A stretch of DNA of 59,366 bases from the IMG/VR virus record IMGVR_UViG_3300046779_001979, positions 1-59,366 of that record, one strand, 5' to 3'. Source of the DNA: a virus (taxonomy: Duplodnaviria; Caudoviricetes). A program made the position numbers and the translations under genes. Of the stretch, positions 1 to 59,366 are shown in pieces. Numbering within the stretch: the stretch's first letter is position 1; each line of letters opens with the position of its first letter. Below the pieces are notes generated by a model, which ran no database searches, had not been told where the DNA came from, and was given only the letters and a program-made list of their open reading frames with translations.

Positions 1-792
1 GAAAGTAAGATTGGTTTCGATATCAATTCAGATATCTTAATCATTCAAAAAAGAATTGATAATCAAACACTTACATATGTAAAAGCGTTTGAAGGATTTA
101 AAGTATTCGATTTTGATGACCCTGTCCATAATAACCCTGGGTTTAGGGAAATGATGGAACATATTGATATCGTTACAACAGATACATTAGGTAGAAAAGA
201 ACATTTCGATTCATTGGGTACTGGTAAAGAATGTATCGTCATTGAAGATTGTTTGGATTATGGTATTGTCGATATTTTAGATACTCCTGAGGTATCCAAT
301 AAGATTGCATGGTTTGGTAACTATCCAAATGCACAATCAATACAATGGATGGTTCCTCACATCATTGAAACCCGTTTTGAATTGGATTTAATAACGGACG
401 CAAGAAATATAAATGTTCAACCTCCCATCATAAAAACTCAATGGGGATTAGATACATTCGTAGATGATTTAAGAAAATCTAATGTATGTGTTTTATCACA
501 TTTAGGTTCTGATGCTGGTGTTAAGAGTAATAACAAAATGATTGCATCAATTGCCTGTGGTGTTCCATGTATTGTAAACGCATCAAGAAGTTATGAGGAA
601 TTAGCCAAAGAATTTAATTTGGATTACGCAATTGCCAATGACCCAATATCTTTAAAAAATGCGTTGAACATTTTAAATAACATACATAATAGAAGAAGAT
701 ACCTTAAAGACATTCAACCATTCATATTGAATAGTTTGAGTACAAAGGTGATTACCGAGAAACTAATAAAACTTATCGAATCTTATGCATAA
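1..792 (+). CDS. Putative glycosyltransferase (GT-B-like), 5'-truncated by the window edge
   Basis: Frame is open from base 1 (ESKIGFDINSDILIIQKR...FDFDDP), so the true start is upstream of the tracked 151. IAWFG and KSNNKMIASIACGVPCIV resemble GT4-type C-terminal motifs. Confidence 0.6.
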   Translation, partial: ESKIGFDINSDILIIQKRIDNQTLTYVKAFEGFKVFDFDDPVHNNPGFREMMEHIDIVTTDTLGRKEHFDSLGTGKECIVIEDCLDYGIVDILDTPEVSNKIAWFGNYPNAQSIQWMVPHIIETRFELDLITDARNINVQPPIIKTQWGLDTFVDDLRKSNVCVLSHLGSDAGVKSNNKMIASIACGVPCIVNASRSYEELAKEFNLDYAIANDPISLKNALNILNNIHNRRRYLKDIQPFILNSLSTKVITEKLIKLIESYA

Positions 793-1300
793 AGAAGTCC
801 TACAAGAATTTAATAAATGGTATAAAAATAACCAAGAGCTAATAGATTCCAAACCAGTCGCTGAATTAGGTTCATATAACATTAACGGTACATTAAACGA
901 GAATATTCCACATATGGTAGGTTTCGATATATGTGAGGGTCCAAATGTAAATGTCGTTATTGAACCAGGAAGAATACCTGATGAACATAAGAACAAATAC
1001 AATTTCGTAATTTCAATTAGTTCATTTCAATTTTGTCCTGACTCGGAGATGTATAAAAATGAAATTTTAGATTTACTATGTGACGAAGGTTTGTTATTTT
1101 TAACTATGTGTTCACCTAAATGCCAATTAGGTCACACAACATCACCTAACAAATATAATTTTGAAGATTCAATAAGAATGACTCATGATGAAATAAAAAC
1201 TTTTTTTGGTAAAGACTTTGAAATATTAGAAGTTTACGATTTACCGATAATAGATTCTATGTCACATCACGATACAATAATAAAAGCAAAAAAGAAATGA
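785..1300 (+). CDS. Class I SAM-dependent methyltransferase
   Basis: VAELGSYNING motif I, GFDI motif II, YNFVISISSFQF, LLCDEGLLFLT. Confidence 0.65.
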   Translation: MHKEVLQEFNKWYKNNQELIDSKPVAELGSYNINGTLNENIPHMVGFDICEGPNVNVVIEPGRIPDEHKNKYNFVISISSFQFCPDSEMYKNEILDLLCDEGLLFLTMCSPKCQLGHTTSPNKYNFEDSIRMTHDEIKTFFGKDFEILEVYDLPIIDSMSHHDTIIKAKKK

Positions 1301-1872
1301 AAAGAACAGACATTATTAACCATTTGATTAAAAAAAATAACTACAATCGATATCTTGAGATTGGCGTTAGAGACCCTGAATCTAATTTAAATCTTATTGA
1401 TATTGAACATAAGGATGGTGTAGACCCAGCAGGTCGTTGCAACTTCCCAATTACATCCGATGAATTCTTCGAACAATTAAGTAAAGATGTAACTTATGAT
1501 ATTATTTTTATCGATGGTTTACATCTTGACTACCAAGTGGAGAAGGATATTTCAAACTCGTTAAATCATTTAAGTGAGGGTGGAACAATAGTTATGCACG
1601 ATTGTAGTCCAATTAAAGAAGAACATCAAGTAGAGGAGTATATTGTAGGTACAACATGGAACGGAACAACGTGGAAAGCTTATGTTAAATTTAGAATGAC
1701 AGATGAGAATCTTAATATGTGTGTTGTCGATACTGACCACGGTGTGGGTGTTATATCTAAAGGTAAACAAACACTTTATCCGAAATCTGATGTATTAGAT
1801 TTCAAATTATTAGATGAGAATAGAAAAGAAATATTAAATCTTATAACACCACAACAATTTTTAAATTTATGA
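1297..1872 (+). CDS. Class I SAM-dependent methyltransferase (Methyltransf_24-like)
   Basis: YLEIGV, YDIIFIDGLH, LSEGGTIVMHD motifs. Confidence 0.8.
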   Translation: MKRTDIINHLIKKNNYNRYLEIGVRDPESNLNLIDIEHKDGVDPAGRCNFPITSDEFFEQLSKDVTYDIIFIDGLHLDYQVEKDISNSLNHLSEGGTIVMHDCSPIKEEHQVEEYIVGTTWNGTTWKAYVKFRMTDENLNMCVVDTDHGVGVISKGKQTLYPKSDVLDFKLLDENRKEILNLITPQQFLNL

Positions 1873-2990
1873 TACAAGTATTCAAACCAATGATTGATAC
1901 CGAAAGAATCTTAAATGAATTAAGACCAATTCTTAATTCAGGATGGATTGGATTAGGTCCTAAGACAAAAGAGTTCGAAACAAAATTATCCGAGTATATC
2001 GGTTCAAAGTATTTCGTTGCATTGAATAGTGCAACCGCAGGATTACACTTGGCGGTTAAGTGTTTAAACTTACCTCCAAATTCTAAAATCATCACAACAT
2101 CAAATACATTTGTAAGTACCAATCATGCAATTATGTATGAAGGTCATATACCTGTGTTTTGTGATGTTGAAAGAATGACGGGTAATATATGTGCAGATTC
2201 AATCGAACAAGCACTTAAAGAAGATAATGAAATTAAAGCAATTATTGTTGTTCACATAGGTGGTTATAGTTGTGATATGATTCGTATCAACGAAATTGCA
2301 AAACAATATAACATACCTGTTATTGAAGATTGTGCACATGCTTTCGGTGGAATGTACAACGGTAAGATGATTGGTGATACCGATAACATTTGTGTATGGA
2401 GTTTCCAAGCAGTAAAGAACTTACCAGTTGGTGATGGAGGTGCAATCTCAACAAACAACGAAGAACTATACACTCGTTTAAATAAATTAAGATGGTTAGG
2501 TATCAATAAGGATACAGTATCAAGAAGTAACCTAAACACCGAAAAACCAACTTATAATTGGGATTATGATGTGGAGGAAGTCGGATACAAATACCATCTA
2601 ACTGATATCGCATCAACTATGGGTATTATTGGTTTAGAAAGTATCGATAAGAACAATACTCATCGTAGAAGAATTGCACAATATTATTTAGATAGCGTTC
2701 AAGGTGCAATGTTACCCGAATACAAAAGTGATAGAGTTTCTTCGTCACATTTCTTACCTTTATTCTTCGAGGATAGAGATGAGGTTTATGATTTGTTAAG
2801 AAACAATGGAGTTTACTGTGGTATGCACTATAAAAGAAACGATAAGTATGAACCATTCAAAGATTTCAAAAAAGTTGGTGGGTTGGTTAACGCCGATTGG
2901 TATGATAAACACGAATTAACATTACCATTACATTTAGGGTTAACAGATAATGATATCGAATCAATAATTAAAATCATAAACAATAGATAA
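1869..2990 (+). CDS. DegT/DnrJ/EryC1/StrS-family PLP-dependent sugar aminotransferase
   Basis: NSATAGLHLA, VIEDCAHAFG, SFQAVKNLPVGDGGAI (PLP lysine), LTLPLH. Confidence 0.93.
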   Translation: MIQVFKPMIDTERILNELRPILNSGWIGLGPKTKEFETKLSEYIGSKYFVALNSATAGLHLAVKCLNLPPNSKIITTSNTFVSTNHAIMYEGHIPVFCDVERMTGNICADSIEQALKEDNEIKAIIVVHIGGYSCDMIRINEIAKQYNIPVIEDCAHAFGGMYNGKMIGDTDNICVWSFQAVKNLPVGDGGAISTNNEELYTRLNKLRWLGINKDTVSRSNLNTEKPTYNWDYDVEEVGYKYHLTDIASTMGIIGLESIDKNNTHRRRIAQYYLDSVQGAMLPEYKSDRVSSSHFLPLFFEDRDEVYDLLRNNGVYCGMHYKRNDKYEPFKDFKKVGGLVNADWYDKHELTLPLHLGLTDNDIESIIKIINNR

Positions 2991-3835
2991 TGAACGTATT
3001 AGTAACAGGTGGTGCTGGATTTGTCGGTACCAATTTGATTAAAAGATTAGTTAATGAGGGACATAATGTAGTTTCTATTGACAATTATTTTACTGGTTTC
3101 GAATCAAATCATATAGAAGGTGCAACGTACTATAAACATGACATTAGAACTGTTAGAGATTATAGTGCATTTGGTAAGTTCGACGTTGTGTATCATTTAG
3201 CCGCAATTGCAAGAATACAACCATCATTCAATGACCCGATAAGTTATTTCGAAACGAATTCAAACGGTACGATGTCTGTAGCAAATTATTGTTCAAAACA
3301 TAATATACCTTTAATATATGCGGGTAGTAGTTCTCATCATAGTGGTAAATTTAAAAACCCATACACATTCAGTAAGGATGTGGGTGAGGAGATAATCAAA
3401 CTATTCCAACAACACTTCAATTTAAAAGCGACAGTTGCTCGTTTCTATAATGTATATGGTCCACATCATTTAAAGGAAGGTGGTTACTGTACATTGATTG
3501 GTAAGTGGGAAAAGTCTATCGAGGATGGTAATCCATTAACTATATATGGTGACGGAACAAAAAGAAGAGACTTTACACATATCGACGACATCGTGGATGG
3601 TTTAATTAGAATTAAAGTGTATGAGAAGTGGGGTCATATTTTTGAATTAGGTAGAGGTAAGAATTATTCGATTGAAGACATTGCAAAAATGTTTAAACAT
3701 GAATATGTCTTTACTGAAGATAAACCAGGTGAAGCGTTAGTTACATTATGTGATAGTTCAGAAGCTAAATTACATTTAGATTGGGACCCAACTAAAAACA
3801 TTGAAGATTACATCGTCGAATACTTGAGTAAATGA
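2990..3835 (+). CDS. NAD-dependent nucleotide-sugar epimerase/dehydratase (extended SDR)
   Basis: VLVTGGAGFVG, HLAA, YTFSK (YxxxK), RFYNVYGP, RDFTHIDD. Confidence 0.92.
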   Translation: MNVLVTGGAGFVGTNLIKRLVNEGHNVVSIDNYFTGFESNHIEGATYYKHDIRTVRDYSAFGKFDVVYHLAAIARIQPSFNDPISYFETNSNGTMSVANYCSKHNIPLIYAGSSSHHSGKFKNPYTFSKDVGEEIIKLFQQHFNLKATVARFYNVYGPHHLKEGGYCTLIGKWEKSIEDGNPLTIYGDGTKRRDFTHIDDIVDGLIRIKVYEKWGHIFELGRGKNYSIEDIAKMFKHEYVFTEDKPGEALVTLCDSSEAKLHLDWDPTKNIEDYIVEYLSK

Positions 3836-4800
3836 AAAAAATATTAGTATTAGGCGGTGGTGGTTTCATCGGAGGTCACTTATCAAAGAAATTAACGGGT
3901 GAAGGACATTTTGTACGTTCGGTCGATATTAAAAATCACGAATATTTTACAGACTTCTGTTCTGAATTTATATTAGGTGATTTAACGGATAAACATTTTG
4001 TTTTTGATGTTATGTGTTTACCCGACGGACATTTCGATGAGGTATACCAATTAGCCGCAGATATGGGTGGTGCTGGTTATATTTTTACAGGTGAGAACGA
4101 TGCAAACATTATGTACAACTCATCTATGATAAATTTAAATGTGTTAGATATTGCAATAAGAACAGGTGTCAAAAAAATATTTTTTTCATCTTCCGCTTGT
4201 GTTTATCCCGAACATAATCAATTAGACCCAGAAAATCCTAATTGTGTGGAGTCATCGGCATATCCCGCAAACCCAGATTCAGAATATGGATGGGAAAAAT
4301 TGTTTAGTGAACGTCTTTATTTATCTTATCATAAGAATTATAATTTAGATGTTAGAATTGCAAGATTTCATAACATCTTTGGTCCATATGGAACATATAA
4401 AGGTGGAAAGGAAAAGGCACCTGCTGCAATCTGTAGAAAAGTTGTGGAATGTATAGAAGGTGGTGAGATTGAAGTGTGGGGTGATGGTAAACAAACTCGT
4501 TCATTCTTATACATCGATGAATGTTTAGAGGGTATTAGTCGTTTAATGGATTCAAATTTCACAGGCCCTGTTAACATAGGCAGTGAAGAAATGATATCTA
4601 TAAATGATATGACTCAATGGGTGATTGATATTAGTGGTAAGATGATTGAGATTAAAAATATATTAGGCCCAACTGGAGTTAGAGGTAGAAATAGTAATAA
4701 TAAATTGATTAAAGAAAAGATAGATTGGGAACCCACTAAACCGTTATATAATGGTTTAATTTCAACCTATCATTGGATTAAACAAGAATTAAAAAAGTAA
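3832..4800 (+). CDS. GDP-mannose 3,5-epimerase-like extended SDR
   Basis: GGGGFIG, QLAADMGGAGYI, SSSACVYP, YGWEKLFSE, GGKEKAPAAICRK, GVRGRNS are characteristic of the GME subfamily. Confidence 0.88.
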   Translation: MKKILVLGGGGFIGGHLSKKLTGEGHFVRSVDIKNHEYFTDFCSEFILGDLTDKHFVFDVMCLPDGHFDEVYQLAADMGGAGYIFTGENDANIMYNSSMINLNVLDIAIRTGVKKIFFSSSACVYPEHNQLDPENPNCVESSAYPANPDSEYGWEKLFSERLYLSYHKNYNLDVRIARFHNIFGPYGTYKGGKEKAPAAICRKVVECIEGGEIEVWGDGKQTRSFLYIDECLEGISRLMDSNFTGPVNIGSEEMISINDMTQWVIDISGKMIEIKNILGPTGVRGRNSNNKLIKEKIDWEPTKPLYNGLISTYHWIKQELKK

Positions 4801-5906
4801 TGAATATAACATTTGTATTGGCGGTTTATAACAAATTAAATCTAACAAAAGATTGTTATAGATATCTTCGTGATTTATATCCAACTGCTCCGTTAGTTAT
4901 TAGTAGCGGTGGTTCAAGTGATGGGACAAAAGAATGGTTAGAATCATTAGAAGATGAGAATCTTTCTTTTATTCACGATGATGATAGATTAACATTCTCT
5001 GAAACATATAACGCAGGTATTAAATTAGTCGATACTGAGAAATTAGTATTGATACATAACGATATGGTAATCGGTGAAGGGTTCTTAGAAGCAATCGAAA
5101 GATTACTTACACCGAATATGTTATTATCTTATACAACTATTGAACCTCCAATTTTTGCGGGTCATAAAAGACCAGGTAAAGTATTATTAGATTTAGGTTC
5201 TTCCTTTTTAAATTTCAATAAATTTCACTTTGACAATTATGTTCAACAATGGAAAGACAAAGACACTTTATACGATGGTGCTGTGTTCTTTATGAGTGGT
5301 TATAAAAAAATGTTTGAGGATGTTGGTGGGTTCGATGGGTTTAGTTTTTCACCTTGTTTTTGTGAGGATGATGACTTTTTAATTCGTGCGAAACTAAAAG
5401 GGTACGAACTAAAAACTTGTGAATCGGCAATAACTTATCATTTTGTTTCGCAGACATCTCGTTTTAGTGATGATATGAAAAATAATCGTCAGGTGATTGA
5501 AATGTCATCCAATAGAAACTTCGTTAGAAAATGGGGTATCCCAATTATGTCATTTAATGAACTAAGATATTGGGAGGACAAGGAATTCAAATTCAATACA
5601 TTTACAATGGGTTTATCAACAAATAATGCAAATAGGTTATTTGAATTGGAACCATTCTTTGATAAAATCAATTTAGGACGTATTCCTGAGGATTATATTG
5701 AGAATGAACAGAAGAACACCAGATATGATTTAAGGTCGAAATTTACCCTTACAGATACCGTTGACGTGATGATTTATGAAACATCTCCTTTTACAGATGA
5801 AGATGTATATCTTTTATATACTTTAAGATTATCGATACCGCATTATGAACCTGGTGAGTATCAAATTGGTAATATGATGATAGAAATAAGAAAGGGACTT
5901 AGTTAG
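4800..5906 (+). CDS. Glycosyltransferase family 2 with C-terminal extension
   Basis: FVLAVYN, LIHNDMV, VGGFD...FCEDDDFLIRA, YHFVS. Confidence 0.85.
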   Translation: MNITFVLAVYNKLNLTKDCYRYLRDLYPTAPLVISSGGSSDGTKEWLESLEDENLSFIHDDDRLTFSETYNAGIKLVDTEKLVLIHNDMVIGEGFLEAIERLLTPNMLLSYTTIEPPIFAGHKRPGKVLLDLGSSFLNFNKFHFDNYVQQWKDKDTLYDGAVFFMSGYKKMFEDVGGFDGFSFSPCFCEDDDFLIRAKLKGYELKTCESAITYHFVSQTSRFSDDMKNNRQVIEMSSNRNFVRKWGIPIMSFNELRYWEDKEFKFNTFTMGLSTNNANRLFELEPFFDKINLGRIPEDYIENEQKNTRYDLRSKFTLTDTVDVMIYETSPFTDEDVYLLYTLRLSIPHYEPGEYQIGNMMIEIRKGLS

Positions 5907-5917
5907 TCCCTTTTTTT
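5891..5917. terminator. Probable bidirectional intrinsic terminator at the convergent gene junction
   Basis: Inverted repeat AAAGGGACT-tagtt-AGTCCCTTT running into a T7 tract on +, with a T-rich tail on -. It overlaps the stop codons of both convergent genes. Confidence 0.7.
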
Positions 5918-6360
5918 ATTAGTTTAAATAACACTTGATAGTTATCTTTCGTTTCTCCAATATTTTTTAAATCGTCTTTGGTGATATCAGGATATTCAAT
6001 TTCCTTTTCAACCATCATAAGTTTACTCATTTCTTCGTCGAATTCAATGTACTTTGGATTTAACTTCTTTGAAATAATTTTACCTTCATCATCCTTATCG
6101 ATTAGCCACATTTCTAATTTAGTACCTCTATCATCTTGGACTCCGTACTTTAAAATAAGTTCATCTTTAATTGATTCAATTTTTGATTTTTCTTTTTCTA
6201 AAAATTCACTTAAATCGGTTAATTCATATTTTAATAATACTGAAATTTTTTGATTTAAAAATCCTTCGTATATTACCGAACCGTTCTCTTTATTAAGTAA
6301 CCCATTTATTTCGTCACCTAATTGTCTTATTTCTCCTAAAGTTAATGTTTTCTTATTCAT
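5899..6360 (-). CDS. Hypothetical phage protein (charged, helical)
   Basis: 153-aa ORF with its own promoter-like element; no catalytic motif recognised. Confidence 0.6.
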   Translation of the reverse strand: MNKKTLTLGEIRQLGDEINGLLNKENGSVIYEGFLNQKISVLLKYELTDLSEFLEKEKSKIESIKDELILKYGVQDDRGTKLEMWLIDKDDEGKIISKKLNPKYIEFDEEMSKLMMVEKEIEYPDITKDDLKNIGETKDNYQVLFKLIKKGTN

Positions 6361-6366
6361 AGTTTA

Positions 6367-6395
6367 ATTATAATGAATTTTGATTAAAAAATAAA
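6367..6395 (-). promoter_or_regulatory. Sigma70-like promoter, near-leaderless
   Basis: TTTATT-N17-TATAAT, 6 nt before the ATG at 6360. Confidence 0.4.
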
Positions 6396-6397
6396 GA

Positions 6398-7093
6398 CTA
6401 AGGTTTCATATTTGTTGATACTAAATAATAGTTTCCAGTGGCATATCCAGAGGAACCATCATTAAATCCTAAATCAGTTAAACTGTATGGGTAGGTTGGT
6501 ACACCGTACCCACCAAGTAAACCATATGCCGGATAATCACCATTTGGTTCACTAAATGTAGTATTTCGTAACCACCATCTTCCACCATCTTTTACTCTAT
6601 GGGCGGAAGAACCTGACCCGTACCACGTTGACCTCATAATAACACCAGTGTAATTACCTGGAGTTGTTGTATATACACCATAAACCGTGTTAAAATAATC
6701 TAAATATGCACCTGATGGTCTAGCATTGTTAACCGCATTTGACATAGCCCTCCAATGATATGGACTTCTCGGCATAACTAAATCTAAACCTAAAGATGTT
6801 CCACCGTTTGTTACGTTAACATAGTTAACAGATGGTCCTCCGGTTATGAAATAAAAATCATACCCACCACCCTCTTCTGTCATGTCAACATACATTTGCA
6901 ACGCATTCGGCATAGAGTCCGATTTAATCCAATACCAACCTGTTGGTTTACTCGGATAATTTAATTTTAAATCCCATCCTGACTTTGCAGGATTTGAACT
7001 TGAGCTACCGTCACCGATGTTATATCTTTTGCCATAACCATCGTAATTGATTGTCGATACTTGTAAAATATTTCCTCCTATATCATGTCCCAT
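6398..7093 (-). CDS. Fibrinogen-related-like putative virion adhesin
   Basis: NPAKSGWDLK...PTGWYWIK...YVDMTEEGGGY resembles the start of fibrinogen C-terminal domains; rich in G/Y/W; last gene of fibre cassette 1. Confidence 0.55.
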   Translation of the reverse strand: MGHDIGGNILQVSTINYDGYGKRYNIGDGSSSSNPAKSGWDLKLNYPSKPTGWYWIKSDSMPNALQMYVDMTEEGGGYDFYFITGGPSVNYVNVTNGGTSLGLDLVMPRSPYHWRAMSNAVNNARPSGAYLDYFNTVYGVYTTTPGNYTGVIMRSTWYGSGSSAHRVKDGGRWWLRNTTFSEPNGDYPAYGLLGGYGVPTYPYSLTDLGFNDGSSGYATGNYYLVSTNMKP

Positions 7094-7104
7094 AATAATA
7101 AATA

Positions 7105-7920
7105 TTAAAGTCCGAATCTACCTCTTTCCGAATTATAATTTTGTAGAACTTCAGCCGCAGATAATCCTCTGTTATATATTCTAGCAATACTAATATGACC
7201 ATTAAAATTATGAACACCATCCGTTAATGCACCACCATATGTTCCAACAACATATGTGGCATCGGGTATTGTTCCTGATTGTGCGGTCGAATAAATCTCA
7301 ACACCATTAAGATATGCTTTCATAGTTGACCCGTCATATGTACCCATTAAATGAGACCAGGAATTATTTGGTATATTTCCGTTCCAATTGTATAATCTAT
7401 TAACTGAAGTTTGATTCGCCCAGTGCATGGCAAAAGTGTTACCACCGTCTATTGAATCGATAATACCCAAATACATTGTGTTTGTTGCGGATACGCCAGC
7501 ACCTCTTACAGTACCCGTTCCAACGGATGCTTTGGTCGGTTTAATCCAACATTCACAACTAATTTGTGATGTTGGTTTTGTGTTAAAATTGTTAATCGTT
7601 ACATAATCATTTACACCATCGAAAACAATTGCACCACCATTATTGTAAGAAAAAGTAGGGCCGTTTGTAAAAGCACCTCTACAATATGATGGAGATAAAT
7701 CGTTCCATTGTGAATTACAGTTTGTACATGCAGGTGCTGAAGAATAATATTGACATCCATATCCACAATCATAATAGTTAACATCATAGTATGATTGACT
7801 ACGTCCCGCATCTAACCACAAAACAATACCATTTACAACGGGTTTCGGGTAGTTTTGAATAATTCCACCACTATTTGTTAATGACGACGATAATGAATTT
7901 CCGTTTATGTTTAATGTCAT
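7105..7920 (-). CDS. LamG/concanavalin-A-like lectin-domain protein with Cys/Tyr insert
   Basis: GIVLWLDAG, FDGVNDYV, WSHLMGTYDG, IARIYNRGLSAAEVLQNY; insert YYDCGYGCQYYSSAPACTNC. Confidence 0.85.
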   Translation of the reverse strand: MTLNINGNSLSSSLTNSGGIIQNYPKPVVNGIVLWLDAGRSQSYYDVNYYDCGYGCQYYSSAPACTNCNSQWNDLSPSYCRGAFTNGPTFSYNNGGAIVFDGVNDYVTINNFNTKPTSQISCECWIKPTKASVGTGTVRGAGVSATNTMYLGIIDSIDGGNTFAMHWANQTSVNRLYNWNGNIPNNSWSHLMGTYDGSTMKAYLNGVEIYSTAQSGTIPDATYVVGTYGGALTDGVHNFNGHISIARIYNRGLSAAEVLQNYNSERGRFGL

Positions 7921-7932
7921 AATTTTTATTTT

Positions 7933-9006
7933 TTATACTCCAAATCTACCTCTTTCAGTTTCGAAGTTTTGTGCAATTTCATATCTTTCCAATACTCTAT
8001 TATATCCTCTTGCAACCGCAATTCTTCCATTCGCAACAGATGATGCCAAACTATAAATTGCACCTATATTAAATTGTCCCGAACCGGTATATTGAGTTTC
8101 AACAGACGCGGGTGCGGTTTGTTTTATACAATTTGCAAAAAATTGTTTTCTATAAGTGGTACCATCATAAGTGAACACCCAATGATACCAAGTATTTGCG
8201 GATGGTCTATAGTTATTTTGATAATCGTTATCGTTAGCATACATTCCAAATATCATACCTCTTGAACCATCTTGATATAATATATGTAAACCTTGTCCAG
8301 TTCCATAAACACCCTGTCCAAATATCCCAAATGATGATGTACTTGACATATAACACCATGCTTCCAATGTAAAACCGTTTGTCAATGTCATAGAACCGAT
8401 ACTAGCGTGACCTGTACTACCATTCATTGTAATTGAACCTCCGTTACTTGAATTATATCCACTTGAATTTAATGTGAAATTATTACCATTGTTAGATAAA
8501 TCCATCCAAACTGGACTAAAATCATATGTAACTGTACCTACAATATATGTACCACTATCAGAACAGTTGTCTGAAGCATATTTTATAATAGTATATTCAG
8601 CACCACTAACATCAACTAAAATAATTCTTGAACTTCTTGGGTGGTGACTAACAACTGCAGAACCTTCAACATATCTCCAATATCTATGAGCACCAACAGA
8701 AGCTGAACCTGTTCCCGAACCTGTTTGGAATCCACATGATGTATTGTTTGACATTACTCCTGTAAATGCGGTAGTCCAACTTGCATTATCGTCACTATAT
8801 TGTACCGTATAATTAGAACTTCTTAATCCACCTCCATAAACAGAATAAATTTTTGCACCCGTAATGATTGGTGTGGTATTATATGAATCTCTGTCGGCAG
8901 TGTCAACTTCAAACATTAAACCATCAGTAATAGTTTTCTTTATAAAAATACCACTACTTGTAATGTCAGTACTACCTATCGCATTTCCACTTAAATCAAA
9001 CGGCAT
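7933..9006 (-). CDS. LamG-like protein with an inserted discoidin/F5-8-like segment
   Basis: Start placed at MPFDLSGN (9006), matching paralogue N-termini and avoiding overlap with the fibre gene. YTVQYSDDNASWT and HRYWRY insert; WYHWVFTYDG, YNRVL...RGRFGV. Confidence 0.78.
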   Translation of the reverse strand: MPFDLSGNAIGSTDITSSGIFIKKTITDGLMFEVDTADRDSYNTTPIITGAKIYSVYGGGLRSSNYTVQYSDDNASWTTAFTGVMSNNTSCGFQTGSGTGSASVGAHRYWRYVEGSAVVSHHPRSSRIILVDVSGAEYTIIKYASDNCSDSGTYIVGTVTYDFSPVWMDLSNNGNNFTLNSSGYNSSNGGSITMNGSTGHASIGSMTLTNGFTLEAWCYMSSTSSFGIFGQGVYGTGQGLHILYQDGSRGMIFGMYANDNDYQNNYRPSANTWYHWVFTYDGTTYRKQFFANCIKQTAPASVETQYTGSGQFNIGAIYSLASSVANGRIAVARGYNRVLERYEIAQNFETERGRFGV

Positions 9007-9007
9007 A

Positions 9008-12000
9008 TTACTCTTGTTTCTTAGGTGGAGCTGTTGACGGGTCAACTTCTTCCAACAAAAATTTAAATACTTTATTTAGTTTATTGTTATACAAATATAA
9101 GTCTTTTTCTCCTTCAACTAAAGTGTAATCACCATATTCATTTTTTAAACTTAAGTCAGATGAATACACAATGTTCCATCTTAATGATGATGAACCTAAA
9201 TTTTGTGTTGCATTAAATCCTGGCGTTAAATGACCGTCATGGTCAAGTCTTAATTTTGCAGTACTCCAGTTTGTACTTCCATTTTTTGAAGTATGGAAAT
9301 ATATACTATGATCTTCTGTTGCAGTTGCGTTGTTTCTCCAATGACCTCCATATATTCTTAAATCGTTTCCATACGTTCTAATCATTCCATCGTAGTTACC
9401 TGTAACACCCAATTCTAAACTATCATAATCACTTAAACCTGATAATTTTAAACCCGGTGTACCAGTCGACCCTCCACCTGAAGTTGCTGCAGTTAATTTT
9501 AAAAAATTAAGTGATGGTGAATCTGAAGTTCTAACGTTCTGATTCATATTGGCGGCGTATGAATAAGCAACACTATCCAATAAACGACCACCACCGTTTG
9601 TTGTATCAATATATGCTCTTAATGTATTTGCAGTACCATTTACTTGTCTAAATTTCCAAACACCACCATATTCAATAAAATTCATGACATCAGTTGGGGT
9701 TACGGTTGTAACAGTTGCATCTGAAAAATCACCTCTCATTACAATACCATGATAGTTATCCGAACCACCCTGAATCATACCAAATATACTTGCATTTGAT
9801 ACCGTAAGTTTAGTACCATTATATTGTAGATATTGTTCTCCTTGAATTAAACCTGCAGTTCCTGTTGCAGTTAAAACGTAATTGTCTGTGTTACTATTGA
9901 TTGTGGCAGCACCACTAGAACCTGATGAACCCGAACTACCACTTGTTCCTGATGAACCAGAGGACCCGCTTGATCCTGACGTACCTGAAGAACCAGAACT
10001 ACCACTTGTTCCTGAACTTCCACTAGTACCTGAAGAGCCTGAACTTCCGCTAGTACCTGAAGAGCCTGAACTTCCGCTAGTACCTGATGTTCCAGATGAC
10101 CCCGATGAGCCACTAGTACCACTACTACCTGATGACCCCGATGTCCCACTTGTTCCAGAAGAACCTGAACTTCCTGAAGTACCACTAGTACCTGATGACC
10201 CTGAAGAACCTGATGTTCCACTTGTTCCTGAAGAACCTGAACTTCCCGAAGTACCGCTAGAACCTGAACTTCCCGATGTTCCACTACTACCAGAAGAACC
10301 GCTTGTTCCTGATGTGCCTGATGAACCATTTGAACCAGATGTTCCACTAGTACCACTTGAGCCAGAAGAACCACTAGAACCACTTGTTCCCGAAGAACCT
10401 GAACTACCACTTGTACCAGATGTCCCTGAGCTACCGCTAGAACCTGATGAACCGCTCGTACCTGAAGAACCAGATGAGCCTGAAGTACCACTTGTACCAG
10501 AAGTTCCCGATGTTCCACTTGAACCACTACTACCACTAGTTCCAGAAGAACCAGATGTACCCGAAGTACCTGATGTTGCAGCAGTGTATGATGTTCCGTT
10601 AATGAATAGTGAACCTGTTACAGATAAACTACCCGCAACACCGATTGCACCACCACTTTCGGTAATGATTGAATTATCAAGGTGGTCACCACCAACTGAT
10701 TTTGGAATTCTACCTGATGTTAATGCGACCTCCTCACCTAATGAACCAGTGTTTCTTGGTCCTGATAATAACATACCTCCACTATATAAAGAACCACTTG
10801 CATTTTGATAAATAAATCTATTGTTTAGTGAGTCCCATAAGAATGAAGCAGTTCCATTTGCCGAACCCGAATCATATATTTTTAAACCACCAAATCTTTC
10901 CGATGGTTCGTTAACATTTACTGAAATAAACGAAGTATCCACATTCAATTGTGATGATGTTACATACACAATAGAAGCGGAACCTAAAACTGTAAAATCT
11001 TGAGTTACCCATAAGGAACCCGTTATATATTGATTACCGACTAATTTTAAATTGTTACCATCAAATGTTAAGTTAGACTCAACAGTCACATTTGGAGATG
11101 TTCCGTCTAATGTTAAAAGACCGTTATCTTGTGTTCCTGTCATTGTTACAGTACCTGAAGAACCGCTCGAACCAGATGTTCCTGACGTACCCGATGACCC
11201 TGAAGAGCCCGAGCTTCCACTAGTACCTGAAGAGCCTGACGTACCAGAAGAACCTGAACTTCCCGAAGTACCACTAGTTCCAGAACTACCACTTGAACCC
11301 GATGAACCTGATGTTCCGCTAGAACCTGAACTACCTGATGAACCTGACGTTCCACTACTACCAGAAGAACCACTTGTTCCTGATGTTCCAGAAGAACCCG
11401 ATGAACCGCTCGTACCGCTACTACCAGAAGAACCACTTGTTCCCGATGTACCTGACGTACCCGATGTACCCGCAGTTCCAGATGAACCACCACTACCTGA
11501 TGTTCCACTAGTTCCTGAACTTCCACTTGACCCACTAGTACCACTAGTTCCTGAGCTTCCACTTGAACCACTAGTACCGCTAGTACCCGAACTACCACTT
11601 GTACCACTAGTTCCTGAGCTTCCACTTGAACCACTAGTTCCTGATGTTCCGGCAGACCCTGAAGAACCCGAACTACCTGATGTACCGGCAGTTCCTGATG
11701 TTCCACTGGAACCTGAACTTCCAGATGTTCCGCTTGACCCAGATGAACCTGAAGTACCGCTAGAACCTGAACTTCCCGAACTACCTGAAGTACCACTAGT
11801 ACCAGAACTTCCACTTGTACCTGACGTACCTGATGTTGCGGCATTATATGATGTGCCATTTATTACCACATCACCTGTCACATAGACTGAACCTGTAACG
11901 AAAGTATCGTCGTTTATTCTTAAACCAACACCATCGTAAACTTGAGCATTGGTATTTCCGTCAGAAATTTTGTTTAATTGTAAACCTGTTACACCACTTG

Positions 12001-12250
12001 CTGGAATATTATATAATCCATTACCATCACCTGTAAAACTACCAGTAAAAGAACCGGTACGATATGATGATGTGAACTCACCAAATGACGATGTCAAAGT
12101 GTAACTCGCAGCGTGTGACGCGGAAACTGCGTTGGATGTAGTACCACTTATTGAAGCGTTTATTACTCCGTCTACTGTTAGGTTTCCCGCAATGTGACCA
12201 TTTCCGGCCACTTCCAACGAACCCGTTATACTGGCATCAAATATTTTCAT
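9008..12250 (-). CDS. Tail-fibre-like protein 1 with two (G-T/S-S)n repeat blocks
   Basis: Repeated TGS beta-type motifs, two Gly-x-Ser triplet blocks, C-terminal NLGSSSLRW...YTLVEGEKDLYLYNNK domain resembling phage fibre C-termini. Confidence 0.75.
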   Translation of the reverse strand: MKIFDASITGSLEVAGNGHIAGNLTVDGVINASISGTTSNAVSASHAASYTLTSSFGEFTSSYRTGSFTGSFTGDGNGLYNIPASGVTGLQLNKISDGNTNAQVYDGVGLRINDDTFVTGSVYVTGDVVINGTSYNAATSGTSGTSGSSGTSGTSGSSGSSGSSGTSGSSGSSGTSGSSGSSGTSGTAGTSGSSGSSGSAGTSGTSGSSGSSGTSGTSGSSGTSGTSGSSGSSGTSGTSGSSGSSGTSGTSGSGGSSGTAGTSGTSGTSGTSGSSGSSGTSGSSGSSGTSGTSGSSGSSGTSGSSGSSGSSGTSGSSGSSGSSGTSGTSGSSGSSGTSGSSGTSGSSGSSGSSGTSGTSGSSGSSGTVTMTGTQDNGLLTLDGTSPNVTVESNLTFDGNNLKLVGNQYITGSLWVTQDFTVLGSASIVYVTSSQLNVDTSFISVNVNEPSERFGGLKIYDSGSANGTASFLWDSLNNRFIYQNASGSLYSGGMLLSGPRNTGSLGEEVALTSGRIPKSVGGDHLDNSIITESGGAIGVAGSLSVTGSLFINGTSYTAATSGTSGTSGSSGTSGSSGSSGTSGTSGTSGTSGSSGSSGTSGSSGSSGSSGTSGTSGSSGSSGTSGSSGSSGSSGTSGTSGSNGSSGTSGTSGSSGSSGTSGSSGSSGTSGSSGSSGTSGTSGSSGSSGTSGTSGSSGSSGTSGTSGSSGSSGTSGSSGSSGTSGTSGSSGSSGTSGSSGSSGTSGSSGTSGSSGSSGTSGSSGSSGSSGTSGSSGSSGSSGAATINSNTDNYVLTATGTAGLIQGEQYLQYNGTKLTVSNASIFGMIQGGSDNYHGIVMRGDFSDATVTTVTPTDVMNFIEYGGVWKFRQVNGTANTLRAYIDTTNGGGRLLDSVAYSYAANMNQNVRTSDSPSLNFLKLTAATSGGGSTGTPGLKLSGLSDYDSLELGVTGNYDGMIRTYGNDLRIYGGHWRNNATATEDHSIYFHTSKNGSTNWSTAKLRLDHDGHLTPGFNATQNLGSSSLRWNIVYSSDLSLKNEYGDYTLVEGEKDLYLYNNKLNKVFKFLLEEVDPSTAPPKKQE
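9910..10580 (-). repeat. Coding (GTS/GSS)n triplet repeat, block 2 of fibre 1
   Basis: Degenerate 9-nt periodicity; includes an exact 27-nt tandem duplication at 10023-10076. Boundaries approximate. Confidence 0.9.
11150..11840 (-). repeat. Coding (GTS/GSS)n triplet repeat, block 1 of fibre 1
   Basis: Direct translation; boundaries approximate. Confidence 0.9.
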
Positions 12251-12272
12251 CTAAATATAATATTATACTTAG

Positions 12273-12280
12273 ATAAATAC
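12273..12280 (-). promoter_or_regulatory. Conserved GTATTTAT motif (putative late promoter)
   Basis: Same octamer lies 17-36 nt upstream of all three fibre genes and the Hint gene. Confidence 0.55.
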
Positions 12281-12306
12281 TTGCTTATTCGTATCTAAAA
12301 CCTAAA

Positions 12307-14427
12307 TTAGAACAATAACTTGTCAATCTCTTTTATAACGTCTTGAGATGTGATATTTTTAGAACATTCGAACTGTCTATCTGTGTTTTTATGTACGGGA
12401 CACCAATTCCAATCACCCATATCAAAATCAAACTTATTCCAACAACTATTACACACATCTTTGTTAATAATTCGACTAATACCTTCTAATGGTTCAGTAT
12501 ATACATCGGTAAAACCTGATATTAAAATTGTTGGTGTTCCGTTAGCCCAAGCTAACCAACTCAATCCACTACTGATTCCTATGAATAGTTCTGATTCTTG
12601 TAGAACCTCGATTACATCATTTAAAGTACCACTTGGTTGTTGGATAACTCCTTTGGGGTTATTGTTACCCATATAACCATCTTCTTCTCTTGATAGTAAT
12701 CTTACCTCATAACCTTTTTCGTTTAAGTAATCAGTAATTTCTTGCCATCCATTGGGGTTATTCCAATACTTACATTGTGCTGTTGAGTGGATAGCAATTG
12801 ATACTCGTTTTTTAACAGATTTACCAATCTTTTTTAATTTAGGTCTTATTTCTTTATATGATAGTCCTAAGATATCAGATGCCATTTTTGTTAGTGGTTC
12901 CGTTTTAGGGTCTGTTGGGTGACAAGAATAACAAATCGATTCTCGATTCTCGGTATAGAACATTCCTAATCTATATAACGCATATAAATTATCAACACTT
13001 GAACCTGGTTCAACAAATTTAATGTTTGGATATTGTTCTTTAAATAAATCATTAAAGAAAGTTGAACAAATTACTTCGCTTCCCGTTTGTTTTCTAAATT
13101 CTTCAACGTAAGGTATGTAGGCTAAGTTATCACCTAATGATTTAGTTTCGAACACAATGAAGATTCGTTGTTTTTTAGGATTAAATTTATACTCCAAATA
13201 ATAATCATTATCAATACCTTTAATTTTGATTAACCAATTGACATAGTATTTTATAGAACATCTTGCCCAATGATTACTCTTTAGGTTTAATTCATACTCA
13301 ACCTTATCATTCTTTAAGTTAATAAATTCAACATGATAGTTTGAATTATTATCGTTTAAGATTTCAACGAAAGGTCCATCCACAAAATTTAAATTAACCT
13401 TTGTATTCTTTTGGTCTTTAAAGATGTGTTTGGTTTCTACAATATTCATTTCCTTAAATTCGTCGGTCAAAGTTTCTTCAAATACTTTTACTCCTTGATA
13501 ATATACCTCAACCACTTTACCATTTTCAAATTTACCAATGTTTTGTAATTGATAGTTTCCTTTGTTAATGGTATGGAAACGATTGTAACCATTATAGTTT
13601 ATTTCAACTAAGTAATCTTTGTCCGCAGGTTTATTGTCAAACCCTGATATAAAATGAACATACAATTCATCATTCGTATCCACACCAAGATAAGTTTGGA
13701 ACCTCGCACCATTTCTTAAAATACCATTTCTATTCCATGCTGCGAATATGTTTAACTCCTCATCATTTGGAATGTACTTACTAACAAAAATATTATTGGT
13801 AACTTTATTTAGTGTTTGGTATAATTGTTTTTCTAACTGCCACGAATCGGGTTTGTTCTTAAAGAACTCCTCTTTAGTGTTTATTGAATCAATCATTGAT
13901 TGAGCAATCTCGGTCTTAATTGAGAAAATATATGCGGCACAATATGGGTTATCACCTTTAGTTGAATCTTTATCGTATTCATATACTACCGCATCGTGAT
14001 GTCTAATGTATTCAATGAAAGATTGTCGGTATTGAATGGTATCAGGTAAGTTATCATACTCTAAAAAATGTATGTACTTCTTACCTAACATATTGGCAAA
14101 ACCAAATGCATTTTTCATTGTTAACCAAATGGCATAGTCATGATGAAATTTGTTTTTATTGATAACCTTGTATTCGTTCATGTCTGACCACCTATCACTT
14201 TCAATACCATATTTGGTGAAATCTTCATGTAATAATAAATCGTTATTATTATCATAGATGTAGTAGTCGACCATTTTTTGTATCTCTTCATCAACAGCAT
14301 AGTGACCACATAAAATAATAGGATAGTTAAATGATTTTAAACTACCAATCAAATTCTTTAAGGTTTCTTTCTTTTCAATTGTATCTAACCAACAATCAAT
14401 TATAAAAATATCTTCGTTTGAGTTCAT
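12307..14427 (-). CDS. TibC/Aah-like (autotransporter O-heptosyltransferase family) protein glycosyltransferase with extra N-terminal domain
   Basis: NFVDGPFVEI, SLGDNLAYIPY, HSTAQCKYWNNPNGWQ, FIGISSGLSWLAWA, ISGF, CNSCWN...DWNWCPVHK...FECSKNIT (Cys cluster typical of this family). Confidence 0.8.
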   Translation of the reverse strand: MNSNEDIFIIDCWLDTIEKKETLKNLIGSLKSFNYPIILCGHYAVDEEIQKMVDYYIYDNNNDLLLHEDFTKYGIESDRWSDMNEYKVINKNKFHHDYAIWLTMKNAFGFANMLGKKYIHFLEYDNLPDTIQYRQSFIEYIRHHDAVVYEYDKDSTKGDNPYCAAYIFSIKTEIAQSMIDSINTKEEFFKNKPDSWQLEKQLYQTLNKVTNNIFVSKYIPNDEELNIFAAWNRNGILRNGARFQTYLGVDTNDELYVHFISGFDNKPADKDYLVEINYNGYNRFHTINKGNYQLQNIGKFENGKVVEVYYQGVKVFEETLTDEFKEMNIVETKHIFKDQKNTKVNLNFVDGPFVEILNDNNSNYHVEFINLKNDKVEYELNLKSNHWARCSIKYYVNWLIKIKGIDNDYYLEYKFNPKKQRIFIVFETKSLGDNLAYIPYVEEFRKQTGSEVICSTFFNDLFKEQYPNIKFVEPGSSVDNLYALYRLGMFYTENRESICYSCHPTDPKTEPLTKMASDILGLSYKEIRPKLKKIGKSVKKRVSIAIHSTAQCKYWNNPNGWQEITDYLNEKGYEVRLLSREEDGYMGNNNPKGVIQQPSGTLNDVIEVLQESELFIGISSGLSWLAWANGTPTILISGFTDVYTEPLEGISRIINKDVCNSCWNKFDFDMGDWNWCPVHKNTDRQFECSKNITSQDVIKEIDKLLF

Positions 14428-15086
14428 TATCTTTTTGTTATAATAATAATTCCGTTTAGGAAATTTATAGATTCGATATCGGTTCTACAACCCACTTGCA
14501 TTTGTTGGGATAAATCTGTTAACCAATCTTCTCGTCTTGCATGAACATTTGGTTTGTCATAATTCATTAAACCTCTAAAATTTATATCGTCAGAAAGTTT
14601 CTTAAAGTATTCCATTGTTGAATCGGATTTTAAATATCCTCCGCCCCAATCACTCCAATAAGATGTACCCACATCTTCAATGATGTAAACACCACCTGAC
14701 TTAACTGAACCAAATAAATGTTCAAACGAATAAATGACATGTTCATTCATATGTGAACCGTCATCTAAAATCATGTCGAATGGTCCATACTGTTGCCACG
14801 TTCTCGATAAAAACGCACCATCCGCTTGTGAACCAATCTCAATTGAGATGCCGGGTTCTTCAAACTTTTTACAATCGGGATTGATGTCGATACCTAAAAT
14901 TTGAGAACGATAAAAGTAATCTTTCCACGTTAAAAGAGATTTACCATCTAGTACACCAATTTCCATGATGTTTAGACTATCATATCTATTGAACGGTAGA
15001 TACTTTTGGTATTTAACACAGTAATTGTGTATATCAGAACTCTTATCGGTTCCGTGTGATTTCGCTATTTTGTCTAAAGTACTCAT
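14427..15086 (-). CDS. SAM-dependent (sugar) O-methyltransferase, MycE/TylE-like
   Basis: HGTDK..HNY, MEIGV, GIDI, GSQAD, FDMILDDGSH, GGVYIIED. Confidence 0.8.
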   Translation of the reverse strand: MSTLDKIAKSHGTDKSSDIHNYCVKYQKYLPFNRYDSLNIMEIGVLDGKSLLTWKDYFYRSQILGIDINPDCKKFEEPGISIEIGSQADGAFLSRTWQQYGPFDMILDDGSHMNEHVIYSFEHLFGSVKSGGVYIIEDVGTSYWSDWGGGYLKSDSTMEYFKKLSDDINFRGLMNYDKPNVHARREDWLTDLSQQMQVGCRTDIESINFLNGIIIITKR

Positions 15087-17803
15087 CTTGTAAAATATAT
15101 CATTTGTAAATTATCGTTATTTCCCATATACATTAGGTATGAATTAAAACCAAGTCTATTCATCCTATCGATTAAATCTTGTCTTAATTTTTCATCATAA
15201 TTAAAATGACTATGGTGGTATTCCATTGAAATGGTTTTCACTTTCATTAAATTACTATCACTTATCCCACCAAACGCATGATGTTCCGCACCTTCAATGT
15301 CTACCTTTAAGAAATCTATTTTATCTATCAATCCAGTATCGAAAAGATAATCTAAAGTATAAGTTCTAACTTTATATTCCTTCGCGTCTTTTTGTGTTCC
15401 AAATAAATTAGAACCACCTAAATGACTACTTTCATATAAACTTAATTCACCCATAGTGTTGCTAGCCGCAGCATTAAACAATACAGAACGTGGGTCTGCA
15501 TTTAATGAAAGTAATTTGAAGTATCTCTTATCAGGTTCAAATGAAATTACTTTACTTGCACCTTGACTATAAGCCCATCTATTGAATACTCCAATGTTAC
15601 CACCCAAATCAACTACCACATCACCTTCGTTAATTGTTCTTTCTCTATTCTTGTAGTAATCTCTTAAATTATATATTTCATGGAAAATAGCTGGAGCCCA
15701 ACCAAATTTATTGGCAACATCCATAGTTGATCCTTCATATTCAGATAGGGACTCGTAGTTTTCTAATTTGTATATGTCAGTATAAAAACATTTTGATTTG
15801 TAGAATGAATCATCTCTCTTCATTTTAATAAACTCAATCATCTTATCTGATATCTCAGCATTTTTATTTCCATGGAAATATATGATATCTGATTTATCTT
15901 TTGGGATGTATTGATAACCAAAAATTCTATTGAAATTTTGTGGGCCTTCTTCGTTCCAAAACTTATAAAATTGGTGTAATGTTCTATCTATAAATCCTTC
16001 GTCTCCGTCATATGATGATGTGTCAAAATTCGATAGTGGTAAATGATTTGTATATCCTTGTTTCCATCTTATTACATTATCAATTCCTTCATCATTCCAT
16101 AAGAAATATTTTTCATAATCTTGTGGGTTCTTTTCCATTGTTCTTTCATATATATGAATAATACTATGAAAGAACGATTCGGACCCATCATTGTAAATGA
16201 AGAAACAAACGTGCATATATGGTTGTTGTTTATCAACTCCCCATTTATTTGCAATCTCCTCATTAAATAATTGTGATTCTCCATCACCATACGTCCCAAA
16301 GAATTCTTCTTGTACATGAATATCTGATAATGGATATCTACCAACTCTATTAAAATATTTTTTAACTGTATCAATATTGTAATTTACAACGACATCACCA
16401 TCAACCCAAATATAATAATCATACCCTTCTTTTAATGATTCTAAACATGCGTGTTGTTTCCAATACCACTTATCATGTTTTGATATCTTAGGAGGAGTAA
16501 TTGTTCTTTTAATTACATTTGGGTAATCAAATGGTACTTCGCAGTCTACACCATAAACAATAATTTTATGAGTAGAAAATTCCAATAATGATTGTACTAA
16601 CTTTTCAATTACTGGCATGTAACCTATATTTCCTGTAGTTACAAACGTGAATGTCTTTTCATTTTTTGTTAATATATCTGAAGCACCTTTTGCAATTGTG
16701 TCCCAATTAAAATTCTTATGAATATCTTTAGATTCTTGTCTCGATTTAAATAATATTGCAGTGTGATAATTGTAAGCCTCAACCATTCTTAATGATAAAT
16801 CATTGAAGTCTGGTTCACAATATTCACCAGGTACATCTACATCACCAATATTTGCCTGTCTCATATGTGATATTGAAACGGGGATTCCTTTATCTTTTGC
16901 GAATTGTAATTGTCCACCGTAATTTGAATAAATTGATGGTGTTCCGCATGCCATCGCCTCAATTAACGGTAAGTTCCATCCTTCACTTCTTGCACATGAT
17001 AAAAACACATCCCCCTCTTGAAGATATTTTACATACTCTTCTCTACTTGGGAAATCAATATACTTAACGTTTTTATATAATAACTTATGTTCGACTATTC
17101 TTTCTTGTGTTGAATTCATACCATCTGATGGATATGGATTTTCAACGGAAGCAATTAACTCAACATTATCGTTGTCTTTAAATGTTTCTCCGAATGTTCT
17201 AATAATTTCGGTGGTTGATTTTCTATAATCCCATCTACCAAATAGTAAGAATCTAAATTTATCTTTCTTAGGAAAATTCTCAATTGGTTTAAACGTTTCT
17301 ACATCAACCCCTTCAGGTACGATTGAGATTTTTTGTTTTGGGTATCCTTGTTCTACTAACGAATCAAATTGCCATTGTGTTGGCACCCAAACCTCGTCGA
17401 AGTAATGTAATCTCTCAAAGAAATCGTCCGGATATCTTGTTGATTCCCAAACATTAAATGCAATTTTATATCCCTCATAATCCTCATAAAAATACTCATT
17501 ATCCATCTCACCCAATACAATATGAACATCAGGTATATAATTTCCATCATAATTATATAACGGAAAATCCGTTCTTGTGTTGTCAATGTTATATAACGTC
17601 TGTTGATATAACATATCTTTCATTTCATCCGTAATATACGATTCGTCGTCGTGAGCATTTATATTGTACCCTTTCCAACCGTTACCGATTGTCAAATTAC
17701 GAACTTTAACTGTATGATATTTGTTTAAAGCACAAAAGAAAGAACGTGCGTGATTAGCGTAACCCGTTGTACCAATAAAAGGAGCGTGTGCAAGTATTTT
17801 CAT
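15083..17803 (-). CDS. Three-domain fusion: GT4 glycosyltransferase + GT-A-like domain + FkbM-family methyltransferase
   Basis: TGYANHAR, EGWNLPLIEAMACGTP (GT4); WVDGDVVV (DxD); VVDLGGNIG, SFEP, IDFLKVDIEGAE (FkbM). Confidence 0.85.
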   Translation of the reverse strand: MKILAHAPFIGTTGYANHARSFFCALNKYHTVKVRNLTIGNGWKGYNINAHDDESYITDEMKDMLYQQTLYNIDNTRTDFPLYNYDGNYIPDVHIVLGEMDNEYFYEDYEGYKIAFNVWESTRYPDDFFERLHYFDEVWVPTQWQFDSLVEQGYPKQKISIVPEGVDVETFKPIENFPKKDKFRFLLFGRWDYRKSTTEIIRTFGETFKDNDNVELIASVENPYPSDGMNSTQERIVEHKLLYKNVKYIDFPSREEYVKYLQEGDVFLSCARSEGWNLPLIEAMACGTPSIYSNYGGQLQFAKDKGIPVSISHMRQANIGDVDVPGEYCEPDFNDLSLRMVEAYNYHTAILFKSRQESKDIHKNFNWDTIAKGASDILTKNEKTFTFVTTGNIGYMPVIEKLVQSLLEFSTHKIIVYGVDCEVPFDYPNVIKRTITPPKISKHDKWYWKQHACLESLKEGYDYYIWVDGDVVVNYNIDTVKKYFNRVGRYPLSDIHVQEEFFGTYGDGESQLFNEEIANKWGVDKQQPYMHVCFFIYNDGSESFFHSIIHIYERTMEKNPQDYEKYFLWNDEGIDNVIRWKQGYTNHLPLSNFDTSSYDGDEGFIDRTLHQFYKFWNEEGPQNFNRIFGYQYIPKDKSDIIYFHGNKNAEISDKMIEFIKMKRDDSFYKSKCFYTDIYKLENYESLSEYEGSTMDVANKFGWAPAIFHEIYNLRDYYKNRERTINEGDVVVDLGGNIGVFNRWAYSQGASKVISFEPDKRYFKLLSLNADPRSVLFNAAASNTMGELSLYESSHLGGSNLFGTQKDAKEYKVRTYTLDYLFDTGLIDKIDFLKVDIEGAEHHAFGGISDSNLMKVKTISMEYHHSHFNYDEKLRQDLIDRMNRLGFNSYLMYMGNNDNLQMIYFTR

Positions 17804-17810
17804 TGAGTAA

Positions 17811-17839
17811 AATATAATGAAAATAACTCAAAATAACAA
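17811..17839 (-). promoter_or_regulatory. Sigma70-like promoter, near-leaderless
   Basis: TTGTTA-N17-TATATT, 7 nt before the ATG at 17803. Confidence 0.5.
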
Positions 17840-18883
17840 CTAAATAAGGTTTTTATTTGCAACTATAAATTCATGAAAATTATGATAAACTTGTGGGTCA
17901 CCGTGTATCTTCATAACCTCATCTATAAATTGTGGATGCTCGGGATGCGATTCATCCCATATTTTTTCTTTCAAAAATTCCTCTTCAGTAAATGTGCCCC
18001 AATTGTTTATTTTAACAAATAAGACTAAAAGTTTTTTACCGAATATTTCTTTCATAATATCAACAAACATCTTCATTTCCTTATAGTTCTTTTGTTGGGT
18101 TACAAAGGATAGTTTAACTAATTTTAATGATTTTATGGTACTAATAAACTTTAAATTCTCAATAAGTCTATCCCATTTACCATTTAATCTAACTTTTGTT
18201 TCATATGTTTCCTTTGTTGCTGCATCGATACTAATTTCACATGAACCTACATAGTTATGTACATTTGGCATCGATTCCCACATTTCTTTAGACCAATTCG
18301 ATGCGTTGGTATGGAAATGTATATTTTTTAGTTTGGGGAATTTTGATGGGTCAAAGTTTTTAAGAAAGTTTCTATAGGATACTGATGCAAATGGGTCCCC
18401 ACTCGCACTTAAATATAACTCCTCAACATCCGAACCAAATACGTTTTCAATTTCCGTTATGGTGTTTTTTACCTCCTCAATTTTTTCTTTGTCGGCAGTG
18501 TAAACGGATTTTCTACAAGATGGACATTTATAGTTACAAGTTCTATCAAAATCAAAATCAATTCTACTTGGACTCTTTTCCGAAAAGAAATTATCTGGTA
18601 ATTTTGATTTATGTATAATTGGACCTTTGTCATCCACTTCATTATATCTTAATAGATGACTTAGGTATGGACATTGTTCGGTGTCACAGAATTTATATGA
18701 ACCATCGGTTACCGATTCTCTAATTTGTTTAGCAACATCTGAATTCCAAATGTCCTCAACTTTGATATCAACCGGTATATACTTTAACAACCATTCGGGA
18801 ACACATAATGCGTGGAAATATTCATGCATTTCTAATATTCTAAATGGATTTAAACATACGTAATCTTTTAAATTAGGTTTCAT
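17840..18883 (-). CDS. Radical SAM protein with N-terminal SPASM/Twitch-like domain (subfamily A)
   Basis: CNYKCPSC, SASGDPF, HTNA, SIDAAT; N-terminal C..PF...C...IWNS...C....CP. Confidence 0.88.
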   Translation of the reverse strand: MKPNLKDYVCLNPFRILEMHEYFHALCVPEWLLKYIPVDIKVEDIWNSDVAKQIRESVTDGSYKFCDTEQCPYLSHLLRYNEVDDKGPIIHKSKLPDNFFSEKSPSRIDFDFDRTCNYKCPSCRKSVYTADKEKIEEVKNTITEIENVFGSDVEELYLSASGDPFASVSYRNFLKNFDPSKFPKLKNIHFHTNASNWSKEMWESMPNVHNYVGSCEISIDAATKETYETKVRLNGKWDRLIENLKFISTIKSLKLVKLSFVTQQKNYKEMKMFVDIMKEIFGKKLLVLFVKINNWGTFTEEEFLKEKIWDESHPEHPQFIDEVMKIHGDPQVYHNFHEFIVANKNLI

Positions 18884-19365
18884 ATAATATTTTTGTTTAT
18901 CAATCTAAACCAAGTCACTAAACTATATCTTACCCCTTCGGTTATTGGTAAAACTCTATGTAATATTTTCTTATCCATAATAATAGATAGATTCGTTCGG
19001 GGGTTTATTATTTTTAATTCGTTGTTTACCACATATTCAAATTCTCCTCCGATGAAATCATCATTTAAATATGTCACTATGGTTAAGTCACTTTCATCTC
19101 TATGATAACCGTCATTTGTGTTTGTTTCCGGTATAATTTTATTTATAAAAATCCCGTTGTGTTGTATGTTATATTCATTACCAACAACATCCAAAACTCT
19201 ATTACGAAATTCATTTAAATTGGTGTCGTCGTATAAATGCATACTATTATAAAACCAATTAACACCATCAGGTATTGTTTGGTTATTCTTAACAAACGAC
19301 TCACATCTTGTAAGTATATAATTTAATTCGTTTTCTAATAATAGGTTAGAAAATGTTTTTATCAT
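18880..19365 (-). CDS. 2OG-Fe(II) oxygenase (prolyl-4-hydroxylase-like)
   Basis: YHRD, YLNDDFIGGEF, LHRVLP, RYSLVTW. Confidence 0.85.
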   Translation of the reverse strand: MIKTFSNLLLENELNYILTRCESFVKNNQTIPDGVNWFYNSMHLYDDTNLNEFRNRVLDVVGNEYNIQHNGIFINKIIPETNTNDGYHRDESDLTIVTYLNDDFIGGEFEYVVNNELKIINPRTNLSIIMDKKILHRVLPITEGVRYSLVTWFRLINKNII

Positions 19366-19930
19366 TTATTTTTTTTAATGGGTTTAAACTTATGTTACCG
19401 GCAAAAACTATTCTATCCATTTCAGAATTTTTGATGAGTTTTGGTGTATGTAATAAATCGGGTGGGAAAATAATAATATCTCCTTCTTCAGGTAAGAAAA
19501 GGTGTTCAATTCCATGTTCATCCATAAATGATATTTTACCTTCATCATTATCAATATTTTTAGGTACTTGAATATATAAACAAAATGTCCAATCTGTTTT
19601 AATCCTCTCATCACCTTCCAATAAATCGATGTGTGTGTGATAAATTTCTGCAGATGTGTTTGGATTCATTCTGTATATCCAGTTTTGTACCGCCCATTCT
19701 TTAACCTTCACATTTGATATTTTTGAACATTCAGATATAATCATATCATTTATCCAATCGAACTCATTACATCTAAATGACACATAAAAAAAATTATTCT
19801 TATCATTCGTATGTGTTTTATTTAATTTTATACTTTGATACGCCCTTTCTAATAAGTCGTTCTTTCTAAAGATAAAATCGTACCTCAATTTATATATTGA
19901 AAATTTATCACTTATAACAATCCTTTCCAT
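19346..19930 (-). CDS. Putative 2OG-Fe(II) oxygenase (HxH type)
   Basis: NWIY, YHTH, FCLYIQVP, PEEGDIIIFPPDLLHTP, RIVFAGN. Confidence 0.72.
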   Translation of the reverse strand: MERIVISDKFSIYKLRYDFIFRKNDLLERAYQSIKLNKTHTNDKNNFFYVSFRCNEFDWINDMIISECSKISNVKVKEWAVQNWIYRMNPNTSAEIYHTHIDLLEGDERIKTDWTFCLYIQVPKNIDNDEGKISFMDEHGIEHLFLPEEGDIIIFPPDLLHTPKLIKNSEMDRIVFAGNISLNPLKKINDKNIF

Positions 19931-20973
19931 TATATCAATTTTATCTCCCTTTTTATATGTTTAGAAACTATGTCGTGCATGTTATGAAATGAATTATATT
20001 TCTTATCTATCTTCATCAATTGTAATAAGAACATATTGAACATTGGGTGGTCTTCTTTGAATACTTCCTTCTCTTTAAACTCTTCGTTTGTGAACGTTCC
20101 CCAATTATCGATTCTTTTGAAATATATTCTTGCTTTGTTATTGAATATTTCTGACATTAGATTATAGAACTGTTCCATCTCCATAAAATTACTATCTTGT
20201 ACTATCATCGATATTCTTTTCTCACCTATAGGTAAGGTTGATATGAATTTTAAATTTTCAATCAACACGTCCCAATCACCACCTCTTCTAACCAACTCAT
20301 ATGTCTCCTTTGTTGCCGCATCGATACTAATCTCAATAATTCTTATCATTGAATGTATCTTACTCATCTTATTCCACATAGACTCATTCAATAATATTGC
20401 ATTTGTGTGTAAGTGAATATCATTAACATTGGGATATTTGGTTCTATCAAATTGTGTAAGTAACTTACGGAAAGACTTTGATGCAAATGGGTCTGCAGTA
20501 CCAGAAAGATATAAACCTTTTAATTTTTCTCCATATGAAGATTCAATCTCTTTTATGGTATAATCAATTTCACTAATTTCTTCTGAATTTGCCATTATTG
20601 GTTCCTTTCTACAGCTTGGGCATGAGAGGTTACAACTCCTATCAAACGAGTAGTTAATTATTTTTGGGTTACTGTAATCATTCTTAGCAAATTCATCTTT
20701 AGTGATGAAAAATCCTTTATCTACCGTTCCCTGATTAACTAACTCTGAAAGTACGGGACATAATTCTTCCACACAATGTGAATAGGAACCATCTAATATT
20801 GAATCTTGTACCTCTTTTAATGTGTCACTCTCCCAAACCGTTGAAACGTCTTTGATATCACTAAGTTTAGTTGGTAACCACGCAGGACAACAACTATAAA
20901 CACCCATATGGTGAACCTCCATATATTCAAAGGGTACTTTACATATATAATGTTTTCTTAAATCTAATTTCAT
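19930..20973 (-). CDS. Radical SAM protein with N-terminal SPASM/Twitch-like domain (subfamily A)
   Basis: CNLSCPSC, SGTADPF, HTNA, SIDAAT; N-terminal CKVPF, CCPAWL, GSYSHC...CP. Confidence 0.88.
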   Translation of the reverse strand: MKLDLRKHYICKVPFEYMEVHHMGVYSCCPAWLPTKLSDIKDVSTVWESDTLKEVQDSILDGSYSHCVEELCPVLSELVNQGTVDKGFFITKDEFAKNDYSNPKIINYSFDRSCNLSCPSCRKEPIMANSEEISEIDYTIKEIESSYGEKLKGLYLSGTADPFASKSFRKLLTQFDRTKYPNVNDIHLHTNAILLNESMWNKMSKIHSMIRIIEISIDAATKETYELVRRGGDWDVLIENLKFISTLPIGEKRISMIVQDSNFMEMEQFYNLMSEIFNNKARIYFKRIDNWGTFTNEEFKEKEVFKEDHPMFNMFLLQLMKIDKKYNSFHNMHDIVSKHIKREIKLI

Positions 20974-21731
20974 TAAATTAAAATTTTATTTTCAACACTT
21001 ATTATGTAATCCTTTGGTACAATTGGGTTATTGTATTTTAATGCACCACAATGATGTTTATAAGAATTACCTGTTGCACCTAAATGAGGTGTTAGATAAC
21101 TCCTTTTAAGATTTAAATGATTGGCACATAATGTAACCAAATATTGACCTCCAACCATTGTTGCAACGTCTACGTCAACCTCGTTTGTTTTCATAATTTC
21201 ATTTAAGAAATTATTGTATTTTTTCCATTGGTCAACGTAAAATTTTCTATCAGAATCGTTCTTAAAATATAATATACCACATGAGAAAACCTGTTTTCTT
21301 TTGTCACACCACACATCAATAACATTATCTATTCCTAATTTTGTAAATTGATTTATAACCGGTTCGTATTCATCTTTCCAATTTGCAACTTCATATGTAT
21401 CAAACATAACATCGTCATCCATTGGGGGTAATTTGGAGTGTAGGATAACATCTCCATCGATTAAAACAAAATCATCGTTCCTATCTTCACACGCCTTTAT
21501 TTTATAACAATCCCATTGTATTGAATTTTCATAATTGTCATATATATGAATCTCATCAACAATCTTTTCGAAATATTTTGCGGAAAATGAGTCGGTATAG
21601 ATAATACAATAATAACCAAACCGTTTTGCCGACTGAATTGATAGAATGTAATAGTTTATCAATATTCTTTTTCGTTCTTCGGTTTTGTTCCCAACCTTAG
21701 CCAATATATTATATGTCCATACTAATTTCAT
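20973..21731 (-). CDS. Putative GT-A-fold nucleotide-diphospho-sugar transferase
   Basis: IYTD, FVLIDGDVIL (DxD), SCGILYF, late His pair (YKHH). Confidence 0.5.
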   Translation of the reverse strand: MKLVWTYNILAKVGNKTEERKRILINYYILSIQSAKRFGYYCIIYTDSFSAKYFEKIVDEIHIYDNYENSIQWDCYKIKACEDRNDDFVLIDGDVILHSKLPPMDDDVMFDTYEVANWKDEYEPVINQFTKLGIDNVIDVWCDKRKQVFSCGILYFKNDSDRKFYVDQWKKYNNFLNEIMKTNEVDVDVATMVGGQYLVTLCANHLNLKRSYLTPHLGATGNSYKHHCGALKYNNPIVPKDYIISVENKILI

Positions 21732-22429
21732 AGAATTGTTTTTGATGGTGGTTTAACCGAATCGTAATGTACAATGGCATTAAAAAACGGTTGTAACTCA
21801 GTAAAATATAACGAAATTCCTGTTAAATTACAAGCCAATGATATAATAAGACTTTCAACCGCACCATTGAGATTTTTACCGTGTCTATCTTTGGGTTGTC
21901 TATCTATTGTTCTATTATTTATTGATTCCCAATTGAATATGAATTCTTTTCTTTTATTTTCATCTCGTATCTTTAAAACGAAAACATATTCATCAAAAAA
22001 TCCAATATTGGATTCATTTGCACCGCACTCAGTTAGTGCGATACCGTATTGATTTAAATCGTGAAATGGAGTGGAACTTTTTAATATTTGATTTATCGAA
22101 ATTCTATTTCCTCTGATAAATTGTAAACCACCAAACCACTTTACATATAAACCATCCTGAATGTTTTCAAATGAATTATGGTCTATGTTAGTTTTTAAAT
22201 CAATATCAGTATCAAAACAAATAACTGTATCGTGTTTTTTAAAGGCCTCAAGTATCGGTATTCTTTTTTTGTTAAAATTAAATTCAGTTTTGTCTATAAT
22301 AGTGTTTTCAGTTTTAAATTTCTCATCATCTGTTAAAACATAAAAATCTGAATTGATTTTACCAACCAATTTTTTACATTCATCGACGTGTTCTTTTCCG
22401 AACGCAATTGAACATACACCAACACTCAT
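21728..22429 (-). CDS. Putative GT-A-like transferase, paralogue of 40819-41550
   Basis: VGVCSIAFG, YVLTD, FNFNKK, CFDTD (DxD), EYVFVL, GAVES pattern shared with 40819-41550. Confidence 0.45.
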   Translation of the reverse strand: MSVGVCSIAFGKEHVDECKKLVGKINSDFYVLTDDEKFKTENTIIDKTEFNFNKKRIPILEAFKKHDTVICFDTDIDLKTNIDHNSFENIQDGLYVKWFGGLQFIRGNRISINQILKSSTPFHDLNQYGIALTECGANESNIGFFDEYVFVLKIRDENKRKEFIFNWESINNRTIDRQPKDRHGKNLNGAVESLIISLACNLTGISLYFTELQPFFNAIVHYDSVKPPSKTIL

Positions 22430-22434
22430 GTACT

Positions 22435-22992
22435 TTAAATTAAAGATGGTTTTGATAAGGATTTTACCTGTTCGTAGTTAACCCAAATTACTAATGAAAA
22501 TCTAACCCCACTTTCAACTATCGTAACCTCATGTAGAACCTCTGGTTTAAACATAATGACATTACCAATAGTTCTATCCATTACATTTGGTTCATTATCA
22601 ATTAAATAACGAAAATCCCCGCCAATATAATCATTGTTGTCACTTAATTGAGTGACAATACAGAAGAATCTTTTTTCACCTTCTATTGGTAAATCGTTAT
22701 GTAAAAAAATAAAATTACCTTTCTCGTATTTCAACACCCCCGCATCTAACTCATCGGCGGTGAATTCATATCCAAAATTCTTAATCGTATCGTTTAGTTT
22801 ATGATAATACGGTGAATCATTTTTTAGTTTAAAATAAGATGCTTTATTATATCTTTTATTTTGAACAACAATATCTTCCACCTCACCCAAACCTCTTTTA
22901 ACTAAGAGTTTTGCATCCATCCAATCACTAACATTATTTTTAATATTTTCACAATCCTCTTTGGTGAAAACAACACCTTCATAGTTTATCAT
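22435..22992 (-). CDS. 2OG-Fe(II) oxygenase (prolyl-4-hydroxylase-like)
   Basis: FTKEDC, KYEKG, LHND, QLS...YIGGDF, LHEVT, RFSLVIW. Confidence 0.85.
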   Translation of the reverse strand: MINYEGVVFTKEDCENIKNNVSDWMDAKLLVKRGLGEVEDIVVQNKRYNKASYFKLKNDSPYYHKLNDTIKNFGYEFTADELDAGVLKYEKGNFIFLHNDLPIEGEKRFFCIVTQLSDNNDYIGGDFRYLIDNEPNVMDRTIGNVIMFKPEVLHEVTIVESGVRFSLVIWVNYEQVKSLSKPSLI

Positions 22993-23627
22993 AGTATTGA
23001 ATTTTGAGTATATGGACTTTTATTTGTACCAATTTTTATTTGTTCCAATATCCAATTTGCCAAATCTAAATGACCCTTTTCGGAATAATGAAAATCAACC
23101 ACTTCTCCGTATGTTTCTTCGGTTATAGATTGGTATTCTGTATTGTTATGCCAAGTCCAATGGATAACTGTAGAATCAATCAACGCTCGATTGATTAGTT
23201 TAATCCAACTATCAATTTCCGTTAACCATAATTGATTCTCTCTATTTGTGAATACGTCTAAAATAGTTTCATCTTTAACACCATTCACATATGGTAAACC
23301 TTTAGCAACCCTTGAACTTCTAACGGGTAGTGCCGTTCTCCATTTTTGTGTTGCACTATCAACTAATCTAAACCTAACAGGTTCGCTCCAATTGATAATG
23401 ACTATGTCTTGATTGATTTCGTTTATATTATTACACAATGTTTGAAAAATTGTGTAATTATCCATACCATAACTTTCAGCAAAATTCTTAATGGGTAAAT
23501 TTAATTGTTCACCCAATATTTCATGGTAGGTTTTTGGTATGTACCCTTTCCAATCTGTGTAACTATTGTTATTGGAAAGGATACGTTTGTCGGTGAAACT
23601 ATCACCAAACACCCAAATATTTTTCAT
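22989..23627 (-). CDS. SGNH/GDSL-like hydrolase or acyltransferase
   Basis: WVFGDSFT, G.DN, VDFHYSEKGH (DxH). Confidence 0.72.
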   Translation of the reverse strand: MKNIWVFGDSFTDKRILSNNNSYTDWKGYIPKTYHEILGEQLNLPIKNFAESYGMDNYTIFQTLCNNINEINQDIVIINWSEPVRFRLVDSATQKWRTALPVRSSRVAKGLPYVNGVKDETILDVFTNRENQLWLTEIDSWIKLINRALIDSTVIHWTWHNNTEYQSITEETYGEVVDFHYSEKGHLDLANWILEQIKIGTNKSPYTQNSIL

Positions 23628-23636
23628 AACATTCTA

Positions 23637-23783
23637 TTAAGAGTGTGCGTTCTTCAAATATTGAATAAAATTACTCACAACAGTATTCACTTTTTGTTTT
23701 TTTGTTGTGTCAGTTAACAAAGTGAGTGTTCTCGTTTGTGATTGAACTAATGTTATCTGTTTGTATATTGTTTTCGATGCCAT
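23637..23783 (-). CDS. Unannotated 48-aa basic, Thr-rich peptide (MASKTIYKQITLVQSQTRTLTLLTDTTKKQKVNTVVSNFIQYLKNAHS)
   Basis: Translated by hand; ATG to TAA fills the gap between the Hint gene and the SGNH gene with 6-9 nt spacers. Confidence 0.7.
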   Translation of the reverse strand: MASKTIYKQITLVQSQTRTLTLLTDTTKKQKVNTVVSNFIQYLKNAHS

Positions 23784-23789
23784 AATGTA

Positions 23790-25682
23790 TTATTTGTTAT
23801 GTACTAATATGTTATTAGCGTAAAAGTTATGGTTGTCCGCCACGGTTATGATATATGTTTGTGTATCAACTTCCGGTAATTTTCGTAAACTATGTAAAAT
23901 TGTTGTCGTTCCATCATATAAATTCGCAACATCATCAGTTTCTAACGCCTTGATTGGTCTACCTAAATTATATCTTGTTATAGTTAATCCTGGATGATAA
24001 GATGCTAAGTTTAAACCATTCACATAAATTGGGTGGTCCTGTGTACATGTTAATTTTAAAAATACATCTTCTTCTCTTGGTTCAGTTGCTTTAATTAGAA
24101 CCTTATCAAATGTATACTCCACTAAATCATTGTGAATTGGTTGTTTGGTATCAATAACCTCTTTAGCCTCGATTTCGTTTGTGGTTTCGTTATATGACAT
24201 TACTTGGTCACCAATTTGAACATCTTCAATGTTTTTCTCACTACCATCCGCCATTTTTATCTTTGTTCCCGCCTTAAAACAACTACCAGAAATACCCAAG
24301 TTGTGAGTAATGTAGAATGTTAATAGATTACCATTACTTAAAATAAAGTTATCGACTTCTTCCATGTTCATATTATATATTGGTTGTTCTTCATCGTAGA
24401 TGTTTAAATTTATTTGACTAATTGGATTCAATCCATTTTGCCCAATAACCGAATAATTACTACTTAATTCTGACACTCTAACGTATTGTATTTTATCTTC
24501 TAATTGATTATAAACCAACATTCTTGCCTCACCTCCAATTACAATGTCGGAACCGTCTTGGAATACAATTTCAGTCATATCGTTGGCAAAAGTAGTTGCC
24601 TCAAATTTACCAACCAATACTGAAGATGTTAAATACGAACCTGAAGGTAATGTTGAACCAGTAACGTACCATTGTCTTAAAACATCATAATCATCCGTGT
24701 TAGGTGAACCCTCAACATAGTATGATTTATATGTGTTTCCTAATACAACATCTTTAACCTCCACTTCATTTCCATCAACATCTAAAATTGTCTCATTTTC
24801 TAAAAGTCCGTGGTTTGTATTTTTAATGGTATTTGTTGCATATTCATAGTAGTGTTTACTCTCAATTTGATTATCAATTCTACTATCATCATATGTGATT
24901 GATGTCGGTAAATCTAAAACCGAATCGATTTCATACTGAGCAACGTAACATAAATCTAAATTAGAACCATATACAATTTGGAAACTACGGATTGAACTTA
25001 CTGTTCCTTTTGTAATTTGTGATTGTGGGATATGGTATTGTTGTAAAATATTATCTGAGGTTGCAATTCTATCAATAAAACTTTCATATCTAACTAATGA
25101 CCCCGAATCGGAATTACCGATTTTATAGAATTTATGTGGTTGGTGTGCCTCCAATACAGTTTTAGTGACAATATCGGGTAAATTAGACCCATTAAATTGA
25201 TTTTGGTCTAATGTATTATAATATCCATAATATGAGGATGAATGATAGAAATTCGTAATTGATCCTGTGTCACTTTCATCCGCAAATAGTTTTAATAGAT
25301 TTAAAGTTCCTTTAGCATATTCAGAATCCAAAATCGCGGATTCATCATATGCAAATCGAATAATAAATTTACTAGGCGAATCTGTAGGTGACGTTGGGAA
25401 TATTGAATCTGCCGCCACTATATGTTCGGTAAATGAAGTAATAAAAGGTGCATTATTCGTTAACGCATCAGATAAACTTGAAATGATATCTTTTTGGATA
25501 TCATATTTGTAGACTACTTCAACTTCAGTAATATTATTTGCACTTAATACACTAATAAAGTCGGTCCAATCAAAAACCCACTTTTGTGACTCCAATATAC
25601 CTGTATCGGTGTTAATTTCAATTAGACGTAGATTGTCGTCCTTGTCTGTTACGAAATCCGCCGAAAAAAAAGTTCCTTTCAT
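23790..25682 (-). CDS. Permuted ATP-grasp-like domain + two tandem Hint (intein-like) domains
   Basis: SADFV...LIEINTDTG, PDIVTK, ILQQY, SIRSF. Degenerate Hint ~aa 292-461 ending ITHN; canonical Hint aa 468-629 CFKAGTKIKMADG...CTQDHP...HNFYANNILVHN-K. Confidence 0.8.
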   Translation of the reverse strand: MKGTFFSADFVTDKDDNLRLIEINTDTGILESQKWVFDWTDFISVLSANNITEVEVVYKYDIQKDIISSLSDALTNNAPFITSFTEHIVAADSIFPTSPTDSPSKFIIRFAYDESAILDSEYAKGTLNLLKLFADESDTGSITNFYHSSSYYGYYNTLDQNQFNGSNLPDIVTKTVLEAHQPHKFYKIGNSDSGSLVRYESFIDRIATSDNILQQYHIPQSQITKGTVSSIRSFQIVYGSNLDLCYVAQYEIDSVLDLPTSITYDDSRIDNQIESKHYYEYATNTIKNTNHGLLENETILDVDGNEVEVKDVVLGNTYKSYYVEGSPNTDDYDVLRQWYVTGSTLPSGSYLTSSVLVGKFEATTFANDMTEIVFQDGSDIVIGGEARMLVYNQLEDKIQYVRVSELSSNYSVIGQNGLNPISQINLNIYDEEQPIYNMNMEEVDNFILSNGNLLTFYITHNLGISGSCFKAGTKIKMADGSEKNIEDVQIGDQVMSYNETTNEIEAKEVIDTKQPIHNDLVEYTFDKVLIKATEPREEDVFLKLTCTQDHPIYVNGLNLASYHPGLTITRYNLGRPIKALETDDVANLYDGTTTILHSLRKLPEVDTQTYIITVADNHNFYANNILVHNK

Positions 25683-25703
25683 ATATAAAATATTTTACTA
25701 ACT

Positions 25704-25711
25704 ATAAATAC
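25704..25711 (-). promoter_or_regulatory. Conserved GTATTTAT motif (putative late promoter)
   Basis: 21 nt upstream of the ATG at 25682; same motif as before the fibre genes. Confidence 0.55.
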
Positions 25712-25740
25712 TTATTATCCCATTTAAGTTTAACATTATA

Positions 25741-25768
25741 AGTATACGAAATCCTAACGAATAATCAA
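25741..25768 (-). promoter_or_regulatory. Sigma70-like promoter upstream of the Hint operon
   Basis: TTGATT-N16-TATACT in the intergenic gap. Confidence 0.45.
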
Positions 25769-25771
25769 TTC

Positions 25772-25981
25772 TTAGTCTTTTTTGACCCCGTATTTTATCC
25801 ATCTATACCATATTCTTTCATGTAAAAAATAGATTAAAGGTTTAATTATTAACTCCCCTAAACCCACTATTCCGGCCCATTTTATGGGTAAACCGGCACA
25901 TACGGTTAATATTATCGTGGTTAAAGTACCCAAAATTCGATAACTAATACTTTTTACAATATGTCTCTTAATTTGAACCAT
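25772..25981 (-). CDS. DUF2061-like small membrane protein
   Basis: RHIVKSISYRILGT...K..IYFLHERIW pattern. Confidence 0.75.
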   Translation of the reverse strand: MVQIKRHIVKSISYRILGTLTTIILTVCAGLPIKWAGIVGLGELIIKPLIYFLHERIWYRWIKYGVKKD

Positions 25982-26312
25982 TTCTAATATTTGTTCCGCT
26001 TATTTTTGCAATATCTTCCGGTGGTTCGTGATATATCACATCATAACCAACCCCTCTACCGTAGTTTACTGATTCAATATCAGGTATAATACTAACCAAG
26101 ATTTTATCTAAATTCTTTTGGATAAACGGTTGTTCAATTATGTTCAACATAACTCTATGTGCGGTGTTAGGGTTGCTCTCATCAATTTCAACATCCCTAA
26201 TTGCAATCCACACATCCTTACCCTTATCTAATTGTTGACTAATCAACCATTCATGTCCCCTATGCCAATTTTGCCATCTCCCCGGAAACATTGCGTACTT
26301 TTTTTTACTCAT
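25968..26312 (-). CDS. Cytidylyltransferase-like (HxGH) nucleotidyltransferase
   Basis: GRWQNWHRGH, YGRGVGY, ISGTNIR. Confidence 0.75.
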   Translation of the reverse strand: MSKKKYAMFPGRWQNWHRGHEWLISQQLDKGKDVWIAIRDVEIDESNPNTAHRVMLNIIEQPFIQKNLDKILVSIIPDIESVNYGRGVGYDVIYHEPPEDIAKISGTNIRNGSN

Positions 26313-26746
26313 ATGTTTAATTTTTTTCTTAAATCTAAAAACGTATTATATTCACTACTATTTGTAGTGTCACAATCATAATAGTTATATAATGGTGGTT
26401 CATAGTTTGATACGTGGAAACTTTCCTTACCTCTTTCATTTGTGGTGTGGACGTAGATTTCTTTAATCTTTTCCCCCATATCTAATTTAAATTGTTCTCT
26501 TTGGTCTCTATATGGTGAAACCATTGCAACAATAACAGTAAAACCTTTGTGATGTAGGAATTTGGATAATATTTGAGCCTTTTCAATGTTCTTTTTTCTA
26601 CCCTCTTCAGAATAATCTTTATTTACAAAGATATCACGAATTTCATCACCATCAATTATGATGGATTTGTTTGGGTAGATTGATTGTATCCACGAAGCTA
26701 ATGTTGTTTTACCTGAACCAGGTTGACCGGTTAACCAATATATCAT
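26309..26746 (-). CDS. cysC: Adenylyl-sulfate (APS) kinase
   Basis: WLTGQPGSGKTT, IDGDEIR, YSEEGRKKN, VSPYRDQR, YEPP. Confidence 0.82.
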   Translation of the reverse strand: MIYWLTGQPGSGKTTLASWIQSIYPNKSIIIDGDEIRDIFVNKDYSEEGRKKNIEKAQILSKFLHHKGFTVIVAMVSPYRDQREQFKLDMGEKIKEIYVHTTNERGKESFHVSNYEPPLYNYYDCDTTNSSEYNTFLDLRKKLNI

Positions 26747-26752
26747 ACGAAT

Positions 26753-26781
26753 AATATACTAAAAAATGTTTGAAAAAACAA
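26753..26781 (-). promoter_or_regulatory. Sigma70-like promoter, near-leaderless
   Basis: TTGTTT-N17-TATATT, 6 nt before the ATG at 26746. Confidence 0.5.
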
Positions 26782-26784
26782 ATT

Positions 26785-26901
26785 TTAATGGTTGTAAATG
26801 AATGGGTCTCTTTTACGTAACTCTTCTAATTTTTTCTTAAATCTTTTCTTTCTCTTCCTTTCCTCAATAAGGTCAAGGAACCATTGTATTAGTCTTTTCA
26901 T
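26785..26901 (-). CDS. Unannotated 38-aa basic peptide (MKRLIQWFLDLIEERKRKKRFKKKLEELRKRDPFIYNH)
   Basis: Translated by hand; begins 2 nt after the carbamoyltransferase stop; PFIY tail. Confidence 0.7.
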   Translation of the reverse strand: MKRLIQWFLDLIEERKRKKRFKKKLEELRKRDPFIYNH

Positions 26902-26903
26902 AA

Positions 26904-28571
26904 TTACTTGTATAATAGGTAGTTACCGATTAGTAAAAAATCCATATCAGTTTCTAAAAACATACTCACCGCATCTTTTGGTGTTAAAACCATTGTTTTA
27001 TCTTTTACATTCATCGATGTGTTTAATAAAATAGGATAACCGGTTTGTCTTTCAAATTCTTTTAATAAGGCATGTACGAATGTATTCTTATATACCGTTT
27101 GAATTCTGGCACTACCATCGATATGTGTAACTGCCGGTAGTTTTTCTTTATATTCAGATTTAACTTGTACCACCTGATTCATATATGGAACATCATCAGT
27201 AACGTGAAAATAGATGTGTTGTGATTCCTTAGTAACCATCGGACCAAATGGTCTAAAACCCTCTCTCTTTTTGATTACCTTGTTTATCTTATCTTTCATT
27301 TCAGGTCTTGTCGGGTCGGCTAATATACTTCTATTACCTAAAGCCCTTGCACCGAATTCGTTGTGTCCATGGTAAACTCCAATTACCTTACCTTCTTTTA
27401 ATAACTTCGCAACATTTCTAAATAAAGTATCTTCTGATTTAAATTTGAAGTATTTTCTACCTGTAATTGCATTTGTTATTTCATTATAATAAAATTCGGG
27501 TCCTAAGAATGGGTTCTTATTAACCCTATCCTTTAAACTTTTATTTTTTACCAAATAATGTAAACAAGCACCTATTGATGAACCCGCATCTGATGGTGCC
27601 GGTGGAATCCACAAATTATTAAATTGTGAGTTCTTAACTATCTTACCATTTAATGTACCATTATACGCACATCCACCTCCTAAACAAAGATTACGATTGT
27701 CGTTTATTATTGAGATTGATTTAACAATCTCAAAGAATAGTTCCTCGTATCTTTTTTGTATTGCGGCGGCTAAATCCATATGGAAAGGTTCTATTGATTC
27801 TTCAGGTAATCTTGGGTCAATCTCCAATATTTCAGAAAGTCCGTAATTGAACATTTCTTTTGTCGATTTGTCCCAAGTAAAAACATCCATATTACATTCC
27901 AACTTTGTATTTTTGTATGAAATTAACTTTCTAACCTTATCTATGTAAACATTAGGATTACCGTATGGTGCAAGACCCATAACCTTATATTCACCCTCAT
28001 TTGGTTTAAATCCTAAGAAAGATGTCATTGCAGAATAGAATAACCCTATCGAATGTGGGTAGGTTGCCAATGATATATAATCAATTCCAGTGTTATCTCC
28101 CAAACCCATCGATAGTGTATCTTTTTCACCAACACCATCTATTGATAGGATTAACGCATTTTCAAAATTCGATGTATAGAATGAATAATATTGGTGGGAT
28201 AAATGATGTTCTGAATAAAACACTTTATCACCATATTGTGATAAGTTTTTCTTTAAATCTCTATAGTTTTTTAAAACCTTAAATAAAGACTTAATTGAAT
28301 ATAATGGATTTTTAAAGAATTGTGGTTTAATGTTATCAATGACTCTACCTATCTTAAGTTTTGGGTCTTCATAATAACATACCATATCAACATCCTTCTT
28401 TGATATTTTATATTTTTTAAAAATATAATCTAAAGTTTTTGTTGGGAATGAACTATCGTGTTTTATACCTGAAAACTTTTCCTCTTCGCACGCAAAAATA
28501 AGTTGTCCGTTTCTAAATAAACAAGCGGATGAATCGTGATAATAAGCTGAAATTCCAATTACATATCCCAT
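26904..28571 (-). CDS. NodU/CmcH-family O-carbamoyltransferase
   Basis: GISAYYHDSSA, EHHLSH, IDGVGE, EYKVMGLAPYG, GGCAYN, EFGARALGNRSILADP, KKREGFRPF, LNTS.N. Confidence 0.95.
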   Translation of the reverse strand: MGYVIGISAYYHDSSACLFRNGQLIFACEEEKFSGIKHDSSFPTKTLDYIFKKYKISKKDVDMVCYYEDPKLKIGRVIDNIKPQFFKNPLYSIKSLFKVLKNYRDLKKNLSQYGDKVFYSEHHLSHQYYSFYTSNFENALILSIDGVGEKDTLSMGLGDNTGIDYISLATYPHSIGLFYSAMTSFLGFKPNEGEYKVMGLAPYGNPNVYIDKVRKLISYKNTKLECNMDVFTWDKSTKEMFNYGLSEILEIDPRLPEESIEPFHMDLAAAIQKRYEELFFEIVKSISIINDNRNLCLGGGCAYNGTLNGKIVKNSQFNNLWIPPAPSDAGSSIGACLHYLVKNKSLKDRVNKNPFLGPEFYYNEITNAITGRKYFKFKSEDTLFRNVAKLLKEGKVIGVYHGHNEFGARALGNRSILADPTRPEMKDKINKVIKKREGFRPFGPMVTKESQHIYFHVTDDVPYMNQVVQVKSEYKEKLPAVTHIDGSARIQTVYKNTFVHALLKEFERQTGYPILLNTSMNVKDKTMVLTPKDAVSMFLETDMDFLLIGNYLLYK

Positions 28572-28592
28572 TAGTAATAATTATACTAAAAA

Positions 28593-29825
28593 TCATTTAA
28601 AACTCTCCTCTAACCAAGGACACACATCCTTATAATTGGTATTGTTTATTTCATCAAATCTTCTCAATGTCTCTTCTAAAGAAATGTTCATATATTGTTT
28701 TTTGGACATTAAGTGGTTATAAACTTCCTCGTCGTTTGTTACTTTTAGGTAGTTAATAAAATCATTCAATAGTCTTGTTAATAGATGAATATTATCATAT
28801 TTTAACTCACTTAATCCTTTTTGATAGAAGTTAATTAACTCACTTTTAGTTTTCTCACTTAACGCTCCTGGTGCAAAATAGAATGGTTGAGTTACCGTGT
28901 GAAATCTGATATTATTCGGGTGAAGATACCTACTTCCAACATAATCAATAAATTCAAAAGAATGATACATATTGATTGTCGATATGGTGTAATCTATTTG
29001 AATTATAAAATTAGGGTGTTGATTTTTAAAGTCAACTAAGGTTTGTAAATTTTTGAAAAATCTTTCTGAATTAAATCCAGGTCTTTGGTATTCACCTATT
29101 TTACCATATCCATCACAAGAACACGAAATATTGATAAATTTAAACTTCTTTAATTTATCTAATATGTTAATTCCTTTATAGGTTAATGTTGATAAGTTAG
29201 TGTTTATTAACACAGTCACCTTACTTGCCTGTTCCTCACTAAATTTATCTAATAATTCAAAGGTTGATGGGGTGATAAATGGTTCTCCACCTGCTAAGTA
29301 TATTTTACGAATCGTATCGATATTCTCATCTGAAAATTTATCGATACCATTCTCACCAGCAGTAATAATTCTCGGATTTTCGTTTTGATATTCGGGTTTG
29401 TCCAATATGTAACCCCAATAATCATACCAACTGGATGATGAACCGTGATAACACATCCTACATCTAAAATTACAATGATTTGATAATCTCAAATCAGTAT
29501 AAACAATTTTATTTACTGTGTAATCATCGTTTACTAAATTAGGGTCTTGTGTTTCATGATAAAACTCCTGATTTATATTATTACGATGAACATTTTTGTA
29601 TATAAAACACTCCGCACATTCCGTTGGTTTTTTCCCATCTAGCATCTCCTTCCTAATCCTTTTATAAGGTTCGCTATTGATTACCTCATCCACAGAATTA
29701 AAGTCCTTAAAATTGATATTTTCTTTAAATGGATATGCAACACAACATGGGTGTAATGTTCCATCAGGAAACACATAAATCGACCCAAAGGGTAAATAAC
29801 AAAATGTTTCGGGGTTTATTTTCAC
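28593..29825 (-). CDS. Radical SAM protein with N-terminal SPASM/Twitch-like domain (subfamily B)
   Basis: FCYLPF, PCC, CAEC; CNFRCRMC; AGGEPF; NTN. Confidence 0.9.
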   Translation of the reverse strand: MKINPETFCYLPFGSIYVFPDGTLHPCCVAYPFKENINFKDFNSVDEVINSEPYKRIRKEMLDGKKPTECAECFIYKNVHRNNINQEFYHETQDPNLVNDDYTVNKIVYTDLRLSNHCNFRCRMCYHGSSSSWYDYWGYILDKPEYQNENPRIITAGENGIDKFSDENIDTIRKIYLAGGEPFITPSTFELLDKFSEEQASKVTVLINTNLSTLTYKGINILDKLKKFKFINISCSCDGYGKIGEYQRPGFNSERFFKNLQTLVDFKNQHPNFIIQIDYTISTINMYHSFEFIDYVGSRYLHPNNIRFHTVTQPFYFAPGALSEKTKSELINFYQKGLSELKYDNIHLLTRLLNDFINYLKVTNDEEVYNHLMSKKQYMNISLEETLRRFDEINNTNYKDVCPWLEESFK

Positions 29826-31114
29826 TATATTAAATTTGTAACTGTTTTTATTTCTTGTTTCGGGTTAAAATCTTGGAATTCTGTGAAGACACCAAAGAAG
29901 TCGTCTCCTCTATATGTGTCAACCACATCTGTCATTTTAAGGAAGTGTTGGAATTCTTCTTCTGAACGGTCTTGATTCATTAACCCAAGTATAAATTCAA
30001 ATTGTTCAATATCCTTTTGTGCTTCATTATCGTATGGATATGTTTCTCTAATCCAATCCATAATTTTAGCGTACTTTTCTCTTAAAATTACCTTATGGTT
30101 TTCAGGTAAATTACGAATCTGCATATGTGCCGGATGTGTTAATAAATTAACGTGCATATGTCCTGTTTTAATATAACCGGCAGTTACAAATTCTTTATAT
30201 AAGTCGATAATCGTGTAACTATTCATTATGTTAATAGTCGGTACAATTGCAAAGTAGATGTCAGGTAATTCTCTTAAAATATCAATTCTGTTTTGTACAA
30301 CCTGTGTCCATTTAGAACCGTTTCTTAAGTACTCACCTCTTTGTCCATAACCATCGATACTTGCAGTCACCTCAATTCTCTTAAAGTGTTTCCACATCTC
30401 AACAAGGTTATAGTTTTTGTATTGAATCTTGGTTAAATTTGTTGTAATCCATATTGAAATATTTTTAGCATATCCTTTATCAATACAGTATTGTAAAATT
30501 TCATAGTGTTTATCTTGTGTAAGTGGTTCACCTCCGGCAAAGAATAACACATCTACATTATGTAACTGACTCAATATGAATTCATAGTCATCACTATCAA
30601 CAGATTGACTATATGGTTGACCTAAGTCTTTGAAGTTTGTAAATCCTAACTCCTTATATTCCTTATACAAAGATGAAGAATAACTCGGATTACAGATACG
30701 ACATTTCAAGTTACATTTGTTATCAAAACGTAAGTCAATCATTTTGAAGTTAACCTCTTTTAATGAAAAGTCGTCATTTGTATTTGCAACAATGTCGTCA
30801 ATATATTTCATGAAATGGTTATTCAAATTGTATCGGTAACTATCGGTGATACTTTTACCTTTCGACACCTCTTCTCTAAACCAACAAATTTGACAAGCGT
30901 CTATCTTCTCACCGTTCCATAATGCCTTTCTAACACTCTTTGCGGTTTCTGAATTATAGGCATCTTTGATGGGTATACCTTGTTTTAATTGTCCAAATAC
31001 TTGGTCGTCTTCTTGTTTGTATAAACAACAAGGGATTATGTTACCAAATGTACTTAAATGTGTGGACACCCATGGTGCCACACAAAAGGTTTCTTCATTA
31101 AAATTCTTATCCAT
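29825..31114 (-). CDS. Radical SAM protein with N-terminal SPASM/Twitch-like domain (subfamily B)
   Basis: FCVAPW, PCC, CQICW; CNLKCRIC; AGGEPL; SIDG. Confidence 0.9.
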   Translation of the reverse strand: MDKNFNEETFCVAPWVSTHLSTFGNIIPCCLYKQEDDQVFGQLKQGIPIKDAYNSETAKSVRKALWNGEKIDACQICWFREEVSKGKSITDSYRYNLNNHFMKYIDDIVANTNDDFSLKEVNFKMIDLRFDNKCNLKCRICNPSYSSSLYKEYKELGFTNFKDLGQPYSQSVDSDDYEFILSQLHNVDVLFFAGGEPLTQDKHYEILQYCIDKGYAKNISIWITTNLTKIQYKNYNLVEMWKHFKRIEVTASIDGYGQRGEYLRNGSKWTQVVQNRIDILRELPDIYFAIVPTINIMNSYTIIDLYKEFVTAGYIKTGHMHVNLLTHPAHMQIRNLPENHKVILREKYAKIMDWIRETYPYDNEAQKDIEQFEFILGLMNQDRSEEEFQHFLKMTDVVDTYRGDDFFGVFTEFQDFNPKQEIKTVTNLI

Positions 31115-32597
31115 TTAAATCGTTTTGACTTTGTGAATTATTTTGTCTCGCTAAGTTACGTTTCATAATATCTGGTTTGTATTCACCAGTTTCCCAACCT
31201 TCCATACCACCACCCGATAATTTAACATCAGGAATGTATTCGTCCACTTGAATTGAATCATACCATTCAACTAACATTGGGAAAGTATCTCTGAAACTCT
31301 TACCTCTTCTTTTATCATATTGTTCGTAGAAACTTTTGAAGTCGTGGAAGTGTTTATCCTTATCGAATTCCGCTCTTGCGTGTCCTTGGTCTACAACATC
31401 AATATAATCGATTACTCTTTGTGTTTGTGTAATCTCGTGTTCTAACAACAAACCTGAATCTCTATGCTTGTCTAACCAAACTTGAATTTTATCTTTAGCT
31501 TCCATTTTAATATGGTCAGGTAAGTTAAGCGGTGACATAAATCCTGGCCATCTTAAGAAATTTAAATCTAATGTTGGTTTGTTAGGACCGTATTTCTTTT
31601 TCAATTCTAACATATCATCCATAAATTCTGTGATTGACATTAAAGATAAACCTGTAACTGTCATCATGATAACAATCTGTCTGATATTTGCTTCCTCAAT
31701 CATTCTAATCACATTATTTCTCCATCTTGGATAAACTAAACCATCTCTTAGATATTCAGCATGTGCACCGAATGATTCGTTACTTGTATAGATGTCAAAT
31801 GATTCAATATCTAATGTATTTGTGGTATCAATCAACTTATCAATCAATTCATCTTTAACACCTAAGTTAGAGTTAATGGATAAATTTAATTTAGGATAAG
31901 GTTGTCCTTTAATTTGGTCTAAGAATCTCCAAAAGTTATGACTTGTAGATGGTTCTCCACCGGTGATTCTTAATGTTTGTAAGTCTTTAGATAAATCGGG
32001 CCACCATTTTAAAAACGCCTCAACATATGGATTCTCACCAATGAATTTAGTTTCAGGGTCAGCCCAAGAACCGTTTTGTTGGTAGGCACCTGCTGTAAGT
32101 GTTTTAAACTTTTGATATGGTCCGTGTTTATCAATATCTCTACCCCATGTTGTTGAATAACTTGGGTTACAATATGAACAAGCGAAATTACAACTTCTAT
32201 CAAACGATAATTCAACTGTACGTAAATTAACATTAGCATCCCAAGGTGTATCTTTCAACACATCGATATCTTCATGTTTATATTCCATACTTCTATAAAC
32301 TCTATCGGATATATTATTTCTTCCGATATCCTCCACCTTCCAACAGTATGAACATTCGGCAGGTCTTGTACCTTCCAACATCATCTTTCTCATCTTTTTC
32401 TTATGAGATGTGTTGTGTAATGCCGATGGGTTTGTTTTTATCTCATCCACATCAATAGGGTGTGGTAAAGGTAAGAAACAAGAACGACTATAACCACTAC
32501 CTAAATCGATAGTTGCGTTATACCACTTTGCGGGACAAAAACTACAGCTTACTGAGTTTAATTTCTCTTCTTTAAATTTTAATAATCTTTCTGACAT
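31107..32597 (-). CDS. Radical SAM protein with N-terminal Twitch-like domain (subfamily B variant)
   Basis: FCPAKW, SCF, CSYCW; CNFACSYC; TGGEP. Confidence 0.9.
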   Translation of the reverse strand: MSERLLKFKEEKLNSVSCSFCPAKWYNATIDLGSGYSRSCFLPLPHPIDVDEIKTNPSALHNTSHKKKMRKMMLEGTRPAECSYCWKVEDIGRNNISDRVYRSMEYKHEDIDVLKDTPWDANVNLRTVELSFDRSCNFACSYCNPSYSTTWGRDIDKHGPYQKFKTLTAGAYQQNGSWADPETKFIGENPYVEAFLKWWPDLSKDLQTLRITGGEPSTSHNFWRFLDQIKGQPYPKLNLSINSNLGVKDELIDKLIDTTNTLDIESFDIYTSNESFGAHAEYLRDGLVYPRWRNNVIRMIEEANIRQIVIMMTVTGLSLMSITEFMDDMLELKKKYGPNKPTLDLNFLRWPGFMSPLNLPDHIKMEAKDKIQVWLDKHRDSGLLLEHEITQTQRVIDYIDVVDQGHARAEFDKDKHFHDFKSFYEQYDKRRGKSFRDTFPMLVEWYDSIQVDEYIPDVKLSGGGMEGWETGEYKPDIMKRNLARQNNSQSQNDLNG

Positions 32598-32598
32598 G

Positions 32599-33849
32599 TT
32601 ATACTATGCTTTTAGGTATGTTATATATTTTTGCTAATTCTGGAAATGTTACATGAAACTTTTCGTTTCGTAACTCATCCAATTCTTTTGTTTGTCTTTT
32701 AAATTCTAACCAATCTTGAGTCTCCCCCTTTGTTGGTAATTTCAACATGTTAATTACTTTTTCCGCTTGGTAAAGTAGACCCATTCTAAACTCAAGTTCT
32801 TCTTTTATAGTTGGGTCATTTAGATATTCTTTCTTTCTTCTTTCAAGTTCCGGTTCTAATATTGCCAATATTTTTGGTTTATACTCATCCGGCATATATC
32901 CAATGTGTAGATGTCTTGGGTTGTGTACAAATGCAATCATCAATTTAATATTTGATTCGATTGCAAAATCCACAATTTCAAAAACATATAACACATTCAA
33001 CATTGAAATTGTTGAACATATTTCAAAAATAACTTCGGTTCCACAATCTTTTAATTTGTCCTGATAGTTTTTAATGTTGTTTTTAACAACTTCCCAATTG
33101 GCATAGTATCTTAAAAATTCAAATCTGCTTCCAACCCCATCTAAACTAAAACCAATTCTAATTTGTTGAAAGTTTTTCATCAAATCAACATACTTGTCGT
33201 TTATGATTGTTCCATTAGTATTGAAACTCATTTGTTGTCTTTGTGCGTAACCATTTTCAACACATTCTTGGATAATTTCCCATTGTTTTTTCATTAACAT
33301 TGGTTCACCTCCATAAATGTCAACTGTTCTTACCGTTGGTAAAACTCTTCTCAATTCTTCCCACACTAAACTATCGTCAGTAAATGCTCTTGAATATTTT
33401 ATAACATAATCGTCCAATTCTTTTTCGGTAATATGTGGTTCCAATACCTTATGGAAGTTTCTCCATTTTGATGATGCAGAGATATGACAGATTCTACATG
33501 AAAGGTTACATGTATTTCCTAAATTCAATTCTAAAAAGAATAAATCGTTTTGGTCTCTTTCGGGAAACGCATTGAACGTATCGTTATCTCTTTGTCTTTT
33601 ACTAACAAATCCTGCATCTTCAGCATCCCAACAAACTTTACATGCTGGGTGTCTAACATCATTTGCAAAATCTGTCAACATTTCTTTTCTTGTTGCACTA
33701 TTCAATGCGTCGTCGATAGTATCTTTACTAGCAACTAACATTTCACCATTCTCATTTCTAAATGGATGATTGAATGTGTGACAACAAGCAAAGTATGTTC
33801 CCGCGGTTGCAATTCTAAGACCGTTTGTTAAGTTTTTACACTCTATCAT
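32599..33849 (-). CDS. Radical SAM protein with N-terminal SPASM/Twitch-like domain (subfamily B)
   Basis: ACCH, CKVCW; CNLSCRIC; YGGEPM; NTNGT; SLDG. Confidence 0.9.
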   Translation of the reverse strand: MIECKNLTNGLRIATAGTYFACCHTFNHPFRNENGEMLVASKDTIDDALNSATRKEMLTDFANDVRHPACKVCWDAEDAGFVSKRQRDNDTFNAFPERDQNDLFFLELNLGNTCNLSCRICHISASSKWRNFHKVLEPHITEKELDDYVIKYSRAFTDDSLVWEELRRVLPTVRTVDIYGGEPMLMKKQWEIIQECVENGYAQRQQMSFNTNGTIINDKYVDLMKNFQQIRIGFSLDGVGSRFEFLRYYANWEVVKNNIKNYQDKLKDCGTEVIFEICSTISMLNVLYVFEIVDFAIESNIKLMIAFVHNPRHLHIGYMPDEYKPKILAILEPELERRKKEYLNDPTIKEELEFRMGLLYQAEKVINMLKLPTKGETQDWLEFKRQTKELDELRNEKFHVTFPELAKIYNIPKSIV

Positions 33850-34862
33850 ATAATTGTTAAATTATGTCTAATGTTATTTGATTTTGGTAGGCTATTGTAA
33901 ATCTCCACCATATCCTTGTACTCAGGGTGTTGTGGATTACCAACGTCTTTTATTTTAAAAACAGACTCACTAAATGTACCCCAATTTACAATTCGATTAA
34001 AAAATACCATCCAATTTATTGGTGTGTCATCGAATATTTCTTCTGACATCTTATAGAACATTTCCATCTCCTTATAATTCGAATCTTGAACTACGAATGA
34101 CATTGTCAAATATTCTAAACTTGGTATTGTTGCAATGTATCTTAAATTAGTTTGAATGTCTTCCCATTTACCACCTAATCTAACTTTCTCATATGTTTCT
34201 TTTGTTGCCGCATCCACAGATATTTCAGCAGATTTTACAAACTTAGATATTCTACCCATACGAGTCCAATTGGATTCATTCCAAAGTGTTCCATTTGTAT
34301 GTAAATGAATACTTTTTAAATTTGGATATAAACTCGGGTCGAAATCCATCATCCATTTTCTAAATGTTCTTGAGAAGAATGGGTCGCCAGAACCGGTACA
34401 TTCGATATGTTCTAAATTCTCAGCTAAATGTGTTTCAATGTTTTCTAATATAAGTTCAGTTCTATCTCTTTGTTCTCCTTCATAGTTTATTTTATCAACT
34501 CTACAAGTTGGACATTGTAAGTTACAACTTTGGTCGAAATTAAACTTAACACTTTTAGGAACAGGATAGTCGTATTGTTCTTTTATTTTTAAGAACTCTT
34601 CCTTTGGCATAAATCCTTCACTCTTACCCTCTTTTAATCCAGTAAGTTTAGGACATCTCGCCTCGATACAGTATTTGTAACTTCCGTCCAACATACTTTC
34701 TCTAATTTGATTTGCCAATGGTGAATTCCAAATATCCGCAATGTTATTTGGGTCACCTAAATTAACTGGTAACCAATTCGGACAACACATATAAGTTTTA
34801 TAGTCGAAAAATTCGGTAAACTCAAATGGTTGTAAACAAACAAAATCTTTTTTATTTAACAT
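33846..34862 (-). CDS. Radical SAM protein with N-terminal SPASM/Twitch-like domain (subfamily A)
   Basis: CLQPF, CCPNWL, GSYKYC...CP; CNLQCPTC; GSGDPF; HTNG; SVDAAT. Confidence 0.9.
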   Translation of the reverse strand: MLNKKDFVCLQPFEFTEFFDYKTYMCCPNWLPVNLGDPNNIADIWNSPLANQIRESMLDGSYKYCIEARCPKLTGLKEGKSEGFMPKEEFLKIKEQYDYPVPKSVKFNFDQSCNLQCPTCRVDKINYEGEQRDRTELILENIETHLAENLEHIECTGSGDPFFSRTFRKWMMDFDPSLYPNLKSIHLHTNGTLWNESNWTRMGRISKFVKSAEISVDAATKETYEKVRLGGKWEDIQTNLRYIATIPSLEYLTMSFVVQDSNYKEMEMFYKMSEEIFDDTPINWMVFFNRIVNWGTFSESVFKIKDVGNPQHPEYKDMVEIYNSLPKSNNIRHNLTII

Positions 34863-36226
34863 TAGTAAACGTTTTTCTTATCGTCAATAGTTTTAGGTAC
34901 TTCAAATTGTTGTTCAGGTAAACTTCTATCTCTAAAGAACGATTCTTCTGTTTCGTAATTTTTAATAGTTGCTCTGATTTCTTTAAACCAATCTTTATAT
35001 TGTGGATTGATATCTAAGAAACTTTCATTTCTTCTAACATCCAAAATTGTAGTTACTCTGACCAATTCTCTTCTACTAATTTGAAGTTGTAATAAATCAA
35101 CATTGAAATCGGAATAAAGGAAATTAACCCATGCAGTAATTGCATTGTTAATTGCATTTTTGTATGGTCCGTTTGGTAAGTTGTCACCATATTTTTCTAA
35201 CTTTCTCATCAACTCTTCTTTTAAATCTTCAGGAAGAATTCTAATGTCATAACATTGTGGGTCAGTTAAAAAGTTATTAAAAACAATGTACTCAGGTTTA
35301 ATACCTAAATTAACAATCGTATCGAATAAATCGGTAACATGGAATACGTTAATAATACTAACGGTTGGTGACACGAATACCTCAACACCACTACTTAATG
35401 CAGTTTTAATGTTGTTGTGTACGTCATTCCATTTTGTACCATTACGAGCCAACTCGGCAACTGGACCCACAGCGTCTAATGATGCAAATAATTGCACTTT
35501 ACCTTTTGGATTATCGATAAATGGTTTCCACAATTTTTGTAAGTCCCATTTCTTAAATTGAATATGGCTGAAGTTTGTGTTATATCTTAATAAAACATCT
35601 GTTCTACCTGCAGCGATTAACTTCTCTAATATGATATAGTGTTCATCCATAATAAGAGGTTCACCACCGGCAAAATAAATCTCCTCAACATCGTAGATAA
35701 ACTTATCAACATAAGTCATAATGTCTTCTTTAGATTCACTTCTAAAGTTCATCAAACCATTGAATGATTTACCGTGTAATGCCATCTCATCGTCAACCCA
35801 TTTACTACTCGCAAATGTTCCACACATTCTACATTTGAAGTTACAGATGTTTGAAAATCTAAAATCCCAATACTTTAATGTGAATGTGTTACTATGTCCA
35901 GTTTCAGGGTCTGTTTGATTAACTAAACTATCAACATCTTTTCTAAATTTATCAGTAAGATTAACTCTCGGACTAACCGCACCATTATCTTCCATCATAT
36001 AACATCTGTTACAAAGCATCGGTCTTTCACCTTTTAACATCTTTTTACGAATGTTCTTCATAACAAATCCATTCCACACTTCTTCCAAAGTATCATCTTT
36101 AGTGTTACCAATTGGCATATCGTGTGGAGTCATGCAACATGGTTGTATATTACCATTTGGTTGAATCATTAAATGGTTCCAAGGTAAAATACAAAACGTA
36201 TCACTTACTGGTGTTTTCTTGTTCAT
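34862..36226 (-). CDS. Radical SAM protein with N-terminal SPASM/Twitch-like domain (subfamily B)
   Basis: FCILPW, PCC, CNRCY; CNFKCRMC; AGGEPL; NTN. Confidence 0.9.
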   Translation of the reverse strand: MNKKTPVSDTFCILPWNHLMIQPNGNIQPCCMTPHDMPIGNTKDDTLEEVWNGFVMKNIRKKMLKGERPMLCNRCYMMEDNGAVSPRVNLTDKFRKDVDSLVNQTDPETGHSNTFTLKYWDFRFSNICNFKCRMCGTFASSKWVDDEMALHGKSFNGLMNFRSESKEDIMTYVDKFIYDVEEIYFAGGEPLIMDEHYIILEKLIAAGRTDVLLRYNTNFSHIQFKKWDLQKLWKPFIDNPKGKVQLFASLDAVGPVAELARNGTKWNDVHNNIKTALSSGVEVFVSPTVSIINVFHVTDLFDTIVNLGIKPEYIVFNNFLTDPQCYDIRILPEDLKEELMRKLEKYGDNLPNGPYKNAINNAITAWVNFLYSDFNVDLLQLQISRRELVRVTTILDVRRNESFLDINPQYKDWFKEIRATIKNYETEESFFRDRSLPEQQFEVPKTIDDKKNVY

Positions 36227-36227
36227 A

Positions 36228-37067
36228 TTAGATTAGTACTATTTTATCTCTTAAAATACTCCACTTCGAGTAATCATTAAAGTCAATATACGAAAAATTA
36301 TCCAATTTTTCAAACATGTACTCAGGATTTTTTAAATCAACCACCCAATTACTTGCCGCTAAGTTATCATATAATTTTTCATATTCCCAAAACCAACTAT
36401 ATTCTATTCTTGTATCCGCAACCTCTTTAATTCTTACATTACACGTTGAGTCCCATTTAAAATGGTGTACTTGTGTAAAAACAATATCAATCGGCATACG
36501 TTTTCTGTGCCATCTACCCCAACTATTTTTATTATAACCAAAATCCGCGTAATGTTGTCCTGACGTAATATCTTGAGAACCAAGCATTAACGTTACTTTA
36601 TTTGGACATGCGTTTGACATTGGGTATCTAAAAAATCCCGCATATGGGAATAACTTGTGGATATTACTATCTCTTTCAACAACAGGAAATGTTCCATCAT
36701 CACCTAATCTATCTAAAAAACCACCAGTTACAAATGTAAATTTATTTTCTTCACATTCTTTGATAATGTCTCTAATATCATACGGATATACTTGGAGTTC
36801 ATCATCATCAGAAACTATCCACCATTCGTTAGGTTTGGTACGTTTAATCTCATTGTACATTTCCGTTACCTTGTTCCAATTATATTTTGGTTCGGTAACG
36901 ACTAAAAATGGTTCAATACCTAATTCCCTTACCTCTTCTAAAATACCATCACCTTCGTGTTGTCTATACACACCGACATATACTTTATCCACAATACCTT
37001 CATAGTGTTTTAACATATGTGGTAATATGTGTGTGTTTCTTCCTACAACTGTAACTAAATTAAGCAT
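36228..37067 (-). CDS. Putative GT2-like glycosyltransferase
   Basis: MLKHY, WWIVSDDDE, GGFLDR, GQH, VHHFKW. Confidence 0.62.
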   Translation of the reverse strand: MLNLVTVVGRNTHILPHMLKHYEGIVDKVYVGVYRQHEGDGILEEVRELGIEPFLVVTEPKYNWNKVTEMYNEIKRTKPNEWWIVSDDDELQVYPYDIRDIIKECEENKFTFVTGGFLDRLGDDGTFPVVERDSNIHKLFPYAGFFRYPMSNACPNKVTLMLGSQDITSGQHYADFGYNKNSWGRWHRKRMPIDIVFTQVHHFKWDSTCNVRIKEVADTRIEYSWFWEYEKLYDNLAASNWVVDLKNPEYMFEKLDNFSYIDFNDYSKWSILRDKIVLI

Positions 37068-38472
37068 TGTTTGTTGTCATTTTAACATTTATAAATTTAG
37101 TTTTCTCATATAATGTGTCATCAATATTATCAATTTCCAAAACATTCGTTATCTGACTTAAACCATCTTCTTTATAATTTATCTTACCTTGTTGCATTTC
37201 TGTAACAAATCGTTTTTCATTTCTTGCGGTTGTCTCACCTTTAGCCCATCTACCGTTAATGAAACCTTCATCAACGTGAGGTAAACAATAAAAGGAACCT
37301 TCTCTTCTGTATGGTAATATATTTTCAACAACTTCGATATTTTCTTCAGTTGTTAGAACATTATTATATATTGATTCATCGTTAAGTGATAAAATTGTGT
37401 TTGTATCTTCAAAAACATCGTTAATGTCCTCAAAAAATTTATTATACATTTTTATCTCAGCTATTTTACCTTTATAAAATGTATTTGAATGATTACAAAA
37501 TCCAACTAAAAATGGTTTAATTGAATCGTGTGCTCTTAACTCTCCACTAACAGGGAATGGTTCGTTTTGTTTGATTCCATTCATTTGACAAATCAATTCA
37601 TCATTTATATAGAAGAATATTTGATTCTTTTCTTTTGAATATGATAATGTAACCCACGTCCACAAATGTTCAAATCTCTTTGCCCAATTATATATTGGGT
37701 GATTGAATTTATCAAAATATTGCATTGTAACTGCTCTTGAGTTATTAAATGATAACCCCCAAGTCCATGAACCGTCTTTTCTTAATAATGGATATTCGAT
37801 AAATCTTTTTTGTAAATCACCAACTAACCAAATTGGTACTTTGTCTTCCTGTTGTTCAGCATTGAATAGGATAGATATTGTATGGTCATCTCTTAAAGAT
37901 GAACTAATTTCTCTATTAGTTGGTATTGCGACATATGAGTTTTCTCCTGTAAAATTTAATACCTTTTTATTTTCGTATTTTTTAAACACTTTACCGGTTG
38001 TCATTCCTTCATAATAACATCTCCAAAATAAATCGTCATCTTCTTGACCCCAATCCCAATATTCATTTGAATATCCGTTTGTTTGATATGCTTGTTCTTT
38101 AGTGAATAAAACAACTCCACCAAAGTATTGGTCATAACCTAAACCATAACTATATTTTGATAATTTGGTTGCAATATGTATGGGATTATCTTCGGGATAT
38201 GAATAATCACCACCAATATGTCCTTCAACATTATATGATAACATATCAACATCGTGCCAAGCAATGTAATCACACCCATCTTCAAATGCAACATGAGCAG
38301 CAATGTTTTTCATCGCACCTCTATTAAAAAGTTTTTCATCAATTTGATGACCAACATAAAATGTATGTTCAATACCCTTTTCTGTTAATTGTTTTGAAAG
38401 ATGTGGTATCAATCTTTCAATATGTTCTTTTCTATTTCTGTATGGTATACATACACCTAATTTATGACTCAT
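37060..38472 (-). CDS. GT7 (beta-1,4-galactosyltransferase-like) with inserted LamG-like domain
   Basis: IPYRNR, FNRG, WHDVD, FGGV, NGYSNEYWDWGQEDDD; then F.GENSYV...WTWVTLSY...YKGKIAEIKMYN; then DGLS tail. Confidence 0.82.
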   Translation of the reverse strand: MSHKLGVCIPYRNRKEHIERLIPHLSKQLTEKGIEHTFYVGHQIDEKLFNRGAMKNIAAHVAFEDGCDYIAWHDVDMLSYNVEGHIGGDYSYPEDNPIHIATKLSKYSYGLGYDQYFGGVVLFTKEQAYQTNGYSNEYWDWGQEDDDLFWRCYYEGMTTGKVFKKYENKKVLNFTGENSYVAIPTNREISSSLRDDHTISILFNAEQQEDKVPIWLVGDLQKRFIEYPLLRKDGSWTWGLSFNNSRAVTMQYFDKFNHPIYNWAKRFEHLWTWVTLSYSKEKNQIFFYINDELICQMNGIKQNEPFPVSGELRAHDSIKPFLVGFCNHSNTFYKGKIAEIKMYNKFFEDINDVFEDTNTILSLNDESIYNNVLTTEENIEVVENILPYRREGSFYCLPHVDEGFINGRWAKGETTARNEKRFVTEMQQGKINYKEDGLSQITNVLEIDNIDDTLYEKTKFINVKMTTNNA

Positions 38473-39890
38473 ATCGATACTAATATATGTGTTTGATTGT
38501 CTATTTCTGACCTACTTAATTCTTTATAAACGCAGTTTGATAATCCGTCTTCTTTTGGATTTCGATATCCTTTTGCAACCTCATTATGAAATCTTAATTG
38601 ATTATATCTCGTGGTAATATCTTTCCAAGCACCTTTAACATAACCATTTTCCTCATGACTTCTTAATTCGAAGGTACATTCTCTTCTATTCGGTACTAAA
38701 ATTCTTTTAGTGTCTTCGTATGTATAACCCACAATTTCACAATTACTAATTTCACCATGATTTTCATTACCAGATAAATCCATTAACTTATAATCTTTTA
38801 TGAATTTAGCATCGTAATAAAGTTTTAAATAACCTGGTGATTTGTATTCACCAAAATCTTGTGTTAAACCAAAGAACTTGTTTTCAGATATTTCTTTTAT
38901 TTCGTTTTCGTCTAACAATTTGGAATATGCCGCAAATGAATCTATTGTACCTTTAAAATATTTCGGGTCATCTAATCTTTCGGGATTACCTACACCTAAA
39001 TAAAAATGTTCGATTTTTTCATAGTCGAAAACTTTACCATTGAATGTAGATTCACCAACAAAAATACCGTCTTGATACATTTTGATTTTGTTACCCACGG
39101 GATTTATCGTTACACAAATGTTAGTTTTGTAATTTGTTTTTATATGTGAGTTAACATAGATAACATTTTTTCTCGAGTCGTACATTTCAAAATTATATCT
39201 CGAATATGAGTTATAATTTATTGACAAATCGGTACCCGGTATTGTAAACGCAGAGAATGTGTCGTCATATTTTTCTAACTCACAAGTAATTTCATCAGGA
39301 TAAAATGAAATGAATATTGTCACATCATTTTTACCATCAAAAAAATTCTTACCCTTTACTTGTGCATTATAACCATTGAATCTTAGTGATGCGACATTAC
39401 CTCCCATCATTTTAATTTCTTTACTAAAAAGTGGAATATTAAATTGTTTACATCTATCTAACAAATCATTGTCTTCGTAACCCCATCCCCAATATTCGTT
39501 GGAATAACCATTGATTGTTTCAAATACTTCGACAGGAAATAAAGTAACACCTCCAAAGTATTCATCAAAAACAATTCTATTAAATTCACCGTCGGCAATA
39601 AAATTGGTAGATAAGTGCACAGGGTAATCACAGTATGAATAATCGACTTCAACTGGTAACATATCCACATCGTGAAATACAACGTAATCACATTTCAATT
39701 TTTTCGCCTCTAAAAATCCGATGTTAAGTAGTTTACCACGATTAAAGTTTTTAGCGTTATCTTGGTCAACAACTATAATTTCAAAATCAATGTTTTTTGA
39801 TTTTAAATATGGGATGATTCTTGACTTAAATAAAATTAGTTGATTATAACGATGTCTATATGGAACAACAATTCCTAATTTTTTATTCAT
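38469..39890 (-). CDS. GT7 (beta-1,4-galactosyltransferase-like) with inserted LamG-like domain
   Basis: VPYRHR, FNRGKLLNIG, FHDVDMLP, NGYSNEYWGWGYEDND; LRFNG...FKGTIDSFAAY...DLSGNENHG; DGLS tail. Confidence 0.85.
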   Translation of the reverse strand: MNKKLGIVVPYRHRYNQLILFKSRIIPYLKSKNIDFEIIVVDQDNAKNFNRGKLLNIGFLEAKKLKCDYVVFHDVDMLPVEVDYSYCDYPVHLSTNFIADGEFNRIVFDEYFGGVTLFPVEVFETINGYSNEYWGWGYEDNDLLDRCKQFNIPLFSKEIKMMGGNVASLRFNGYNAQVKGKNFFDGKNDVTIFISFYPDEITCELEKYDDTFSAFTIPGTDLSINYNSYSRYNFEMYDSRKNVIYVNSHIKTNYKTNICVTINPVGNKIKMYQDGIFVGESTFNGKVFDYEKIEHFYLGVGNPERLDDPKYFKGTIDSFAAYSKLLDENEIKEISENKFFGLTQDFGEYKSPGYLKLYYDAKFIKDYKLMDLSGNENHGEISNCEIVGYTYEDTKRILVPNRRECTFELRSHEENGYVKGAWKDITTRYNQLRFHNEVAKGYRNPKEDGLSNCVYKELSRSEIDNQTHILVSI

Positions 39891-40086
39891 CTATTTTTTT
39901 TGTATCTAATCCTGTGGTTTTATGCCACTCGGCTAAATAGTATTGAATTCTATCACTCCATTCTTTCTTTTCAATTTCTTCAAACCATACGGTTAGAGTG
40001 TCCAAACAATTGGCAATCTTTTCAAGTGCCTTTACTTTTCTTTGTTCAAGTAGTAATTGCTCTTGTTCTTTTTCTTCCTGTGTCAT
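39883..40086 (-). CDS. Small hypothetical helical protein
   Basis: 67-aa ORF tightly packed in the operon. Confidence 0.6.
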   Translation of the reverse strand: MTQEEKEQEQLLLEQRKVKALEKIANCLDTLTVWFEEIEKKEWSDRIQYYLAEWHKTTGLDTKKIDE

Positions 40087-40093
40087 ATGAAAC

Positions 40094-40840
40094 TTATTTT
40101 TTTCTGTTAATAATCGTAATTCCGCTCGATGACGGTTTTGTAGGTAATATACGAAAATTAAACAAATTTATCAAGTTCCACTCAGGATTTTCCTGTAATT
40201 CTTCTATAAGTTTTGCCGGACCATCGAATCTATGATGGTAAGGTTTTGATTCTTCTGAAATGATAAGACTTTCTTCGTAGTTCTTATCTGTGTCGTGTAT
40301 AATGATAATACCATTTTCTGATAAAATGGTTGAATATAAATCGAAATCTAATTTTACTCCTTCATATGAATGGTCACCATCTATGAATAAGACATCTATT
40401 TTAATATCTTGGGGTATGAAGAAATCATAAAATGCCTTCTCTGATGTTTCTTTGATAAATCGTGGTCCAAATTCTCTTCTGTAAAATGATTCTTCGTCAC
40501 TAACGGTAGACGGTCCTCCAATATTGTTACAAGGGTCAACTAAATAAGTTGCACCAATATCACCCCAATTTGGATTATCATTTCCTTCAAATATTTGTTG
40601 GTAATGTAACTCTTGTCTAGCAAGTGTCATAATACGTGGAATGAAACCTCCACCACTGCCAATACATACACATGTTTTTGCTCTCATATGTTGGATAATT
40701 GAATATACAACTAATCCATCACCCATATGCATATCAGTTGCTCCGTGTGTCCATCTATATGGTATCGGTTTGTCTTCGTCCGTTGTGACGTTTCGTTTAA
40801 TATATCCGTAATTCCCTATCATACCATCCAAGTTGGCCAC
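40094..40840 (-). CDS. Class I SAM-dependent methyltransferase (Methyltransf_24-like)
   Basis: CIGSGGGF, IDVLFIDGDHSYEGV, GIIIIHDT. Confidence 0.8.
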   Translation of the reverse strand: MANLDGMIGNYGYIKRNVTTDEDKPIPYRWTHGATDMHMGDGLVVYSIIQHMRAKTCVCIGSGGGFIPRIMTLARQELHYQQIFEGNDNPNWGDIGATYLVDPCNNIGGPSTVSDEESFYRREFGPRFIKETSEKAFYDFFIPQDIKIDVLFIDGDHSYEGVKLDFDLYSTILSENGIIIIHDTDKNYEESLIISEESKPYHHRFDGPAKLIEELQENPEWNLINLFNFRILPTKPSSSGITIINRKK

Positions 40841-41550
40841 AAATGTGGTGGTGTGTGTCTTCTACTTATACTTATCATTTTATCTTTTAATAAATCAAAT
40901 AATTCAACATCTCTTTGTATATCAGATTCGGATAATTTAGCGGAAACCGCCAATGATATTCCTTCTCCCGCACCGTTTATTTGTTTTATTTGACATAAAT
41001 CTGAAAATTCTTTCGCCACTTGTAATCTTTCATAATGATGAAAGAATTTATCTGAATTAAAACCGACTTTATTGATAACTAAAAAATATTCCCATAAAGT
41101 TTCGAACTCTTTGTAATTTGGATACAGTTTATCAACATATGTAATATATGGTGCCCATTCAAGTTGGTCAATATTGATTAAATCTTTTACGAATTCTCTT
41201 TTTGCAGAATGATTTAACAATGTATCAATGTAAGTGATACCATATTTGAATTGATATGTTTTTATTACATCAAAAACAGAGTAATCTGTAATGTGCGTAT
41301 CCGCATCAAGTAATAAACAATAGTCGTGTTGATTTAAAATATACTTAGTTAAAATCATTTTATCGTAGTATGATTTAAAATCTCTTACATATTCAACTAC
41401 ATTAACAAAATAATCTGAGAATTTTTCGGTTTCGTTTGTAAGAATATACACCGGTATATTCCGTTTAACCAATTCATCAATTTTCTCTTTTGTTCCTTTG
41501 AAATAATAATCTTCTCCGAAGCAAAATATACCTACACCTATATTATTCAT
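40819..41550 (-). CDS. Putative GT-A-like transferase, paralogue of 21728-22429
   Basis: IGVGIFCFG, YILTN, KSYYDK, LLDADT (DxD), EYFLVI, GAGEG. Confidence 0.45.
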   Translation of the reverse strand: MNNIGVGIFCFGEDYYFKGTKEKIDELVKRNIPVYILTNETEKFSDYFVNVVEYVRDFKSYYDKMILTKYILNQHDYCLLLDADTHITDYSVFDVIKTYQFKYGITYIDTLLNHSAKREFVKDLINIDQLEWAPYITYVDKLYPNYKEFETLWEYFLVINKVGFNSDKFFHHYERLQVAKEFSDLCQIKQINGAGEGISLAVSAKLSESDIQRDVELFDLLKDKMISISRRHTPPHLWPTWMV

Positions 41551-41556
41551 AGGTAT

Positions 41557-41584
41557 AATATACGAAAAATTAAATAAATTTCAA
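41557..41584 (-). promoter_or_regulatory. Sigma70-like promoter, near-leaderless
   Basis: TTGAAA-N16-TATATT, 6 nt before the ATG at 41550. Confidence 0.5.
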
Positions 41585-41707
41585 ATTTAAACTGAAACTA
41601 ATTGCATCCGATTCATTTATAAATGGTTCACTTGTTTTAGTAACACCATTTTCTTCAAATCTAACATACCATACTTGTCCTTCTTGATATATCTCTACAT
41701 TACTCAT
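41570..41707 (-). CDS. Unannotated 45-aa protein (MSNVEIYQEGQVWYVRFEENGVTKTSEPFINESDAISFSLNLKFI)
   Basis: Translated by hand; ATG overlaps the end of the upstream gene (ATGAGTAA). Confidence 0.55.
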   Translation of the reverse strand: MSNVEIYQEGQVWYVRFEENGVTKTSEPFINESDAISFSLNLKFI

Positions 41708-42089
41708 TTGGATATGGGTTTGGGTTTTCTATTATTGCTAATGGTCTATCTTCAACTGACCATGTTTGGGTATCTTCGTGCCACATTGTTGCCTTATCTT
41801 CATCAACTATAGGTCTTTCAATAGGAGGGTCCCATTGACCTAAAGTTTCATTTAATACCCAAGATTCGAATGGTTTTGGTGGTAAAAAAATATCTAACGT
41901 TTCATTATATGTATACCCTATACCCGCAAACATTTTTCTTATATTACCATTATAAGATGTTTGTATGAATCTTCCTCCTAACCCCAAATCATTCGATAAA
42001 AATTCTTCACCTCTATGTTCCTCTTCATTTGGAACGACCAAAACTTGTATAACTACATTATTATTATCTATTTGTGCAAAATGCGCCAT
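41700..42089 (-). CDS. Phage protein of the MAHFA type, partner of glycine-rich tail proteins
   Basis: MAHFAQID, QTSYN..RK.FAGIGYTY, F.PPKPF.SW, W.PP; directly follows the Gly-rich gene. Confidence 0.65.
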   Translation of the reverse strand: MAHFAQIDNNNVVIQVLVVPNEEEHRGEEFLSNDLGLGGRFIQTSYNGNIRKMFAGIGYTYNETLDIFLPPKPFESWVLNETLGQWDPPIERPIVDEDKATMWHEDTQTWSVEDRPLAIIENPNPYPNE

Positions 42090-42090
42090 A

Positions 42091-43758
42091 TTATTTAAAT
42101 TTATATCTTACAACAACAATACCAGAACCTCCGTTTCCTCCTTTATTATTTGAATTGTAGTGTGAACCTCCACCACCTCCACCACCAGAGTTTGCGCCAC
42201 CATCACCTCCGGGTCTATTTGTTTGACTGTTTGGAGAACCGTTTTGTCCTGAATTACCCCACGTTAATGCCTGTCCTCCTCCCGTGGTTATACCTAAGGC
42301 TCCACCACCTCCACCACCAAGTCCACCATCACCACCGGTGGATAACGAATAACTAGCACCACCACCTCCACCACCCCAATAGAATGGTTTACCTAAAATA
42401 TTTACTAATTTACCTGCACCTCCATTTGGTCTTGCAGTTCCCGATACACCTACTGCGCCAGCACCACCGCCTCCACCTGAATAATATTGACCCCCCGAAC
42501 CGCCTCCATTATATCCTTGGTTACCTGTTCCACCTCTTCCCGTGTTACCATCACTATAACCACTTGCACCACCCCCATTACCACCATTACCTCCATAACC
42601 GTAGTTTGGAGTATATCCAAAATATGAACTACCCCCAAATCCTCCGCCATTGGCAGTAAATCCAAATGCTGATGAATTACCACCCGCAGTTGCACTAATA
42701 GTATATTGGTGACCTCCGGGTTGTCCATTTGTACCTGCAGCGGGGGCACCTGTGCCACCGCCACCTACGGTTATTGTATATGCACCCGTTCCTAATACCA
42801 TACTTCCATTGAGAACGGCACCACCGCCTCCTCCTCCACCCATATCCATTCCAGCACCTCCACCACCACCTACAATTAGATATTCAATAGGAAGTGAATC
42901 TCCTTTATAGCCCGTAACGGTAAATGTACCTGAACTTGTAAATCTATGTATTCTCCATTCCCCAACTTCAGTAATTACATTACCACCAGTTGCAATGACT
43001 CTTTGATGTTTAAATGAATTACCTTCAAGTGTAACGGTTCTACTTTCTAATTTATTTGTTTGATTTAATAAAAGTGCTTGTATAGTTGGTTGTGTACCAT
43101 CACATATTTCAAGTCTTGGGTTGAAAAATTGTAATCTTGTTGTATTATCACCACAATAGTAATGATATGTTCTATGATATGTACTATCAGAACTTGCACC
43201 CCATTTAAGGTCACCTCCACTAATATTACATTGATTTATATTTTGTGCCTTTGTTAATGAATATATTGAATTGTTTGAAACGGTCCAAAGCCCCGTATCG
43301 GGATGTGGTATTGTACTTGTATATGTACTTGGAAACACGTGCCCAACTGTTAAGTACCATTGGTTTTGTGTTAATGTTCCTGTATTTGCACAATGCCAAT
43401 ATGGATTACACATTTGTGTACTTGTTCCTAAAGCATTTGGACATTCAGAACCACCTGCAGTACCGAAATAAAAAGTTCCACTACCTGTTGATGAAGTTCT
43501 TTTAACCCAAACTGAAAAACGATATAATTTCGACCTATCAATAGATATAGTGTCTGCATTCCATCCGCCATCCGCACCTCCGTCACCGGACGCTCTAGTT
43601 TCCCAAACAACAGCACTATTACCCCATGGGTCTGTACCAATTACTCTTTCATTTTCACCTGTGTTACCGTTTTGTCCGTAACCAGATGAACCACCCGAAC
43701 CAGTTGTCCATGTTTTGGGGTCAGTTAATAAACTTTTCTTTATAAAATATGTTGCCAT
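42091..43758 (-). CDS. Putative virion protein: carbohydrate-binding-like N-domain + glycine-rich C-domain
   Basis: YRFSVWVK beta-sandwich-like region; IHRFTSSGTF, EYLIVGGGGG, GGGGGG runs, GGNGGSGIVVVRY end. Confidence 0.75.
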   Translation of the reverse strand: MATYFIKKSLLTDPKTWTTGSGGSSGYGQNGNTGENERVIGTDPWGNSAVVWETRASGDGGADGGWNADTISIDRSKLYRFSVWVKRTSSTGSGTFYFGTAGGSECPNALGTSTQMCNPYWHCANTGTLTQNQWYLTVGHVFPSTYTSTIPHPDTGLWTVSNNSIYSLTKAQNINQCNISGGDLKWGASSDSTYHRTYHYYCGDNTTRLQFFNPRLEICDGTQPTIQALLLNQTNKLESRTVTLEGNSFKHQRVIATGGNVITEVGEWRIHRFTSSGTFTVTGYKGDSLPIEYLIVGGGGGAGMDMGGGGGGGAVLNGSMVLGTGAYTITVGGGGTGAPAAGTNGQPGGHQYTISATAGGNSSAFGFTANGGGFGGSSYFGYTPNYGYGGNGGNGGGASGYSDGNTGRGGTGNQGYNGGGSGGQYYSGGGGGAGAVGVSGTARPNGGAGKLVNILGKPFYWGGGGGGASYSLSTGGDGGLGGGGGGALGITTGGGQALTWGNSGQNGSPNSQTNRPGGDGGANSGGGGGGGSHYNSNNKGGNGGSGIVVVRYKFK

Positions 43759-44537
43759 TATACTCCGAATCTTTGTCTTTGGTTATTGAAGTTTTGTAAC
43801 ATTTCATCTGTTGATAAAACTCTATTGTATATTTGAACAATTGCAATTTCACCCATAGTCCATGGATAAGAAGATAAATTCGGTTCGTTACCAATTGTTA
43901 ATGTTGATGCTGGATTTGTTAATGTTCCTGCGTTTGAATTTGTTGCACCGTATTGATGCCACCCAGCGTTGGGCATATAATATGACGCATTACTATAATT
44001 TACACCGTCAACATATAATGTTGCACCACATTCTTGTGCCCAATATCCACTTGGGTTTTGATATAAATCTATGTAGTTATCACCATCTCCGTGTCCAATA
44101 AGTTTTCTCCACGCACCAGTTCCTCCAGTACTTTTAGCCCAAACTAAAACTGTTAATCCAGTTCCTCCTTGTGATGTTTTAAGATTTGTTAATGACGAAC
44201 TATTTGTGACTTGTATACCTTGATTACTTGCATTCATTACAATTGATCCTCCGTTTGAATTTGAAGTGATTGGTGTACTATTTTGTATAGTACCGTCATT
44301 ACCATAACCACTTAAATCAACAATCTTATTATTACAACTTGTACATCCAGGATTTGATGAATAATATTGACATCCATAACCACAATCGTAATAATAACCC
44401 GTACCTGCATATGATTGTATGTTACCTACATCTAACCACAAAACCAATCCATTAGTAACGATGTTAGGTGCGTTCTGAGTATCCCCAGAAGAACTAAAAT
44501 TACCCGACATCGTGTTACCACCAACAATAATTCCCAT
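43758..44537 (-). CDS. LamG-like protein with Cys/Tyr insert
   Basis: IVTNGLVLWLD, DLSGYGNDG, QIYNRVLS...RFGV; insert YYYDCGYGCQYYSSNPGCTSC. Confidence 0.82.
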   Translation of the reverse strand: MGIIVGGNTMSGNFSSSGDTQNAPNIVTNGLVLWLDVGNIQSYAGTGYYYDCGYGCQYYSSNPGCTSCNNKIVDLSGYGNDGTIQNSTPITSNSNGGSIVMNASNQGIQVTNSSSLTNLKTSQGGTGLTVLVWAKSTGGTGAWRKLIGHGDGDNYIDLYQNPSGYWAQECGATLYVDGVNYSNASYYMPNAGWHQYGATNSNAGTLTNPASTLTIGNEPNLSSYPWTMGEIAIVQIYNRVLSTDEMLQNFNNQRQRFGV

Positions 44538-44547
44538 AAACTATATT

Positions 44548-45726
44548 TTATATACTAAATCTACCTCTAGTTGCTTGAAAATTCTCAGCAATTTCAAATG
44601 AATTTAATACTCTATTATACATTCTTACAATATAAATTTCACCATAAAATGGTTCGCTCGTACCGTTAACGTCTAATCCAATTCTCCAGTTAATGTTTGC
44701 GGGAACTGAACCTGTTAATACAGTACTTTTCGTTAATACGGCATTTCTGTAAACTCTAACAACCCCACTTTTATCTCTACTACAAGTTAATTGATATACG
44801 GTATTATTATAAGATGCACCGTAATCCGCCTCATATGCGTTTCCTTGTATGTAAACACCACCACTAAACATCCAAATACCATTACCATAACCAGGTCCGT
44901 AATTACTAATTAAAACACCCGTGTTGGTTGACATTCTTTTATACCAAACTTCAATTGTCCACGGATTTAAACCAGACAATTCACTAAAATATGTATTAAA
45001 ATCCAACGCACTATTTGAACCGTTAAACATAAATGCGCCACCATAATTTGAGTTCCATGTTGTGTTACTATTTTTAATAACACTATTACCGCTTTGACTC
45101 ATATCAATTACCGCATCTCCGTTTGTTCCGTTTATCCAATCTCCGACCATTGAACCTCCTGATTGAATCATTGGCATTGTAACTTCCCATGTTGAGTTAC
45201 TTCCACCATTTGTTCCTCCATATGAAATTATATAAAATGTTCCTGATGTTGATGAAGCACTTATTGTGTGCGAAACTCTTTGCCAAACTCCGACTTTATT
45301 CGCCGCTTGACTAATTCCCGTTGCAGTATCTCCTTGACCAAATCCACTTACATAAACAGTTGCACCGTTATTACCTGAACCACTTACATACCATCTATAC
45401 CAAGCTGAAAATGTATATGTTCCTGTTGATGGTAAACTTATACTTTTGTATATACCATTCCAAGAACCTCTATTTATCATTTTGTAACCAATTGTGTTAA
45501 ACTCTGTCACAAATTGTCCGTCGTTACCGTTACTATATGACCCCCAACCATTCATGTGAATTGCATCACTAATGATATTTGTATATGCGTTTGTTGTTGG
45601 GAACGAATCTTTATCGGCAGCATCTAAATGACATATCATTCCATCGATGTTTACTTTACTTTTGAAAACACCTGTACTGTTTACATCACTTGAAGCAATT
45701 GAATTACCATTTAGTATGTATGCCAT
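44548..45726 (-). CDS. LamG-like protein with inserted carbohydrate-binding-module-like domain
   Basis: HLDAADKDSFP; insert with TYTFSAWY and WQRVSHT; DMSQSGN...RMYNRVL...RGRFSI. Confidence 0.78.
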   Translation of the reverse strand: MAYILNGNSIASSDVNSTGVFKSKVNIDGMICHLDAADKDSFPTTNAYTNIISDAIHMNGWGSYSNGNDGQFVTEFNTIGYKMINRGSWNGIYKSISLPSTGTYTFSAWYRWYVSGSGNNGATVYVSGFGQGDTATGISQAANKVGVWQRVSHTISASSTSGTFYIISYGGTNGGSNSTWEVTMPMIQSGGSMVGDWINGTNGDAVIDMSQSGNSVIKNSNTTWNSNYGGAFMFNGSNSALDFNTYFSELSGLNPWTIEVWYKRMSTNTGVLISNYGPGYGNGIWMFSGGVYIQGNAYEADYGASYNNTVYQLTCSRDKSGVVRVYRNAVLTKSTVLTGSVPANINWRIGLDVNGTSEPFYGEIYIVRMYNRVLNSFEIAENFQATRGRFSI

Positions 45727-45727
45727 A

Positions 45728-48700
45728 TTATTCTAATTCGTCTAATCTGAATTTAAATTTCTTTCCGTTTCTATTATTGATAATATACAAATTTTCTTCA
45801 CCTTCTTGTATAGTCCAGTTGCCGGATGTTCCGTCAATATCATTACCCTCCGGTTTACCCATATTACTTAAATGTAAGTCGTTCGTATAAACGTTTCTCC
45901 ACCCAAGTGATGACGTACCTAAATCATATGTGTTATTTGCCGATGGTTGAACTGTTCCAACAAATTCAAATAACGATTGAGTATCTTTAAATACCGTTCT
46001 CGTTGTTGTTTTAATCACATTCGCATAATATGAACTATTCGATAAACCTTTACCCGCATACGTTGAACCTGTACTTTTTACTCCGTCCGCTCTTACTAAT
46101 GTAATCATTGAGTCTCCGTCGGTATAACCGGCATAACCTGCATTATTATAACCACCTATATGGAAAATAGGTCTAGCCGTTGTTGCACCATCTCTCGCTA
46201 ATACTAAGAATCCATCATTATTATTATAATTATATAATGCAGTACACCAACCCTCACCACTTAAAATTTCATTAGTACTTCTAAATGATAAACCAGACGC
46301 ATCGGTAGTACTAGTTGCGGTTAAATTTGTTGCATTAACCGTAACAAATGTTGGGCTATTAGTTGTACCTAAATTTTGATTTATGTTAAATGTATTTGCA
46401 AAAGATGTACCTGAACTACCTGATGTTCCGCTAGACCCCGATGTACCGTTAGAACCTGGTGAACCCGCAGCACCTGAAGTACCCGACGAACCACTACTAC
46501 CCGATGTTCCACTAGAACCTGAAGTACCGTTTGAACCCGGTGAACCATTTATTCCAGACGTTCCTGAACTACCCGAACTTCCACTTGTTCCTGAAGAACC
46601 TGAACTACCTGAAGAACCAGATGTTCCTGATGAACCTGAAGAACCGCTAGTACCTGAACTTCCCGATGAACCAGAAGAACCTGAAGTTCCACTACTACCA
46701 TTAGAACCACTTGACCCACTCGTACCCGATGTTCCACTAGTACCTGAAGTACCTCTTGTTCCTGATGAACCAGATGAACCACTAGTTCCCGAAGAACCAT
46801 TACTTCCACTCGTACCTGAACTACCACTTGACCCTGATGTACCCGATGTACCACTAGTTCCACTAGAACCTGAACTTCCACTAGTTCCTGATGAACCAGA
46901 TGAACCTGATGTTCCTGATGTACCACTAGTTCCTGATGAGCCAGAAGAACCTGAAGTTCCACTACTACCATTAGAACCACTCGACCCACTTGTACCAGCA
47001 GTTCCAGACGTACCTGAGGTACCTCTTGTTCCTGATGAACCAGAAGAACCGCTTGACCCACTTGTGCCTGAGGTTCCCGATGAACCATTTGACCCAGATG
47101 TACCTGAAGAACCTGAACTACCTGATGAACCTGATGTTCCGCTAGTTCCACTTGTGCCAGAACTACCCGAACTTCCACTTGTTCCTGAAGAACCTGAGCT
47201 TCCCGATGAACCGCTCGTACCACTTGTACCAGAAGAACCATTTGAACCGGATGTTCCTGATGTTCCAGAACTACCTGAAGTACCACTTGTACCTGAAGTT
47301 GCCGCAGTATATGATGTTCCGTTAATAACAACATTACCTGTAACACTTAAAGAACCGGTAACATCTGTATTTGTTAACATTGTGATGGTTGTACCATCAT
47401 CTTTAATATTTGAATCATTCAAATGGTCTCCACCATTTGATTTTGTTAATCTTCCACTTGTTAAACCTAACTCACTACCCAATGAACCTGAACTACGAGG
47501 GCCCGATAATAACATACCACCTGTGTAGCCAGAGTCAGAAGATTGTTGATAGACCCAACGATTGTTTACCGAGTCCCATAAAATTGAACCAGTTGCTTGG
47601 TTGAGTGACCCTGAGTCGTAAACAGATATACCTCCAAATCTTTCACCAGGACTTGATGTGTTTACTGTTATAATATTATCGTTAATTCTTAATTGGGATG
47701 ATGTAATATATAATATTGATGAAGAACCCAACACAGTAAAATCTTGAGTAACTATTAAAGAACCTGAAATTGTTTCATTACCAACAACAGTTAATAATGA
47801 ACCATCGAATCTTAAATTTGATTCAACGGTAACGTTAGGTGAACTTCCGTTTAACGTCAATAATCCATTATCTTGTGTTCCCGTCATCGTTACAGTACCA
47901 CTACTTCCTGATGAACCTGATGTACCACTAGTCCCTGAAGTACCGCTAGTCCCTGATGTACCTGAAGTACCTCTTGTTCCTGATGAACCAGAAGAACCAC
48001 TCGTACCACTACTTCCTGAAGAACCGGAAGAACCACTAGTCCCTGATGTGCCACCACTTCCCGAAGTTCCCGATGTTCCACTACTTCCAGATGAACCTGA
48101 CGTTCCTGCGGTTCCTGAAGAACCTGAACTTCCACTTGTTCCGCTGGTTCCTGAAGAACCCGAACTACCAGATGTACCAGCAGTTCCTGATGTACCCGCA
48201 GAACCACTAGAACCACTTGTTCCCGAAGAACCTGAACTACCACTTGTACCGGCAGTTCCTGAACTACCAGATGTACCACTAGTTCCACTAGTTCCTGAAG
48301 AACCTGAACTACCACTTGTACCTGACGTTCCCGAGGTTCCTGATGACCCTGAACTACCACTAGTCCCTGATGAACCAGATGAACCTGAACTACCACTTGT
48401 ACCGGCAGTTCCACTTGAACCGTTAGAACCCGATGTTCCTGATGTTCCACTTGTACCGGATGTGCCACTTGTTCCCGATGAACCTGAAGAGCCACTACTT
48501 CCTGAAGTTCCTGACGAACCTGAAGAGCCAGATGTTCCTGATGTACCGGATGTACCACTAGAACCTGAGGTTCCGGATGAGCCTGAAGAACCACTAGAAC
48601 CTGATGTTCCACTAGTTCCCGATGAACCTGAACTACCACTAGTTCCCGATGTACCGCTTGAACCACTACTTCCAGAACTTCCACTTGTACCTGAAGTACC

Positions 48701-49465
48701 ACTAGTTCCTGAACTTCCCGATGAGCCGCTGCTTCCAGATGAACCAGATGTTCCACTAGTACCTGATGAACCTGAACTACCACTTGTACCGGCAGTTCCT
48801 GAACTACCAGATGTGCCGCTTGTTCCTGAACTACCAGATGTACCGCTTGTTCCTGAACTTGCAGCATTGTAAGATGTTCCGTTGATAACAACGTCACCTT
48901 GTACTAAAATAGAACCTGTAACAGTTTGATCCGCAGTAAATGTATTCGATTGAGCCTTTTGAGCGTATAATGTTTGGTTTGTTTGTAGTGTAAAAATGTC
49001 GTTCGTTTGTTGCACTTGTGATGCTGTAATTGAACTATTGAATGAGTTTTGAGATGATGTAAATGCGTAAAATTCTGTATCATTTAATTTACCAGTACCA
49101 ACAAGTTCATTGTTTAAATAAATTGAACCTGATATTTTTACTGAACCTGTAAATTGATGTACGTCCGCTAAAGTATCACCAAATGCACTTGAACCACTAG
49201 CATAACTTGTGGTCATAAAAGTTACCGATGAACTAACTATATAATTTTCAGCAATTATTGAACCAGTAACAGTTAAATTACCCTTGATTGTGGTATTTGT
49301 ATTAACTTCAAAACCGTTACCTTGTGATATTGAGGCAGTAACACTACCATCTGCTATTTGTGAAAGATTTAATCCCGTTACACCTGATGCTGATATGTTT
49401 GTCAAACCACTAGCATCTCCAATAAATGAACCCGAAATTAACTCTAACGAACCGTATATCTCCAT
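45728..49465 (-). CDS. Tail-fibre-like protein 2 with two (G-T/S-S)n repeat blocks
   Basis: Same architecture as fibre 1; C-terminus YDLGTSSLGWRNVYTNDLHLSN...GNWTIQEGEENLYIINNRNGKKFKF. Confidence 0.78.
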   Translation of the reverse strand: MEIYGSLELISGSFIGDASGLTNISASGVTGLNLSQIADGSVTASISQGNGFEVNTNTTIKGNLTVTGSIIAENYIVSSSVTFMTTSYASGSSAFGDTLADVHQFTGSVKISGSIYLNNELVGTGKLNDTEFYAFTSSQNSFNSSITASQVQQTNDIFTLQTNQTLYAQKAQSNTFTADQTVTGSILVQGDVVINGTSYNAASSGTSGTSGSSGTSGTSGSSGTAGTSGSSGSSGTSGTSGSSGSSGSSGSSGTSGTSGTSGSSGSSGSSGTSGTSGSSGSSGTSGTSGSSGSSGSSGTSGSSGTSGTSGTSGSSGSSGTSGSSGSSGSSGTSGTSGTSGTSGTSGSNGSSGTAGTSGSSGSSGSSGTSGSSGSSGTSGTSGTSGSSGSSGTSGTSGTSGSSGTAGTSGSSGSSGTSGSSGSAGTSGTAGTSGSSGSSGTSGTSGSSGSSGTAGTSGSSGSSGTSGTSGSGGTSGTSGSSGSSGSSGTSGSSGSSGTRGTSGTSGTSGTSGTSGTSGSSGSSGTVTMTGTQDNGLLTLNGSSPNVTVESNLRFDGSLLTVVGNETISGSLIVTQDFTVLGSSSILYITSSQLRINDNIITVNTSSPGERFGGISVYDSGSLNQATGSILWDSVNNRWVYQQSSDSGYTGGMLLSGPRSSGSLGSELGLTSGRLTKSNGGDHLNDSNIKDDGTTITMLTNTDVTGSLSVTGNVVINGTSYTAATSGTSGTSGSSGTSGTSGSNGSSGTSGTSGSSGSSGSSGTSGSSGSSGTSGTSGTSGSSGSSGSSGTSGSNGSSGTSGTSGSSGSSGSSGTRGTSGTSGTAGTSGSSGSNGSSGTSGSSGSSGTSGTSGTSGSSGSSGTSGSSGSSGTSGTSGTSGSSGSSGTSGSNGSSGTSGSSGSSGTRGTSGTSGTSGTSGSSGSNGSSGTSGSSGSSGSSGTSGSSGSSGTSGSSGSSGSSGTSGSSGSSGTSGINGSPGSNGTSGSSGTSGSSGSSGTSGAAGSPGSNGTSGSSGTSGSSGTSFANTFNINQNLGTTNSPTFVTVNATNLTATSTTDASGLSFRSTNEILSGEGWCTALYNYNNNDGFLVLARDGATTARPIFHIGGYNNAGYAGYTDGDSMITLVRADGVKSTGSTYAGKGLSNSSYYANVIKTTTRTVFKDTQSLFEFVGTVQPSANNTYDLGTSSLGWRNVYTNDLHLSNMGKPEGNDIDGTSGNWTIQEGEENLYIINNRNGKKFKFRLDELE
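46405..47305 (-). repeat. Coding (GTS/GSS)n repeat, block 2 of fibre 2
   Basis: Direct translation; boundaries approximate. Confidence 0.9.
47895..48865 (-). repeat. Coding (GTS/GSS)n repeat, block 1 of fibre 2
   Basis: Direct translation; boundaries approximate. Confidence 0.9.
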
Positions 49466-49482
49466 TAAATTATAGTTTAACT

Positions 49483-49490
49483 ATAAATAC
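49483..49490 (-). promoter_or_regulatory. Conserved GTATTTAT motif (putative late promoter)
   Basis: 17 nt upstream of the fibre 2 ATG. Confidence 0.55.
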
Positions 49491-49516
49491 TTGTTTAATG
49501 GGTTATGGATTAAATA

Positions 49517-50344
49517 TTAACAGGCCGTACAACTTGGGTCGTAATTATAAAGTGAACATCCATATCCACAATCATAATATTTTTCAAATCTTAGTCTAAA
49601 ATATTGGTAGTTTTGTAATATTTCGGCATTTGTTAATGCCCTATCATATAATGTAACCGCAGCAACTCTAACATACGCATTTTCTAAAGTTAACGCTGAA
49701 TTCATTGCAACTGTCATTCTACCAACATTAGTATAAGAAAATGCACTTCCAATTGATGCACTAGCTTCTTGTACCCCATTAACGAAAACATATGCGGTAC
49801 CATTTGCAGTCCATTTATATGTTACTATTCTATATGGGTCATTTGCTGCCTTCAATGCAGTTGTTGGATATAAACCTCCAACACCACCATAAGATGAATT
49901 CCACCACAAACCATATTTCGTTTCATCACAAGATGCCAATGTGAAATATGTGCTATGGTCGTTATTTACCGCGGAACCATCATTAACACTAAAAAGTCTA
50001 GAACAACTACCAAAATTTGTATTTGATATACTTGACATCATTATTGTTATGGTACCTGCTGCGCCAATATTTTGTGAAATACTACCTGCCCTTGTTGCAT
50101 AATCATTTGACCCACTAAATTGAAAGGCATTGGCTCTATTGTACATACCCCATGTTGGGCTGTTAACCAATGTAAAGTTGTACCCATTACCGCTTAAATC
50201 ATACCACGTTGAACCTGTTCCCGGATATGAGTCATATTCTTGAGCATCCAAATATAACATTAGATTATTTCTAACTAAAGATGTTGTGTTATAATTCTTT
50301 AATTGTATATTTGTTAATATTTGTCCTCCTACGTCGAATGGCAT
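49517..50344 (-). CDS. LamG-like protein with C-terminal Cys/Tyr module
   Basis: LYLDA...SYPGTGSTWYDLSGNG, LYDRALTNAEILQNY; ends YYDCGYGCSLYNYDPSCTAC. Confidence 0.85.
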   Translation of the reverse strand: MPFDVGGQILTNIQLKNYNTTSLVRNNLMLYLDAQEYDSYPGTGSTWYDLSGNGYNFTLVNSPTWGMYNRANAFQFSGSNDYATRAGSISQNIGAAGTITIMMSSISNTNFGSCSRLFSVNDGSAVNNDHSTYFTLASCDETKYGLWWNSSYGGVGGLYPTTALKAANDPYRIVTYKWTANGTAYVFVNGVQEASASIGSAFSYTNVGRMTVAMNSALTLENAYVRVAAVTLYDRALTNAEILQNYQYFRLRFEKYYDCGYGCSLYNYDPSCTAC

Positions 50345-50356
50345 AATTTATATTTT

Positions 50357-51106
50357 TTAATACGCAAATTTACTTCTTGTCGCATGGTAATTTTGTAATA
50401 ATTCACTATCTGTTAATACTCTATTATAACACATAAAAATTGAAATGTCTCCCCATGGTTGGGATACATTACTCGGGGTAGTACTTCCATTATGATAAGC
50501 ACCAATACTACCAAACCCTCTTGTATGATATGCATTAGAATTTGTCAAAGAACCACGTATTGTTCCTGGTGTATCATTAAATGACATTTGATAATAAGGA
50601 CTACTTGTTTGCCACCTCCAATACATACATATCCAATTTGATGTATTGTAGTTTGGTAAACTCTGTTGTGAATATCCTGTACCCATAAATCCAACACTAT
50701 CATTATCATACATTCCTATTTCCCAACCTCCTGATTGAATAATAACATTATGGTCTCCATTATAACCTCTGGTTAAAGTTCTCCACTCAGCCGTACTATT
50801 TTTAATTCTTGTCCAAACCACATAAGTTATATTACCTGATATTGATAAATCTGAACCATTTTTTGCACATCCATATGAACCATTAAAATCCATATAACCT
50901 TGATTAGTTTTATTAAAAGCAGCCTCAACTATATTAAAGTTATTACCATTACCCGATAAATCATACCAAACAGTTCCAGAACCTGGATAGGAATCTTTTA
51001 AAGTTGCATCTAAATAAAGTACTAAACCCGATTTTACAATATTATCGTAATTATAAAGTTTAGCACCTAACGCGTTTAATTGTTGATTTGTTAAATCTAT
51101 TGGCAT
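50357..51106 (-). CDS. LamG-like lectin-domain protein
   Basis: GLVLYLDA...SYPGSGTVWYDLSGNGN, YNRVLTDSELLQNY. Confidence 0.85.
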   Translation of the reverse strand: MPIDLTNQQLNALGAKLYNYDNIVKSGLVLYLDATLKDSYPGSGTVWYDLSGNGNNFNIVEAAFNKTNQGYMDFNGSYGCAKNGSDLSISGNITYVVWTRIKNSTAEWRTLTRGYNGDHNVIIQSGGWEIGMYDNDSVGFMGTGYSQQSLPNYNTSNWICMYWRWQTSSPYYQMSFNDTPGTIRGSLTNSNAYHTRGFGSIGAYHNGSTTPSNVSQPWGDISIFMCYNRVLTDSELLQNYHATRSKFAY

Positions 51107-51134
51107 AATTTAATTATAATAATTTTTTATCATT

Positions 51135-51821
51135 TTATACACCCAATCTCCTTCTAAAATTTTGGTATGTTTGAAATATTTCAGCAGCTGTTAATTCTCT
51201 ATTATAAACTAATAAAAATGCAACATTTCCGTTGGAGTATTCGCTACCTCCTGGTCCATATGAACCTATTGAAAAATTATTCGGTCCTGCCGTACCTCCT
51301 GTTCCGCTAGCATTTAAAACACCGTTTATGTAAAATTTATATGTTCCACCAATAACACCACTTCCCGCATATACTCTCCAATTAGTATCACTACCACCGG
51401 CACCTGAAGATGTTATCCAACCCGCAGAATAATAATTTGCAACACTATTATTCCAATGACCCAATAACCAATTATTACTTAATCCTGAAACTATTCTTTC
51501 TTTCGTTGCACCATTATATCTTGAACCAGCAATTACAGTAAAATTTGATGATGATAAATTTAATGTCGATGTTGTGAATCTACCATCAGTTGAAGTTGTA
51601 ACCATTGTTCCTCCATTACTATTATTCCAAGAAGCTCCTCCAACAAATGTTGCATTATTACCATTACCTGTTAAATCATACCAAGTACTTCCAGTTCCAT
51701 CATATGATGTACCATTACCCGCATCTAAAAAACATAACAATCCATTTGTTATTAAACCTTTATAATTTAATAACCTCACACCAAACGAATCAATGTTATT
51801 TGTATTTATGTTTACACCCAT
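51135..51821 (-). CDS. LamG-like lectin-domain protein
   Basis: GLLCFLDAGN..SY.GTGSTWYDLTGNGNN, VYNRELTAAEIFQTY. Confidence 0.85.
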   Translation of the reverse strand: MGVNINTNNIDSFGVRLLNYKGLITNGLLCFLDAGNGTSYDGTGSTWYDLTGNGNNATFVGGASWNNSNGGTMVTTSTDGRFTTSTLNLSSSNFTVIAGSRYNGATKERIVSGLSNNWLLGHWNNSVANYYSAGWITSSGAGGSDTNWRVYAGSGVIGGTYKFYINGVLNASGTGGTAGPNNFSIGSYGPGGSEYSNGNVAFLLVYNRELTAAEIFQTYQNFRRRLGV

Positions 51822-51822
51822 A

Positions 51823-52071
51823 TTAGCTCATTTCTTGTGGAATAAACCATTCATCAGATGATAATATTTCTAACATTTCTTGTTGGTTATATTCTCTACT
51901 TTTTGTTAATAAATTTATTATAGAATTTGGCATATCTCCATCATATTTTATGAATGTTTTTGTTTCGTCAATTGATTTTCTTAAAGTATCAATTGAGGTT
52001 TCTTTAACATCATTAAAATTTATTTTATTTATTTCGTCGTAATTAAAAATTATATATTTCAATTCATTCAT
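51823..52071 (-). CDS. Small phage protein accompanying fibre/LamG genes
   Basis: Start reassigned to MNELKY (52071), 1 nt after the fibre 3 stop; ETSIDTLRKSIDETKTFIKY...EILSSDEW. Confidence 0.65.
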   Translation of the reverse strand: MNELKYIIFNYDEINKINFNDVKETSIDTLRKSIDETKTFIKYDGDMPNSIINLLTKSREYNQQEMLEILSSDEWFIPQEMS

Positions 52072-52072
52072 A

Positions 52073-55000
52073 TTATATTTTTTTAGGTGTTGCAGTTGCG
52101 GGGTCTTCTTCTTGTAAAACAAACGAATAAACCTTACTATTTTTATTGTTATATAAATATAATTTTTCCTCACCCTCAACTATAGTATAATCACCAATAC
52201 CATTTGATAGTGATAAGTCGGATGTGTAAATTGTGGACCATCTATATGATGCAGTTCCTAAATCCTGAGTACCGTTTGCCCCTGGTCTAACGGTCCCTCT
52301 TGCAAAAATATTTTCACTAGCATCTCTAGTCATATAGAACATTCTAAACCAATCAGAACCATTATTTACATAAAATTCAAAACCGTGGTCTGTACCATTT
52401 GTTTGAATAGCACCATAGTCTGTTCCTCCCTTTGCAAATCTTAAATCATTTTCAACACTAGAACTTGAACTATCTAATTTTAAAGCATATTGATTTGTAC
52501 TATTAAAATACATTATTGTTGAACTATTAACTGTTAAACTAGTGTCAAATGTTGCATTAGTTTGAGTTAATCTTAATGTTGGTGTGTCGGAAACCGCATT
52601 GTCTCCATGAACTGTAAAATGTAATTCACCTTTATTCCAGTTTGTATCTAATGTAGATGCCGTACCTGTTTTTCTACCATATATAGATGCATATTGTGAG
52701 TTATAACTTGTACTATTACTTTTCGCACTAAAAGATATGGTTGGTGAAAACGCGTTATCAGTATTACTATCATTATGAAATGTAACACCAATCATTCTAC
52801 CTCTAGTTGTGTCGGTTGTACTACCAACAACCGCCATAATGGGGTCTCTACCATCGGTGGCCCAGTTTGTTCCATTAGATGTTAACATTCGACCATTTCT
52901 ATTTGTCCAATGTGTTGCACCCGCATCTGTATTTGTAAATGAGTGCGGATAATCTGCACCTGAATTACCTTTTATTTGTCCCGATAATGTTAATATTGTT
53001 CCGTCAAATGTTAAATTTGATTCTCCTTGTATTAAACCTGCGGTTCCTGTTGCAGTTAAAACATAATTGTCGGTATTACTGTTAATTGTTGCAGCACCGC
53101 TACTACCCGAAGAACCACTAGAACCCGACGTTCCTGAAGAACCGGACGTTCCTGAAGAACCCGAACTACCTGATGTACCGGAAACCCCTGATGTACCACT
53201 TGTACCAGAACTACCATTTGAACCAGAAGTTCCGCTTGTTCCTGAAGAGCCACTACTTCCTGATGTACCTGAACTTCCCGAAGAACCTGATGCGCCAGAT
53301 GTACCCGAACTTCCGCTCGAACCAGAAGAACCACTAGTCCCTGAAGAACCGTTTGAACCTGACGTTCCACTAGTTCCAGATGAACCTGAAGACCCCGTTG
53401 TACCACTTGTTCCAGACGAACCACTGGTTCCTGAACTACCTGAAGAACCACTAGTTCCTGAACTACCTGAAGAACCTGATGTTCCACTTGTTCCAGACGA
53501 ACCAGATGAACCTGATGTTCCACTAGTACCAGATGTTTGTGAAATATATGATGTACCATTTATAATTAAGTCACTTGTAATTTTTAATGTACCCGTAACT
53601 TCAGTATTTGAATTGATTGATACTAATGTACCTGTATCGGTAATATTGGAATCGTTTAAGTGGTCACCTCCATTCGATTTTGTTAATTTACCCGATGTTA
53701 GTGTTAATTCACTACCCAACGAACCGGAACTACGTGGTCCAGATAATAACATACCACCTGTGTAACCAGAATCGGATGATTGTTGATACACCCAACGATT
53801 ATTCACAGAATCCCATAAAATTGAACCAGTTGCTTCATTTATTGAACCTGAATCATAAACAGATAATCCACCAAATCTTTCTCCCGGTGAAGATGTATTA
53901 ACTGTTATAATATTATCGTTAATTCTTAATTGAGACGATGTGATATAAACTATTGATGATGAACCTAAAACCGTAAAATCTTGAGTCACAATTAGGGAGC
54001 CGGAAATTGTTTCATTACCCACTACCGTTAATAATGAACCATCAAATGTTAAGTTGCTTTCAGCCGTAACATTCGGTGACGACCCATTAAGTGTTAATAT
54101 ACCATTATCTTGAGTCCCTGTCATTGTTACTGTTCCAGAAGAACCTGAACTACCGGAAGTACCACTAGAACCAGAAGTACCACTAGTTCCAGAACTACCA
54201 GAACTACCTGATGTTCCACTTGAACCTGATGAACCCGATGTTCCACTAGATCCTGAACTACCGGAAGTACCACTAGTACCGGAAGTTCCAGAACTACCAT
54301 TTGAACCAGATGTACCGGATGTTCCTGAACTTCCACTAGAACCGGAAGTACCTGATGTTCCGCTTGTACCACTACTACCAGAACTACCTGATGTTCCACT
54401 TGAACCTGATGAACCCGAACTTCCAGACGTTCCACTACTTCCTGAAGAACCAGACGTTCCAGAACTACCAGATGAACCACTAGTACCTGATGAACCTGAT
54501 GTGCCACTAGACCCTGAACTTCCAGATGTTCCACTTGTACCTGATGTACCTGAACTTCCAGATGTTCCACTTGTACCTGATGTACCTGAACTACCTGAAG
54601 AGCCACTAGTTCCACTTGAACCCGAGGAACCGGAAGTACCTGATGTTCCTGCTGTACCTGAAGTTGCCGCACTATATGATGTACCGTTTATTACTAAATC
54701 ACCAGTTAATCTAACGGAACCTGTTACGTCTAAATCATCACCAATTACAACTTTTGTTCCTCCTGAACTTCTTATTTTATTACCATCTTGTAATTGTAAT
54801 GTTCCTCTAACATCAATTAAACCTGTTGTTGGGTCTAATAGTATGTCTCCTCCTCCTGATGATTTTAATTCAATATCTCCATCTGCAGATTGTAAAATAA
54901 TACTGTCTGTACCTGCCTCCAAAATCTTTATTGATTGCCCGGTATCTGTTGTAATTGTAAGTTCTTGAGCTGTAGACCCTAAAACTTTTGTACCATCTAT

Positions 55001-55543
55001 GTAAAGTGATGCAGACGAAAGATATAAATGTCTAAATTGATTTGATGGGCTACCAATATCATAAATGCTATTTATTGCGGGAATTATAGAACCGCTAATA
55101 TATTGGTCTCCATCAAACACATTGGACCCCGTTGTTGCAAATGTTCCTGTAACTGAATTAAATGATGACGTAAATGAATTAAAATCGGATCTAATACTTC
55201 CACTTTCCGTTCTTAGGTACCCCAATTGTAAATCTTGTGAATTGTCAAGAATTGCTTGTGATTGTGTATATGAATTAAATGTTGTCTCATCTAATTTTCC
55301 TGTACCGATTGGATTACCGTTCAATGTCATTGAACCTGTAATATTGATACTACCGGTAAACTCATGAATATCATCTATCGAATTACCAAAAGACGACGAA
55401 CCTGATTCATATAAAATTGAAGCGGTTGTAATTGACGCATGAAATTCGTCAACTGTTAGGGTTCCTCTTACACGTAAATCTTGTTCGATTTCCGCAGAGC
55501 CGGACACTTTAAGTCCGTTCTTAATTATAAACTCATTTGCCAT
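52073..55543 (-). CDS. Tail-fibre-like protein 3 with two (G-T/S-S)n repeat blocks
   Basis: MANEFIIKNGL start, same architecture; C-terminus DLGTASYRW...GDYTIVEGEEKLYLYNNK close to fibre 1. Confidence 0.78.
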   Translation of the reverse strand: MANEFIIKNGLKVSGSAEIEQDLRVRGTLTVDEFHASITTASILYESGSSSFGNSIDDIHEFTGSINITGSMTLNGNPIGTGKLDETTFNSYTQSQAILDNSQDLQLGYLRTESGSIRSDFNSFTSSFNSVTGTFATTGSNVFDGDQYISGSIIPAINSIYDIGSPSNQFRHLYLSSASLYIDGTKVLGSTAQELTITTDTGQSIKILEAGTDSIILQSADGDIELKSSGGGDILLDPTTGLIDVRGTLQLQDGNKIRSSGGTKVVIGDDLDVTGSVRLTGDLVINGTSYSAATSGTAGTSGTSGSSGSSGTSGSSGSSGTSGTSGTSGSSGTSGTSGTSGSSGSSGTSGSSGTSGSSGSSGTSGSSGSSGTSGSSGSSGSSGTSGSSGSSGTSGTSGTSGSSGSSGTSGTSGSNGSSGTSGTSGTSGSSGSSGTSGSSGSSGTSGSSGSSGTSGTSGSSGTSGSSGSSGTVTMTGTQDNGILTLNGSSPNVTAESNLTFDGSLLTVVGNETISGSLIVTQDFTVLGSSSIVYITSSQLRINDNIITVNTSSPGERFGGLSVYDSGSINEATGSILWDSVNNRWVYQQSSDSGYTGGMLLSGPRSSGSLGSELTLTSGKLTKSNGGDHLNDSNITDTGTLVSINSNTEVTGTLKITSDLIINGTSYISQTSGTSGTSGSSGSSGTSGTSGSSGSSGTSGSSGSSGTSGSSGTSGTTGSSGSSGTSGTSGSNGSSGTSGSSGSSGSSGTSGASGSSGSSGTSGSSGSSGTSGTSGSNGSSGTSGTSGVSGTSGSSGSSGTSGSSGTSGSSGSSGSSGAATINSNTDNYVLTATGTAGLIQGESNLTFDGTILTLSGQIKGNSGADYPHSFTNTDAGATHWTNRNGRMLTSNGTNWATDGRDPIMAVVGSTTDTTRGRMIGVTFHNDSNTDNAFSPTISFSAKSNSTSYNSQYASIYGRKTGTASTLDTNWNKGELHFTVHGDNAVSDTPTLRLTQTNATFDTSLTVNSSTIMYFNSTNQYALKLDSSSSSVENDLRFAKGGTDYGAIQTNGTDHGFEFYVNNGSDWFRMFYMTRDASENIFARGTVRPGANGTQDLGTASYRWSTIYTSDLSLSNGIGDYTIVEGEEKLYLYNNKNSKVYSFVLQEEDPATATPKKI
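53095..53535 (-). repeat. Coding (GTS/GSS)n repeat, block 2 of fibre 3
   Basis: Direct translation; boundaries approximate. Confidence 0.9.
54130..54670 (-). repeat. Coding (GTS/GSS)n repeat, block 1 of fibre 3
   Basis: Direct translation; boundaries approximate. Confidence 0.9.
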
Positions 55544-55579
55544 ATTTAATTAGTTTCACTTTCCACTAATGTGATACTA

Positions 55580-55587
55580 ATAAATAC
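55580..55587 (-). promoter_or_regulatory. Conserved GTATTTAT motif (putative late promoter)
   Basis: 36 nt upstream of the fibre 3 ATG. Confidence 0.5.
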
Positions 55588-55615
55588 CGAACCAATGATT
55601 TAAATTGAATTTAAT

Positions 55616-58600
55616 TTAAGAACAATTTAATGCTCGATACATTGCTTCAACTGTCCAAGTTCCTGACGATACAATCGCATTTAATGCACCTGCAGAAGAA
55701 ACTGTAAATGTTACATTTGATGTATCACCTAAATCAGGAGTTGTGGTTTCTGTAAATCTCGAATTTGAACCGTCCCATATTGCAACAATTGTTCCGGCCC
55801 TTCTATTAACACCACTTTTAACCACATAATCAAAAGTTGCACCATCATATCCACTTACCGTAAAAATTGTTGATGTTCCCGATGATACTGTTAAACATGT
55901 AGCATCAATCTTTGCATTTTTAATAAGTTGTGAACCATCAAATGCGTTTGAACCTGTGGTTGCATATCCGTAATTATATACCTGAATACTACTACTAACA
56001 ATACCACTTCCCGCAGTACTGATGTTTGAGAAGTTAATCGAACCGCTAATGATATGTCCACCCTTCGCAACATTCAAATGACCTGCAACAGGTGTTGTAA
56101 ATCCAACTTCAATATTGTTTGAATCTATCGATGTCACTCTATCAGGCATTATAATGTTTTTATTAACATCATAAATCGTAACAATTGGATAGTCCGCACC
56201 TAAATCGTGTTGTAATGACCAAGTTGCCGCAGATGTAAAGAATTGTGTCATTCCACCAGGACCTGTTCCTAATGATGCAACCGCTTTACCTGACTGTGCA
56301 GATGGGAATGTTATTGTTGTGGTCGAACTATCAACCATTATTATTTCAGATGGTATGATAACTTTACCAAATGAATCAAACACTTGAACAATTGGATATT
56401 TTTGACCTAAATTGTGGTTGAAACTCCAAGTGGCTGCTAATGTTGTTTGATTTAATGTTGCATATCCACCATCACTAATACCGCCACCAGTTGAACCTGT
56501 TAATGCGGTAATTCTTGAATCTAAAGATGATGATATTTCTGTTAAATCAAATGTTAATTCTTTAACATAACCATTACCATTTGTATCTACTGTAGAAGAT
56601 GAGATGTGAATACCACCTAAACCTATAATTTCAAATGCATCTGAACCAGTTGCACTTAATACAGGTGAACCTGAAACAAATATATCCTTAAAGTGTGAAC
56701 CAATTGAAATAAACGCAGTACCTGGGTCGTTTTCATTTACATTTAAACCTGTACTGTCATCAAATTGTAACTTTGTAAATGTTTTGTTGTACGTGTTTCC
56801 ACTAATATCTGAACCACTAATGTAGAATGGAACACCCGTTAAACCTGTTGCATCTCCAATAAATGAACCCGTAAATGAACCTGTTGTGTATGATGATGTG
56901 AAACTATTAAAATCACTTCTCACACTTCCACTTTCTGTTTCTAATGCAGATATTCTTGGGTTAATACTTGAAGTATATGATTCGAATGTTGTCTCATTCA
57001 ATTTTCCTGTACCAACAACAACACCATTTAAATAAAGAGAACCTGTTATATTAACACTACCTGTAAATTCGTGATTATCATCTAATGTATCACCAAATTT
57101 TGTAGAACCTGATGTGTACATCACAGATGACGTTACAAATGTTGTGTGAAATTCTTGTGCAGTTATTGTACCCGCAACATTTAATGAACCTGTTACATTT
57201 ACATTATTACCATTCGTATCGATTATGATATTTCCGTTGTGATAAATTTTAGGAGTATCAACATAGTTACCCGCGGTTACATCATATTGTACATCAATTG
57301 ATTCTTCAAATCTTGCACCATTGTTAAATTTTGCACTTCCACTAAATTGATACACTCTTCCTGGGTCAATTGTTTGTGTATTAAAACCAATTTGTTTTGA
57401 ACCACTAATAGTAATTTGTGGATTTTGCCAAGAGTTACTTGTGAAAATGTGTACATCAGATGAACCATTACTTAATCCAATTGTACCGATATATAAATCA
57501 TCGGATGCCGCATATAGATATGAGTCATTTTCAAACCCAACATATCCAGCATTATAGGTACTTGAGTTAATACCTAAGTCAACATAATGTGTGTTATCCG
57601 TTACATTATCCGCACCAATAATTAAATCGGTACTAGCAGTGTTACCTGAATTTATATTTGCGATATATGTTTGATAGAAGTTGTCAATATTACCTAACGC
57701 AACAATACCATTGTAACTTCCTGAGTTATAAACGTGAACAACTTCAGGATTATTGATGTCACCGTATACTGGAATTTCTCCAATGTTTAATGGACCTGAT
57801 ACATATAATGAACCTGTAATTTCAGAATCGGTATTAACTTTAAATCCGTCTGTATTTGAAATTGATGCGGTTGCACTTCCGTCAGCAATTTGTGATAAAT
57901 TTAATCCTGTAACACCACTTGCCGGAACATTATATAAACCTGAACCATCCCCAATAAAACTACCTGTGAATGAACTAGTATTATAAGATGATGTGAAAGA
58001 ATTAAAATCACTTCTAATACTTCCACTTTCAATTTCTAAATTATCTAATCTTAAATCATCTGAATTATCAGTTGATGCTATTGATGCTGATAGTGCGTTA
58101 ATAGAACTTGAAACCAATGTATCAATTGATGAACTGAATGTTAAAAAACCAGTTGTTCCTGTAATATCAATCTGTGAAGAACCTGAAACTAATGTCGGTA
58201 CGTTAGTTAAATTAGAATAATCAATTGAACCTGTTAATCCACCAATAACATTTAATGAACCTGTTATTTCGTAGCTACCATTTAAAGATTTACCCGATTC
58301 CCATTTTAATGTGTTACTATTGTAAACTAATAAGTCATTATCTTCTTGATTTATTACATCAACATCTGATAAGTCAAATAATCTTTGTGTTGGTACAGTA
58401 CCTCCACCACCAGAGCCTCCAATACTTCTGAATAATCCACCAGGAATTATTGTGTATTTATTTGGTTGTGTAAAATCACCGTTACCTGCAATAATAATAC
58501 TACCTAAATAAACTGCATTTTGTTTTGTGTTTTCAGTTTCAATAAATGGTTCAATTGATAAATTATCAATTGCTTCACGTATTGTACTATAGATTGCGTT

Positions 58601-59366
58601 ACCATAATAAACCACAACACCTTTTGTTGCACTATTTGGATACCAAAATATTCTTTGAATGGTATAATCGCCGGCAACAGATGTTAAAACACCATTATTA
58701 ACATATTTTGTTGGGTCGATTTCCGTGTAACCCGCACCACCATTTGTATCTTGAACAAATGTGTTACCCGATACTTGATAGTATCTAAATATTTTTGAAA
58801 CCGCGGTTCCTGAATCGGTAATATATGATGGATTATTTGGGTCATTTTGGTAATTTCTACCATCAGCAAATGCTGTACCTGAACCAACATTCAAACCTAA
58901 TGAACCTGTTGTTACTATATTTAAACCAGATAATTTTAATGGACCAAATGCCTTAACAAAATCATATGTTCTTTGTTTGTAACCATATGCAACATTTGGA
59001 TATGTTATAGACGCATTTACCGTTGATTGGTTTTGATGTATAACAGTACCTAATGTAATTAAAGTATTATACTGTGTTGCAATAAATGGTGAATTTGATT
59101 GAACTATTTGACCGTTTTCATCAATTGCCAAATATGTTTGTACATGTGATGTTCTATATGTTAAAGTTTGACCAGTAAATGCGTTCCAATTCACGTATTT
59201 AACGGTTGGGTATGGATTGTCAGTTAAACTCGCATTTAAATTAACAATAATACCACTACCAGCATCAATATTAAATGTGGTGCTTCCTGTTGTTGCAGTA
59301 ATTTTACCACCATTTAAAAGACCACTATATAAATTACCTTCTATCCAACGTAAACGAGTTGTATTT
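55616..59366 (-). CDS. Large virion structural/fibre-like protein, start lies beyond the window
   Basis: Frame stays open from 59194 to the window end. Shares modules with fibres 1-3 (ESGSIRSDFNSFTSS, FTGSFIGD, SGVTGLNLSQIADG, FGD..DD.HEFTGS); has twin W...HNLG..YP.V repeats; no GTS blocks in the visible part. Confidence 0.72.
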   Translation of the reverse strand, partial: NTTRLRWIEGNLYSGLLNGGKITATTGSTTFNIDAGSGIIVNLNASLTDNPYPTVKYVNWNAFTGQTLTYRTSHVQTYLAIDENGQIVQSNSPFIATQYNTLITLGTVIHQNQSTVNASITYPNVAYGYKQRTYDFVKAFGPLKLSGLNIVTTGSLGLNVGSGTAFADGRNYQNDPNNPSYITDSGTAVSKIFRYYQVSGNTFVQDTNGGAGYTEIDPTKYVNNGVLTSVAGDYTIQRIFWYPNSATKGVVVYYGNAIYSTIREAIDNLSIEPFIETENTKQNAVYLGSIIIAGNGDFTQPNKYTIIPGGLFRSIGGSGGGGTVPTQRLFDLSDVDVINQEDNDLLVYNSNTLKWESGKSLNGSYEITGSLNVIGGLTGSIDYSNLTNVPTLVSGSSQIDITGTTGFLTFSSSIDTLVSSSINALSASIASTDNSDDLRLDNLEIESGSIRSDFNSFTSSYNTSSFTGSFIGDGSGLYNVPASGVTGLNLSQIADGSATASISNTDGFKVNTDSEITGSLYVSGPLNIGEIPVYGDINNPEVVHVYNSGSYNGIVALGNIDNFYQTYIANINSGNTASTDLIIGADNVTDNTHYVDLGINSSTYNAGYVGFENDSYLYAASDDLYIGTIGLSNGSSDVHIFTSNSWQNPQITISGSKQIGFNTQTIDPGRVYQFSGSAKFNNGARFEESIDVQYDVTAGNYVDTPKIYHNGNIIIDTNGNNVNVTGSLNVAGTITAQEFHTTFVTSSVMYTSGSTKFGDTLDDNHEFTGSVNITGSLYLNGVVVGTGKLNETTFESYTSSINPRISALETESGSVRSDFNSFTSSYTTGSFTGSFIGDATGLTGVPFYISGSDISGNTYNKTFTKLQFDDSTGLNVNENDPGTAFISIGSHFKDIFVSGSPVLSATGSDAFEIIGLGGIHISSSTVDTNGNGYVKELTFDLTEISSSLDSRITALTGSTGGGISDGGYATLNQTTLAATWSFNHNLGQKYPIVQVFDSFGKVIIPSEIIMVDSSTTTITFPSAQSGKAVASLGTGPGGMTQFFTSAATWSLQHDLGADYPIVTIYDVNKNIIMPDRVTSIDSNNIEVGFTTPVAGHLNVAKGGHIISGSINFSNISTAGSGIVSSSIQVYNYGYATTGSNAFDGSQLIKNAKIDATCLTVSSGTSTIFTVSGYDGATFDYVVKSGVNRRAGTIVAIWDGSNSRFTETTTPDLGDTSNVTFTVSSAGALNAIVSSGTWTVEAMYRALNCS

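What the first reader, a model, noticed from the sequence alone, without database searches (positions are those of the whole stretch)
17840..23627. Eight consecutive unrelated enzymes share a C-terminal tag
Seen: the C-termini downstream of the Hint gene and 48-aa peptide are QNSIL (SGNH), KPSLI (2OG), SKTIL (GT-like), NKILI (GT-like), EIKLI (rSAM), DKNIF (2OG), NKNII (2OG) and NKNLI (rSAM). All end in two hydrophobic residues, usually with Lys just before, on a short tail after the catalytic fold. The sugar-operon proteins at 1-5906 do not (ESYA, AKKK, FLNL, INNR, YLSK, ELKK, KGLS). Inference: convergence across at least four folds suggests a docking or targeting signal, for example recruitment to a scaffold or precursor, packaging into a compartment or virion, or a degron for a C-terminal-recognising protease. 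Caveat: AT-rich codons favour K/N/I/L, and one tail overlaps the next gene.
Basis: partly seen in the sequence, partly recalled or inferred. Interest (0 to 1): 0.85.

Follow-up and report, generated by a model that had tools for sequence, protein, structure and literature searches.

The report
Shared C-terminal tag on phage enzymes
A dozen unrelated enzyme families in uncultured marine phages all carry the same short tail ending in Lys-x-Leu-Ile, always alongside one ligase-like gene, which points to an undescribed way of gathering or marking the enzymes of one pathway.

Summary
All eight minus-strand genes at 17840-23627 end in two hydrophobic residues, against 6 of 42 other window ORFs (Fisher p = 5.6e-6).

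The motif is selected at the protein level. The consensus is K(-3)-[KSTN](-2)-[LIF](-1)-[ILF]-COOH. It is kept in homologues down to about 25-50% identity while the linker and the codons vary.

Its distribution is bimodal by family:
- Tagged: 2OG oxygenases 80/82, rSAM_b homologues 119/120, and also SGNH, SET, methyltransferase, GT-like and unknown families.
- Untagged: neighbouring non-tailoring families score about 0.

Bacterial rSAM homologues and the 2OG homologues of cultured cyanophages and pelagiphages mostly lack it; the cultured-phage 2OGs stop at the last fold strand.

The tagged genes cluster around one gene, the ATP-grasp-plus-Hint protein at 23790-25682, which has a tiny ORF (23637-23783) directly downstream. 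In 71 distinct loci fetched through that protein alone, 160 of 164 2OG genes are tagged.

My best reading is a recruitment tag read by a shared phage-encoded partner, most likely the ligase-like domain (inferred, not shown). The co-fold test could not be run. I found no description of the tag in the papers I searched.

The parts
17840..18883 (-). Radical SAM enzyme (rSAM_a), 347 aa. Tag NKNLI, encoded at 17843-17857.
   Evidence: Homologues at 40-55% identity end KKIV, QNLI, KNLV, SKLI, KNII, KTLI and similar.
18880..19365 (-). 2OG-Fe(II) oxygenase (2OG_a), 161 aa. Tag NKNII, encoded at 18883-18897.
   Evidence: Pfam PF13640, 33.9 bits. The BLAST family is 80/82 tagged.
19346..19930 (-). 2OG-like protein (2OG_b), 194 aa. 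Tag DKNIF, encoded at 19349-19363. It overlaps the next gene by 20 nt.
   Evidence: PF13640 at 24.8 bits, below the cut-off. The family is 17/22 tagged.
19930..20973 (-). Radical SAM enzyme (rSAM_b), 347 aa. Tag EIKLI, encoded at 19933-19947.
   Evidence: PF04055, 32.7 bits. Of the 120 best among 2130 homologues, 119 end in two hydrophobic residues, 117 of them with a Lys at -6 to -2.
20973..21731 (-). DUF6734-like (GT-like?) protein, 252 aa. Tag NKILI, encoded at 20976-20990.
   Evidence: Weak DUF6734 match. The family is 7/7 tagged and 29/29 in the HINTG-ascertained loci.
21728..22429 (-). Protein with no known family, 233 aa. Tag SKTIL, encoded at 21731-21745.
   Evidence: No Pfam or NCBIfam hit. 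All 5 database homologues (66-91% identity) end KT[IL]L.
22435..22992 (-). Prolyl-hydroxylase-like 2OG oxygenase (2OG_c), 185 aa. Tag KPSLI, encoded at 22438-22452.
   Evidence: PF13640, 31.9 bits. In the AF2 model the fold is confident to about residue 180 and the last 3-5 residues have pLDDT below 50. Foldseek finds PPHD 4j25/4iw3 and PHD2. Of the top 150 library representatives, 130 are tagged.
22989..23627 (-). SGNH/GDSL-like protein, 212 aa. Tag QNSIL, encoded at 22992-23006.
   Evidence: PF00657 at 21.7 bits, below the cut-off. The family is 27/33 tagged and 40/51.
23637..23783 (-). Tiny 48-aa ORF directly after the ATP-grasp/Hint gene. It is untagged (ends NAHS). Candidate scaffold or precursor peptide.
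   Evidence: A 25-50-aa ORF sits at the same place in 21 of 22 non-redundant homologous loci. The one miss is a 156-aa Hint-only fragment.
23790..25682 (-). HINTG, 630 aa: an ATP-grasp-like N-half, a degenerate Hint ending in HN, then an intact Hint (residues 468-630). It is untagged. It heads the run of tagged genes and is the prime candidate receptor.
   Evidence: Pfam finds Hint families at residues 465-630 only. The AF2 model of residues 1-467 gives Foldseek matches to BIL/inteins (E 5e-10) and to E. coli YjfC/YgiC (E 1e-5 to 3e-5). The family is 0/22 tagged.
12307..14427 (-). GT9-domain protein, 706 aa, ending KLLF. A possible further tagged member.
   Evidence: The family is 6/9 tagged.
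29825..31114 (-). rSAM with an N-terminal SPASM domain, ending TNLI. It belongs to a second, partly tagged cluster; the other tagged members are 32599-33849 (KSIV), 33846-34862 (LTII) and 36228-37067 (GT2, IVLI).

Best explanation
The eight tails are copies of a real short linear signal. A roughly 10-residue extension sits after the catalytic fold and ends in a free, basic-then-hydrophobic C-terminus. The consensus is K at -3, K/S/T/N at -2, L/I/F at -1 and I/L/F-COOH.

The signal marks the tailoring enzymes of one phage-encoded peptide- or protein-modification pathway. These enzymes include prolyl-hydroxylase-like 2OG oxygenases, radical SAM enzymes, SGNH proteins, SET and other methyltransferases, GT-like proteins and several unknown families.

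I think the tag is read by one shared phage-encoded partner, so that many small single-domain enzymes are brought to the same place. The most likely reader is the ATP-grasp half of the protein at 23790-25682, alone or together with the tiny peptide at 23637-23783. That fold belongs to ligases that hold the free C-terminus of a short peptide.

Shown here: the tag exists, is selected at the protein level, is specific to certain families and phages, and co-occurs with this gene.

Inferred: that it is a binding signal, and who reads it.

That the tag is a real selected signal I put at about 0.95.
For: Conservation:
- 119/120 rSAM_b homologues down to 48% identity.
- 80/82 2OG, 25/26 f3, 27/33 SGNH and 7/7 GT-like, while untagged neighbour families score 0/22, 1/18, 0/14, 0/13 and 0/8.
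- 130/150 top representatives in a library-wide profile search.
- Logo of 364 tagged proteins: K 47% at -3, L 62% at -1, I 55% at 0.

Protein level rather than DNA level:
- Leu codons at -1 follow the general Leu codon usage in these loci.
- 127 LI ends use 24 different hexamer-plus-stop combinations.
- The tag occurs in every gene-junction class.

The tail is an add-on:
- Cultured cyanophage 2OGs stop at the last strand, '...RYSIVSWSV' (0/9 tagged).
- Tagged 2OGs have a median of 19 residues after the conserved Arg.
- In the AF2 model only the last 3-5 residues are unpacked.

Absent or near background in homologues outside these phages:
- Bacterial rSAM homologues: 5/43.
- Syn9 dioxygenase array: 1/16.
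- HTVC008M stretch: 1/21.

Link to HINTG:
- Genes +1 to +6 downstream are tagged in 16-20 of 21 loci.
- In 80 loci fetched through HINTG alone, 63 of 67 distinct patterns have a tagged first downstream gene.
- In those loci, 68/71 carry a 2OG gene, 160/164 2OG genes are tagged, and no other untagged family is present in most loci.
- Minimal loci consist of HINTG, the tiny ORF and one or more tagged enzymes, usually a 2OG.
- rSAM genes near HINTG are 24/27 tagged against 37/66 elsewhere.
- The HINTG N-half has no tblastn hit in 50,697 phage records.

Fold: the HINTG N-half matches YjfC/YgiC, which PMC12568646 calls peptidylpolyamine synthetases (passage seen).

Scattered tag-like genes elsewhere in the 324-kb relative include further enzyme-like proteins: a 2OG (family hit), an f3 homologue and an f57 homologue, and ORFs I read by eye as SGNH- and rSAM-like.
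Against: - There is no binding evidence of any kind. The co-fold job was never accepted.
- The YjfC/YgiC match is weak (TM 0.30-0.37, E about 1e-5).
- Thirteen loci have tagged runs with no HINTG in the fetched stretch. I checked 10 of these. In 2 the gene lies just outside the stretch. The other 8 are fragments (3-48% complete), so they neither support nor refute the link.
- One HTVC008M dioxygenase-like gene ends EYKIV, although that phage has no HINTG.
- Some HINTG loci have only 2-3 tagged neighbours.
- The loci were ascertained through rSAM or HINTG homology. The 2OG profile used contains the tail columns, so its ranking favours tagged proteins.
- The shift in the terminal residue between clades (L 38% against 15%, p = 0.004) is not corrected for shared ancestry.
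Confidence: 0.45

Rival explanations
1. The tag is a substrate rather than only a docking site. The ATP-grasp domain activates the free terminal carboxylate of each tagged enzyme and joins an amine to it. The amine could be a polyamine, a Lys of the tiny peptide, or the N-terminal Cys peptide released at the HN|C junction. The enzymes would then be capped or tethered covalently.
For: The nearest solved folds for the N-half are peptide-polyamine ligases. E22 and N24 are invariant in the alignment; reading them as the ATP-grasp Mg/ATP motif is from recall. The conserved part of the tag is tripeptide-sized and must sit at the extreme C-terminus. A Lys is common at -3.
Against: No chemistry was tested. 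The tiny peptide's own C-terminus is an equally good candidate substrate. There is no precedent for a ligase acting on a dozen enzyme families.
Confidence: 0.15
2. The tag is a C-terminal degron read by a host AAA+ or tail-specific protease. This would resemble the MuA-type ClpX signal (basic residues followed by a non-polar end) or the non-polar tails read by FtsH and Tsp. It would give the enzymes a short, timed life.
For: The motif shape is basic then hydrophobic with a free carboxylate. Net charge of the last 10 residues is +1.2, against +0.6 in untagged proteins. The degron motifs themselves are recalled, not tested.
Against: The tag is restricted to tailoring enzymes and tied to one phage gene, across phages that probably differ in host. 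The terminal residue shifts with the HINTG clade (weak). Cultured relatives infecting similar hosts mostly lack the tag.
Confidence: 0.15
3. The tag targets the enzymes to a place rather than to a protein hub. The place could be a protein compartment, the membrane (for example through the small DUF2061 membrane protein nearby) or the virion.
For: The logic matches encapsulin, microcompartment and PTS1 cargo tags. The region sits among tail-fibre, glycosyltransferase, carbamoyl- and sulfo-transfer genes. DUF2061 recurs in 22 of 71 loci.
Against: My Pfam scans of the neighbours named no shell gene. DUF2061 is present in only a minority of loci. Two hydrophobic residues are too few to bind a membrane. 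The motif does not resemble the recalled cargo-loading peptides.
Confidence: 0.1
4. There is no signal. The pattern comes from AT-rich composition, stop/start overlap constraints, or a structural cap that each fold needs.
For: ATA is over-used for the last Ile (71% against 41%) because many junctions are ATGA overlaps. Tag frequency is highest at 4-nt overlaps (64%).
Against: Background is 8-15%. Families are either about 95% or about 0% tagged. The tag is present at all junction types, including gaps over 40 nt (26%). Codons vary. Homologues with the same folds mostly lack the tail. The terminal residues are unpacked in the model.
Confidence: 0.03

Closest known systems
Cargo-targeting peptides shared by unrelated enzymes (encapsulin C-terminal loading peptides, microcompartment encapsulation peptides, peroxisomal PTS1 -SKL)
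   Same: A very short terminal motif is added after the fold of otherwise unrelated enzymes, so that one reader handles them all. As with PTS1, the motif needs the free C-terminus and has basic residues just upstream.
   Different: The sequence is different (K-x-L-I). The context is a phage, with no shell or receptor gene recognised. The clients are a dozen tailoring-enzyme families next to an ATP-grasp/Hint gene. The motifs of the known systems are recalled, not compared by a tool.
ClpX C-motif-2 (MuA-type) and other non-polar C-terminal degrons
   Same: Basic residues are followed by a hydrophobic free C-terminus.
   Different: The tag is confined to one pathway's enzymes and co-inherited with a phage gene. 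Turnover was not tested.
PDZ class I/II ligands
   Same: There is a free C-terminal hydrophobic residue, and Ser or Thr sits at -2 in about a third of tags.
   Different: Position -1 is strongly conserved here (L, I or F in 92%), whereas it is variable in PDZ ligands. No PDZ domain was found in the 324-kb relative.
Carrier- or scaffold-peptide pathways with an ATP-grasp ligase (LysW/LysX amino-group carrier; peptide-scaffold small-molecule pathways; RiPP leader/RRE recognition)
   Same: A tiny conserved peptide, an amide ligase and many tailoring enzymes are encoded together, and the enzymes must all find the same small substrate.
   Different: In those systems recognition lies in the peptide or in an RRE domain of the enzyme. 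Here the common element is a tag on the enzymes. This comparison is from recall.
Tandem dioxygenase arrays of cyanophages (Syn9 gp45-gp54; Iyer et al. 2010, PMC2938197, passages read)
   Same: Tandem, diverse 2OG oxygenases sit in T4-like marine phages near tail-fibre genes and were proposed to modify peptides or metabolites.
   Different: The Syn9 array has no tag (1/16). I saw no ATP-grasp/Hint gene annotated in the Syn9 stretch I fetched, and the HINTG N-half had no tblastn hit in any of the 50,697 phage records. The passages I read do not mention a shared C-terminus.

Membership tests
PDZ-binding C-terminal motif | Hydrophobic residue at the free C-terminus | tested here: met
   True by definition of the tagged set: I 55%, L 25%, F 10%.
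PDZ-binding C-terminal motif | Ser/Thr (class I) or a hydrophobic residue (class II) at -2, with a variable -1 (recalled definition) | tested here: not met
   Position -2 is K 24%, S 16%, T 16% and N 13%. Position -1 is L 62%, I 22% and F 8%, so it is conserved rather than variable.
PDZ-binding C-terminal motif | A PDZ-domain reader is available | tested here: not met
   PF13180 and PF00595 give no match at E <= 0.1 in the 324-kb relative G001, while the control genomes do match. Host PDZ proteins could not be tested.
ClpX C-motif-2 / non-polar C-terminal degron | Basic residues followed by a non-polar free C-terminus (recalled from MuA) | tested here: met
   K is enriched at -6 to -2, and the net charge of the last 10 residues is +1.2.
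ClpX C-motif-2 / non-polar C-terminal degron | Tag-dependent degradation by the protease | not testable with these tools
Encapsulin / microcompartment cargo peptide | A shell protein is encoded with the cargo | tested here: inconclusive
   The Pfam scans of 13 + 23 + 26 proteins around the clusters name no shell family. Many neighbours have no family at all.
sHSP I-x-I tail / alpha-crystallin groove | Hydrophobic-x-hydrophobic spacing | tested here: not met
   The hydrophobic residues sit at -1 and 0. The phage HSP20s carry their own L/I-x-I tails and also occur in untagged cultured phages (the second point is recalled).
RiPP-like / scaffold-peptide pathway | A small conserved peptide gene lies next to peptide-modifying enzymes | tested here: met
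   The tiny ORF is present in 21/22 loci. The neighbours include prolyl-hydroxylase-like 2OG, rSAM and SET enzymes.
RiPP-like / scaffold-peptide pathway | The peptide is actually modified, or an RRE domain is present | not tested
   No RRE search was run and no product is known.
YgiC/YjfC-type ATP-grasp peptide ligase (HINTG N-half) | Fold similarity | tested here: inconclusive
   Foldseek matches 7uk6 (E 1.1e-5) and 7uk8 (E 3.1e-5) with TM 0.30-0.37. No Pfam or NCBIfam ATP-grasp hit was found.
YgiC/YjfC-type ATP-grasp peptide ligase (HINTG N-half) | ATP-dependent ligation at a peptide C-terminus | not testable with these tools
   This needs an enzyme assay.

The most novel reading that the evidence does not exclude
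The tag is a code read by the ATP-grasp ligase itself. The enzyme binds the free K-x-L-I carboxylate of every tailoring enzyme and uses ATP to join it to an amine on a scaffold. The scaffold could be the tiny peptide, a polyamine, or the Cys peptide freed by the Hint. This would build a covalently assembled multi-enzyme machine inside the infected cell, which would be a new kind of protein-conjugation system.
Probability: 0.15. Interest if true: 0.95.

Novelty: new variant of a known kind. Interest (0 to 1): 0.8.

Why it matters
Short terminal tags that sort many unrelated enzymes to one reader are known for peroxisomes, encapsulins and microcompartments. I know of none for a biosynthetic pathway in phages.

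This tag is widespread. The 2OG family alone has 10,063 library representatives at E <= 1e-10, and 130 of the top 150 carry the tag. It defines by sequence alone which phage genes belong to one pathway, even when they are scattered across the genome. It also ties the long-puzzling arrays of dioxygenases and radical SAM enzymes in marine myophages to a specific ATP-grasp/Hint protein and a tiny peptide.

The idea is directly testable with peptides and tail deletions. A 4-5-residue tag that recruits enzymes would also be a handy tool for synthetic biology.

Tried and rejected
Co-fold: I sent the job HINTG 1-467 (A2) + ATP + 2OG_c (A3) 24 times. It was never accepted (queue full, or no usable answer), so there is no result of any kind.

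DNA-level explanations (RBS, promoter or overlap constraint) are rejected on codon and junction data.

Composition is rejected on background counts.

The Hint domain as reader is unlikely. Hint-less homologues with Cys-rich tails still head tagged runs.

HSP20 as reader is unlikely.

The candidate family f60 turned out to look PhoH-like, by eye from its sequence.

PDZ domains were not found. TPR domains were not searched.

DNA and rSAM protein searches of the phage collection found nothing.

The earlier-scan place and word look-ups were empty.

Literature: the searches listed no paper that, by title or abstract, describes a shared C-terminal tag or this module. The passages I read in PMC7029224 and PMC2938197 do not mention one. 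Pederick 2023 (YgiC/YjfC) is not held; I saw only its title in reference lists and one describing sentence. No supplements were opened.

Full report
WHAT IS THERE

The window is a 59-kb, 31% GC virus record that is its own 'genome'. On the minus strand, 17840-23627 holds eight tightly packed ORFs.

Pfam and NCBIfam support three 2OG-Fe(II) oxygenases. Two are over the cut-off and one is just under it. They also support two radical SAM enzymes that are 44% identical to each other, a weak SGNH match and a weak DUF6734 match. One protein has no family.

Upstream lie a 48-aa ORF (23637-23783) and a 630-aa protein (23790-25682, called HINTG here). Pfam sees only Hint/intein families in HINTG, at residues 465-630.

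IS IT MORE THAN CHANCE?

In the window, 8 of 8 genes end in two residues of the set ILVFM, against 6 of 42 other ORFs (Fisher p = 5.6e-6). Such dipeptides make up 9% of internal positions in the same eight proteins. Amino-acid composition predicts 8.4%.

A 323,865-base relative (97% complete by CheckV; rSAM_b 93% and HINTG 96% identical) gives a genome-wide background. Of its ORFs, 56 of 382 end this way. That splits into 14 of 26 in the 240-270 kb region and 42 of 356 (11.8%) elsewhere.

C-termini are fixed by stop codons, so my simple ORF calling (longest ORFs of at least 60 aa, overlaps of at most 60 nt) cannot create them.

IS IT CONSERVED, AND AT WHICH LEVEL?

The rSAM at 19930 has 2130 database homologues. 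Of the 120 best (48-93% identity), 119 end in two hydrophobic residues, and 117 of those have a Lys at -6 to -2. The residues in between vary freely. The single exception is a truncated 259-aa entry.

I fetched 75 viral loci with an rSAM alignment. I called 1522 ORFs, of which 959 are non-redundant at 90% identity, and clustered them by BLAST. The result is bimodal:

| Family | Tagged |
|---|---|
| 2OG | 80/82 |
| f3 (unknown family) | 25/26 |
| SGNH | 27/33 |
| 2OG_b type | 17/22 |
| GT-like | 7/7 |
| Several other families | 9/9 or 7/7 |
| HINTG | 0/22 |
| Carbamoyltransferase | 1/18 |
| p114 | 0/14 |
| GT7 | 0/13 |
| GT4-FkbM | 0/8 |
| Fibre C-domains | 0/9 |

Further tagged families include SET-domain and other methyltransferases. 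The protein at 21728 has five database homologues (66-91% identity), and all end KT[IL]L.

A profile search with the 2OG alignment over 1.84 billion representatives found 29,463 proteins at E <= 0.001. Of the top 150, 130 end in two hydrophobic residues, 100 of them with a nearby Lys. Many of the untagged 20 belong to a 'W.TGP.F[KR]'-ending subtype. One caveat applies: the profile contains the tail columns, so the ranking leans towards tagged proteins.

The logo of 364 tagged proteins is K 47% at -3; K/S/T/N at -2; L 62%, I 22% and F 8% at -1; and I 55%, L 25% and F 10% at the end.

The signal is not a DNA element:
- Leu codons at -1 mirror the general Leu codon usage in these loci.
- The excess of ATA for the last Ile follows from ATGA overlaps.
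- 127 'LI' ends use 24 different hexamer-plus-stop combinations.
- Tags occur in every junction class, including 26% of genes followed by a gap of more than 40 nt.

DO RELATIVES ELSEWHERE LACK IT?

For the most part, yes.
- Of 79 bacterial and MAG loci with rSAM homologues (26-39% identity), I read the first 43. Five end in two hydrophobic residues and none looks like K-x-L-I. Two of these rows (L087, L102) were truncated reads.
- The 2OG homologues of cultured phages stop right after the last strand of the fold, for example '...GTRYSIVSWSV'. None of 9 genes read in S-MbCM7, ACG-2014f, HTVC033P and S-H9-1 is tagged.
- The published tandem dioxygenase array of Syn9 has 1 of 16.
- A 21-gene stretch of pelagiphage HTVC008M has 1 of 21, a dioxygenase-like gene ending EYKIV.

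Tagged 2OGs carry a median of 19 residues after the conserved Arg (range 13-22, n = 114), compared with 8 in the cultured-phage type. In an AlphaFold model of the 22435 protein (mean pLDDT 85.6), the extension is confident up to about residue 180. Only the last 3-5 residues are unpacked, with pLDDT below 50. The model resembles protein prolyl hydroxylases (PPHD 4j25/4iw3, PHD2).

WHAT GOES WITH THE TAG?

Gene maps show HINTG at the head of a same-strand run of 6-16 tagged genes in about 20 diverse loci. Positions +1 to +6 downstream are tagged in 16-20 of 21 non-redundant loci. Upstream positions -1 and -2 are tagged in 16/20 and 11/20.

A second sample was fetched through HINTG alone (80 loci). 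It gave 67 distinct patterns, of which 63 have a tagged first downstream gene. Family tallies over 71 distinct loci are in the table.

| Family | Count |
|---|---|
| 2OG present in loci | 68/71 |
| 2OG genes tagged | 160/164 |
| rSAM tagged | 56/64 |
| f3 tagged | 49/51 |
| SGNH tagged | 40/51 |
| SET tagged | 26/26 |
| GT-like tagged | 29/29 |
| DUF2061 tagged | 0/22 |
| HSP20 tagged | 0/21 |
| GT4-FkbM tagged | 0/17 |

No other untagged family is present in most of these loci. Minimal loci consist of HINTG, the tiny ORF and one or more tagged enzymes, usually a 2OG.

Runs of at least 4 tagged genes go with HINTG in the same stretch: 36 loci have both, 25 have neither, 2 have HINTG only and 13 have a run only. 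I checked 10 of those 13. In 2 the gene lies just outside the fetched stretch. The other 8 are 3-48%-complete fragments.

Within the rSAM family, 24/27 genes near HINTG are tagged, against 37/66 elsewhere (p = 0.003).

The HINTG N-half has no tblastn match in 50,697 phage records.

Elsewhere in the 324-kb relative there are scattered genes with tag-like ends: VKSLI, RDTLI, KKTLI and RKNLI. The first is a 2OG (family hit). Two are homologues of tagged families f3 and f57. By eye the last looks SGNH-like and the 715-aa one rSAM-like.

WHAT IS HINTG?

An alignment of 21 homologues shows a conserved N-half (invariant D9, E22, N24, T25, R109 and others). A degenerate Hint follows and ends in a conserved His-Asn. 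After that comes either an intact Hint or, in shorter homologues, a Cys-rich tail of 20-40 residues.

The AlphaFold model of residues 1-467 (pLDDT 79.6) matches BIL and intein domains (E 5e-10). More weakly, it matches E. coli YjfC and YgiC (E 1e-5 to 3e-5, TM 0.30-0.37). A passage in PMC12568646 calls YgiC and YjfC peptidylpolyamine synthetases, citing Pederick 2023, which I could not read.

Earlier notes of this scan on look-alike genes reached the same domain reading and also noted the tiny partner. I treated them as leads and re-derived both points. A 25-50-aa ORF follows HINTG in 21 of 22 loci.

HOW IT MOST LIKELY WORKS

Shown:
- There is a protein-level, phage-specific C-terminal tag on the tailoring enzymes.
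- It is presented on a short extension with a free end.
- It is co-inherited with an ATP-grasp/Hint gene and a tiny peptide gene.

Inferred:
- The tag lets many small single-domain enzymes find one partner.
- The partner is the ATP-grasp half of HINTG, a fold that grips the free C-terminus of a short peptide, possibly together with the tiny peptide as substrate or scaffold.

The Hint itself is an unlikely reader, because Hint-less homologues keep tagged runs. A weak hint of co-adaptation is that the terminal residue is Leu in 38% of tags in the Hint-less clade against 15% in the Hint clade (p = 0.004, not corrected for ancestry).

My odds:
- Real selected signal: about 0.95.
- Read by a shared partner: about 0.75.
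- The partner is HINTG: about 0.4.

Rivals are covalent use of the terminus by the ligase, a host-protease degron, targeting to a place, and no signal at all. The last is contradicted by the data.

WHAT WAS NOT DONE

The co-fold of HINTG with a tagged enzyme was never accepted by the tool, so there is no structural test of binding. The host, the pathway substrate and the product are unknown. Collagen-like fibre proteins in the window and the tiny peptide are both candidate substrates.

KNOWN OR NEW?

Tandem dioxygenase arrays in cyanophages and rSAM cassettes in pelagimyophage host-recognition islands are in print (PMC2938197 and PMC7029224, passages read). Four searches listed no paper that, by title or abstract, describes a shared C-terminal tag or this ATP-grasp/Hint module, and the passages I read in those two papers do not mention one.

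In logic it resembles PTS1, encapsulin and microcompartment cargo tags, so I file it as a new variant of a known kind. If the ligase turns out to act on the tag, it would be a new kind of system.

Noticed in passing
window 7105-7920, 7933-9045, 43758-44537, 44548-45726, 50357-51106, 51135-51821 (all minus strand): Paralogous 230-390-aa proteins sit next to two collagen-repeat giants (9008-12250 and 45728-49465). They share a different conserved C-terminus: ...R-G/x-R-F-G/S-[VLI].
   Followed up: no
window 28593-36226 (minus strand): Six radical SAM genes lie in a row, four of them with a SPASM match at the N-terminus, before the rSAM core (Pfam). Only three of the six carry the tag.
   Followed up: partly
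window 25772-28571 (minus strand): An untagged module recurs next to the tagged runs in many loci. It comprises a carbamoyltransferase, an APS-kinase-like protein, a 114-aa protein with an HxGH-like motif and the DUF2061 small membrane protein. It may supply carbamoyl or sulfate groups.
   Followed up: partly
window 24282-24300 region (HINTG residues about 460-468) and alignment A2: There is a conserved His-Asn followed by Cys at the end of the degenerate Hint. Hint-less homologues carry a 20-40-residue tail with about six Cys after it, which looks like a peptide released by Asn cyclisation.
   Followed up: partly
proteins P0152, P0235, P0253: Among the best 2OG matches are long fusions of a GlcNAc-transferase (PF11397, present in two of the three), an AhpC/TSA domain and two 2OG domains. 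This hints at hydroxylation followed by glycosylation.
   Followed up: no
loci L007, L012, L022, L051 and others (family f13): The phage peptide deformylases in these loci all end ...EIV (9/9). This is a family-specific ending that inflates simple counts of hydrophobic termini.
   Followed up: no
G001:C1:101872-102561, 182072-182650, 194622-196769, 213279-213908: Tag-like ends occur on scattered ORFs far from the cassette in the 324-kb relative. One is a 2OG, two are homologues of tagged families f3 and f57, and one looks SGNH-like by eye. The tag may therefore mark pathway members genome-wide.
   Followed up: partly
L076 (HTVC008M) 12970-13527: One dioxygenase-like gene of this cultured pelagiphage ends EYKIV, although I found no HINTG homologue in the phage collection. 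It is either a chance match or a relic.
   Followed up: no
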